DNA of 64,000 nucleotides from Macrostomum lignano (Eukaryota). Below are positions 1 through 64,000 of this stretch, one piece after another. The notes under the pieces are model-generated. The model made no database searches and was not told where the DNA came from. It worked only from the letters and a program-made list of their open reading frames with translations. The stretch lies in contig NIVC01003555.1 in NCBI GenBank assembly GCA_002269645.1, positions 1 to 64,000 on the forward strand, in the 5' to 3' direction. A program made the translations under genes and the position numbers. Each line of letters starts with the position of its first letter. Within the stretch, counting starts at the first letter, position 1.

Positions 1-360
1 GACAGGATAATATGAGGCAGGATGAGGAGACAGGATGAGAGGAGATGAGAACAGAGATGAGAGGAGATAGGATGAGATAGACAGGATGAAGGAGACAGGA
101 TGGGATTAGACAGGATGGATGAGACATGATGAGATAAAAAGGCATTAGATGGACATTATGAGATGAGACAGGATAAGGGAGACAGGATGAGATGAGACAG
201 GATGAATGAGACAGGATGAGATGAGACAGAATGAGATAGACAGGATGAGGGGAATGAGATGAGGCAAGATGAAATGAGATAGGATGGGATGAGACAGGAT
301 GAGATGAGACAGGATGAGAGGAGACAGGATGAGAGGAGACAGGATGAGATGACAGGAAGA
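1..360. repeat. Degenerate GAGAT/GACAG-rich simple repeat (REV3L intron)
   Basis: Repeated gatgagacag/gatgagat units. Confidence 0.85.
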
Positions 361-431
361 TTAGACCGTAGATGACACCAAGCTAAGCAGGTCAGTGATG
401 GGGCAGATAAGATTCTGCTCCGCCCACTCAC

Positions 432-3400
432 GCAGTTGGCCTCGGGCTCGCGCCGTTCCTGTGCTGCTGCTGATGGGGCAGCAGGCGGTACCTGGACAGC
501 AGTTGAGCATCGGCAGGCCGCCTCCGCCGGACTCGGCGGCCCCTGCAGCTGCTTGGCCCGGTCGATCAAGTAGCCCCAGGAGGCCCGTTGGGTGTCGAAT
601 CCCAGCACGATGTCCGGGTCAGCACATCGCACAGTGTCGGCCAGGGCCTCCAGCAGCGCGGCCTCGTCTCGCAACAGCCTGGAACGCGTGGCGGCCGAAG
701 CGAATCCGCGAATCCGACGGTCGGCTCGGCGTCTGTGGCGGCGACGAAACAGGCAGTGCTGGCGCCAGGCGGTCGGGTTGGCCTCCGACGCATCGGCCAC
801 CGTCAGGAAGGCGGCCACGATGGCGTCGTGCCGCGGATCAGGAAGCAGCCCCGCCGTGCCGCGGTGGCCACCTCCAGCGAGGCCAGCGTCAGGCCGTCGC
901 CGACGACCGCGGCGGTGGTGGCGGCGGCAGCGGATGTCGACATTGAAGTCGAGGAACTTGACATCGCTGAAGTCTCCGATAGGGACCGGCGGACCTTCGC
1001 TTTGATCCGCGCCAGCAGCTCCTTCCGGCCGATGCCGCCGATAGCCGCCGCTGGCCGAGGTAGGCGCGATGGCTTGACGAATTCGACACCGTATCGAAGG
1101 CGTCGTCGACGGTGGCTTCTGCGGCGGCGGTGGCGGATTCCGCAGCAGGTTTAGCCAACTTGTCGGCGGCGGAGGCTGCGGCGGCCTTCAAGGACGGGCG
1201 ACCAGGTCTCTCGATGGCGGGTCGATCAGCGGCCGGTAGCGGAGCAGCGGGGCGGTTGACGTCGACATCGACACCGACGCGCGGCAGCCAGCGCCGACGC
1301 CCGGTCGAAGCTGGCAAGGCCGGCCACGCGACCGCCAGACTGTCGAACTGGCGAAGGTCGTCGACACCAGCGGCGTCGGGTCGGAGCGGCGGGTTGCGGC
1401 AGGGGAACAGGCCGAAGCTGTCCAGAGAGTCGGCGACCTCGGAGGCCGTCGGCGGGGCGACCAGCGGCGCGTAGACGTGCGCCATCGCCGGCTGGCGCTT
1501 CGGCAAAGTGCTGGGGCGGCTCTGGCGAGTTTGGTCCCAGCAGATGCTGAGTGTTTGATGAAGCCTGATTTGACCTGCTGGACTCGAGCCGCTGCTGATG
1601 CTGTTGCGTGGAAGTCGGCAGTCGCTGACCCGAAGTGGTGAAACTGGCGAGTTCGAGTGACTGCGAAAAGATGAGGCTGGACGCTGACGATGGAGACTGA
1701 GTCGTAGCGGGTTGAGGAGGGAGCGGTGGCGGCGATGAGGGAGGCGGCTGCGAAGGCGGCGACGGGCGGAGACGGAGGTGCGACAGACCTGCGCTTTCCA
1801 GCAGCATGGGCCTGCGGGTGGTACGGGTGGGTGAGAGTGTGCAGTGGGTGGGTCAGGGTGTGTCCAGTGGGTGGGTCAGGGTGTGTACAGTGAGTGGGTC
1901 AGGTGTGTACAGTGGGTGGGTCAGGGTGTGTACAGTGAGTGGGTCAGGGTGTGTACAGTGGGTGGGTCAGGGTGTGTACAGTGGGTGGGTCAGGGTGTGT
2001 ACAGTGGGTGGGTCAGGGTGTGTACAGTGGGTGGGTCAGGGTGTGTACAGTAGGTGGGTCAGGGTGTTTACAGTGGGTGGGTCAGGGTGTGTGCAGTGGG
2101 TGGGTCAGGGTGTGTACAGTGGATGGGTCAGGGTGTGTACAGTGGGTGGGTCAGGGTGTGTACAGTGGATGGGTCAGGGTGCACAGTGAGCGGGTGTTAA
2201 AAGAGTGTTCGGGTGCGCACACTTCGATATCCCTCACCACAGCTGCTCACCTGCCTGAGAGGCCGCTGCCGCTGCCGACGCGAAAAGCCACGGGCTTGAA
2301 GGCTTTCGACGAGACGGTCGGACCAGGCGGCGACTTCGAGGACATCGAAGATGCCGCCGCCGCTGACCCCGCAGCCGGCCTCGAAGCCATGGAGAGGCCA
2401 AGTCGGCGGCCGCGCCTGGCCGGCGGCGGTGGTGGCGGCTGCGGCGCGCGTCCTTGCCGCTGCCTCGCCGACGACCTACAGGGCGACTCGTCGAAGTCGC
2501 CATCATCATCGCCGCCGCCGGCGCTGCTGCTGTCGTCCGATGACGACAGCGCGCCGTCCAGCTGAGGCGGCCCGCTGATCCCGGCCTCATCTCCAGCCTC
2601 CTCATCCTCATCATCTTCGTCATCGCTGTCGCTGCCGCCGTCGAAGGCCACGGCCAGCACCGAGTCCTGCTCCTCCAAGCGGACAAACTGCAGCAGCGTG
2701 GCTGCGTCCAGCTGGCCTGCAGCCTCCTCCGCTTCATCTCGATGCTCATCTTGCTGCTCCTCATCTTCGTTGTCATCTTCGTAGTCCTCAACGGCGAACA
2801 GATCCCGCTGGGAGTCGTTGAGCTCGGCCTCGACCTGCGCCGGGTCTTCGGCGGCAGCGGCAGCACCGCCGACCTCCTGCGAGGAGCTCGGCGATCGGAC
2901 GAGGAACTCGTCCAGCATCCGCGAGGCCAGCTCCTCGCAGGTGGCTTCGGAGTCCGCGCTGTCGGCGTCAGCAGCATCGCGGTCGCTGCCGTCGCTGCTG
3001 TCGGAGGAGTCGGCAAGAAAGCTCTGGCTGCAGGCGACCACCCGGTCGATACTGGCGCGACTCACCAGCGGCGGCGGCGGCTGCTTCGGAGCCTCATCCT
3101 GGTCGGCGGGCGGGACAGGCGACCCAGGTGACTCCGCCGACTCGGTGCTGTGGTCGACGACCGGCTCGGTGTCGACAGAATTCGCGCTGCCGTTTAGGAA
3201 GTCGTCGACATCCTCTGAGAAAATGGAGATGGGGATTTGCTTGGGTGGGGAATCGCTCAGACTGCCGAGGACTCAAACTACTGCCAGAGCTAAGAAAAAA
3301 CGAACCTTCAGTGAAGCTGACCACCTCGGCATCAAACTCGGCGACCTCGGCATGCGACGGTGCATCTGCGAGCTCTCCAAGGCCCGACTTGACATCGGCG

Positions 3401-4559
3401 ACCTGAGCTCCCTCAGCTGTCTCTTCGGCCGGGGCCTCGTCCTCGAACCCGGTGGCGTTGATGAGGCCGCGCTCCTGCAGGAAGCGCCGGAATCGGCGCC
3501 GCCATTTGTCTTCGCTTTCAGTGGGCTCCACGCCCTCCCGGTCCGGCGAGTCCGGCGCTGCCACCCAGGCGCGGGCGGCACCCGCCGTGGATGTCGATGC
3601 TGACGACGGAGGCGATGGCGGCGTCTCGCCAAGGAGCTCCTGACGTCGCTCGATTTCTTCCTCCCAGAGGGCCGTCAGACCGGGATTCGAACCAAGGTTG
3701 TCTGGTTTTAGTAAAAGAAATGGGTCGGAAAAGTCCAGTCGGTGGGTCAGGAGTCGGGTGATTGTCGACAGATCAGGAAATAACTGATGGGTCGGCGATG
3801 CAGCAATAGGTCAGAAAAGATGGGGCAAACGGTTCCGTGGGTCAACTGGTAGAAGATGAGTCAATGGGTCAGAGGATGAGTCAATGGGTCAGAGGATGAG
3901 TCAATGGGTCAGATGATGAGTCAATGGGTCAGATGATGAGTCAATGGGTCAGATGATAAGTCAATGGGTCAAATATTGAGTCAATACCGGTAGGTCAGAT
4001 GATGAGTCAATGGGTCAGATGATGAGTCAATGGGTCAGATGATGAGTCAATGGGTCAAATATTGAGTCAATGGGTCAAAAGCACTCCAGCACTCGAGTCA
4101 ATGTAGGCTTTGTAACGGGTAAACGAGCAGAATAACCCATAAATCTGGTTCAAGCCAATGGAGGGCCGTTGCCACTTGGCCAATCAGGAAGGCTCACCGT
4201 CCACCTCCAGTCTGTTGAGAATGTCAACAGCCGAGATGTCCACCTCCACGCGGCAGTGCGTGGCCGGCGGGGCGGGGCTGGGGTCGGCCGCCTGACCGGG
4301 ACAGCCCTCGGCCTCCGGTTCCTCGTTGGCCTCTTCCTCAGCGTCTGAGCCAAGGCAGCCGCGCCTTCTGGCCACCGAGGCGTGGAGGAAGTTCATGCCG
4401 TACAGGTTGAAGTCCATCAGGAACTGGGGAGGGCGGTTGGGGTTTGGGGAGTTCAATTTGAACAGCAGGACTCAGCCATTTGGAATGATTTTTGGAGTGC
4501 CTCAACAGACATGCAGTAGCGCTGGACAGACAGGTAGACAGACAGACAGACAGACACTA

Positions 4560-4628
<69 letters not shown>

Positions 4629-5526
4629 CTCTGACAGACAGAAATTTTGAGTAGCCCTCCAAGTAACTTGAAACCGGTACAAATGCACTTTAGGTTACAA
4701 AAAAGTCACCCACCTGCAAACCGAACGGAATATGCGACTCGAAAGGCTGGCATATCTTGTTCATTACGCTGCCTCCTAAGAGCAAATCGGCGGCTCTGAA
4801 GATCGAATAAATAAACCAGCTATGCTACTTAACAGGTGCGAAAACAAGTAGCATAAAATTTCGCGCACAAGACTTACTTTTTGACCATCTTCGGATTGAA
4901 CATGTGAATCTTCATGAACTCAGACTCGTTGGCATGGAAACCGTAAAATGATCTGGACAGAAATTTGAGCGGCAGTTTTGAGCTGTTATTGAAGCTATCA
5001 AATTGCTGTTATTAAAGCTGTCAAATTTCTGCTATTGAAGCTGTCAAATTGCTGTTATGGAAGCTGTCAAATTGCTGTTTTTGAAACTGTCAAATTGCTG
5101 TTCTCGAAGCTGTAAAGTTTCAGTACCCTCAGACCCCCAAAAACTCAATAAGTCACAGCACAGCGAGTGTCACCTGCCCAGCACCACATTGATGCAGAAG
5201 ACGTGCATCACAGTCGAGCTGCTGCTCCGGCGAACCGCAATGTTGATGGCCTTGTCCAAGCTTGCAGCGAAGGCCTTCAGAAAGTCCGCACGCGGCCCGG
5301 AGCAGCCCTCGAACGGCACGTAGAAGTAGGGGAAAACTCCATGCACGTGGGTGCAGCACTTCCGGCCGGCCGGGGTGGACCCGAACACCCGCAGCACGGG
5401 AACTCTGCTGCACTGGCCTGACCGGAAGTCCGAGTAGGTCACGTCCAACCCGGAGACTGGCTGCTCCATTGCTGTCTCCAGGGAGACGATCCGCATTGAG
5501 AAGGCGGAGGCGCCGGCCGGAGACAT
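432..5526 (-). CDS. REV3L: DNA polymerase zeta catalytic subunit, 5' portion; the gene continues past the left edge. Exons: 5526-5174, 4952-4878, 4795-4714, 4423-4198, 3701-3306, 3214-2251, ~1811-432. The last of these carries several apparent frameshifts.
   Basis: The spliced translation MSPAGASAFSMRIV...VPVLRVFGSTPAGRKCCTHVHGVFPYFYVP...GRSFYGFH...FMKIHMFNPKMVKKAADLL...QPFESHIPFGLQFLMDFNLYGMN...NPGLTALWEEE...TESEDKW matches the REV3 N-terminus. LTLASLEV...PDPRHDAI and DEAALL...DPDIVLGFDTQRASWGYLIDRA match the inactive exonuclease region. The first six exons have GT-AG boundaries with consistent phases. Confidence 0.93.
1816..2190. repeat. ~23-bp G-rich minisatellite GTGGGTGGGTCAGGGTGTGTACA
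   Basis: Direct tandem copies inside a REV3L intron. Confidence 0.95.
3850..4078. repeat. 19-bp minisatellite GATGAGTCAATGGGTCAGA
   Basis: Tandem copies in a REV3L intron. Confidence 0.9.
4527..4640. repeat. (GACA)n microsatellite
   Basis: Direct reading of the sequence. Confidence 0.95.
4975..5120. repeat. ~21-bp minisatellite GAAGCTGTCAAATTGCTGTT
   Basis: Degenerate tandem copies in REV3L intron 1. Confidence 0.8.
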
Positions 5527-5825
5527 GGCTGCTGCCGGGCAAGACCGGGCAGTAACAGACAACAGGTGCCGCTGTTGCTAGGGGCCGAGCTCAACTCCTA
5601 CTAGCAACCCCGCCCCTCAGTCCGAGATGAAACTTCTGTCTCTACCGCGACGTGTCCTGTGCTATGCAGGAGTTGGCTGAGATTGCATTGTCAACTCTCT
5701 CTGAGTTCAGCTTCTCAAAATAAATAAATGGAATTGAACGAATCGTTCAGATACACAGACACAGGTAGCCAGATGGGGTACTTGGATAGGGATAATAGAC
5801 AGACAGAAAGTAGGAGGCAGACAGA

Positions 5826-5827
5826 AG

Positions 5828-5858
<31 letters not shown>

Positions 5859-5867
5859 TGATAGATG

Positions 5868-5906
<39 letters not shown>

Positions 5907-5922
5907 GGATAGATAGATAGAC

Positions 5923-5990
<68 letters not shown>

Positions 5991-6059
5991 GGATAAATAG
6001 ATAGATAGATGGATAGATAGATAGATAGATAGATAGATGGATAAATAGATAGATAGATG

Positions 6060-6116
<57 letters not shown>

Positions 6117-6281
6117 TAGATAGATAGATGGATCGATAGATGGATAGATTGATAGATAGATAGATAGATAGATGGATCGATAAATAGATGGATAGATAGA
6201 TAGATAGTAGATAGATAGATGGATAAATAGATAGATAGATGGATAGATAGATAGATAGATAGATGGATCGATAGATAGATG

Positions 6282-6320
<39 letters not shown>

Positions 6321-6337
6321 GGATAGATAGATAGATG

Positions 6338-6376
<39 letters not shown>

Positions 6377-6421
6377 GGATAGATAGATAGATAGATAGAT
6401 AGATGGATAGATAGATAGATG

Positions 6422-6452
<31 letters not shown>

Positions 6453-6470
6453 GGATAGATGGATCGATAT
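5826..6470. repeat. (GATA)n/(GATG) microsatellite, ~640 bp
   Basis: Direct reading; explains the SIYL-repeat ORFs. Confidence 0.97.
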
Positions 6471-6959
6471 ATGCACAGCCTACGCAAACAGCACAAGCGC
6501 AACAAAGGAGAGAAGAGCAGCGAGTCCCAGCGGCTTATTAATAGGCCACAGCTCAACACTGCGGCAGTGCAGGACAACGGGGCTCCATGCGGAGCAGGCC
6601 TTCGTATTGGACCATCATTTATTTCGCGCTTTGCTTTGCAATTCGTGTCAGTCACACCTTAAATTTGAAATTAAAACACTGCTAAGCAACAGAGTTTTCA
6701 ACAGCAGATGAGCAAAGGCGAGTCGTCGGCAGGACGCGCGGTCGGGGCAGTCATGGGGAAGTTTGCACTTAATGGTCACCGTCACCGCAGGCGGAGGGGC
6801 GCGAATGCTTGCTACAGGTAAACAAGAAATAATGGATAGTAAAAAATATAAAAAAACCACGGCATCACTGAGGCAGCCGACACCTGGCAATGCTGACCGC
6901 AGCCCCCAGCTCAGGCGGGAGGCACCCCAGCCAACACAGGTAAAATAGGAAAGAAGTAC

Positions 6960-7200
6960 TGACTCTAGACAACTCAAAACCGACGAGATGTCGTGGTAAA
7001 AGTCACCAAAAAGTCGTCCAAGATTCAAGAGTCTGGGGCGTACACTCGCGGTAGAATCACTGAGAATTGCGTCTGAAGCACATTAGCGTCACTATATTGA
7101 CAGAATCGCTAATACTCATGGACGACTTTTTGTGACTCTTTTACAATCCCGCAACTCACGTGATGCGCTCGCGACTCAACTGACTGACAGAAGACAAGCC
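6960..7200. mobile_element. Partial copy of a dispersed GACTC/GAGTC-rich non-autonomous repeat, related to 50620-51110
   Basis: gacgactttttgtgactcttttacaatcccgcaactcacgtgatgcg (7130) vs gacgactctttcgcgactcttacaattctacaactcacgtgacgcg (50950). A second shared block, aaaaccgacgaga...ccaaaaagtcgt, is also present. Confidence 0.65.
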
Positions 7201-7778
7201 AGAGCGATTGCGATAAAAAACCATTATCGATTATCACACACGCGCTATAATCAGCGATGAAGCGAATAAACACGAAATCGGACAAAATTATATAAGGCAA
7301 TTTTGCGTATAATGCTACTAGCCAAATCGCAGCTGAGTAGCATATCGCTTAGCAAGTTCAGAGAAGGAAAATTCGAAGTTCAGTTCAGTATGCATGAATT
7401 ATGAGCTCTCCGATGGAAGACGGCAACTTCAGTTGCACAGCTAAATAGCATGAACTGAATTTATAGAAAAGCACAAGCTAAATATGAATCAAAAATCTAT
7501 TATTTATGAATCAGGCATGCTGTAACTGTCATGTACACGCAAAAAACGGAATAGATAATCAGAGAAAGTTGAGGATCAGGAAAAAGAAATAGACAAATAA
7601 AAATTTGCCACAGGAATGTACACACACAGGATTAAATTAGCATCTTATCTTCGTTAAAAACAACACCACCCCCAGTGCAGTCTGACTGACTACTGAAAGT
7701 AGCGAGGAAAGAGCAGAAGAAAACTGGCGAGCGCGAGGCGGGAGAGAGAAGGGGAGGCTGCGCTGGGGCGGCCCGTCA

Positions 7779-10700
7779 TCACTTGTCGGACTTGACGCTG
7801 CCGTTGCTGAGCGACGCCATGGGGATCCGGTTGCTGTTGTGGTCGGCCTTGGCGCCGCCGTCGCCCGCACCGCCGCTGCCGCCGCCCAGGCTGGGGTCGG
7901 AAGCGACCCGCCTGCTGTACACCGTGTCCTCTTCGTCTGAGCTCAGGCTGAAGCTCATGCGGCCGCCGGACTCGTTGCCGTTGTTCAGCGGGGCGTAGAA
8001 CACCTGCGGGTTGGGGCGGCCGGCGTCTCTGTGCCTGGCCTGAACTGCTGCCTGGCCTCCATTATACTTTCTATCCCAAGCATTTCAATCACCTACTCTC
8101 TCCCACTCGCCCTTTCCTTTAAGCAAAAACAACCCGAAGCACCAATCGGAAGCACCAAGAACACGACCGGAAGCACCAAGGACACAACTGGAAGCACCAA
8201 GGACACAACTGGAAGCACCAAGAACACAACCAGAAGCAGCAAGAACACAACCGGAAGCACCAAGAACACAAATGGAAGCACCAAGAACACAAATGGAAGC
8301 ACCAAGAACACAAATGGAAGCACCAAGAACACAGCCGGAAGCACCAAGAACACAACAGGAAGGACCAAGAAACTCAGCCGGAAGCACCAAGAAACAACCG
8401 GAAGCACCAAGAACACAACCGGAAGCAGAAAGAACACAACCAGAAGCACCAAGAACACAACCGGAAACACCAATAACACAGCCGGAAGCGCCAAGAACAC
8501 AACAGGAAGGACCAAGAAACTCAGCCGGAAGCACCAAGAAACAACCGGAAGCACCAAGAACACAACCGGAAGCAGCAAGAACACAACCGGAAGCACCAAG
8601 AACACAAATGGAAGCACCAAGAACACAAATGGAAGCACCAAGAACACAAATGGAAGCACCAAGAACACAGCCGGAAGCACCAAGAAACAACCGGAAGCAC
8701 CAAGAACACAACCGGAAGCAGAAAGAACACAACCAGAAGCACCAAGAACACAACCAGAAGCACCAAGAACACAACCGGAAACACCAATAACACAACCGGA
8801 AACACCAATAACACAACAGGAAGCACCAATAACACAACCGGAAGCACCAATAACACAACCGGAAGCACCAAGTAGACCACCAGAAGCATCATAAACACAA
8901 CCGGAAGCACCAATAACACAACCGGAAGCACCAAGTAGACCACCAGAAGCACCAATAACACAACCGGAAGCACCAAGTAGACCACCAGAAGCACCAATAA
9001 CACAACCGGAAGCACCAAGTAGACCACCAGAAGCACCAATAACACAACCGGAAGCACCAAGTAGACCACCAGAAGCACCAATAACACAACCGGAAGCACC
9101 AAGTAGACCACCAGAAGCACCAATAACAGAACCGGAAGCACCAAGTAGACCACCAGAAGCATCATAAACACAACCGGAAGCACCAAAAAGACAACCGAAA
9201 GCAGCAGAAGGCCTCCAATTAAGAAATATTCCTCTCACCTTATCCCTTGACCCGCCGCCGCCAGCCATCATAGCCGCAGCTTTCCTCAGCCGGCGAACTT
9301 TGCTGCCGCTGCCCGTCCGCAGGTGAGCAGCCGCAGCCGCAGCGCTGGCCCGCCGATAGCGCAGGCAGCAGTACAGCAGCCAGACCGCGGCGCAGAAGCC
9401 CAGCAGGCTGATGGTCACCCCCAGAGACACGTACACCACCGACCAGTCGCAGTTGGACTCGCCGTCGCCGAATCGAACACGCAGCGGATTCTCCATCCAG
9501 AAGGAGGCGCAGACGCACTGTCTGGTGGAATTGTCGCAGTAGCCCCTGTCCGAGCAGCCCAGCTGGCAGACCTCGGTGTGCAGCTCCAGCACCGGGAACT
9601 CCAGCAGGGTGGCTGGCAGCCGGCGCTTCAACACGGCGGCCAGCCGAGGTCCCGGCAGGTAGGTGCCGTTGGCGAAGCCGGCCGACAGGCGCATGACGAT
9701 GCTGGCCTGCCTCGGCCGCAGACCCAGCAGGCGCAGGTTGCAGCCGGGGTGCGGGCCGCGCAGAGTCAGCTGCATCTGCGACATCAGGTTGGACAGGTCC
9801 GACTGGCGCAGCGCCGACGGGTCCGCCCGAAGCTCAAGGCTGGCCACCGAGGCGGCGTGCGGCCAGGGCCGGACAAGGATGGCCGCATCGGCAGTCCCGG
9901 TGGCGCCTTCGGAGTCCTTGACGGTCAGGCGGAAACTGTAGCGGCCGGGCAGCAGGCCGAGCAGCAGCAGGCGGGGCGACGCGTCCGAGCCGTTCAGCAC
10001 CTGCCCGACGGCCAGGGAGACGTCTTGCCTGCGGCGGGTCGGAGGCGGGGGTCATTTAAGGTCAATTAGCGCTGGAATGAGGTCTATCTGGGGTCATTCT
10101 TCACTTTCTAAGAAATCAGGTCACTCATTCTATCTGAAAAATGAGGTCATCTGGGGTTACTTTAAGGGATAATCTAGAGGTCATTCTGAGTTCAGCCTAC
10201 ACTATGTAGGTATAATGGGGTCATCTAAGGTCGCTGTCCGACCTCCGAATAGCCAACAATCCCCGCACGGCGCACCTGGTCCACTTGTATTCCACAATGC
10301 CCTTGTCGTCCCAGCTCTTGGAGGCGTCAAGCGCAACCAACGTAGCCCCGGTACCGTCCATGTCGACAACCCGATCGCCACCGGCATCGGCCTTCGGCGC
10401 CTGATTGGGGCCCGGCTTGACCGTGACGGTGACTACCGCCGACCCGACGCCGCCGTCCAGATCGACAGCCTCGGCTCGCAGCTTGTAGACTCCGGCCTGC
10501 AGGTTGGTGAGGGTGACGCTGGGCTGGGTGGCGTTGGCCAGCTTGGCGCTGCCGGGGCCGGTCAGCAGAGTCCAGCGCCACGACTTCACGCCGGTGTCGT
10601 CAACGGCGGACGCGTTCAGCACCAGACGGGTGAGCGGCAGTTCGACCTGAAATTTCATAGCGTTGGGTGGCGCATAGCCTTCTTAAATTTGTAAATCTCG

Positions 10701-13700
10701 TACTTTTGTGAATTTTGCGTACTTTAGTGCATTATAAGTACTTTTGTGCATTTAATGTACTTTTCTGCATTACATGTACTTTTGTGACTTTGTGTACTTT
10801 TGTGCTTCATATGTACTTTCGTGAATTTTTGTGTAATTTTGTGCATTATATGTATTTTTTGCATTATATGTTCTTTTGAGACTTTTGCGCATTATATGTA
10901 CTTTTGTGAATTTTGTTTACTTTTGTGCATTACATGTACTTTCGTGAATTTCGTGTACTTTTATGCATTTTATGTACTTTTGTGCATGTTTGTTTTAAAC
11001 TCTAAACATGATTTTGACCATTTTTTGCATCGTTCCTCCCACCCGATCCATCGAATGTACATCTATACATCCCATGTACATTATAACCCTTGTGTATATC
11101 CTAATATACACTGTACATTCTAAGTAACTGGTTTACATTTTAGTTTAAGCAGATACAATGAAATCACTGACGCCAACTCACAGTCAGCTCTGGGGGCAGC
11201 AGTGTCACCACTGGCAAAGCATTCTTAGGCCTGCGTTTAACCAGCACGTTGACGGTTGCCGAGTCCGTCTGGCCGCGGGCGTCAGTGACGGTCAGTTCGA
11301 ATGCGTAATCGCCTTCGACTAGGCCGGACAAGTGCAGGACTGGCGTGTGCACTCCCTACGGTGGGGTGGCGGGGAGTCGTCAAGTGCTCTTGTGTGAGCT
11401 TACTAGGAATTAGAAAGTGCTTTGAAATATTTTAACGGAAATGGGTAATGTAAAAAGGAAGTTGGTTTTTTATCAGCCTAAATACCGGAAGGTGGTGCTT
11501 TGAAGGCCTAATCTAAAGGCTGGAAGTCGGTGCTTTAAATGCCGGAAGTTGATGCTTTAAAGGCCGGAAGTTAATGCTTTAAATTCCGGAAGTTAATGCT
11601 TTAAATGCCGGAGGTTGATGCTTTAAATGCCGGAAGTTGATACTTTAAATGCCGGAAGTTGATGCTTTAAATGTCGGAAGTTGATGCTTTGAAGGCCGGA
11701 AGTCGATGCTTTAAATGCCGGAAGTTGATGCTTTGAAGGCCGGAAGTCGATGCTTTAAATGCCGGAAGTCGATGCTTTAAATGCCGGAAGTTGATGCTTT
11801 AAATGCCGGAAGTTGATGCTTTAAATGCCGGAAGTTGATGCTTTAAAGAGCCCAATCTTAAAACCGGAAATCGATGCAATAAAATTGCGTAATTAAATGA
11901 CCGGAAGCTGGTGCCACAAGGGCAAAATAAACGATCCAAATCAAAGCAGACAAACTGCCTACCTGCATATCGGCGCTAAGATGGCTGCCCCCTTTCTGCC
12001 GCCACATATAGCTGACAATGCCGTGATCATCTGTGCTGGCATTGCCGTACAGAGTGATGTTATTCTGAGGCAGGTAGATGACGCTGCTCTGGCCAGCGCT
12101 GGCCTTGGGCTTGTCGTCCGGCTCGGGAATGACAGTGATGTTTGCCGTGGCCGAATCGCTCAAACCTTTGGCGTCCTGCACAGTCAGTCGGATCACGTAG
12201 AAGCCGGCTTTGAGGTTGTTTAACTGGAGGATCTGCTGGTCCTGGGAGACGCTGTGCAAATCCTGGGCCGTCAGCGGGCCGTCCACCACCTGCCAGTGGT
12301 AGGACTCGATCTTCTGGTCTCCGTCAACGCTGCCGCTGCCGTCCAGGATGGCGTTGTTGGGCAGCTGGATGGATAAGGAGGCCGGTTTGATCACCGCCTT
12401 TGGCGGCTTGCTCTTGTGCTTCGCCGGTTTCACCGTTACCATGACAACGGCTTTGCCAACGCGATTCGAATCCGTGTTGTCAGTGACGTCGACCTGCGAG
12501 TAATCGGGAAAGGATTTGCACACACATGAGCGGATGTAGATACGAGTATAGAGGATTGGCACACAACTGACCGGAAGTGGATATAGAGGATTGGCACACA
12601 ACTGACCGGAAGTGGATATAGAGGATTGGCACACAACTGACCGGAAGTGGATATAGAGGATTGGCACACAACTGACCGGAAGTGGATATAGAGGATTGGC
12701 ACACAACTGACCGGAAGTGGATATAGAGGATTGGCACACAACTGACCGGAAGTGGATATAGAGGATTGGCACACAACTGACCGGAAGTGGATATAGAGGA
12801 TTGGCACACAACTGACCGGAAGTGGATATAGAGGATTGGCACGCAACTGACCGGAAGTGGATATAGAGGATTGGGACGCAACTGACCGGAAGTGGATATA
12901 GAGGATTGGCACGCAACTGACCGGAAGTGGATATAGAGGATTGGCGCGCAACTGACCGGAAGTAGAGATAGAGGATTTGCACAAAACTGACCGGAAGTGG
13001 GTTGAGGATGCGCGCACTAACGACCGGAAATGGGTTAAGGAATTACACTAATGACCGGAAGTGGATACAGAGGATTTAACACTAATGAACGGAAGGTGTG
13101 GATAGAGAAACTATTCATTACGCGCTGAAACTAGCTAATCTACTAATAGTAGACTAATAAGTAGCAATTGTTTATTTTTCCTGTCTCTAAGTGAAAAAAT
13201 ATGTATGTAATAATTCTTCACAGTTAATCCTTTCGAGACTCGCGCAAGTTTGAGTAACTCGGTTTAGGAAAGTGGGGAAAAAGAAACACTTCAGTGAACG
13301 GAGACTAGGGGTAGAAATTGTGCAGCATTGCATAGCTGGGGCACGCAAACTATTAGAACTGCAACAGCGAGGAAGCCTTATAACTACTGCCCACCCCCAC
13401 ACAAGCAGCCAGTTAATTAATTCTTTAGCGCCAGAACGGAATGAGCCAGTTGTTAAAAGTGCACTCAACTCAGAGAGTCAAGTCGCGTCCTTGACTTCAC
13501 TATGTGGCGAATATTAAATAGTGGCCAGTATTGAAACTTTATTGAAAAAACTTGAAAGCTTCAGCAGTTAGAAAAATGACAACACACGCCGTACAAAGTT
13601 AGAGAAATTTCTACTTATAAAAATTGAATTAATAAACTCTCCATTTCAGTGGGCCAGTTTCAAATGCCAGATCAGTTTGAATTTGATCGAATCCACAGGT

Positions 13701-16700
13701 GTTCCAGGTCAATATCGAACTCCAGGTATGCCAGGAGTCAATACCTAATCCCAGGTATGCCAGGAGTCAATACCTAATCCCAGGTATGCCAGGAGTCAAT
13801 ATGAAATCCCAGGTATGCCAGGGGTCAATATGAAATCCCAGGTATGCCAGGGTCAATATCGAATCCCAGGTATGCCAGGGTCACTATCGAATCCCAGGTA
13901 ATCCAGGAGTCAATATTGAATCCTAGGTATGCCAGGAGTTAATATCGGATCCCAGATGTTCCAGGTCAATATCGAATCCCCGATATGCCAGTTATGCCAG
14001 AAGTCAATATCGAATCCCAGGTATGCCAGGGGTCAATATAAAATGCTAGGTGTTCCAGGTCAATATTAAATCCCAGGTATGCCAGGGTCAATATCGAGTC
14101 CCAGGTGCTCCAGGGGTCAATATCAAATCCCAGGTATGCCAGGGTCAATATCGAATCCTAGGTATGCCAGGGGTCAATATCGAATCCCAGGTATGCCAGG
14201 GGTCAATATTGAATCCCAGGTATGCCAGGGTCAATATCGAATCCCAGGTATGCCAGGGTCAATATCGAATTCCAGGTGCTCCAGGGGTCAATATCAAATC
14301 CCAGGTGTTCCAGGGGTCAATATCGAATCCCAGGTATGCCAGGGGTCAATATCGAATCCCAGGTATGCCATGAGTCAATATCGAATTCCAGGTGCTCCAG
14401 GGGTCAATATCAAATCCCAGGTACTCCAGGGGTCAATATCGAATCCCAGAAATGCCAGGTGTCAAGTTGAAACCCCAGGTATGCTAATCAGCAAAGGATA
14501 AGCTCACCTGCAGAACGTATTTGCCTTCAACCAGCTCGCTAAGCTTCAGGCTAGCTGTATTCCGGTTTTGGAACTGGCCCTTCCTGGGTCCCGAGATCAC
14601 CTTCCACGAGTACGCCAGACGCTTGGCAGCGGCCCCCGTGGGCTCCGGGATGATGGAGGCGTGCAGCTCGATGCTGTTGAGAGGCAGCTCGATGGTGCGG
14701 TTGCTGCCGGCGCTAACAATGAGCTGCTCGCGCTTGCTCGGAGCTGGGCGCGGGAAAAAGGGAAGCGGAGAGGGCGCCAATGCAATTAAACTGCGCGGGT
14801 TTATCCTCAGGTTGATTCACAAGCACGAATTTGAGCATGTGAAATAAAAATAAAATATTCTGGTGTTTCATGGAAAATCCGAGATTATTGATAAAAATCA
14901 TCTCATACCTCAGAGGGTAAATAAACTGGTCAAAAACCACAAAACTTAATTGATATAAACTATTTTTCGTAAATCGCAAATCGAAAAAATGAAATAAAAT
15001 TCAATGCCCAGATTTAAATGCAGTTAATAATAGACTTTTTAAAAAACTCACTTTGTAAACTTGAATCTAAATTATCATTATCTCAATCCCACAATCACAA
15101 TTCCAGATTCCTAATTCCAGATTCCCGCAATCGAAAATCTAGAATACCATTATCCCAACTCCAGAACCTCATTATCCCAACTCCAGAACCTCATTATCCC
15201 AACTCCAGAACCTCATTATCCCAACTCCAGAACCTCATTATCCCAACTCCAGAACCTCATTATCCCAACTCCAGAACCTCATTATCCCAACTCCAGAACC
15301 TCATTATTCCAACCCAGAACCTCATTATCCCAACTCCAGAACCTCATTATCCCAACTCCAGAACCTCATTATCCCTATTCCAGAACCTCATTATCCCTAT
15401 TCCAGAACCTCATTATCCCAACTCCAGAATCTCCTTATCCCAACTGCAGAATGCCAACAATCTCAGTCTAGAGTGCTTCGCCAAACCTTTTTGCGGCAAA
15501 CGATTTGAAATTGATTGACAATACAGAGCCAAAGCACAATAGTGAAGGGCTCCGGTCTGCAGCACAGCAACTCAGCACGGGTATTGTCAAATAATTTGCT
15601 TGGCTAAATTAGGCTACACTAATAAACTGGAGCCACTGTTGCTGGGGGGGATTATAAATGCATTATAGAAGAAGTTCAGAAGCCCAGCTGGAGCAGGTCT
15701 CCCTGGATCAAGAGGATTAAGCTAACTATGGAAAATAGAAACTTAGAGGCAGCTTGAGGGCAGTCTCGCAGGCACGTAAGGAGTACGAGCCATTGTGAAC
15801 TCAATAAAGTAACTCGTATATAACTACTAAGCATATCGATCTGTGCCGAATGAAATGCCCGAAGCCGCTCTGAGCAGGGAAGCGGGAGGGGGAGACCCGG
15901 TTACTTACTAGAGCTGCTCAAAGCTGTCTCTTCTTAATCCCCAGTGGGTAAAAATGATTAGATTAGATTAGCAGAAGGCTAAGGCAGTAAGCATGGCATT
16001 ATGGTGAGCGCCAGGGTGAGAGGGTTAGGCTGGTTGACTTAATCACGTCAAATCACTCAGGTCGAACTCCGAACCTGTGCAGTGCAATTAACAAAAAAAA
16101 AATTCGACAAAATCCAAGAAACAAAGGAAAATTCTAACTGGTTGCTGGCGGCGCGGTGGTGCCGGAGACAGCGGCTGAGTCTGTTGGCTGCTCAGACGAG
16201 TTTGAGCCAGCCGCAGGAGTTGCAGAAGTTGCTGAAGCAACTGTGTCGCCTGTTTCTGCAGAAGCCGACTCGTTGGTTTTGCCTGCCGCTGTTTGAGTTG
16301 TCACGCTATTGGCAGCTGGGCGTGATGTGTGCGTTTGTGAAGTTATTATTAATAACGGGTTATTAGCATTGTTACTTTTAAATAAAATCAAGACAACATT
16401 AAATATTAAGTATTTTAAATATGATAGGCGAGTCACCATGGCATAGCGAAAGCTTAGTTAAAATATGAAGTTATTAACAAAAATAAATGGACTAAATGGT
16501 CAAGTGAAAGCTTATATAGCTACAGCCCGGAACACTGGCTATGCAGTCAGTCACAGTTTTAGACTTATTTGATTTCAAATTTTAACTGTTTGGCAAGCGG
16601 GTTTAATAACATAATCCGTGTCTAAAAATGAAATATGCAATGTTGAACATTCTGGATTTTTAGCAATGCATTCTGTCACCATCCGCTTCTCTTCATGTCA

Positions 16701-18049
16701 CCATCCGCTTCTCTTCATGTCACTATCCGCCCTTCTCCTGTCACTATCCGCTTCTCTTCATGTCACTATCCGCCCTCTTCCTGTCACTATCCGCCCTCTT
16801 CCTGTCACTAACCGCCCTCTTCCTGTCACTATCTGCCCTCTTCCTGTCACTATCCGCCCTCTTCCTATCCCTATCCGCCCCTCTTCCTGTCTCTATCCGC
16901 CCTCTTCCTATCCCTATCCGCCTATTCCTGTCACTATCCGCCCTCTTCCTGTCACTATCCGCCCTCTTCCTGTCACTATCCGCACTCTTCCTATCCCTAT
17001 CCGCCTATTCCTGTCACTATCCGCCCTATTCCTGTCACTATCCGCCCTCTTCCTATCCCTATCCGCCTATTCCTGTCACTATCCGCCCTCTTCCTATCCC
17101 TATCCGCCCCTCTTCCTGTCACTATCCGCCCCTCTTCTTGTCACTATCAGTCACCTTTTCTGTTTCTTAAACCCTCTACCTCTCTATCCCTCTCTTTCCG
17201 CTCTCTGCCCCTTTCTTTCCGCTCTCTACCCCTTTCTTTCCGCTCTCTACCACGCACCCTCCAATCAACAATAAAAAAATCTAGGGAACAGAGCTACGTA
17301 AAGCAATAAACATAAATACTAAAATCTAAACCGCAAGCAAAAGCCTCACCAGTTGTGACAGCAGTAGCAGTGGGCGCCGCTGTTGTAGCAGCAGCCGCGG
17401 TAGTCACGACTAGCGGCGCCGGCTGGCACCCGCTGGAGGACCGCCGGACGAAGCCGCTGCGACATTCGCAGAAGCCCTCGCTGCCGCTGCCGCTATCCGA
17501 GGCGCCGAAGTTGCACTCTTCGCCAGGGCCGCAGTCGCCCAGGGTGCTCATGCTGCAGGATTTCTTAGCCTGGCAGGCTGAGCTCATGCAGTAGTGCCCG
17601 TCGCCGCAGGCGGAGTCGCTGCCGGCGGCGCACACGGAGCGCAGCGGCAGGTAGACGGCCTTGTCGGCATCGGCAGATTTTCGCCGGCGAGGCTGACAGG
17701 CCAGCGCCGATCGGCAGCTGACGATGAAGCACTCGCTCTTGTACAGCAGGGCCGAGTGGCAGGCGGGGTTGGCGCAGCACAGGCTGGCGCAGCCGGGCAA
17801 GTCGCTGATGTTGGCGAATTTCTTGTACACGCCCGCCAGCTTACCGGAGCGCGGGGCGGCCCGCGGCAGGCCGTCCAGCCGGAGCAGCTGCGGCTTCGGC
17901 AGAGCGCAGGCGTCGACGCCATCGCCAGCAATGCCGGCAGCGGAATTTGCCGGCACTTCGACTGCGGTTGCCATGGGAACCACTATTATTGTTGCCGTTG
18001 CTAGGGCAACTGTCAGAGCCAGCAGAGGTCTATTAGATAATAAAGGCAT
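7779..18049 (-). CDS. KIAA0319L: KIAA0319/KIAA0319L (AAVR)-like type I membrane protein, ~1067 aa: signal peptide, MANSC, Cys-rich module, Ser/Thr stalk, 5 PKD domains, EGF-like region, TM, cytoplasmic tail. Exons: 18049-17350, 16315-16139, 14743-14508, 12493-11963, 11355-11182, 10646-10276, 10028-9239, 8003-7779.
   Basis: The MANSC pattern is CASLCCANPACHSALLYKSECFIVSC. Five PKD repeats are present (e.g. LDGSGSVDGDQKIESYHW, LYGNASTDDHGIVSYMW, GDYAFELTVTD, LDASKSWDDKGIVEYKW). CSDRGYCDNSTRQCVCASFWMEN...GESNCDWSVVYV precedes the TM, as in this family. All introns are GT-AG with matching phases. Confidence 0.93.
8130..9200. repeat. ~20-21-bp minisatellite CACAACCGGAAGCACCAAGAA/CCAATAA (KIAA0319L last intron)
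   Basis: Tandem array; source of the spurious long ORFs 8031-9186. Confidence 0.95.
10700..10985. repeat. Degenerate TGTACTTTTGTG-based minisatellite
   Basis: Tandem degenerate units in an intron. Confidence 0.8.
11480..11850. repeat. 22-bp minisatellite GCCGGAAGTTGATGCTTTAAAT
   Basis: Tandem copies, most containing CCGGAAGT. Confidence 0.95.
12545..13065. repeat. 35-bp minisatellite TATAGAGGATTGGCACACAACTGACCGGAAGTGGA
   Basis: ~14 tandem copies, most containing ACCGGAAGTG. Confidence 0.97.
13700..14480. repeat. ~30-bp minisatellite CCAGGTATGCCAGGGGTCAATATCGAATC
   Basis: Tandem array in a KIAA0319L intron. Confidence 0.95.
15150..15450. repeat. 22-bp minisatellite ATTATCCCAACTCCAGAACCTC
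   Basis: Tandem copies. Confidence 0.95.
16660..17240. repeat. 21-bp minisatellite CCGCCCTCTTCCTGTCACTAT
   Basis: Tandem copies in KIAA0319L intron 1. Confidence 0.93.
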
Positions 18050-21000
18050 TGGGCAATCAATCTGCCTGGATGACTGGCTGAAAATGTGTTCGGGTTTTGT
18101 GCATTCAAATTTGATCTCGGTTTGTTTTACTGTTATCATATATTTTACTCAATTTACTGTTCAAACTCTTGGACATATGATTGAAGGAATGCATCTGACA
18201 TACCTTGTGCTGCAAACCAACAATTTAATTCCATGCACAGATACCTTCATTTGCAGTTTGTTGTGATTATTCATGAAAGCCAACCCCCCCCCCTATGTTA
18301 GGGTAACCAAAGGCTTTCACTAAATTATTATAATTATTAAGCCCAAGCCCAAAGAAGACAAAGTGCATATCCACATACATATTTATATACCAGCTATGGG
18401 ATAAATACTCAAATAAATGTATTATTTCATTATCTAAACTAATACCCTTACCTAAAATAAGTCCAATAACTAATACCTAGCTTGCATAAAAATAATTATA
18501 TATAAGTTTAAAATATATTATTCTCTTGACAATATTTATTCCCAATAGACTTTTATACTGTTGCGTATTGAGAGAATATATACAAACTTGCTCATATTAA
18601 TATTGATGTACTATTATCATTTTTCATATTGTCTGTTTGGTAAAGCCACTCTCTTGTCCCCTTCAAGTTTCACTTTTGTCTATGTCCTATCTCTCTGCAG
18701 GCATTCATATATTCTAGAGCATTGCTCCCTTGTTTTGTTTCCCCAAAATATACTTGAACCTTAAGGCAAATCCACAAGAATAAAAGTGCATCAGCATTTC
18801 CCGCTGCTTTAATTCTTTAGAAAGAATCTACATTCTCTTGATAACTTTGCATGAGCCACTTTATATACTAACCATCACATTTAAATCATCTTAAATTTAA
18901 ATATATAATATATGTAATTTTAACAAAAATTATATTTCTATAAAGGCTAAAAGTATCTTAATATAACAAATCCTATATCACATTGTGTTTGACATCATCA
19001 ATATTGCTAAATATATGAGTTAGCCAAGTTCTTAGTCTAAGATTCTATTCTTTAGCCAAAAAATCTTTTAGAATTTAGGATCAACTTAAACAATCTGATT
19101 ATTAAAAGCTTTAAGATTTATAAGACCAAATAATAATAATGATATTATGCTTTAAGCTTAGTGTTTAGAGTGACAAGTCACGCGACTTTTTGTGCCTACC
19201 AAAAATTTTTGCACCTGACTTTTCTTGAGGTTCATATGTAAGTATTTTGCATCTACAATGAGATATAAAAAGCCACCTTATAACCTTATTGAATATTTTC
19301 CTTTCTATATGCTATAAAAACGAAAAAACAAGCACAAAAGAAAATCTGTTTACAGGGCTACTTCTATGCCTAACTTCCAAAAAATTTCTTTTTTTTCTGG
19401 CAAAAAAATTGACTAAACTTTTTGTGCCATTTAGATACAATAATTTGTACCATTGTTACAATTTTTTTGTATTTGCATTTGGCAACATCAGATTTGCACC
19501 TTACTCCAAACACTGCTTAGGCCTTAAAGTTTGTGGCTAGATTTTCTATACTAGGCATTCCCTACTGATTATTTATTATTCCAAAGTATTGAGTAGGTCA
19601 ATGGAATTTTTGCCATTGGAATCCCAGCTAGCTAGGATATTGCCATCACAATAACTAAGTACTTTAACTAAGACATTAAGTCATTGAGCCTATTGAGTCT
19701 ATTAGATTTTAAAAATGCTACGGGTATAACTTGAATACTATGTTGATCAACTCTTTTTTAATTTTTAAATATTATATAATTATCTTTGGACTTTGAAAAT
19801 CAAAAGCTAAAATTTTTTTTTACTTTTGTGTTTGTCATATTTATGCTTCTAATAGCTAAAATTGATTAGTTTGTTAGTAAGTTAAAAACAAAGCCAAAGG
19901 TCTTTATAGTTTTGTCTATTAATGTTATATACCAATTGTTTTTTAGACCCTAGTAGGCCTAAACAAGTTGTTTTGTGCACATTGCATAGCCTATTGAAAA
20001 CCAAAATGTCTTAAAAATTAGAATTAGAATAAAAGAACAAACCGGCCCAATTTTGCTTGATATAGGCCTAATATTGATGATTTGCTTAACTATTAATAAA
20101 TACAATGTTTATAAAATGAAAAAAATAAACAATAAGCCTATTAAGCTATATAAGCCTAGATTTAACAAGCCTTAAATTTCAAAATCTTGCATATAAACCA
20201 GGATTGCAATTTTTTAATTTGTTGCATTGAATTATTTTTGTTTTTTTTTACAAAAAATGTGGTCTTATAAGTTACAATTTTAGGATTCTTGTATGACTAT
20301 ATTTTATTCTTATTAGGGCCTATATTATTCTCCTTTATTTTCACTTCTACATCCCACCTCACTTTAGTTTAGTTTAATAATGCATTTATAAATTCTCTGA
20401 CTCTATTGAGGGAGGGCATTGTATTACAAAAGTGAATATAAAGATTATGCTCTAGTAAGCTACAATTGTAACATTTTTGCAATCATTGCTATATCAATTT
20501 TATTTTTTGACTATTCTCTATTGGGTAGGCCCTATCATATTACAAAATTGATGCAAAATGTTAGATAGGCCTACTATATTATAAAATAAAAAATGCCAAA
20601 ACTGATTAATATATGGGCCTATTTATAATATATAGACATTTAGACTTGGTAAATTTAAGCCTTGATTATGACTATTTATAAGTATAACTATAACTAGGCC
20701 TACTTAAAATTTTGTTTTTTTCATATAAAAAAATTATGGGGGCCTAGGCCCTAATCAAACTTGATGGGGGCACCCTGAGCACCCCCTTTAAATATCCACT
20801 ACTGTCTTTATTTAGCTCTTTAATTAGGCTCTATTCCTTGAAATTGAACTTACACTTCTTTACAGTTATTGTAGTCTTACTATAAAATCAATTTAAATTA
20901 AGCCTAGTTAGGCCTAGTAGTGTTGTAATTCAATGTAACTTTAATTGATAGGCAAGCAACAGCCCATTTTTTGGCAATTGTTCATAGTCAGGACTCAGGA

Positions 21001-21492
21001 TTCAGAAAGAGGAAGGTCACAATAGGTCACAAAGGATATTTGAATCCTGAATAGAATTCCTGAATAGAATCTAGAATGAATAAAATAGAATAGAATAGGG
21101 CCTAGAACAAATAGAATAGAATCATGAATAGAATCATGAATAGAATTTTAAATCAATAATACCATGCAAACACTATGTGGTGGTAATATCATGACATTGA
21201 AATGTAGTTGGGTATGCCCAAAGGAGATTTTGTAGACTATAGCTTCTATTAAATCGACTTTGTTTGCTTCACCATCGGGCATAGACTCCATCAATTAAGC
21301 ACTTGTTTCCAAGAAATTATTTTAGCCTTAAACCAATTTAACACCGGAAAGTTTCAAATTTAAGTTAGATTAGTTAGATTTGGTCGGATGCACATTTTGC
21401 ATAAGCTTTGATACTTTTGATAAAAACTTTGGTAAAAACATTTTTGGTAAGTCGTGGAGCTGCAATTTTTTTCAGTTAAATTTAGGCTGCAG

Positions 21493-21710
21493 AACGGCGA
21501 TACATTACTGTGCCGATCCCTGAAGGCTGGGCAAAGCATGCAGGCCCAATGGGCCCCGCGTCAGTTTTCTAGCTGTTCCTCCCAGGTCTCGGCGTTGTAA
21601 ATCAGGATGGTTTCCGACTACCACCTAGAATAACGCCGTTCTCTGGTGGTCAGGTAGTCAGGTAGGGTCTCAGACTTCAGGCTGCCCTCTCGCATCCAAG
21701 GCAAAGCCTG
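21493..21710 (-). mobile_element. Degraded non-LTR (RTE-like LINE) fragment, region C-terminal to the RT domain
   Basis: The minus frame reads ALPWMREGSLKSETLPDYL...W*SETILIYNAETWEEQLEN*RGAHWACM. This resembles the LL(Y)xAETW motif of RTE-type ORFs and has internal stops. Confidence 0.6.
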
Positions 21711-22255
21711 TGGCAATGCAGCAGATCAAACTGATCGTATAACCGTTGGAAACCAGCTGCAATAATTAATTATGAAGCACCCAGGCCATCAAGCAACACA
21801 ACAAGCATGCAGGAACGGTGCTATTGAGCATGGTATCTTATTAGTCTTGATTAAGAAGCCCAAGAATTGATGCATGGAAAAATTCCGATACATGCTATTC
21901 GGTGCAGTTGGCACAGCACTTTTCTTATCATTGTTACATCGCCATTATGCTTTAGCAAGTTGCACACCCGATGGAGAATTGATGTCCAGCAATTCTATAC
22001 ACGCGGTAATATAGAACTAATTTTGACCCTAACGCTGCTTGCTGCATGGCACCCTTGGTGCTAGAACCCGATGCTCATGGCAACCCTTGGTGCCGGCGCC
22101 CTTGACTATCTGCTTCTGAGAGAGGTGTGCAGCTCCTGCGTTAGTGTAAACATCGGCCAGTTTGTTTCAGCACTCGTTGTTGTAATGTTTCGGTGTTGTT
22201 TCGTCGTGCATACAATGTACATGTACGTGCCATGCTGAGCAGGTCATGACTCTGC

Positions 22256-22410
22256 ATGTATCACGACAGGAGCGCTGCCGTGCTGACACCCGGCCTGACG
22301 CCAGACGGTCTGTCGGATTTCTTTGAGACGTCCATTAGGGTGGCTTCAGCCGGGAGATACCACCATTCGTGTTCCTCCTGGTGCTTGAATTGGTGCTGCA
22401 GACCGCGCTC
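22256..22410 (+). mobile_element. Degraded non-LTR retrotransposon reverse transcriptase fragment
   Basis: YHDRSAAVLT...DFFETS, then after frameshifts LQ-GDT and PFVFLLVLELVLQTAL. This corresponds to the RT motif GVxQGDxLAPFLFxLVLDxVL. The fragment is cut off by a pyrimidine satellite. Confidence 0.7.
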
Positions 22411-24352
22411 TCCCCTTCCCCTTCCGGCCCTTCCCCTCGGCTTAGCTCTCCCTTCCTCCATCTCTTCCTTCCCCCAGCTCTCTTTTCCTCCCAGCTCACC
22501 CCAAGCTTTCCCTTCCTTCCAGCTCTCCCCTAGATCTCCCTTCTCCCAATTTTTCCCTTCACCTAAGCTCTCCCTCCCCCCTGCAGCTCTCCCTTCCCCC
22601 AGCTCTCCCTTCCTTCCAGCTCTCCATTCCCCCAGCTCTCCATTCCCCCAACTCTCCCTTCCTCCAGCTCTCCCTTCCCCCAGCTCTCCATTCCCCCAGC
22701 TCTCCCTTCCTCCAGCTCTCCCTTCCCCCAGCTCTTCATTCCCCCAGCTCTCCCTTCCTCCCAGCTCTCCATTCCCCCAGCTCTCCCTTCCTCCCAGCTC
22801 TCCATTCCCCCAGCTCTCCATTCCCCCCAGCTCTCCCTTCCTCCAGCTCTCCCTTCCCCCAGCTCTCCCTTCCTCCCAGCTCTCCCTTCCCCCAGCTCTC
22901 CATTCCCCCAGCTCTCCATTCCCCCAACTCTCCCTTCCTCCAGCTCTCCCTTCCCCCAGCTCTCCATTCCCCCAGCTCTCCCTTCCTCCAGCTCTCCCTT
23001 CCCCCAGCTCTCCATTCCCCCAGCTCTCCCTTCCTCCCAGCTCTCCATTCCCCCAGCTCTCCCTTCCTCCCAGCTCTCTATTCCCCCAGCTCTCCCTTCC
23101 TCCAGCTCTCCCTTCCCCCAGCTCTCCCTTCCTCCCAGCTCTCCCTTCCCCCAGCTCTCCATTCCCCCAGCTCTCCCTTCCTCCAGCTCTCCCTTCCCCC
23201 AGCTCTCCATTCCCCCAGCTCTCCCTTCCTCCCAGCTCTCCATTCCCCCAGCTCTCCCTTCCCCCAGCTCTCCCTTCCTCCATCTCTCCCTTCCCCCAGC
23301 TCTTCCTTCCCCCAGCTCTCCCTTCCTCCCAGCTCTCCATTCCCCCAGCTCTCCCTTCCTCCAGCTCTCCCTTCCTCCATCTCTCCCTTCCCCAAGCTCT
23401 TCCTTCCCCCAGATATTCATTTCCCCAGCTCTCCCTTCCCCCAGCTCTCCCTTCCCCCAGATCTCCCTTCCCCCCAGCTTTTCCTTCCCGCAGCTCTCCT
23501 TTCCCCCAGCTCTCCATTCCCCCAGCTCTCCATTCCCCCAGCTCTCCATTCCCCCAGCTCTCTATTCCCCAGCTCTCCCTTCCTCCCAGCTCTCCCTTCC
23601 TCCATCTCTCCCTTGCCCCAGCTCTTCCTTCCCCCAGCTCTCCCTTCCTCCCAGCTCTCCATTCCCCCAGCTCTCCCTTCCTCCATCTCTCCCTTCCCCC
23701 AGCTCTTCCTTCCCCCAGCTTTCCCTTCCTCCCAGCTCTCCATTCCCCCAGCTCTCCCTTCCTCCAGCTCTCCCTTCCTCCATCTCTCCCTTCCTCCATC
23801 TCTCCCTTCCTCCATCTCTCCCTTCCCCCAACTCTTCCTTCCCCCAGATCTTCATTTCCCCAGCTCTCCCTTCCCCCAGCTCTCCCTTCCCCAAGATCTC
23901 CCTTCCCCCAGCTCTCCCTTCCTCCATCTCTCCCTTCCTCCATCTCTCCCTTCCCCCAACTCTTCCTTCCCCCAGATCTTCATTTCCCCAGCTCTCCCTT
24001 CCCCCAGCTCTCCCTTCCCCCAGATCTCCCTTTCCCCCAGCTTTTCCTTCCCGCAGCTCTCCATTCCCCCAGCTCTCCATTCCCCCAGCTCTCTATTCCC
24101 CCAGCTCTCCCTTCCTCCCAGCTCTCCCTTCCTCCATCTCTCCCTCCCCCCAGCTCTCCCTTCCTCCATCTCTCCCTTCCCCCAGCTCTTCCTTCCCCCA
24201 GATATTCATTTCCCCAGCTCTCCCTTCCCCCAGCTCTCCCTTCCCCTAGCTCACCCCAAGCCTTCCCTTCCTTCCAGCTCTCCCCTAGATCTCCCTTCTC
24301 CCAATTTTTCCCTTCACCTAAGCTCTCCCTCCCCCTGCAGCTCTCCCTTCCT
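22411..24352. repeat. ~1.95-kb polypyrimidine satellite (CCCAGCTCTCCCTTCC / CCATTCC units)
   Basis: Almost entirely C/T on the + strand; source of the 732-aa and 560-aa spurious ORFs. Confidence 0.97.
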
Positions 24353-24681
24353 CAAATGATTTTTTCGCTGTTCTCACTGTCAGATAAGTTATCACCTAAT
24401 CTGTCAAGACACTTCAAAGTAATGCAACCCGCATATCTTTGCTTGACAAGATAACCGCCCACAGGAGAGCTCTCACGTACTCATAGATCAACGTACATAT
24501 CTAACATATATTTGTTGGGTCCAAGGGTCGATTTGAGTCGCACAAGATCGAGGCACTTATCGACGGCATTTCCAATCAATTTGAAGTTAAGGGATATAAA
24601 ATTAGGGACAACACCGCGTGCCCTTATCTACCTGTCGATTTGATGTGCGAATTTGTCATCCGGTTGCTGCCAGAAGATTTC

Positions 24682-24689
24682 TATAAATA
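24682..24689 (+). promoter_or_regulatory. TATA box of the Cys-rich peptide gene
   Basis: TATAAATA precedes a short leader. It is followed by donor AAG|GTAAAC (24786) and acceptor CCTTCCAG| (25201), two bases before the ATG. Confidence 0.6.
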
Positions 24690-25076
24690 CAGCAACTGCA
24701 TCACGCAAACTATTAACTAAACTAAACAAGCTAAAATACTAAAATATTTTGAAGAAATATACGGCAGCAACGAATAACCAAGAAGGTAAACAGCTGGTGT
24801 GTGTTCATTGCTTATTTGCGTGTTTTTTCGTGTCTTTTTGTCTCTATTTTTCTCTTTGTCCCTCATCTCGGCATTTCCAGCTCTTATTCTCTTTCTGACT
24901 CTCTTTTTATATATATATATACTGGTATATCCAACTCTCTCCTTCACTGTCTATCCACCTTTATCTCAGTAGAACATAATCTCCCTCTATATATTTAAAT
25001 GAATATTTGTCTGTCTCGCCCATTCAATATTACTCTTTTTATCAATCTGGCTCGCATTCGTTCTTCCCCCTATCTT

Positions 25077-25145
<69 letters not shown>

Positions 25146-25202
25146 CCGTCTGTATGTCTGATTTTGCGACTGATGCCAAGCCTGATCCCCAATCCTTCCA
25201 GA

Positions 25203-25502
25203 ATGAAGTGCGTCTTCCTGATTCTCCTGGGACTGGCGGCCTTCATGGTGCAGCCGTCGGAGCAGAAGGTCAACTGGGGCATCTCGGTGGACCTCACGAA
25301 GATCATCAACTACGGCCTGAACAAGCTGGACACGATGTTCTCCTGCGCCAAGTACGACGGCGTCAGGGGCGCCGGCTGCTGGCACAACAACTGGGAGAAG
25401 CGGGACCTCATGTGCAAGAGGCTGAGCGCGTGCTGGTCCAGGCGGTGGTCCTACAGCCACAGCCTGCTGGGCGGCCGCTGCTACTGCTGCCACTGCCCTT
25501 GA
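25203..25502 (+). CDS. 99-aa secreted, cationic, Trp- and Cys-rich peptide (putative antimicrobial/defensin-like); single coding exon with a 5'UTR intron at 24786-25201
   Basis: The sequence is MKCVFLILLGLAAFMVQPSEQ-KVNWGISVDLTKIINYGLNKLDTMFSCAKYDGVRGAGCWHNNWEKRDLMCKRLSACWSRRWSYSHSLLGGRCYCCHCP*. It has a hydrophobic signal peptide and 8 mature Cys. GC3-rich codons match the other genes here. ATTAAA lies at 25551. Confidence 0.88.
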   Translation: MKCVFLILLGLAAFMVQPSEQKVNWGISVDLTKIINYGLNKLDTMFSCAKYDGVRGAGCWHNNWEKRDLMCKRLSACWSRRWSYSHSLLGGRCYCCHCP

Positions 25503-26289
25503 ACTGGCTGTCACTTAACATCCATTCTGTTGCTGTCGTAATGACAGGCAATTAAAAAGCAAATATACTTTAAGGTCTCGTTTGGTCAGCCTGCAAACCT
25601 TTGGCATTATAAAAGCAGCGGCTAACGGCCTTGAGTCTTATTTTTGCATTTTAATGAGTGATGAATCCACGGGTGATAGTGAATCACGAGTGATGGTAGT
25701 AGTAAGTAAGGTAATGTAATGCAATACGTGCAATCGGATGGCATGGTGTGGCACACGATTGCCAGATTTACCTAGTAGCTGATTATTAAAGACAACAATG
25801 CCAGTTGCCAATCTGAAGCAGGCTATTGAATAAATGCAGAAAATTAGGCCTAGCAGTGTCTCCGACTCCATGCAGCATGACCTATGTTTGATTTTCATTA
25901 AGTTCTCATATTCAAAGTATAGCCTTATCTAAGACCTTATCTAATGGTTCCTGTGAAAGTTTTTTAATATGTCACATTTGTAATATAGGCCTACAAGCTG
26001 TTGAAACCCGCGGATTTTGAACCCGGGGAATTCCAATCCCCAGAACTACTTTTGCATGTATTCTGAAATCTAAGACCATACACAAACAAATTAATGTTAG
26101 TAGGATAGAGGTAGACATAAAATGGAGCACATTCGTGTAAAATTAGAGTTTGAGGCAAACGTTGATATTGTTTGCTGGGGTACTCCACAGAATGCCAGGC
26201 AATGTCTGTCTCTGACTCTAAAACATGTATTGGCAAACTCTGGCCTCTCCCTGACTCTCCTATGTCCCTTGGATCCTTTAAAATTTCTA

Positions 26290-26934
26290 TCGTCTCTCTG
26301 TTTCCTTTCTTCTCTCTCATTCCTTGTCTCTCGTCTCTCCTCTCTCTTCTCTCCTCTCTTCTCTCGTATCTTCCCTCATCACTCCTCTCTGATCATCTCT
26401 CTTATCTCATCTCTTCCCTATTCTTTTCTCTCTCCTCTCCTCTCTCCTTTCTACTTTTCGTTTTCTCTCTGCTCTCCTCTCTCCTCTCTACTCTTTCGTT
26501 TTCTCTCTCCTCTCCTCTCTCCTCTCTCCCATCTTCTTTCGTATATTACCTCATCTTTCTTCTCTTTCATATCTCTTATCTCATCTCTTCCCTCTTCTTT
26601 TCTCTCTCCTCTCCTCTCTCCTCTCTCCCCTCTTCTCTCGTCTCTTCCTTGTCCTCTCTATTCTTTTCTCTCTTCTCTTAACTCTCTCCTCTACTCTCTC
26701 ATCTCTCCTCTCTACTTTTTCCTCTCTCTCTCCTCTCTCCCCTCTTCTCTCGTCTCTTCCCTCACCTCTTTCCTCTCTCTCTTTCCTCTCATCTCTTTTC
26801 TTGTTTTATCTCTTCTCTCTCCCCTCGTCGCTCGTCTCTTCCCTCACCTCTCTTCTCTCTCGTCCGCTCTTTCATCTCTCCTTTCTCTTGTTTTATCTTT
26901 TCTCTCTTATCTCTTCTCGTTACTCTCTGCTCTG

Positions 26935-27006
<72 letters not shown>

Positions 27007-27750
27007 TCTCCCATCTCTCTTCTCTCTACTCTCTCCCCTCTTCATTCTCCTATTTCCTCTTCTCTCTCCCTGTCTCTCCTCCCTCCTCTAGTCTCTGTAA
27101 TCTTTTCTCTCTTATCTCTCCTCTGTTCTCTCTACTCTCCCATCTCTCGTCTGTTCATCTGCTCTCTCATCTGTCATCTTTACTCTCTTATACGTTCTCT
27201 CACTTATCTCCTCTGTACTCTTCTCTTTCACCTCTTCTGACTCCTCTCTTTCCTTACTCCTTTCTTCTTTTCTCTTCCCTCTTCTATACTCTCTCTCCTC
27301 TATTATCTTCTCTTATCTCTCTGCACTCTCCTCTCACCTTTTTCTCTCGTCTCTTCTTTCATCTGTCTCATCTCTACAATCTCATCTCTTTCCTCTCTCC
27401 TCCTCTTTCCTTTACTCTCTCATCTCTCCTTTCTTCCCTCTTCTTTCACCACTCTCTTATCTCTATCTCTTCTCTTCTCACTCCTCTATCCCCCTCTTAT
27501 CTCCTCTCTTCTCTATCCTTTCTACTCTCTCCTCTCTAATCTCTCCTCTCCTCTTGACCCTCTGTCATCTTTTTTCTGCTTTCTCATCTCTACTCTCTTC
27601 TCAATCTTCTCTACTCTACTCTCTCATCGATCCTCTGTCTCATCTCTCCCTCTTCTCACCTTTACTCTTTCCTCTCCTTCCTTTCTCCCCTCCTCTCGCT
27701 TCTTCCTCCCTTCTTCTCTGCTCTCTCCTCACCACTTTTCCTTTTCACTC
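26290..27750. repeat. Degenerate CT-rich low-complexity tract including perfect (CT)n
   Basis: Pyrimidine-rich tract; a similar tract lies at 28510-29110. Confidence 0.9.
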
Positions 27751-27754
27751 TCAT

Positions 27755-29885
27755 CTGGCCCGCAGCCATGAGCTGGATTCTTTATCTGGCCTTTGAGATA
27801 AAAATCTGCCAATCCCTGCTTCGAAAGTACTATCATGGTTGTTATCATTTCTCATGCTTTAATCACGTCATTTTTCTGGCCAATAAGCAGCCCTGAGAGG
27901 AATTTGTGTATCTCCATTCTCCAGCTCCACCACCACAGTCTGCAGCAGTCTAACAACCAAGGAAATACGCATTTCTTAGGAGGCCATTTAAATTTTAAAG
28001 TTACCTTATGCGAATCTTAATGTTAAAATTTTCATGGTGTAACTAATTTAGTAGGATTGCATTGTAATCAGTTATTCATTCATTTTTCGCTATTTTTATA
28101 AACCATCCCATATCGCCTTGATTTGCCATCCCTGTTTAACTGCTGCGACTTGTCTATACAGAGGACAGTAGTTTGAATCTCTCGCTAAACTCTCTCCTCT
28201 CTACGCCTCTCCACTCGCGGGGTACAGAGAAAGCTATTAAAAAGTTATTCCAAAACACTGTACATTCGCTATGTACATTGAGCCCTATCGCCTGATCCTT
28301 CGTCTGGGGGAATGAGTTGGATGAGCGGCAAACAACAGAAAAAGCAGACAAACTTCACATGCTTACAGTTTCTTTTTCGGTTGAGTTACAGAGTTAAAAC
28401 TTTACATTTAGATAGAGAATGGGTCAATGAAGAATTGTGTCAAGTTTGAAGTCAATCGCTTTACGTGGAGCAAACTTATGGCAGCTGAAAGTTATTCAAT
28501 TTTGAAACCCTTTTACTCTCCCATCTTTTATCTGTTCACTCTCGTCTCTGCTCTCTCATCCCCCTCTTTAATCTGGCATCTCTGTCTTATATGTTCTCTC
28601 ACCTCTCTCCTCTGTACTCTTTTCTTTCCCCTCTTTTGACTCCTCACTTTCCTTTCTCCTTTCTTCTTTTCTCTTCTCTTCCCTTTTCTATACTCTGTCT
28701 CCCTCTCTTCTCTCACTCCACTTTCCTCTCTCCGTTATCTCTCATCTCTCATTTCTCATCTCTCCTTCCACCTCTCTCATCTCTACAACCTTAGAGATGT
28801 AGAGATGTATCTTTATCTCTTCTCTCTTCCCTTTACTCTCTCATCTCTTCTTTCACCTGTTTCCTCTCTGCTCTTCTCTCTGCTGTCTCCTCTCTCCTCT
28901 CATCTGCAGCTCTCTGCTCTCTCATCTCTACTCTCTCCTCTTGCTTTTCCTCTCTCTCCTCTTGCTTTTCCTCTCTCCCCTCTTCTCCCCCTCTCTCTCA
29001 TCGTCCTCACCCCCTCATCTCTCCTTTTATCTTTTATCTTTTCTTTTATCCCCTCTGTCGCCTCTCCTCTCTTTGAATCGTCTATTCCTTCTTCTTTCCA
29101 CTTTCATCTGCCCCTCAGCTATGAGCTGGATTCTTTATCTGGCCTTTGAGGTAAAAGTCTGCCCATCCCTGCTTGGAAAGCCAGTTTGTGGGACGTAGTA
29201 CTCTCATGGTTGTTCTCATGCTTTGATCACGTCATCTTTCTTGCCAATTTGTAGGCTGCAGCCCTGAAAGGAATTTGTGTATCTTCAGCTCCACTGCAGT
29301 CTGCATCAGTCTAACAACCAAGGAAATACGCATTTCTTAGAAGGCCATTTAATATTTACACAGTACAGTACCTTTGAAAGAAACCTAAAATTTCCATGGT
29401 GTGCCTAATTTAGTAGGGTTGTATTGCATTGCATGGCATCGCCTTTTCATAAATCTTTCGCTTTTACAAACCATGCTGGATAGTGGTATTAGTGAATTCC
29501 CTCGATTTGCCAATTGCCAATTGCCATCCACTGTTAAACTGCTGCAGAGTTTGCCAATACAGAGGGGAGGGCAGTGGTTAGAATTTCTCACTAAACTGTT
29601 ATGGCTAAATGTAGCCTCTCCACTCTCGGGGTGGAATTCCAAAACACTGTACATTTGCTATGTACATTCAGCCCTATCGCCTGACCCTTCGTCTGGCTCT
29701 GGGGGAATGAGTGAGAGGCACAAACAACAGAAAAAGCAGACAAACTTCACATGCTTACAGTTTCCGTCCTGATTGAGATACAGAGTTGAGACTTTACATT
29801 TAGACAGAGAATAAGTTAATGAAGAATTGTGTCAAATTTGAAGTTAATCGCTTCACGTGAAGCAAACTTATGGCAGCCCAAAGTT
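27755..29885. repeat. Diverged local duplication: ~750-bp block at 27755-28510 repeated at 29110-29885
   Basis: Shared strings include atgagctggattctttatctggcctttgag, agtctaacaaccaaggaaatacgcatttcttag and aacagaaaaagcagacaaacttcacatgcttacagtttc. Confidence 0.9.
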
Positions 29886-29889
29886 AGTC

Positions 29890-30336
29890 ATTTAAAAACC
29901 TATTTGCACCCTTTGCCCAGATCGGGAAAGAGAGGCAGGCGGGTGGAGGTTGGGGTGGTTGCTACGCTGAAAAAAACAGCCTAATTTTAAAAGTGCACAG
30001 CACCGCTCAGAATTAACTTTGAGACTCGAAATTTTACATGATTGTGCCAAAATATTTTAAGATTATCTGTGTCAAATTTGAAGAGAATCGGTAGAAGTGG
30101 AGCGGCGCTATGGAGGATTTAGTGAAAAAAATGCGCATTTTGAGCAGTTTTTTGCACTTTTAGGTAGGAAGACTCAAATTTAGGAAATAAAAGGTAGCCT
30201 AAGACATTCTCCGTAGTAAGTTTAGGGTGGGTGTAAAGTTTGGTGTAATTTGGTTGAGCGGTTTGGGAGTCCATAGCGATCAAAATTGTCCACACACACA
30301 CACACACACAGAGTTTTGATTTTTATAGGTAGAGAT
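29890..30336 (+). mobile_element. Putative non-autonomous Helitron/Helentron-associated (DINE-1/HINE-like) element
   Basis: Contains gtcaaatttgaagagaatcgg and a (CA)n microsatellite near the end. It terminates ...TTTTTATAGGTAGAGAT into a T run, the usual layout of such elements. Confidence 0.45.
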
Positions 30337-32324
30337 TTTTACTTTTTAATCAGAGAATTTTCTCTAGCCTTTCATATTCTAGCATTTCGTTTCATGTCAT
30401 TCATAGGGCCTAACTTGTATGTTTTTAAAGGAAAAACAGCATTCGTTTTTATCTACCTATTTTTATCTTTTTATTTGTATCGGCTCATTGACATTGGAGT
30501 TTCTACCTAGTCCCTAAAGTATTCGTCACTGATCATTTTAGCCCAAAAATTTTTTTTTAAATAAATTGTGTACAATGTGTAGGCCCTAATCTATAGGCCT
30601 AGGCCTATTTATAGGCCCAAACTTTTTAATTTTAGTTTTTGTTTTGTCTAGTAGGCCCTATGCCATTTTAGCTTTTATTCCTTAGGCCTAGGCCCCTCTC
30701 CTTAGGCCTTATTTCAAAACTATATAACAGTAACACTAAACTAGGCCTATGTGTTTTAAATTTCCTTAATTAATATACTTTTATTTATGCTACAATTCAT
30801 ATAGGCACTATGCTATATTTCAAATTCAAATATTTGACCAACAATTGAAATGTCAAAATTGTTTTAATTATGACTGAGATGAAATTCAATACACATTATA
30901 ATTATTGCAATGTATATTGTTCTTCGATAAGTAGGCCTAATAAATGAAGTTCCTTAGAAAGGTTTAAATTACCATGGTTGTAAAAGGAATAACAGGAAGG
31001 ATTATAGTATTGGGAAGAGTTTGGGTAAATTAAATAGATACTATTATATATTATTAGGCCTACAGACCAACATAATAATTAAAAGAAAAATTATAATTTA
31101 TATTATATTTTTTGTATTAACTTGCATTATATAAAATTATAAAAACTATTTTAAAGCAATTATAATTTTTTCAAACATTTTTTCAACTAGTGCAGGCGGA
31201 AAAATGTCTAACTAAGAGAGAAATTACAAAAATGCTAGGCTCTAACCAAAAAATTGATAAAAAAAAGAACAAAGCAAAAAGGAAAAACAAGGAAAAAAAG
31301 AAAATATAGGAAAAAAAACCAAAACAAAGACCATGTTGCAACCCACACTTTAGATCATATAATATATGCCCAAAATTTTGGTCATGCATAGTTGGCATGC
31401 ATGACTTTTAAGAAAATAGTGTATGTGCATACTTAGCCTGCACTTCATAGAATCAGGCAGAAAAGTTAGTGTTAAGTTGGAAAAAGATTGAAAATTTTTA
31501 TATTTTAGCATAAATTTTAAACTTTCCAGCTTCTAAGCTCATTAATAATACATTAAAACAAAATTTTGTATATTAATTTTCTGCTATAAATAGTGTAGAA
31601 AAAAATGATAAATAATCAACCAAATTATCAGCCACAAAGGGTCCTTTATGCAATGCAAAAAAGTCATTTTTTGTTCCAACATTGGCCTAGATTTTGAGTG
31701 TGGATATAAACAAAATTTTTTTTGGTGTGCTTTTGAAACTCTTCAATTTTTGTTTAGGCATGCATCCACCATAATCTAGACTATAGGTTGTAACCAAGGA
31801 CAACTAAGTTGCAACTAGAGATAGCTAGGCTAAGTTCTAACCAGAGGCAACTTAGGGGATGGGGTTAGAGGTATGCAGTCCCCTAAGTTTGGGGGTTGTA
31901 CATATGAATCATACATGCATAACTGCTGGCCAACCTGGCCGATCTGGCCATAAATTGTGGTAGACCAGGGGTAAGTCGCAAAAATGCCCAGCCTGTATGA
32001 ATCCTCTTATATATATGTAAGGGATATGCAAATAGGAGTAAAAAGTATACCCAAGATATATGTGGAAAAGACCTTTTGAGTTCAATTTAAGAATAAATTA
32101 TATTATATAACTAGATTTAAATATTTAGTTGTATGGATGGATATTAACTAAAAGTTCTTTAAAGCAAAAATATTGCCATGATCATTTTCTAATGATACAA
32201 TATTATATAACTTATCAATTTTCACCAACAATTTCTAAGAATTTTGTGTTTTGTCATGACTTGAAATAGTTTAGCTTGCTTATTTATTAATGCTTTTATA
32301 TCAAAGCTTATTCAACTGAAATTC

Positions 32325-33901
32325 ATGTCATCTTGTCGTCAAAACTATGCACCAGACTACCAGAGTGTGAGGTGTCTTTGAACAAGCAGAGCAGATCAAT
32401 GTTCAGCTTTACACAGCCTATGTCTACACTGGTTTAGCTTGGCATTGCAATCGTTCAGACATTGCTCTGCCTGGCTTGCACAAATTTTTCCAAATCAGAG
32501 CCAATGCAAGTCGTCAACAAGCTAAATGCCTGATGGCCTATCAGACTGTGAGGGGAGGCCAGTTGATTCTAGCTGATATTGGCAAACCTCCTGCTCCCGT
32601 CACAGTCTCCAGCACTGCAGTGGGATTACAGTTGGTGCAGCAGGCATTAGAAATGGAGAAGACTGTAAATGCTGCTCTGTTGCAGTTGCACTCCATTGGC
32701 GATTCTGCTAGTGATGCACATTTTCTGGTGAGAATTATTTTAATGCAATTTATATTATTAAATTTTAAATTGCTTTGCTTTATGCCAGCATTGTTAGTCT
32801 GGTGTTGGATTATATGTCTGGTGGTTTGATACTTAGTGTAATGCCTAGATAATCATTCTGGTGCCTGGATAATTAGTCTGGTGCCTGGATAATCAGTGTA
32901 GTGCCTGGATTATTAGTCTGGTACCTGGATAATCAGTCTGGTGCCTGGATAATTAGTCTGGTGCCTGGATAATTAGTCTGGTGCCTGGATAATCAGTCTG
33001 GTGCCTGGATAATTAGTCTGGTGCCTGGATAATCAGTCTGGTGCCTGGATAATTAGTCTGGTGCCTGGATAATCAGTGTAGTGCCTGGATAATCAGTGTA
33101 GTGCCTGGATAATCAGTTTAGCGCCTGGATAATCAATATAGTGCCTGGATAATCAGTGTAGTGCTTGGATAATTAGTCTGGTGCCTCGATAATCAGTTTA
33201 GTGCCTGGATAATCAGTTTAGCGCCTGGATAATCAATATAGTGCCTGCAGATAATCAGTGTAGTGCTTGGATAATTAGTCTGGTGCCTCGATAATCAATT
33301 TAGTGCCTGGTTAATCAGTCTGGTGCCTGGATAATCAGTGTAGCGCCTGGATAATCAATATAGTGCCTGGATAATCAGTCTGGTGCCTGGATAATCAGTG
33401 TAGTGCCTGGATAATCAGTGTAGTGCCTGGATAATCAGTCTGGTGCCTGGATAATCAGTGTAGTGCCTGGATAATCAGTCTGGTGCCTAAATAATCAATC
33501 TCGTTCCAGGATAATTAGTGCCTGGATAATCAATATGGTGCATGGATTAATTATATGGTTCCTGGATTATTAAAATGGTGCCTGGATTATTAATGCGGTG
33601 CCTGGATAATAGTCTGGTGCCTGGATAATCAGTCTGGTACCTGAAGTATAATTATGGAACCTTTATTTTTAGTCAGTGCCTAAGATTTAATACGTCTGGC
33701 ACATAAAAGAGCCCACTTTCTAAATACAAACTCCAGTTTCTCACAACTCCCCAGGACTTCATCGAAGGTGAGTGCCTGGATGCCCAGGCCAGCTGTCTGA
33801 AGCGCCTGTCCGACCTGGCCTCCCAGCTGGCCCAGTGCGGCCAGGGTCTTGGCGAGTTTGCTTTCGATCGCGAGCTGCTGCATGATCAATCTGATTGTTG
33901 A
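32325..33901 (+). pseudogene. Ferritin-like gene with two frameshifting micro-duplications. Exons: 32325-32727, 33755-33901.
   Basis: Removing an 8-nt and a 5-nt insertion gives MSSCRQNYAPECEVSLNKQINVQLYTAYVY...SDIALPGLHKFF...RGGQLILADIGKP...ALEMEKTVNAALLQLH...DAHFL|DFIEGECLDAQ...GLGEFAFDRELL, a full ferritin fold (~178 aa). As written, the frame hits TGA at 32379-32381. Confidence 0.85.
32825..33645. repeat. 20-bp minisatellite GTGCCTGGATAATCAGTCTG (ferritin intron)
   Basis: Tandem copies. Confidence 0.95.
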
Positions 33902-34219
33902 TTTCATTTGTCTGAGGGCTTTCCTCAGGCCAAAGCAGATTTATTGTCATATTCATGAGGAGCTTTTTAGTTAGGATATATAAACAGCTAGTGCAATTGT
34001 GAATCAAGTTAATCCTATATTGTCTGATAATTATTTGTTAATCTAATTGTTAACGCAGCTCTTTAGCTAGTATAATTTACTGATTTACTAATAAAGTATT
34101 GCGTAATCAAAGCCTCTGGCGCAAATTATTGCGAAATTTAACTTTATTTACTTATAGTAGTTTGCTGAATTGTTTTGTGTTTGTAAAACTTGTTAAAGCT
34201 GAAATGCTGAGGTTTAAGC

Positions 34220-34575
34220 CCTAGATAGTCCATCCCTAGATATTCCCTGATCCCTAGATAGATAGTCTATAATCCCTAGATAGTCCCTGATCCCCAGATA
34301 TTCCCTGATCCCCAGATATTCCCTGCTCCCTAGATAGTCCATGATCCCTAGATAGTCCCTGATCCCTAGATAGTCCCTGTTCCCTAGATAGATAGTCCCT
34401 GATCCCCAGATATTCCCTGATCCCTCGGTTTTCCCTAATCCATAGACAATCCCTGATCCCTAGAAAACCCCCCATCCTATTTATAATCCCCATCCCCTTC
34501 GTAATCCCCCGTTCCCTAGCTGGTCGATAGCATATATTCTCCAGTCCTTGGATAATCTCCCAGATCCCCGCAGCC
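34220..34575. repeat. GATCCCTAGATAGTCCCT-type degenerate minisatellite
   Basis: Tandem units immediately upstream of the ATG at 34576. Confidence 0.85.
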
Positions 34576-35913
34576 ATGCACCGCCTGCCAGCGCCAGCGC
34601 CGCCATCCGCCGCTCTGCTCAGCGACGACTCAAACAGCCAGCCGCCTGTCGACCAGCGCCAGACAATGGGATTTGGCGTGCCGGACCAGCTGCCGCGGGC
34701 AGCAGCAGCAGAGGCGGCAGCAGGGGTACCGCCCGATGCTGACATCAGCAACGACACCGATGCCTCCGCGGGCGCCGGCAGCAGCGGCGGACTCTACTCG
34801 GCACACATCAACGAGGAAGTGTCCAGGGCGAAGCTGCGCGACACAATGCTGAGAATGCTGCGCAGGAGCGACATCCTAATTGCCGCTGCCGAGTCGCAGC
34901 TCAAACAGGTGAGAGAGAGTGCGGCTTATTGAACTGGAGTAAAATTTTCAGATACTTTCTGTAGCAGCTTTTTTAGGGGATCATTCGAAATCCAGATCTC
35001 AGATCCCGTGAGATTCTTCGCCCGATTATTTTATTTAGGCCCTCTTAGATTCCCTAATCAGATCCCACCATTTTCCACTCTCAAACACCCCTCAGATTCC
35101 CCTCTTCGTTCCCTTTCAGATTCCCTTCTTGAATCCCTTCAGATTCCCCTCTCATATCCTCTCAGATCTCCTCAAATTCCCCTCTTATATCCTCTCAGAT
35201 TCCCCTCTGATATCCTCTCAGATCTCAGATTCATTCAGATTCCCCTCTCAGATCTCAGATTCCCCTCTCAGATCTCAGATTCCCCTCTCATCTTCTCAGA
35301 TCTCCTCAGATTCCCCTCATCTTCTCAGATCTCCTCAGATTCCCCTCATCTTCTCAGATCTCCTCAGATTCCCCTCATCTTCTCAGATCTCCTCAGATTC
35401 CCCTCTCATCTTCTCAGATCTCCTCAGATTCCCCTCATCTTCTCAGATCTCCTCAGATTCCCCTCATCTTCTCAGATCTCCTCAGATTCCCCTCTCATCT
35501 TCTCAGATCTCCTCACATTCCCCTCTCATCTTCTCAGATCTCCTCACATTCCCCTCTCATCTTCTCAGATCTCCCCAGATTCCCCTCACATCTTCTCGGA
35601 ACCCTTCAGATTCCCCTCCGGGATCTCCTCAGATTCCCCGCTCCCCGCACCTCCTGCCCAGGTGTGCCGGCAGATCGAGCTAGAGCGGGTCCGGTTCGAC
35701 CGGGCCTGCTACAGGTCGCAGCGGTCATTCCGGTACACGCTGCGCCTGAGAATGGCGGTGCTGGAGGGCATGTGCAACATGCTCAGGGAGTACGCCACCA
35801 CCAAGATGACGGAGAGGAATAACTTTGCCGCGATTGTTCGCGCGATGGAGCTGGAGATGGCGGGTGGCGACCTGCCCTCGCCATTTTATCACCGAGGAGG
35901 CGGCGATCCTTGA
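34576..35913 (+). CDS. Unassigned 194-aa protein with a low-complexity N-terminus and a helical, basic C-terminal domain. Exons: 34576-34908, 35662-35913.
   Basis: The start context is GCCATG. Donor CAG|GTGAGA and acceptor CCCAG|GTG join in phase 0. Codons are GC3-rich. Translation: ...LRDTMLRMLRRSDILIAAAESQLKQ|VCRQIELERVRFDRACYRSQRSFRYTLRLRMAVLEGMCNMLREYATTKMTERNNF... Confidence 0.8.
35050..35640. repeat. CTCAGATCTCCTCAGATTCCCCTCATCTT-type minisatellite
   Basis: Tandem array within the intron of the 194-aa gene. Confidence 0.9.
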
Positions 35914-36759
35914 GCCAGCGTCCAGTGGCGTGCTCAAACTTGAAGTGGTGTTTTTTGTTCGTTTGTTTGTTTTGTTCGCCGCGGCAGTTGAAGGTTCCTA
36001 TACCCTTACACATCAGTGTTTGAGGCTCAATAAGCCTGGTGCTCTGGTGTGTTCAAATTTTAGTGCTGATAATTCGTCAAGTTCTTTTTTTCCAGTTGCC
36101 AGTATTTCCTGTTGAGCTTCGTCTGCTCAAATAAAACACGCAGAATTGCAAGTCTTTGTGCCTGACTCAGCTCTTTGTCCGTGTACAATGTCCCCCATAA
36201 TGCGATTAGAAATTTGGAGCAAAGCTCTCTTACTTGTCCCATTATGTCTACACATCCTATCTACCTGCATTAAATATCTACATTGAAATTATATGCATAT
36301 ATTACTCTACAAATTCTCAGTCAGTAGTATATTTGTCGCATTTTTTCTTATATTGCTGTCTCTACCAAAGTGTAAGCTTATTCAAATTGTGCAATATTAT
36401 TATTGTTTTTCTTTGATAAAATTATTAACTTACTTTTCCAACCCAGTGCATTCAGACTTAACCTGTATATTGTGTGTAAATTCAGTGCTTTGTCCACTCC
36501 TAACACTTCTTTCATTAAAAATTGTCTGCGGAATTAAATCTCACAGCCAGCCTTGAAATTCTGTCAGTTTTTTGCAAATAAATAATTCGACAAAATTTCT
36601 CTTAAAAAACACGAAGTTTTTTTGTTGCAAGTAAAGGATTAAATAGTTAGTGTTGAAGAATCTGTTATTTATGTTGACCTATAGTATCATTGTGCAATTG
36701 TGGGGCTCTTTGAGAGGGGCAGGTCTCAGTGGGAGATTATCCTTAGAGATGAGTAGATC

Positions 36760-37000
36760 TCATGAGAGATTATACTTTGAAATGAGCAAGTCTCATGAGA
36801 TATTTATTATCCTTTAAAATGAGCAAATCTCATGAGAGATTATCCTTTGGTATGAGCAAATCTCATGGGAGATTATCATTTGGGATGAGCAAATCTCATG
36901 AGAGATTATCCTTTGATATGAGCAAATCTCATGGGAGATTATCCTTTGGGATGAGTAAATCTCATGGGAGATTATCCTTTGGTATGAGCAAATCTCATAA
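36760..37000. repeat. 33-bp minisatellite ATGAGCAAATCTCATGGGAGATTATCCTTTGG
   Basis: Tandem copies upstream of LRRC47. Confidence 0.9.
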
Positions 37001-37177
37001 TCCCGTATCTCGTGTCTCGGGGGTGATTGCACCTAATATTTTGCGCATTTTGCTATTAATAACGGAGCAGGGAAGCATCGAACAGTACAGTTATTCCCAC
37101 GTTTTCTCCTGCTTCCCCGCAGCATCCCATTGTGACAGTAATCAGACAAACGCATCAGTCAGAGCCGCAGCAGCAGC

Positions 37178-40100
37178 ATGCCCTGGGAGGAGGTGAGCAA
37201 AGTCCAGCAAGAGGGCCGTCACGAGCTGGTGCTGAGCGGTCCCGAGGTTGCTCAGCGCATCGAGACGGAAGGCCTGGACCCGCTGGTGCTGCAGCTGGAG
37301 TCGTTGAACTTTCTCAGCATCTCCAAGACCGCACTTGAGCAGCTGCCGACTCCGGATGGCGGGATCCGGCTGCCGGCACTGGCCAAGCTGTGCGTGTATG
37401 AGAACCGCCTGGCTGCCCTGCCAGCCACCTTTGCGCAGTTGGCCACCTTGAAGCACCTGGACTTGAGCAACAACCGGCTGGTGTGTCTGCCGGATAACTT
37501 GCTGACTGACCTGCTGCAGCTTGAGGTGCGCGCAATTCTGTGAGATAGAATTAAATAAAAGCACTGTTGAAATGAAATCCATGAGCTTTGTCTTGCGATT
37601 CACAGCCGTTACCGTGACATGGATCGCTCAAGAATGATTGCAAACGCCTCAAATTCACTTTCTTGGCCTGGGTGAGATCTGTCAATTAAACAAGTTTTAA
37701 AACCACTCTTTCAGGTGCTGAACCTGTCTAATAATCAGTTGGAGAGCCTGCCGCGACTGGGACCTCTGTCTCACCTGCTGGACATGTACCTGAGCAACAA
37801 TAGATTGACAGCTCTGCCTGATGGTATCGACCGGCCTGAGCTGTCAAGTTTACTGTCAATCAGAGCCAACAATAACAGCATTGAGGTTGGGCCTTGTGTC
37901 TTTGATGTTTCCTTTTTTAAATGCGAGTTACAGTACCGGTACAGTAGATAGAGTCTTTGAGCTATTCCCTCCACAGTTGCAGTCAGAGTCCCCACAGGTG
38001 CAGTCAGAGTCCCCACAGGTGCAGTCAGAGTCCCCACAGGTGCAGTCAGAGTCCCCACAGGTGCAGTCAGAGTCCCCACAGGTGCAGTCAGAGTCCCCAC
38101 AGGTGCAGTCAGAGTCCCCACAGTTGCAGTCAGAGTCCCCACAGGTGCAGTCAGAGTCCCCACAGGTGCAGTCAGAGTCCCCACAGTTGCAGTCAGAGTC
38201 CCCACAGGTGTAGTCAGAGGAGTCCCCACAGGTGCAGTCAGAGTCCCCACAGGTGTAGTCAGAGGAGTCCCCACAGGTGCAGTCAGAGTCCCCACAGGTG
38301 TAGTCAGAGGAGTCCCCACAGGTGCAGTCAGAGTCCCCACAGGTGTAGTCAGAGGAGTCCCCACAGGTGCAGTCAGAGTCCCCACAGGTGTAGTCAGAGG
38401 AGTCCCCACAGGTGCAGTCAGAGTCCCCACAGGTGTAGTCAGAGGAGTCCCCACAGGTGCAGTCAGAGTCCCCACAGGTGCAGCCAGAGTCCCCAAAGGT
38501 GCAGTCAGAGTCCCCACAGGTGCAGTCAGAGGCCCCACAGGTGCAATCAGAGGCCCCGCAGGTGCAGTCAGAGGCCCCACAGGTGCAGTCAGAGTCCCCG
38601 CTGCCCGCTCAGGCCCTGCCGCCCTCGCTGTCGCGCCTGCCGTGCCTGCGGGTGCTGGACTTGGAGAACAACCGGGTCACCGAGTTGCCAGCCGACGTGA
38701 GCGGCTGCGCCAAGCTGCGCGAGCTCAACCTCAAAGGTAATAAAATTGCCGATCGCCGCTTGAAAAAGATGCTGGAAGACGACAAGGTGCAGTGCGCCTC
38801 GGTGCTGGAGTACCTGCGCAAGACCGCCGCCTCCAGGCCGGGCCAGGCCACAGCCAAGGCGGCTGGCAAGAAGCAGAAAAAGCAGCAACAACAGCAGCAG
38901 CGACTCGAGTCCGAGACTGGCGATGGAGACGATGCTGATGAAGCTGAAGCCGCCACGGTACGTGCAGTCTGGGATTCTGGCTTAAGATAGGTGGCAGGAG
39001 TGGAATTTGAGTGACAAATCCAAGTAATTGACAATTGGAGTGACTGGTCGAGTGACAGGTGGAGTGACTGTTCGAGTGACAGGTGGAGTGACTGGTCGAG
39101 TGACAGATAAGTGAGTGACTGGTCGAGTGACAGATAAGTGAGTGACTGGTCGAGTGACAGATAAGTGAGTGACTGATGGAGTGACATATAAGTGAGTGAC
39201 TGATGGAGTGACAGATAACTGAGTGACTGGTCGAGTGACATATAAGTGAGTGACTGATGGAGTGACAGATAAGTGAGTGACAGGTCAAGTGACATATAAG
39301 TGAGTGACTGATGGAGTGACAGATAAGTGAGTGACTGGTGGCCGAGTGACAGATAAGTGAGTGACTGGTGAGTGACAGATGAGTGACTTAGGTTTAAGAG
39401 ATAAGCCAGCTAATGCTGAGCAGCTGGTACCCCCTCCTCACCAGATCGACATCCGGCACTGGCGCCCTGAGTCGGATCTGACTGCCCGCCTGCACGAGTC
39501 GGTGCTGGAGGTGCGGCCCTACCTGGTGCTGTGCGCCGTCCGCAACATCGACCTGGCCAGCGCGCCAGGCCGCTTCAAAGCCTTCCTGGCCTGCCAGCAG
39601 GCGCTGCACGACGGCCTCGCCGACCGGCGGCAGAAGCTGACGGTGGCCAGCCACGATCTGGACAAGATCCGCTTCCCCCTGACCTTCGAGGCCCGGCCAC
39701 CGGCCGAGATCGTGTTCCGGCCGCTCAAGTCGGCCAAAGAGGAATCGGCCGCCGAGCTGTTCCGCCGGCTCCGTCAAGAGGCCGAGGACGAGCGGAAGGC
39801 GAAGAAGCGGAACACGGTGTCCGGGGTGCACCGCTACCTGTCCCTGCTGGAGGGCCGGCCGGGCTACCCAGTGCTGCTGGACCGGGACCAGCGGGTGCTG
39901 TCCCTGCCGCCCATCACCAATGCCGAGCTCAGCAGGATCGGCCCGGAGACCCGGAATCTGCTGCTGGAGGTGAGGGGAATCTGCTGCTGGAGGTGAGGGG
40001 AATCTGCTGCTGGAGGTGAGGGGAATCTGCTGCTGGAGGTGAGGGGAATCTGCTGCTGTAGGTGAGGGGAATCTGCTGCTGGAGGTGAGGGGAATCTGTT

Positions 40101-40820
40101 ACTGGAGGTGAGGGCGTCCGCGCCTGGAATCGCCTAATGACTCAGCCACCCCATAAGAATCGCCCCTCAGCCACCTCATAATAATCGCCCCTCAGCCAGC
40201 CCAAAAGAATCGTCCCTCATCTACCCCATGAGAATCGCCCCTCAGCCACCCCATGAGAATCGCCCCTCAGCCACCCCATGAGAATCGCCCCTCAGCCACC
40301 TCATAAGAATCGCCCCTCAGCCACCCCATAAGAATCGCCCCTCAGCCACCCCATGAGAATCGCCCCTCAGCCACTCCATAAGAATCGCCCCTCAGCCACT
40401 CCATAAGAATCGCCCCTCAGCCACCCAATGAGAATCGCCCCTCAGCCACCCCATGAGAATCGCCCCTCAGCCACCCATGAGAATCGCCCCTCAGCCACCC
40501 CATGAGAATCGCCCCTCAGCCAGCCCATAAGAATCGCCCCTCAGCCACCCCATGAGAATCGCCCCTCAGCCAGCCCACGCCAACCTGCACCGCAGGTGAG
40601 TGGGCACAGCCGCCTGGAGCTGTGCAAGCAGGCCATGGAGCAGCTCATCTCCTGGCTGCTGTCCTCAGCCCTGAAAGACGACCCCGCGAACGAGGCCGGG
40701 CTGGCCATCGAGCAGGTGCGCACGCTGGACTGGGAGGGCGGCCTCCGGGTGGTGTACCCGTCGCGAACCGACCTGGTCAGCTGCGAGACCAGCTCGTGCC
40801 GGTTCAACCGGCCTGGATGA
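37178..40820 (+). CDS. LRRC47: Leucine-rich repeat-containing protein 47 (LRRs plus a PheRS-beta B3/4-like domain), ~537 aa. Exons: 37178-37525, 37715-37885, 38613-38957, 39445-39969, 40596-40820.
   Basis: MPWEEVSKVQQEGRHELVLSG is followed by LRRs and IADRRLKKML. The B3/4-like region reads VRPYLVLCAVR...FKAFLACQQALHD...TVASHDL...RQEAEDERKAKKRNTVSGVHRYLSLL...VLSLPPITNAELSRI. The C-terminus is LRVVYPSRTDL. All phase-0 GT-AG introns. Confidence 0.95.
37970..38600. repeat. 21-bp minisatellite GCAGTCAGAGTCCCCACAGGT (with 25-bp variants) in LRRC47 intron 2
   Basis: Tandem copies. Confidence 0.95.
39030..39385. repeat. ~27-bp minisatellite GAGTGACTGGTCGAGTGACAGATAAGT
   Basis: Tandem copies in LRRC47 intron 3. 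Confidence 0.9.
39953..40113 (+). repeat. 7 tandem copies of the 23-bp exon/intron junction GGAATCTGCTGCTGGAG|GTGAGG
   Basis: GT donors at 39970, 39993, 40016, 40039, 40062, 40085, 40108. Confidence 0.95.
40140..40580. repeat. 25-bp minisatellite GAGAATCGCCCCTCAGCCACCCCAT
   Basis: Tandem copies in LRRC47 intron 4. Confidence 0.95.
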
Positions 40821-41349
40821 CCGACTGAACAGAGGAGCGGCTTCATCTGTGTGGATGCTGGAGGAGTCTTCCTTTGATGATGAGTTCTGAAGTCAATCGA
40901 GTCATTCGTTAATAACAGCAGGCTAAATGTTTTAATGTGACTTCAACTATAAACTGAAAAGTATAGACCATTTTCCAAGCCAATCGAGCCTAGGACCTCA
41001 GTGGGAGAATCCGGCTTCATAGGCGGCCGCCTTTTGAGCCATAGACAGTGAAAAGCAAGCCTTCAAATGCTCAGTTGGTTAGGAAAATGCCATACTGATG
41101 GTGTCATACTGATGTAATCCGAATTGAAGCTGTAAGCGCATTTTTTGTTCTCTGATTGAATAAACAAAATAAATCTAATTGACGACGGAAAACACGTGAC
41201 TGACGCGCCTTTATGGGACAAATTCCAGTGTGCTGGAAGTTAAACTTGCATCCAGATCTGGCTTTCTTATTGCTTATTTCTAAGAAAATTGCCCGAGTTT
41301 TTGGAAGAACTTTTGTAAAGCTGAGCACACTTCTGACTCAATAGACACT

Positions 41350-42580
41350 TCACACTGTGGAGTCTGGACACTTCACAAAATGTGGACACTTCAGTCTGGA
41401 CACTTCACAGACTGTGAAAACTTCACAGACTGTGGAAACTTCATAGACTGGACACTTCACATACTGGACACTTCACAGACTGGACACTTCATAGGCTGGA
41501 CACTTCACAGACTGGACACTTCACATACTTCACAGACTGGACACTTCACATACTGGACACTTCACAGACTGGACACTTCACAGACTGGACACTTCACAGA
41601 CTGGACACTTCACATACTTCACAGACTGGACACTTCACATACTTCACATACTTCACAGACTGGACACTTCACACACTGGACACTTCACACACTGGAAATT
41701 TCATAGACTGGACACTTCACAGACTGGACACTTCACATACTGGACACTTCACAGACTGGACACTTCACATACTGGACACTTCACAGACTGGAAACTTCAC
41801 ATACTGGAAACTTCACAGACTGGACACTTCACATACTGGACACTTCACAGACTGGAAACTTCACATACTGGACACTTCACAGACTGGACACTTCACATAC
41901 TGGACACTTCACAGACTGGACACTTCACACACTGGAAACTTCACAGACTGGACACTTCACATACTGGACACTTCACATACTGGACACTTCACAGACTGGA
42001 CACTTCACATACTGGACACTTCACAGACTGGACACTTCACACACTGGAAACTTCACAGACTGGACACTTCACATACTGGATACTTCACAGACTGGACACT
42101 TCACATACTGGATACTTCATATACTGGACACTTCACAGACTGGACACTTCACAGACTGGACACTTCACATACTGGATACTTCACATACTGGACACTTCAC
42201 AGACTGGACACTTCACAGACTGGACACTTCACATACTGGATACTTCATATACTGGACACTTCACAGACTGGACACTTCACAGACTGGACACTTCACAGAC
42301 TGGACACTTCACAGACTGGACACTTCACATACTGGATACTTCATATACTGGACACTTCACATACTGGATACTTCATATACTGGACACTTCACAGACTGGA
42401 CACTTCACAGACTGGACACTTCACATACTGGATACTTCATATACTGGACACTTCACAGACTGGACACTTCACAGACTGGACACTTCACATACTGGATACT
42501 TCATATACTGGACACTTCACACACTGGAAACTTCACAGACTGGACACTTCACATACTGGATACTTCATATACTGAACACT
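41350..42580. repeat. 16-bp minisatellite ACTGGACACTTCACAG/T, ~1.2 kb
   Basis: Long intergenic tandem array. Confidence 0.97.
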
Positions 42581-43086
42581 TTAACTCGCAGAAATTCTCA
42601 GCTGACTTCGTTTTCGAAAGATTTAAAACAAACCTTTTGAGTTCATAAAATTTCTAGGAGAATGGATGAAGCGAGCCCATCCGCTACTAATAGTAGTAGT
42701 CGCGTGTGTAATCTGCACTGAATGGCCTTGCAAGCGCAGTTTCAATGCTATAAAACAAGCGGCCTGTCCTTTGCTTCACTGAATAATGTACGCTCCTCTA
42801 TTCTTCATGCAATGGGCCGGGATAGGCTGAGAAGCAGGGGCAGACGGGCTTGAATTTGAGTCTTCTCACATTGGGTGCGCCAGTGCGAAATCTGCGCTTC
42901 TACAGTGGGTGGGCGGGCAGCTGTTGCTGTTGCAGAGACACTTTTGTAAGGCGCATTGTGGCGCACCCTATTTAAATTATCTTGGGTGGGTCTCTCTGGG
43001 CTTATTGTGAATTTCTCTGCGGCTTCCATCGTTTTCTCACGCGCTGAAGAAGATCAAACTAAAAGAAACCTAAGCGACCAAGGAGA

Positions 43087-46000
43087 ATGAAGCCGCTGAT
43101 TTCTGTTGCGTTGCTTCTAGTAGCAGCAGCAGGAATTCCTTCTTGCCTCGGACAGCTGGTCTGGGTAAACGACTGCAGCGCCACTTTCAAGCTAGGCTTG
43201 CAGGAAAATGTCCCAGTGGGAACTCGGCTCTGCACCCTGGCCGCTACCTACAATAACAATAGTGCTCGGGTGACTTACGAAGCGGTTAGCGATAATTTCA
43301 ATGTGAACACCACGACTGGAGTGCTGAGCATGGCCAGGATCATCGACAGAGAGGTGCGTTACCTGCCCTCGTTAGCAGGGCCTTTGCGGGGCTAAATGCA
43401 ATCCTGACACCCTGATAGCGTCCTGACACCCTGCTGACGTCCTGACACCCTGCTGACGTCCTGACACCCTGCTAGCGTCCTGACACCCCTGCTAGCATCC
43501 TGACACCCTTGCTGATGTCCTGACACCCTGCAAGCATCTTGACACACTTGCTGATGTTCTGACACCCAGCTAGCGTCCTGACACCCTTGCTGATGTCCTG
43601 ACACCCTGCTAGCATCCTGACACACTTGCTGATGTCCTGATACCCTGCTAGCATCCTGACACCCTTGCTGATTTCCTGACACCTGCTAGCGACCTTCACC
43701 CTTGCTGATGTCCTGACACCCTGCTAGCGACCTGGTACCCTGCTAGCATCCAGGCATCCTGATGACGTCCTGACACCACCACCACCACCATGACACCCTC
43801 AGGCTTTCTCTGCCTGATACTTATGCACCCAAAGACGGTGCATAGTGGCTGTGAGAACAAAAGTCAGCGCATTTCATTCACACCCACAGACCATAGACCC
43901 GGCCAGCAGAGACACGGTGCTGCTGACAGTGCGGGCCAGATACAACCCAGCCTCTCTATCCATCGAAGCCGCCATCACCATCACCATCTTGGACGTCAAC
44001 GACAATCAGCCGCAGTTTGAAGGCCAACCGTATTCCGCCAGCGTGTCGGAAGCGGCTCCAAACGGCACCGTGTTCTACTCAGGCATCGTGGCCACCGACT
44101 CAGACGCCGGAACCAACGCCGAGCTGACGCTCAGCTGCATCAACTGCGCCAAGTTCCACCTCTTCCAGACCCGACTGGCCGCCAACCGGTACCAGGGCTC
44201 GCTGATGCTGGTCGAGCCCGTGGACTACGAGCAGGACACTTACTACATCGTCACCGTCTTGGCCAAGGACAGTAGCGCCACCAACCCGCTCAACCGCACC
44301 GTCAACGTCATCGTCACCATCGGCGACGCCCAGGACACGCCGCCGGTGTTCCGCGACCGCTACATCAGCTTCACCATCACCGAGAACAACACCGTCGTGT
44401 CCGCGCTCGGCTACGTTGAGGCCCGCGACGGCGACGGTGGCGACAACCTCGGCCGGCCAGTGGTGCTTGACATTGTCAACGACCCGATCGGGGCCTTCCT
44501 TTTCAGGGCAACGCTGGACCCGCTGCTCAGCTCGGTGTACTACCGGGGCGAGCTGGTGCTGAAGCCGGGCGCGGTGCTGGATCGCGAGGCCTGGTACGGC
44601 AACTTCTACAGCTTCAACATCAGCGCCACGGAGATTTACTCGAAGTCGAACACCACAAAAACTGACGCGGTAAGGCAGAACGCAGTCGAGATAATCGTCA
44701 TCGACATCAACGACAACATTCCGGCATTCGTCGACGGGCCAATCTTCAACGTGACCACGCCGGAGAACCTCGCCAATTTGTCCGTCATCGGCGGCCTGGA
44801 CATTCTGGTGCGAGACGCGGACGGCACGTCCAGGTACAACACGATGAACGTGTCCGTGCAGTCGTCCACGTACGCCAACGTGTTCGCTATCACGCCAAGC
44901 ACAGTGGTTGGCCAGGGCACCTGCAACCTGCTGGTCATGGACTCTACCAAGCTAGACTACGAGGTGCCTGCCTACCGAGAGCATGAGGTGGTGCTGCTGC
45001 TCCAGGAGGCCGGCACAACCGAGAAGTTCTCTTCCTCGGCGACTATCTATATTCGGCTGACTGACATCAACGATAATGCCCCCACCTTTGGGGGCAATTC
45101 CTCGTTTTTTCAGTGAGTAGTTCGCTTCCAGCATTGGGCAACGTTTATACGAGCTAGTAGACAAACAGCCTGGGAAGTGTCGTTCGATGTGATTCTGCAC
45201 TGGGAAGTGGCTCTCGAGGGGCAAACAGAAAAAGATCAGATGTGTCCATAATGGGTCCGGTTTTACTATATATTTTTGGGCTCCTGGCCCCACCTTTGCC
45301 AGGCATGCTGTGGCACTAAAGATACGTACATATGATGCATGCATACGTACGCGTCCGAGTGTTCAGAGGATCCACAGCCTAGGCCATCACAGATGTCACA
45401 GACGGCGTTGCGCCACGGTGCCTATCGCCCATCTGTGTGTACTTTTCATGGTTTTCTAGGAAAGTGTAAAAGGTCCCCTGGGATTGAGGTCCTTTTACAC
45501 TTACGAAAGCAAGCCAACTGCATGCACGCACATACCGCCCACAGGTTCAGCGTGCTGGAGATTCGCCCGGTCGGCTGGCTGGTCGGCCACGTCCGCGCCA
45601 CCGACCGCGACTCCGGCCTGCTCGGCGAGGTGACCCACTCGCTCAGCGGGTCGAACGCCGACAAACTGTCAATCAACGCCACGACTGGCCAGCTGAATCT
45701 GGCCAAGCCGCTCAACTACGACATCGAGAAGGAGTTCAGCGTCACGGTGATCGCGACCGACGGCGGCGGACTGTCATCTGCCGCTGTGGTCTATATCAAC
45801 GTTCAGGACTATAATGACAAGGCGCCATACTTCAGCCAGGACCGCTACACCGCCACCATCAATGAGCAGTCGACCATTCTCATCCCGCCGCTGGTGCTCA
45901 AGACAAACGACACGGACACGACGGTGCCGATCAAATTCAGCATCATCAGCGGCAACACGCCGGACAATGGGTTCCGCATCGTCAACCAGAACTCCAGCCT

Positions 46001-49000
46001 GCTCAACGGCGAGCTTATCATCACCCGGTCTGGCGGCTTCAACTTCACGGACACTCCGTCCGGCACCTTCGGACGCTTCATTTTGCACGTGCTGGCCCAG
46101 GACGAAGGTGACCCGCCGCTGAACGCCACCACCATTGTTGAGATCAGCCTCCGCGACATCAACAACAACCCGCCCATCTTCAATCCGAAGAACTACTCGG
46201 CGGTGATCAAGGAGACCACGGCGGAGGGCACCATCATCGCCACTCTGACGGCCACGGATGCTGACATTGACGCGGAGACCAACAAGAGGATCACCTACCA
46301 GCTGCAGTCGGGCAGCGTCGAGAAGTTCACCATCAACAGCCTCACCGGGGAGCTCAGCGTGGCCAGGACCAACAATTTCGACATCAACCGGGAGGGCAGC
46401 CTCTTCTATGTGCAGGTGGTGGCCAGAGACAACGGCGCGCCCACCCAGTCCGACGTGGCCTCCGTCTACGTCACCGTGCTGGACGCGAACAACAAGAATC
46501 CGTTCTTCTTCCAGCCGCTGTACATCTTCCAGATTGTCGAGGACACCCCCATCGGCAGCCTGGTGGGCTTCGTGAACGCCAGCGATCAGGACAGCAACGC
46601 TCGCCTGGAGTTCACCGTGAATCCCACCTCCATCACCGCCATGAATCCATTCAGCATCCCGGTGACGTCCCGGGCTCCGTTCGACTATCTGGCCGCCTTC
46701 CAGATGAACAGCAGCGGCTTCATCACCACCCAGTTGGTGATGAACCGCGACGCCGTCGCCCAGGTCCAGATGGTTGCGGTGGTCCGCGACCTCAACGCCG
46801 AGCTGCCGCCGATCCAGACCGCCACCAGCACGGTGGTGATCCAAATCACCCAGCGGAGCTCCCGCTCGCCGGTGTTCAGCGCGCCCTGGTCCGTGTCCAG
46901 CCCGCAGATCCTGGTGCCGATGCCGGAGGGCCTCCCAGTCGGCACCACCATCATCACCCTGGTGGCCAGCGACCCGTCCACCAACGAGAAGGTGACCAAC
47001 TTCCGCGTCATCCCCGGATCGGACAGCGAGAGCGCCTTCACGCTGGACTCGCGCACCGGCACCCTGACGCTGAACAAAGTGCTGGACTACGAGAACCGGA
47101 TCAACAAGCGGCTGTCGGTGATTGTGGAGGCCCGCACCAGCGCCAACACCACGGCGCTCTGCACTGTCTACGTCATCATCGAGGACATCAACGATAATCC
47201 GCCCGTGTGAGTGGCTGAGCCGCGTTTTGGGGAAGTGGGGGAGGAGTATGGCGAGTGCGATGGAGAGTAGGAGAGGGTGGGAGAGAGTGAGAGAGAGTGG
47301 GAGAGAGTGAGAGAGAGTGAGAGAGAGTGAGAGAGAGTGAGAGAGAGTGGGAGAGAGTGAGAGAGAGTGGGAGAGAGTGAGAGAGAGTGAGAGAGAGAGT
47401 GAGAGAGAGAGAGAGAGAGTGGGAGAGAGTGAGAGAGAGTGGGAGAGAGTGAGAGAGAGTGGGAGAGAGAGGGAGAGAGTGAGAGAGAGTGGGAGAGAGT
47501 GGGAGAGAGTGAGAGAGAGTGGGAGAGAGTGAGAGAGAGTGAGAGAGAGTGAGAGAGAGTGAGAGAGAGAGTGGGAGAGAGTGAGAGAGAGTGGGAGAGA
47601 GTGAGAGAGAGTGAGAGAGAGAGTGAGAGAGAGTGAGAGAGAGTGGGAGAGAGTGAGAGAGAGTGGGAGAGAGTGAGAGAGAGTGGGAGAGAGAGGGAGA
47701 GAGTGAGAGAGAGTGGGAGAGAGTGGGAGAGAGTGAGAGAGAGTGGGAGAGAGTGAGAGAGAGTGAGAGAGAGTGAGAGAGAGTGGGAGAGAGTGAGAGA
47801 GAGTGGGAGAGAGAGGGAGAGAGTGAGAGAGAGTGGGAGAGAGTGAGAGAGAGTGAGAGAGAGTGAGAGAGAGTGGGAGAGAGTGAGAGAGAGTGAGAGA
47901 GAGTGAGAGAGAGTGGGAGAGAGTGAGAGAGAGTGAGAGAGAGTGAGAGAGAGTGGGAGAGAGTGAGAGAGAGTGGGAGAGAGTGAGAGAGAGTGGGAGA
48001 GAGTGAGAGAGAGTGGGAGAGAGTGAGAGAGAGTGAGAGAGAGTGAGAGAGAGTGGGAGAGAGTGAGAGAGAGTGGGAGAGAGTGAGAGAGGGTGAGAGA
48101 GAGTGGGAGAGAGTGAGAGAGAGTGGGAGAGAGTGAGAGAGAGTGGGAGAGAGTGAGAGAGAGTGGGAGAGAGTGAGAGCGCCTGAGAGATCAATTACTT
48201 TCAGACTTCCCAAACCTCTTAAACAGCAGTGAAATCCCACTCAAACCAACTCGCAGATTCCTATCTTCATCTTACGCCTTCCTGGTCTCAGAGGACACCC
48301 GCTATCCGCAGGAGTTCGGCCTGGTGGTTGCCACAGACGCAGACAGCGGCGACTATGGCACGCTGAGGTACTCGCTGCGGGGCACCGGGTCTGAGCTGTT
48401 CTTCCTCGACCCGGTGTTCGGCACCATCCGGCCAGCGCCGGGGGTCACGCTGGACCGCGAGGCCAAGTCGCAGTTTGACTTTCTGGTACGTTCGAAGATT
48501 GCTGTTTTTGTTGTGGGTGAAACAAATGTTCCCCATAGATATTTATTTCCGTGACTGCGCTAATGTTAATATGAAGAGATCGAACGGACCAAACTAGAAA
48601 GGAACAAAAACAAAATTAATTAAGAGCTAAGCTCAGCGTCAATGACCCATGCATACATTGAAGTCTTAAAGCCAAAGTACAACAGTTTTAGCATCAGTTA
48701 AACTCCGAGCTCTTGCAACCATGCCTAATTCAAATTCGGGCCAAAAAGGAAGTAGTTAAACAAATGGTTAGAAAACCAAAGACAGTTCTAAATTGTAAAA
48801 AAGTTTTACACTTTTTAAATTTAATCAACCACTTTGGTGTCTTATACCTGAGAAGTACTTACGTTTTCTAAAGCACTGCATTTGTTTTTCACCGTTTGTT
48901 TAAGTATACTCATTTTGGCGCTAATTTGAATTGGATTATGTTGAACGAATGAATTTACAAATGACTTATGCAACAATGAAATTGCATTTTAAATCGCCTT

Positions 49001-52000
49001 TGTACCAATCTTTTTCCTGACTGCTAGCAGCTGCCAATGATGATGGAGAACGCCGGGGTTCGATTCCCTAATTCCCCAATGAGGGCCAAAGTTAACTGTG
49101 TACCACAGATTATCAAATTTTAGAATTTCAACTCAGTCATTCGAATAAAAATTGGAGAGAAATTTGCTTCTCATATTCCGTAATAATTGCGTTTGTATTA
49201 TTATCAACAATTCTTTTAGAACATTTAGAATAGTTTCAAACGCAAACTGTTAACATTGCACCACTTGTGGCACCGAAATGTATTCAGTTCCAAATATTTA
49301 TCTGCTAACCTCACCGACTTTTGCACACGCACTTCAGTTGCACCAAGTTTTTGCACATCCGCGACTTGATCAAATTTCCAATATGACAAACTGGACACTT
49401 TGAATTTTATCCTGAATTAGGAAGAACCCCAGGAATGCCAAATTACCTACAGCTGGCAGTGCTGGGGTGCGTTGCAGTTATCCCAGTGTAATTTACTAAG
49501 ATACGAGTAAGTGACGATTCTCAGTGTAGGTTAGTGACGATTCTCAGGGTAAATTATTGACGATTCTCAGGGTAGATTATTGACGATTCTCAGGGTAGAT
49601 TAGTGATGTTTTTCCAAGTAGATTAGTGACGATTATCAGGGTAGATTAGTGACGATTCTTAGGGTAGATTAGTTAATATTCTCAAAGTAAATTAGCGACG
49701 ATTCTCAGGATAGAATAGTGACGATTCTCAAGGTAGTTTAGTAACGATTCTCGAAGTAAATTAGCGATGATTTTCATGCTAGATTAGTGACGATTCTTTG
49801 TTTAGATTAGTGAAGATTCTCAAGGTAAATTAGCGATGATTCTCGGGGTAGAATAGTGACGATTCTCAGGGTAGATAAGTGACGATTCTTGGGGCTTACC
49901 TGGCTGTTGTCCTGGTTACTCCTGGTCCTAATACATGCAAGGGCTCCACAACAGCCCCCAGCACTGTCAGTCGCTCAGTTCCGGCAGTGCAGCCACACAG
50001 AACTCAAGCAATCCGAACCCGGTCCCCGCCTTCCAGGCAAAGATAGCCAACTGCCAGCCGTGTTTATTTCAGGTACGTGCCACCGACAACCCCACAGCCA
50101 GCACCGCTGCCACGCAGCGCTACACCGACGTGCCACTGACTGTAACACTCACCGACGTTAACGACAATGCACCGACCTTTACTAATCCCACGTTTGAGGT
50201 GAGCATATTCGAGAACATTCCAGCTGGCAGCGTGATCATCACACTCACCGCGTCCGATCCGGACTCCGGAGTCAACGGAATTGTCGGGTTCGCGATTCGC
50301 AGCGGAAACGAGCTCGGCTACTTCGGCTTGAACCCCACCACTGGAGCCCTGCGCGTCTCCACCAGTCTGCTGGGCAAGCCGTCGAGGTCCTACGTGCTCA
50401 GCGTCACGGCCACGGACGGTGGTACGCCTCCGCAAAGCACCGAGCACCGGCTGACGGTTACCGTTCGCTCGGTGTCGGAGACTCGAGGCAACCCGGTGGT
50501 CACCTACCCGATCGAGGGACGGAGCTACGCCACGGTGGAGGAGGCGCCCATTGGGACTCCAATACTGCAGGTGCGTGGGAGTTCGTTCAGCCGATGTAGG
50601 GCACCCGATGAAAACGGTACCTAAGCCAAGAAGCGTCCCAGAGTCACTTGCGTCACCCCAGAGTCGTTGCAGATGACCCAGGCAAAATTGAAAAGAAGTG
50701 AGTCTAGAGGACTCTAAAACGACGAGAAGTCAAGGTACAAGCGCCAAAAAGTCGTTAAAGAGTCGCTCAAGAATCGCTTTGAAGCGTTTCTCTGGGGCGA
50801 CGCAAGTCACTCTGGGGCCGTAAAGTCGTATTTGAGGCGTGCTGGAGGGAGTCGCTCTCGAGTCACTGAGTTACGAGCGTATATTCGAAGCGCTTGATGA
50901 ATTAGAGTCACATCTCTAGTAAAAGTTAAGCGCCAACACAACGGTTCTTTGACGACTCTTTCGCGACTCTTACAATTCTACAACTCACGTGACGCGTTTG
51001 AGACGCAAAAGTCGCCTCTCCGTCGCATTAGACGCGTTTGAGTCGTTATAAGTCTTAAGAGTTGTTCCAGAGTCGCTAGAGTCACTAGAGAGTTGTTTGC
51101 AATGACTCGTGGTTCTTGTCACGATATCATTTTCAACAGGGCAATGGGTTAGTTTGCCATGCCAATGCAGGATTTAGTTCATCAATTAGTTTACCAGTTA
51201 GTTTTGTTGAATTCGGCTCATCGATAAAATAAAAAAACAAACTTTGAATAATTCTATTCATTTCCGGCAGGTGACCGCCCGCGACCCGGACTCGAGCGGG
51301 GAGAACATGACTTTTCTGCTCGGCGGCACGGACGCCTCCAAGTTCGCCATCAACGCCAGCACCGGCTGGATCAGCAGCCGAGTCCGGCTGGATCGCGAAG
51401 CTCAGGCCACCTACCAGCTGGTGGCGTTTGTCCGCGACGGCTCCGGCCTGGAGACCCTCGCCCCGGTGCTGTTCGCCATCTCGCTGACCGACATCAACGA
51501 CAATCCGCCAGTGTTTGCCGGCTGCAATCTGCAGGTAGGGCTGCTGCTTGGATCCAGCTTACCGTGGCACTGCTGAAGGTAGCTTTGGTCTCCAGATTCC
51601 TGTCAGTGACATTCGGCACTTTAACCGACGTCCCCATAACCCATCGGGCACATGCATGCACATACCATCGTTGTGCATTGTGCAGTTTGAAATTTTTCAA
51701 TTTTCAGTACAACACTCAGCCAGTCCCGGTGGTGGTGCCCGAGAATGTGTACAATCGCGAGATCAACACCTTCACCGCCTGCGACCCGGACATCAGCCCC
51801 AACAACGGCCTGACCTATCGGATCACCTGCGGCAACGAGGCTGGCTACTTCGCGGTGGGCCGCGACACCGGAGTGCTCAGCGTTGTGAAGCCCATAGACC
51901 GGGAGGCCCGCAGCCAGTACCTGCTGTGCCTGATGGCCAATTCAACCCTGCCCGTGGTGCCGCCAGGCAGCGCCTCGCCTGCCAACCAGTCCCAGCTGAT

Positions 52001-54290
52001 GGTGCTGGTCAATGTCCAGGACGAGGACGACAATGGCCCTACTGCCGAGTCGGCTGTGCAGATCGCCTATCTGGCCTCCGATGTCATCTACAATACTCAG
52101 GTGGGTTGCATGATTATGGAACTGCAGCTGTAGAAACCTATCATTGATTGGTACTGTATAGAAATAAGTAAACAACTATTTATATTAAAGTTGAAAACAA
52201 AAAATACAGCCTTTAGTCTATTTAGACTGTCATTTAATTTCATTTAATTGGTCAGGCCATTTATTTTCAAGTGATACAGACGTGAGAGAACCTGATTGGC
52301 TGCAAGGAGAGAGGACACAATGTACAGTGGCTGAGAGTACAAATCAAGCGGAACCATGTCTAAACTGTAGATAATAGTTTAATATAGCTTAAAACTATAG
52401 ATTAATAGTCTAAATAATATTATAACACCCCTAAAAAAACTCGGCCAGAGATACGAGCCCTCAGCTGACTGCTGCGCGTTCGTAGCAACGTTTTTGAGGG
52501 GTGTTATCTTATACTTAAGGCACTGAAATGGGGGGGGGTTAAGTATAGATAAGACAAAGAAGGGGTGGAGTGCGCGATGAAAGAAAGAGGCGACATCGAA
52601 GAGCCAATCAGAGGGCAGCAGGGGAGAGAGAGAAAATAATAAGACTGAAACTAGACGGAGAGAAAAAAGAGTAAACAGAGACAAGTCAAGGTGAACTAAG
52701 GTGCTTTACAGTCCATGTGGCATTTATTTTGTACTTTTCAATTCGTGTGATTGTGTCTTCAAATCCAATTTCATCTGTACTCAAGAGTCTACGTAAAATT
52801 TCATCTCACTGTGGTTCAAATGTACTTTAAAAACGCTAAAAAGGTGTTTAATTTTTTGCTGACTCATTCGCGCGCAGGTGACCACACTGGCCGTGACGGA
52901 TCCCGATCTGCCGTCCAACTGGAACCACGTCTACTCTGTGCAGCGAAGCGTGTTCACCTCGGCCGACAGGTCAAAGGTCAACTCGCCAGCCGACGGCGCA
53001 TTCCGCGTCGATTCAAGCGCCGGCGTCCTGCGCAGCGGCTTCCTAAACTACGCTTCATACATCGGCGGCACCTTCGACGTGGACGTGCTGGTCTCCGACA
53101 GCCGGTCGCGCACTGCCAGGGTCAACGTCCGGGTCAACATTCTGGGCGAGGAGAATCGACTTCGCTACGTGGTGTCCATGACCCCGGTGCAGGCCCTGGG
53201 CGTGGCTCAGCAGCTCATTGACAATGTCACCGCTATGGTGAGACGCACTTTAGTTTTGAAGATGCTTTAAATTGAGCTCCTTTATCTGACCATAAGAGTG
53301 TTTGACATTCTGGTAAAAGTTGACCGTGTTGAGATACTATTTGACAAATCGGTGAAACACTTCTCAGAAGATGCATTTTGCTGGTTTGGCTTGGCTGGTC
53401 AAAAGCGGGCGAATGACGCGAATAGTGATTCTCAAGTTCTGGTAGAATGGGACTTTGCTGTTGCGAGTATTGTGTGGGAATATAGTTATAGTAGAGCAGT
53501 GTTTCACACAGAATATACTCAGCAACTTCGAAAAGTCACCATAACAGAAGATTCCGTCTGTTGACGCCGAGTTGCCGAGTATACCGGTATATTCGGTGGT
53601 GTTTCAGAAGAAGTTCACCGACAATTGGGCAGCATGCGACCAGTACTTCGACTTGGCATTTGACATTATGGCTCAAAGGCTGCGATTGCTGGTCGAATCT
53701 TATAAGTATTTAAGTTATAAGTTTATAAGTTTTTTTAAGAAAGCTGAAAGGACTAAAAGGACGTCTCAAGCCCGGGGATTGAGTACGATTTTGCTGAGAT
53801 CTACTGCGTGTAACCGAATGTACTTTGCTCTTAGCGGGGCTGTACAACTCCGGTGTGCAAGGCGCAATCATCTCCTCCATCTCCCGCCCTCCCAAAGGTT
53901 CGCTCCAGCGGCCTCACCCTGACATTCCAACGGGTATCTCTGCACGCCACCACAGCCTCGGGCGCCGAGCAGAACACAGCGGACGTGTGCTTCGCCGTAG
54001 CCGGCTCCGAGTCCCAGATCCTCACTCTGCGCCAGGCTAAGGCCACCCTTGACAAGGGCGTGAGTTCGAGTCTGGACTCGCTTTACTCTGAGTTCAAAGT
54101 GCAGAGCATCGGGTACTGCAACTCGTACAGCTTGTTCAAGACTTACAACTACCTGGGCATCGAAGGCTACTGGTGGCTGTTCACGGCGATGTCGGCCATC
54201 ATCATCCCGTTCGCGTTAGGCCTTGTTGGCTTCATGATGGTCCTGTACAACAAGTATGAGACCATGTGCACCGCTCTGCAGTATCAGTGA
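43087..54290 (+). CDS. Large non-classical cadherin (Cad87A/Cad74A/Cad88C-CDH23-related architecture), ~1760 aa: 14 EC repeats, membrane-adjacent domain, TM, short tail. Exons: 43087-43353, 43890-45112, 45545-47206, 48257-48485, 50073-50570, 51271-51534, 51708-52100, 52878-53237, 53898-54290.
   Basis: Signal peptide MKPLISVALLLVAAAG is followed by repeated xE, DxD, LDRE/LDYE and DxNDNxP motifs. The TM reads WWLFTAMSAIIIPFALGLVGFMMVLY. Splice phases are consistent across all exons. The final exon boundary is less certain. Confidence 0.92.
43395..43780. repeat. CCTGACACCC(T)GCT(A)GC/ATGT-type minisatellite
   Basis: Tandem units in cadherin intron 1. Confidence 0.9.
47275..48180. repeat. 10-bp purine-rich satellite GAGAGAGTG(G/A), ~900 bp
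   Basis: Direct reading; source of the SLSLTLSH ORFs. Confidence 0.97.
48720..48940. mobile_element. MITE-like foldback element with ~60-bp imperfect inverted arms
   Basis: catgcctaattcaaattcgggccaaaaaggaagtagttaaacaaatggttagaaaaccaaa vs the reverse complement of 48881-48940, cataatccaattcaaattagcgccaaaatgagtatacttaaacaaacggtgaaaaacaaa. Confidence 0.7.
49510..49890. repeat. 21-bp minisatellite TAGTGACGATTCTCAGGGTAGAT-like
   Basis: Degenerate tandem copies. Confidence 0.88.
50620..51110. mobile_element. GAGTC/GACTC-rich non-autonomous repeat with an internal inverted repeat
   Basis: cccagagtcacttgcgtcacccca (50637-50660) pairs with 50793-50816 with 2 mismatches. A related partial copy lies at 6960-7200. 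Confidence 0.65.
52423..52507. mobile_element. ~85-bp mini-MITE with TA-flanked terminal inverted repeats
   Basis: TA-ACACCCCTAAAAA ... TTTTTGAGGGGTGT-TA, with 1 mismatch between the arms. Confidence 0.6.
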
Positions 54291-54559
54291 TGCACCATAA
54301 ACGCTATTATTAAACACGATGAGCAGACAAAAAGCTGGGTCGATGCTTGACTGCAAATAATGCGCATATGCTCCTATATTTTTCACTTGCTAATTTTGAC
54401 TAGGTAAATTGTACTTTTAAATAATCAAATCAGAAAAGAATTTTCCAGTTTGCATGACAACCAATTGCAGCCAAAAACGGATTGGAATCTTCTTGATATA
54501 TCTTTTTTATTTCGAAAGATTATGTTAATATTAAGGGTACACTGACCCTTGGTCGATTT

Positions 54560-55480
54560 TTGGGAATGTACATTGAGAGTAGAGTTGATCGATATTTAAG
54601 GATGTGACATTGAGGGTAGAGCTGATCGATATTTAAGGATGTACATGAGGGTAGACTTGATCGATATTAAAGGATGTACATTGAGGGCAGAGCTGATCGA
54701 TATTTAAGAATGTTCATTGAGGGTAGAGTTGATCGGTATTTAAGGATATGCATTGAAGTTACATGTAGAGTAATCGATGCTGAGTGTGTGCATTGAGGGT
54801 AGAGTAATCGATATTTCAGGATACAGTTGATCGATATTTGACGATTTACATTGAGGGTGGATTTGATCGATATTTAACGATGTACATTTTAACTCAACGG
54901 TCAACTTGATAGAACTATGTCAATCATGCCATCTCAACCATATTGAACTCCGATGTTTTGTCAATCCGGATCTAGACAATAATGTCAGTCCTGACCTAGA
55001 CAATCATTTCAGCATGATCTAAAGAATCATGTCAATCCTGATCTAGACAGTCATATAAGTCCTGTTCTAGACAATCATTTCAGTCCTGTTCTAGACAATC
55101 ATTTCAGTCTTGTTCTAGACAATCATTTCAGTCTTGTTCTAGACAATCATTTCAGGCATGATCTAAAGAATCATGTCAGTCCTGATCTAGACAATCATTT
55201 CAGCATGATCTAAAGAATCATGTCAATCCTGATCTAGACAGTCATTTCAGTCCTGTTCTAGACAATCATTTCAGTCTTGTTCTAGACAATCATTTCAGGC
55301 ATGATCTAAAGAATCATGTCAGTCCTGATCTAGACAGTCATATCAGGCATGATCTTAAGAACCATGTCAATCCTGATCTAGACAATTATTTCAGACAGGA
55401 TCTAAAGAATCATTTCAATCCTGATCTAGACAGTCATATCAGTTCTGTTCTAGACAATCATGTCAGTCCTGATCTAGATA
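54560..55480. repeat. Two adjacent minisatellites: ~34-bp CATTGAGGGTAGAGTTGATCGATATTTAAGGATGTA (54560-54890) and ~20/40-bp CTAGACAATCATTTCAGTCCTGAT (54985-55480)
   Basis: Tandem degenerate copies. Confidence 0.88.
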
Positions 55481-57013
55481 GTCAACTGCAACGATTTAAT
55501 GACAATCCGAATTATGCCAGTAGAATGGGCAGATCGATTCTTGTGTCTGTGTCTGGTCAGGAGAGTGAACAATAGCTCGTAAAGCGTGACCATTGTCTTC
55601 TGCTGCGCACTAATAAATGAACTCGGCAATCGTGTACTGTTACTGACAATCAGTAGTCACTTGTGTGTCTTATTATACATGACAGAGATTCATTATAATG
55701 GATATAAAATTTTTGCAAACCCATTCGAAAAGGTGTCAATTTAGCACCGAACTGAATAAAACTCTTGGCACCGCGAATTTAGTGCAAAAGTTGTTTAAAT
55801 TACGCAGATATATCTTATAAGAGCAGCAAGACTAACACATCACGCGAAAATATCACCGCGCATACTGAACAAGGCTAACGTGGGTTACTAAAATTGAATA
55901 AAGTACTCGTATCTCTGCACATGCACAGGAAGTCAGCAATGCTGATACGATACGGTTTAAGTTTAATAATAGCAGTTTTAAAACAAAATATTGAATACTG
56001 AGGTTACTGAAGACTGTTGGCGTCAGATTCGCCATGGAACTGTGGGGTTTAAATACGCACGGACTTTGTCAAGCCCCCAGCCATCTCAGAAACGGCACTT
56101 GCATGTGGCGAATATGATCTGCTAAACGGGGACAAAAAGATGAAAATATATATTAGTACATCTGAACTGAAGCTCAGGTTTTTACTGAGAAAAACGATCT
56201 GCATGTGGAGAAAATGCCGCTTATATAAATATGAAGCTGATGTGCGCCCCATTTCTTTGGGCGCACAGACTTGCCGCAACAGCTAGTTATGGCCATCTGT
56301 GGACAAGAATCGAATGCAAGCTGCAGAATTTCTGTTACCCTCCGTTCAAGGAGAGATAGAATCAAGTTCAACTGCTGCCAGTGCAAAACCAGCAAGTCAG
56401 TTTGGTGGATTGCAATGCATCATGTGGCGATGTTTCTGTGAAAAAAGAAAGCATTTTGCAATGCATTGGGGTGTCGTAAACGATGACTGTGCATGGGTAA
56501 GCATTAACAACTACAACTTTAGTTGTTAAGTGTGACGGTTTTATATTGAAAAGACAAGCTATAGAGCATTAAAAAAACTATAGAAGGGAGTTCTATCGTA
56601 AAAAACAAAGGCCTCAGGGATTTAAAACTAAATACTCATTTCGTGGCATGAGAGTGTAGAAGGAAGCAATTACGCATCAATTCAAACCAGTTTACTCATA
56701 ATATGAATTTGCTGCGCTCTTCATCAAAACAATGTTAACTGCAAGCTCATACCGGACAATCCGCACTTTCTTTTGTTAAACTGCAATAAATTCACATTTT
56801 CTTCAAAGTGGGACAAAAAACTACTTTTAAAATGTAATTAAATTTATATACAAGGAAGCGAGACTGTTCAAAGTTTGTCTAACAATGCACCCTGGGGCGC
56901 GAATTTGAAATCGATTCAACCAACCGATAGTTGCAGCAGCAGGATTGCAACAGATGAATGGCTTTGTTCAGCAGACATTCTAGGAATAACGACGGTCACC
57001 CAAGCGGTTGAGT

Positions 57014-60000
57014 TTAGTTCGGCGCCAGGTAGGAATCCATGCCAAGTTTAGACATCGTCGTGTTTGAGGACCTCGGCGGCGGCTGCGGCGGAGGCCCGGC
57101 CTGCTGCGAGCCAGCCGAGCTGTTTTTCCTAGAAAAGCTTCGCGAATTAGGCATCAGTTGCGTTTGCTCGGCCTGAGCTCGCCCGTAGGCTGAGTTGGCA
57201 AAGTTGCCGGTGGTTTGCTGGCTGACATCTAAGTTGGGTTCGTCTTGCACCTCCTCGTAGTAGGTGCTCTCAACTGGCTCGGTGCTGGGCTGCATTAATT
57301 CCACGGGCTGCGGGCTGGCAAGCAAGTCGAATTGTTTCAGAGGAGAATAGTGCAACTGCAGCACCGCAAACTGCCATTCCAATTATTATTTTAGGAGGCT
57401 TATGGGCACCCTGGCGCAAGAGCGCTGAGACACCTCTGCCCATTCCGTTGACTCCTGGGCACACACCAGCGCATGGACACTGTACGCAGTCACTCAATCA
57501 CATACACGCTCACACAGCGTGTACAGTGGTCTTGAATTTCTCATTGTCAGGGACAACACACTCTCTGTGCCTTGGGGGTTGGCCCTCGTGGATGTGAATC
57601 GAAACTTTAGGGTCGAGGTTATAGGCTTCAATTATAAAATAATCGTCATCTCAACCATAAAATATTTATCGGGGATTGCTAAGATGTCAAGGCTCATGAT
57701 GGAATCGCTAAGATTTCAAAGCTCGTTGGGGGAATGGCTAAAGATGTCAAGGCTCATGGCGGTCAATCACTGAAACGCTTTGGCTCAAAGCATCTGTTGC
57801 TCAGATGCTTTAAGCCAAAGCTCATGGGGGATCTGATATCTTAGGCTATGATATGATAGGTGGCTTTCATGGCGGATGCTTTTTTGCTTCAAACATAATT
57901 TTTCTTAGGATATTAACAATAGCGACTTTTGAGTACAAGGTCGAAACGTACGAGTAATTTATTCAATAGCTTCTTTTTCTTTATTGTCTCCCAACGGGGG
58001 GCGCAGATGGCTAGTCCAATATACTAAACTCACGAGCTGGGCTGGTAGGCCACCCTGTTGACGCGCAGCTCCACTCTTGAAGAATGCTTCCGATGATAGA
58101 CCATGATGCCAGCGACAATGGCGGTCAGGGAGCAGACAACGATCAACAGCACCGCCAGCAGCAGGATTGGCATCACGAGCTGTTAGTGAAAATCGGATAA
58201 TTGAGTAGAAAAATTTGAACGACGAATGAACGACAGACTGTCTGAACGACAGACAGTCTCGCTCTTCTTTTGACATTATATAAAATACTTTATCCTCTAC
58301 GATGTGCTTTTTCAAACTCTAAACTTAATTCATTTGAGATTTAATGTTCAAATTTATCGCGGGAGGACTATAAAAGTTTCAACTACACTTCAACAGGAAG
58401 TGTACTTCACTTTCTACCCCTACATGGCACTTTGGGCAGGTTCTGTTCTTGAAAGGGATCTTTTGATCTCGCAGTCCTCATTGTTTCGCAGGCTTCAGTT
58501 TATGGTTTGCTAATCAGTTCACAAAAACACCGAAATTTCACAAACCCGAAATTTAACAAAGTCGAAAAATACTCTTAAATTTCAATGTTGTGAAATCTCG
58601 GGGTTGTGAAATTTCGGTATTATGCAATAGGTCGCGTGGATTTTTGAAATTATGAAATTTCAGGTTAGTAAAATTTTGGTGTTGTAAATTTCGGGCTTCT
58701 GAAAGCGCCCCGCAAATACATACAGACTTTCTTGTTTCAAGATACCACGCTAGACCTAAGGGCAGCAAGAACTTACTGTTTCATTCAATGGCTGCGGAGC
58801 GTCATGGCTTGCTGTGGTCAGCGCTCGAATTGCTGTTGGTGCCGGCGGCTGAAACTGGCACACAGCTCCTGAGAAGCCGCTCCTGCAGTCGCATCTGAAG
58901 CTGCCCACGGTGTTCACGCAGTCGCCATAGGAGCCGCAGAGACCTGCCACCAGGCGGCACTCGTCAACATCTTGGTCGCAGTGGTAGCCAGTGAATCCTT
59001 TGTCGCAGACGCACACCGATGAGCCGTTGCTGTTGAAAGTCTGGCAGCTGCCGTTGCGGCACCACGTGGCGTTGCGATGGCACGGGTGAGTCTCCAGCTG
59101 ACAGTGAGGTCCGGTGAAGTTCATCGGGCACTGGCAAACCGGCCGTCCTTGCAGGTCCTCCGAGCAGCTGCCTCCGTTCTGGCAGAAGGCCTGTCCCTGC
59201 CGCAGACACTTGTGTGACGGAGCGCAGCTGCCGTTGAGAGCCGTGTAGCCGGCAGGGCAGATCGCAGAGCCGTTGGGGCTGCAGCCGAACCTGGACGGGT
59301 CGCAGTGCACCGAACAGGCAGCTTGGTAGAAGTTCGGCCTGCACCTGATCCAGACAGCCAGTTTCAGGATGTGGCCATTGCTAGAGATCTCAGTGAGCTG
59401 TGATGACCAGCGGCTGTTTGCTGAGTTGTTAGCAAAAAATGGGAGCTCTGCGGCGTTGTAGGAGCGGTGCAATCTGCACATGAGCTCATGCTCTCCAGGG
59501 TCTTTGTCCTTGACAGTGACCAACACTTGGACATTGTCAGTGGGCTTCAGATCCGATCCGGTGAAGTGAAACTCCAGAGGGTTGATAAGCTGGCCGATGA
59601 AATCTCCGAAGTGAATCACTGTCGGGGCATTGTCGTATTCAGACGAAACGAAGGTTGCCAGAATTTTCCTTGGCGTCGACACGGAGATGAGAAAGTACGG
59701 GTCGCAGTGGTCACTTCCAAAGAAGCTCCGGTCGCAGCTGCCTCGGTCTCTTTGTCGATACGAGTCGAATTTCACGTATACTGCTCCACTGATCGCTAAG
59801 GAATAGCTCCTGACTACTCCTAGCAACTAAAATAATTGTAATAAGGAAAATTATAGATGACATTTTTACAGTTTGCTGTTTTTGCTGCAATTTTTACAAT
59901 TATTGCTCCCAAATTTATGCAAATTGAGCTAACAAAACTATTAATATGAGTTAATTTAGTTGTTTCTTACCAGCATGCTGAATATAAGAAGCAGAAATAC

Positions 60001-60015
60001 TTTTATTTCTTTCAT
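57014..60015 (-). CDS. Delta/DSL-like type I membrane protein, ~513 aa: signal peptide, C2/MNNL-like domain, atypical DSL, 3 EGF repeats, TM, cytoplasmic tail. Exons: 60015-59971, 59826-58777, 58179-58034, 57314-57014.
   Basis: Signal peptide: MKEIKVFLLLIFSML|LLGVVRSYS. DSL-like region: IRCRPNFYQAACSVHC...CSPNGSAICPAGY. EGF repeats: CQNGGSC...CQCPMNFTGPHC and DVDEC...CVNTVGSFRCDC. TM: LVMPILLLAVLLIVVCSLTAIVAGIMVY. GT-AG phases 0/0/2 are consistent. Confidence 0.85.
58528..58710. repeat. Short foldback made of ~15-bp CCGAAATTTCACAA units in both orientations
   Basis: ccgaaatttcacaaa... followed by ...ttgtgaaatttcgg. Confidence 0.6.
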
Positions 60016-61067
60016 ATCATGTAATCTTTCTATTGAATAATTGTTAAATATGCAATCTTTTCAAAAAACCTTCAACTCTTGTCGAAAAGCTGCAGCACTG
60101 GCCAGCCCATGATGCGCAATATTTGATTTAAACTGCGTACTTTCACATTTCGGTGTAGTTAAAACAAAATAAATTGTATGAAGTAGCTATTATTTTATTG
60201 TTATTAGATATTCGGCAATGGGTGAAAAATCTTGTGGGATTTTCGAAAATTTTAAGCCTAAAATGTCGAGTGTATTTTATAAAACTTTATTTAAAAATTT
60301 AATTGAAAGTATGTATTAGCGTATGTATAATATGACTGTGTAAAATATAAAATAAATTCTATTTTTATAGTATGGCCCTAGGAGACATTTGTTTTTTTAA
60401 ATAACGGTTTGTTAAAAATTCTGAACTGACACCAGGAAGTATTCATTTTGTAAAAATGATTCTCGGCAGTCTTCGTAGATTTTTTTCATTATATACTAGA
60501 AAATGATAGAAATATGCGACAAATTTTTCTTAACTATTCATAATTTTATTCTTTATTTCTAATTTCACTCCGATTTTACTTCTACTGGATTAGAAACTTA
60601 TACAGTGGAAATTTTTTTGTAAAGTCAGCGTGTCCTGGTGAAGCGCCAGCACTACATGAAGCTTTAGCTAAGTAGTTTTTTATCATATGCAATAAAAAAC
60701 AATCAGCCTGTCAACTATATGCATGCATTTGGGAAGGCCGCCTGCAGCAGTACTATCACATGCAGGTTCAAGAAAAGTAAATGCTTTTTCCGTACCACTA
60801 GACTGGATTATCGCAAGCCATAAAGCCGGAAACTGCACGGGAGTTTGCAAATGTAGGTGAAGAAAAAACTGTTAAATAAATAGCAAAGCAAAGAAAGGCT
60901 AACTGCAGAATTCTAAAAAGATGTTTGCTTCACGAGTAAAAAGTGTCATGCTTTAATCAAACATCTTCATTCCGATTGAAGACTTGGTGAAGACATAATT
61001 TAATATATTGTCGCTACGGCACATTGCTCCATCTCAAGCCACTCGCGTGCTTGCGACAGATAGAAAT

Positions 61068-61606
<539 letters not shown>

Positions 61607-61907
61607 GTAATGAAAACATAAGCACCGAAAGTTTGCGGTCTCAAAGCTGTGTTTGAAATTCTGTGTCCAAAAATTCGAGTAATTGAGTGTCGAGTGCTTT
61701 GTTAAAATAAAAAAATGCACTAAAACAGAAATCGCTAGAAAATCCCTGCCCAAAAACAACACAGATGAAACCAATAAGCGAAGTACATTTAGCTGTTTCC
61801 ATAAGTGCAGTGTACGTGCCTAAATAAAATACACGTATATTAATGTGGGTTTGCAGACGAGCACGGATCCTGGCTGCATATCACGGCTTTACCCCGAAGT
61901 CCCGAGC

Positions 61908-63494
61908 TCACTCAGCTGGGCTTAGGAGTCTCGTCATCGTAGCGGCCAGGCAAAATGCCTGGAATTTAAAAACAAATCCGTGTTGTTAATTGGTTTGTGT
62001 AGTTAATCAGCCGTACAATTTTACTGATACAATTTATTCTTTGAAGCCAGAAAACCTCCCTTTTCCTACCTTTATGCATGAGCCAAACACCGACCAGACT
62101 AAATTGGACCACAGGTTAAACCAGAGTCCATCGCTGATTTTGGTCAGACAGTCCTGCAAAATTGTCACAGGATTATACAGTCAGGGCTGTGTTGGAGTGT
62201 TGGAGCTGTGCAGTGAGGATCGGTCAGGGCTGTGTTGGAGTGTTGGAGCTGTGCAGCGAGGATCGGTCAGGGCTGTGTTGGAGCTGTGCAGCGAGGATCG
62301 GTCAGGGCTGTGTTGGCGTGTTGGAGCTGTGCAGTGAGGATCGGTCAGGACTGTGTTGGAGCTGTGCAGCGAGGATCGGTCAGGGCTGTGTTGGAGCTGT
62401 GCAGTGAGGATCGGTCAGGGCTGTGTTGGAGCTGTGCAGTGAGGATCGGTCAGGGCTGTGTTGGAGTGTTGGAGCTGTGCAGCGAGGATCGGTCAGGGCT
62501 GTGTTGGAGCTGTGCAGTGAGGATCGGTCAGGGCTGTGTTGGAGTGTTGGAGCTGTGCAGCGAGGATCGGTCAGGGCTGTGTTGGAGCTGTGCAGTGAGG
62601 ATCGGTCAGGGCTGTGTTGGAGTGTTGGAGCTGTGCAGTGAGGATCGGTCAGGGCTGTGTTGGAGTGTTGGAGCTGTGCAGTGAGGCTTTTACGCATCTA
62701 TGCATAGTAGAATTGCAGGCTACTCACCTTCTCAAAAACGTACCTGTTTATCCGAGCCTCCTTCATGTTCACAGCCACTCTGCACTTCTCCTTGCTAGTC
62801 ATGCCCAGACAGCACGAGAGAGGCAGGGTGACGTTCTTTTTGCCAGCAGTGGAATTTGCATTAGCCTGCTTGTACCACGGAGTCCGTAGGAACAGATTTT
62901 CTTCCGCATTGTCACTGAAGCCACAGCACTTTTCCTGTTTTGAGTATCGTTGATGAGGCCAATTTTGTCATGTAAACGCGTGACCCCTATTTCGATTCGC
63001 ACACCTAACAAGTGGAAGTCAGGACACCCTCTGTGAACGCCCTTGCATGTGCTCAGAAGTCAATAAACTGGACAAAATTGCCTCACGGCTGTTTATGGGA
63101 CAAGGTCGCCGAAGACGTTGCGCCAGGGGGCCCCCGTCCTCTGACGCATATTTTTAAAGGGATGTCAACTCAAGCACTGGAATGGAGCCAAAAGTTCGCT
63201 CCTCGCTAAACCGAGCGCATTCGATGACTTGTCAAACCAGTCAACCAGAATCACTGAGAGACATCAAATCGTGAACGTTTTGACTACTAGAGTGTAAATC
63301 ATTCTCACCCTCTTCTGATAGTTCTCTATGGACCAGGTGAACTTCTTCGATGCAGAATCTTCCTTTCCGAACTGATTAACGATCTTCTCTTCAATGGCGT
63401 TTTTGTTGACTCTGGACAGGGACTTCGTGGCGGTGAATGCCACGACTAGCAGGATGACGTCCATGACGATAGCTACGGCAAGGAAGCTGATGAT
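61908..63494 (-). CDS. Tetraspanin, 3' portion (TM3, large extracellular loop, TM4); the 5' exons are beyond the right edge. Exons: 63494-63309, 62934-62728, 62153-62070, 61958-61908.
   Basis: Translation: IISFLAVAIVMDVILLVVAF...YQKR|EKCCGFSD...VTLPLSCCLG...KEKC...VFEK|DCLTKISDGLWFNLWSNLVWSVFGSCIK|AFCLAATMTRLLSPAE*. The CCG and PxSCC motifs are present, and all introns are phase-0 GT-AG. Confidence 0.88.
62178..62686. repeat. ~35/44-bp minisatellite GATCGGTCAGGGCTGTGTTGGAG(TGTTGGAG)CTGTGCAGTGAG
   Basis: Tandem copies in a tetraspanin intron. Confidence 0.95.
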
Positions 63495-63502
63495 CTGTAA
63501 GG

Positions 63503-64000
63503 ATGGGACAGGCAGCTACAGATGGGACAGGCAGCTACAGATGGGACAGGGAGCTACAGATGGGACAGGGAGCTACAGATGGGACAGGGAGCTACAGATG
63601 GGACAGGCAGCTACAGATGGGACAGGGGGATACAGATGGGACAGGGGGATACAGATGGGACAGGCAGCTACAGATAGGACAGGCAGCTACAGATAGGACA
63701 GGCAGCTACAGATGGGACAGGGGGATACAGATTGGACAGGCAGCTACAGATGGGACAGGGGGATACAGATGGGACAGGGTATACAGATGGGACAGGCAGC
63801 TACAGATGTGACAGGGAGCTACAGATGGGACAGGCAGCTACAGATGGGACAGGCAGCTACAGATGGGACAGGGAGCTACAGATGGGACAGGGAGCTACAG
63901 ATGGGACAGGCAGCTACAGATGGGACAGGGGGATACAGATGGGACAGGGGGATACAGATGGGACAGGGAGCTACAGATGGGACAGGCAGCTACAGAAAGG
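63503..64000. repeat. 19-bp minisatellite GATGGGACAGGCAGCTACA
   Basis: Tandem copies running to the window edge. Confidence 0.95.

Follow-up and report, generated by a model that had tools for sequence, protein, structure and literature searches.

A predicted secreted cysteine-rich mini-protein of Macrostomum lignano and its family, shared with a nematode and midges

Small secreted cysteine-rich proteins are often overlooked or left 'hypothetical'. The 99-codon gene at positions 25203..25502 of the forward strand raises the question of which family such a protein belongs to and what it may do. The window, that is, the whole stretch of 64,000 nt that was analysed, contains a single copy of the gene. 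A first-pass annotation had described the product as an orphan: a two-part cationic peptide with a mytilin/myticin-like C-terminus and a candidate for a new flatworm family of antimicrobial peptides. In the GenBank annotation of Macrostomum lignano, the gene is labelled as a hypothetical protein. The window protein is identical to an entry already present in a public collection, and the M. lignano proteins BOX15_Mlig017780g1/g3 and BOX15_Mlig001810g2/g5, annotated as hypothetical, match it at 99% and 97% identity. The flatworm origin assumed in the first-pass annotation is therefore correct.

Exon 2 begins at 25202 and contains the coding sequence of 99 codons and a TGA. The ATG is located at 25203 and the TGA at 25500–25502, and the translation yields 99 amino acids, MKCVFLILLGLAAFMVQPSEQKVNWGISVDLTKIINYGLNKLDTMFSCAKYDGVRGAGCWHNNWEKRDLMCKRLSACWSRRWSYSHSLLGGRCYCCHCP. 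The predicted signal peptide (25203..25265, +) spans amino acid 1 to approximately 19–21. Its hydrophobic core CVFLILLGLAAFMV has 14 residues with a mean Eisenberg hydrophobicity of 0.92, and the AF2 model has a helix at residues 3–14. The intact reading frame with a signal peptide was thus confirmed, and an equivalent hydrophobic leader is present at the N-terminus of all full-length family members. The N-terminal helix segment of the mature module (25281..25340, +; amino acids 27–46) has the consensus IPxxAxxYAxxKVDxxF and is conserved together with the core. The cysteine-rich core (25344..25499, +; amino acids 48–99) comprises C48, C59-W-H-N-x-W-x-K-R67-D68, C71, C77, W82-S-Y84 and G-G-x-C93-Y-C95-C96-x-C98. 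Direct reading gave the cysteine spacing C48-x10-C59-x11-C71-x5-C77-x15-C93-x-C95-C96-x-C98, exactly as annotated before. A direct count of residues 22–99 agreed as well, with 12 K/R, 5 D/E and 5 Trp. The segment described as amphipathic-looking stood in part: residues 27–47 are moderately amphipathic, with a helical hydrophobic moment of up to 0.51, and the value for residues 27–44 was matched by 3.9% of shuffles, but the net charge of residues 22–46 is only +1 and the segment is part of the conserved module.

The gene has a GC3 of 0.97 versus 0.63–0.86 in the adjacent coding ORFs, which is compatible with high expression. An antisense ORF of 175 aa was rejected as a by-product of the high GC3, and an ORF of 167 aa starting at 24999 was rejected for its passage through a (TC)n microsatellite. 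The surroundings had been characterised as decayed DNA in which the gene is isolated. This is not the case: the flanks are satellite and simple repeats. One flank carries a 16-bp minisatellite (22444–24256), and CT-rich repeats occupy the other (26327–27730).

Upstream of the coding sequence, a blastn block at 24515–24790 has 74% identity to paralogous loci. Within it, a promoter block GATTTGATGTGCGAATTTGTCATCCGGTTGCTGCCAGAAGATT (24637..24679, +) is near-identical in the paralogous loci L002 and L003, with far less similarity in the flanking DNA. The putative TATA box TATAAATA (24682..24689, +) is invariant in L002 and L003. Transcription may start about 25–30 nt past the TATA box, and a non-coding exon 1 is predicted as 5' UTR at 24710..24785 (+), its end being the splice donor. 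At this donor, AAG/GTAAA with the GT at 24786–24787, the conserved block ends in the window, L002 and L003. The predicted 5'-UTR intron (24786..25201, +) extends over 416 nt from GT to AG. Its ends are conserved and its interior is unalignable between paralogues, whose introns differ in length; in the window, it contains a (TC)31 microsatellite at 25079–25141. The acceptor AG at 25200–25201, one base ahead of the ATG, is kept in L002 and L003. It reads ttccag/AATG in the window and tttcag/AATG in the orthologue locus L001. From the acceptor, an identity of 90% with the paralogues runs through the coding sequence to about 25655, including approximately 150 nt of the 3' UTR. The 3' UTR is placed at 25503..25660 (+) with an uncertain end and a conserved AATTAAA at 25550–25556.

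These observations support a predicted two-exon gene in M. lignano, in which exon 1 is non-coding and exon 2 has the entire coding sequence. The spliced, TATA-driven gene model of the first-pass annotation was upheld by the conservation of TATA box, donor and acceptor in L002 and L003 next to an unalignable intron. Spliced-leader trans-splicing is common in M. lignano (PMC5730564) and was considered for the acceptor. It is disfavoured because the upstream conservation stops exactly at the conserved GT donor, downstream of the conserved TATA box. Thus, cis-splicing of the 5'-UTR intron appears more likely than the addition of a spliced leader.

The coding sequences of the gene copies are under strong constraint. 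The window gene and its paralogue in L002 have 12 synonymous differences and one non-synonymous difference (dN/dS 0.019). The orthologue P0003 from locus L001 is 68% identical with a dN/dS of 0.20; all eight cysteines and the arrangement of the acceptor before the ATG are retained. P0003 originates from another sample and would represent another macrostomid, because the leader is near-identical. Gene copies are present in at least three genomic contexts in M. lignano, including one tandem pair 2.5 kb apart, and the paralogue P0004 is frameshifted. For the GenBank gene models of the M. lignano genome, RNA-seq and transcriptome assemblies were the sole sources (PMC5730564). Therefore, the annotation of the near-identical copies provides indirect transcript evidence. 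The identifiers Mlig017780 and Mlig001810 did not occur in the full texts and M. lignano supplements searched, including those of a paper on reproduction-related genes. The conservation pattern establishes the 99-codon gene as real and constrained, encoding a small cysteine-rich protein with a predicted secretory leader.

The search for relatives used a family profile built from four Macrostomum sequences against 1.84 billion representative proteins. It retrieved 36 proteins at E ≤ 1e-3. Approximately 30 are true relatives, a count that leaves out the M. lignano copies and two false hits to repeat proteins, P0025 and P0039, which were discarded. HMMER E-values of the homologues from M. lignano, Diploscapter pachys, a chironomid contig and environmental or SRA assemblies ranged from 1e-62 to 1e-4. 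P0042 and P0043 were the sole additions from a word-indexed homology search based on the family alignment, which brought no new names, and a scan of metagenomes yielded one more locus, L008. Against the family HMM, the window protein scored 98 bits (E 6e-31; the underlying alignment A3 includes the window protein). It has the secretory leader and every conserved position of the CWHNxW-KRD ... CYCC module.

Two relatives could be assigned to organisms outside the flatworms. P0026 is annotated in the nematode Diploscapter pachys as hypothetical protein WR25_04783. P0016 is encoded on a contig of 4.87 Mb, where a kinesin-5 has its best named matches in Chironomidae and other Diptera, with 68% identity to Clunio marinus. 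The remaining relatives come from ENA, JGI and Logan assemblies that lack annotation, and the genes next to loci L005–L008, L013 and L014 include none that is diagnostic of a taxon. Named matches were M. lignano and D. pachys only, with none from well-annotated model genomes among those listed. The analysis reveals a predicted secreted family, so far undescribed, with members at least in flatworms and chironomid midges and in one nematode. A profile search, a kind of check proposed at the outset, did find relatives, and the label of a flatworm family failed with the chironomid contig and D. pachys; the term orphan does not apply to a protein with some 30 relatives.

Described relatives were sought in several collections. 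The window protein had no Pfam match at E ≤ 10, and 25 family members gave just scattered noise of single members at E ≤ 1. In the PDB sequence set, neither the single sequence nor the family profile (E ≤ 10) found a match. Literature searches with motif strings, gene identifiers, Macrostomum antimicrobial peptides or cysteine-rich secreted proteins returned nothing relevant. Together with the structure search detailed below, the absence of Pfam, PDB-sequence and Foldseek matches shows a family separate from the described ones in these collections.

Most relatives are 90–130 aa long and have a common layout of leader, short helix IPxxAxxYAxxKVDxxF and cysteine core. The family signature is ...FSCS[KR][YF]DGxAGCW[H]NxWxKRD..C..C....[WF]S[YF]....GGxCYCCxC. 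C59, R67, C93 and C95 are invariant in the family alignment. D68 is present in 25/28 sequences, and positions 60, 82, 84 and 94 have an aromatic residue in 27–28 of 28. Many polar and aromatic residues besides the cysteines are near-invariant between flatworm, nematode and insect. Net charges span −3 to +9, the median being +2, and several relatives are acidic. At the cationic extreme stand the Macrostomum proteins, with +6 for the window protein and +9 for the orthologue P0003.

The cysteine module behaves as an autonomous unit in the predicted proteins of the family. P0019 joins a trypsin domain to one complete copy of the module at its C-terminus, and P0043, P0021, P0033 and P0041 have two to three tandem cores. 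A two-part peptide, as initially suggested, would join an amphipathic segment to a separate cysteine-rich C-terminus. Helix and cysteine core are conserved jointly, so both are regarded as one module, and a dibasic processing site is absent between them.

The fold was modelled with AF2 for the full-length protein (25 sequences, mean pLDDT 71.5) and for residues 27–99 (28 sequences, mean pLDDT 68, core about 78–86). Both models have a moderate confidence overall (mean pLDDT 68–72) and core values of about 78–92. They agree on a strand at 57–61, a helix at 64–73 and strands at 81–85 and 92–97. A low-confidence N-terminal helix at 31–45 is present in both, and an extra short helix at 75–80 only in the trimmed model. 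Foldseek searches against the PDB with the full-length and trimmed models and against BFVD with the trimmed model had no match at E < 0.8. The Foldseek lists contained neither defensins nor toxins, in a search that is weak on mini-proteins and with models of pLDDT ~70. AlphaFold modelling had been proposed as a check for a CSalpha-beta fold: the models have the strand-helix-strand-strand order, yet Foldseek connected them at E < 0.8 to no known structure, and to no defensin.

Disulfide bonds were deduced from the co-occurrence of cysteines in the family. The equivalents of C77 and C98 are both present in 28 domains and both absent in eight, without a discordant domain (Fisher p = 3e-8, kinship ignored). 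For C71 and C96, 24 domains have both, ten have neither and two are discordant (kinship likewise ignored). Each cysteine pair may have been lost merely a few times. Because the cysteines co-occur in this way in natural six-cysteine variants, which lack either C71/C96 or C77/C98, we infer the disulfides C71-C96 and C77-C98. With these two assigned, C93 and C95 would be the partners of C48 and C59. The predicted module would fold as strand-helix-strand-strand. On one face, C71-C96 and C77-C98 would staple its last strand, C93-Y-C95-C96-x-C98, to the helix region. On the other face, bonds of C48 and C59 to C93 and C95 would tie it to the N-terminal segment. We know of no described framework in which a CxCCxC strand is tied to both a helix and an N-terminal extension. 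The earlier suggestion of a new disulfide framework agrees with the searches, as Pfam, PDB sequences and Foldseek matched no described family.

A resemblance to mytilin B had been proposed, and the sequence of this peptide was confirmed against PDB 2EEM. In a pairwise BLASTP, residues 77–95 of the window protein aligned with residues 10–29 of mytilin B with 11/20 identities (E 0.002 for a single comparison). On the family level, hhalign of the family profile with mytilin B reduced the similarity to seven columns, GGxCYC versus RGRCYC, with a probability of 33%. The family profile did not retrieve mytilin B (2EEM) from the PDB. The cysteine patterns differ as well. Mature mytilins and myticins have about 34–40 aa and the pattern C-x3-C-x3-C-x4-C-x11-C-x-C-x-C-x2-C, whereas the window protein has C-x10-C-x11-C-x5-C-x15-C-x-CC-x-C in about 78 aa, a module of approximately twice the length of mytilin. 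The mytilin resemblance is a short predicted hairpin motif and no evidence of membership. The description as mytilin/myticin-like is not sustained beyond GGxCYC.

Some features recall CSalpha-beta defensins, for example mytilin B, drosomycin and plant defensins. The members of the present family are small, secreted and disulfide-rich, and the AF2 models predict the same strand-helix-strand-strand order. Two cysteines of the helix region may be paired in parallel to the CxC of the last strand, as their co-occurrence suggests, and the last strand opens with a GxC motif. Unlike the CxxxC of CSalpha-beta proteins, the spacing from C71 to C77 varies in the family: x2 (CKGC), x3 (CKGRC in P0003), x4 and x5 (window). 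An equivalent of C71 or of C77 is missing in eight to ten members, and C77 is located past the first helix in the AF2 model. A further difference is the presence of four cysteines (CxCCxC) on the last strand, the other face of which would be tied to the N-terminal extension. CSalpha-beta defensins and toxins were found neither with Pfam nor with the PDB profile search at E ≤ 10, and Foldseek listed no defensin. Macins and big defensins are cationic host-defence proteins of invertebrates, similar in size and with multiple disulfides, but their cysteine pattern differs from the window protein and they had no Pfam match in the 25 members scanned. The first-pass annotation was correct in stating that the protein does not fit canonical CSalpha-beta defensins, macins or big defensins. 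Overall, the gene belongs to the general class of secreted disulfide-stabilised mini-proteins.

The function is best explained by a highly stable module for binding or recognition outside the cell, with a probability of roughly 55%. One of several near-identical paralogues, the protein would be secreted as a mini-protein of about 78–80 residues with four disulfides and would act outside the cell. A near-invariant aromatic and charged surface, formed by W60, N62, K66, R67, D68, W82, Y84 and Y94, may contact a conserved target. A specific contact is favoured over an effect of bulk charge because R67, D68 and the aromatic residues are conserved, the charge is variable between −3 and +9 and the paralogues are under purifying selection. 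The reading as a binding module is based on this conservation pattern and on the domain fusions and repeats of a few environmental proteins that lack annotation. Attachment to a protease and arrangement in tandem arrays are typical of binding modules. Within the lineage of Macrostomum, the module has turned strongly cationic (+6 to +9), so that a use of these proteins in host defence is plausible.

The cationic charge and the GxC-hairpin motif of the Macrostomum proteins fit a direct antimicrobial peptide equally well. In this reading, the protein would be a cationic membrane-active antimicrobial or toxin peptide of a new host-defence family that combines an amphipathic helix with a defensin- or mytilin-like cysteine domain. 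The secretory leader and the mature charges of +6 and +9 in the window protein and P0003 are consistent with this, and so are the GxC hairpin and the CxC strand stapled to the pair of helix-region cysteines, as in CSalpha-beta defensins. The local match to mytilin B over 11/20 residues, the multiple gene copies at several loci, among them a tandem pair and a frameshifted copy, and the extreme GC3, compatible with high expression, point in the same direction. However, cationicity is not a trait of the family, in which several members are acidic and the median charge is only +2. The N-terminal helix has a net charge of just +1 and is part of a conserved globular module. Polar and aromatic residues other than cysteine are conserved from flatworm to nematode and insect, and the paralogues are under strong purifying selection. 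Such conservation across phyla and such selection are unusual for the fast-evolving antimicrobial peptides. Neither Pfam, the PDB profile search nor Foldseek found a defensin, and the family-level match to mytilin comprises seven columns. An antimicrobial function is possible and is somewhat weakened by the variable charge, the near-invariant non-cysteine residues and the purifying selection; a cationic membrane-active peptide is rather unlikely. A wider proposal combines both functions: an ancient, protostome-wide and new four-disulfide fold with a double-faced CxCCxC strand would serve in microbe or glycan recognition and in host defence, and the cationic Macrostomum paralogues would be antimicrobial effectors. 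This combination is doubtful.

A secreted signalling ligand, either a peptide hormone or a cytokine-like factor with a conserved receptor as its target, is unlikely. It would account for the strong conservation across phyla, which includes charged and aromatic surface residues, for the very low dN/dS among paralogues and for a small disulfide-stabilised protein with a signal peptide. The distribution is patchy, however: among the matches listed, named ones are from M. lignano and D. pachys only and no well-annotated model genome is represented. The fusion to a protease and the tandem repeats are atypical of hormones, and the gene has several paralogous loci and tandem copies and lacks prohormone processing sites.

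Prostate and adhesive glands of M. lignano express many short secreted lineage-restricted proteins. A tissue-specific secretory product outside immunity, for example a seminal-fluid or prostate protein or a component of adhesive glands, rhabdites or mucus, would agree with this expression and with a multi-copy gene of highly biased codon usage. Reproductive proteins of Macrostomum are fast-evolving, whereas the present family is conserved across phyla. Its relatives include proteins of a parthenogenetic nematode and of midges, and the gene identifiers were not found in the searched supplements of the paper on reproduction-related genes. A gland product of this kind is quite unlikely. A sequence without function, be it a chance ORF or a pseudogene copy in decay, for which the location between satellite and simple repeats and at least one frameshifted paralogue (P0004) could be put forward, is hardly tenable in view of the 12:1 ratio of synonymous to non-synonymous changes, the conserved promoter and splice sites, the intact orthologue and homologues in other phyla with E-values down to 1e-17.

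The protein brings a new family definition, for which a Pfam model, a solved structure or literature was not found in the searches, and a disulfide map that can be tested. The module is conserved between flatworm, nematode and insect and recurs both attached to a protease and in tandem repeats. To our knowledge, very few flatworm effectors have been described. As a module for defence or recognition, the protein would provide a new disulfide framework for invertebrate innate immunity; should it act as a ligand, a conserved signalling molecule would be added to those described. Protocols for transgenesis, RNAi and in situ hybridisation exist for M. lignano, and this one tractable animal could make the function of the whole family accessible.

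The focal gene, encoding a secreted protein with eight cysteines, lies between repeat arrays. A 1.8 kb minisatellite (22444-24256; about 113 copies of the 16-bp unit AGCTCTCCCTTCCTCC, 84% matches) adjoins it on the upstream side, and degenerate CT-rich simple repeats (26327-27730 and 28836-28999) follow downstream. The 'decayed' DNA described around it in the first-pass annotation is therefore not borne out, and the flanks are not unique sequence. A stretch related to the minisatellite is also found upstream of the paralogous gene at M. lignano locus L002 (window 24069-24351 versus L002 8975-9243, 83% identity). The minisatellite produces spurious long ORFs on both strands; one of these, of 732 amino acids (22256-24454), had no Pfam match. 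The 372-aa Ser/Leu-rich ORF at 26122-27240 is likewise a pseudo-ORF, arising from the CT-rich repeats.

The codon bias of the focal CDS (25203-25499) is extreme. Its GC3 is 0.97, in contrast to the AT-rich UTRs and intron (GC 0.33-0.40). The bias also gives rise to a 175-aa antisense ORF at 24987-25514, almost certainly an artefact.

Elsewhere in the window, the minus strand from about 8000 to 18139 looks like a KIAA0319-like gene: its exon-sized ORFs code for K319L-like PKD domains at 11861-12982 and, at 17297-18139, for a KIAA0319 N-terminal domain. Multiple FAT/CELSR-like cadherin repeats are encoded by large plus-strand ORFs at 43845-45113, 45339-47207 and 49935-50621 (span 43845-50621). 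A minus-strand ORF at 58759-59826 codes for EGF and calcium-binding EGF domains.

Several M. lignano paralogues have irregular gene models. BOX15_Mlig017780g2 (P0004) has residues 1-28 in common with the focal protein and continues in a different frame, so that it is a frameshifted paralogue or else the product of an indel in the assembly. The older UniProt model A0A1I8JNR6 (P0008) fuses two tandem, frameshifted copies into one. At 90% identity, the 99-aa proteins fall into clusters with a protein of 2820 amino acids and with an entry of 510 amino acids named 'potassium channel subfamily K member 10' (P0006 and P0007 are among the paralogues concerned), which suggests chimeric gene models.

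Among the family members found, a multidomain context was present in P0019 alone. Pfam PF00089 (E 3e-21) identifies this JGI metagenome protein of 321 amino acids as a trypsin-like serine protease, whose C-terminal domain (residues 254-321) is a complete copy of the module, including the helix. In the family alignment, the leader of many members (P0009, P0010, P0012, P0016, P0023, P0040 and P0042) ends ...[S/G/A]|Q-(I/T)P..., unlike the corresponding Macrostomum protein sequence, ...QPSEQ|KV..., in which the mark stands at a tentative cleavage point. The mature chain of the members listed here may thus start with a glutamine that would form pyroglutamate by cyclisation.
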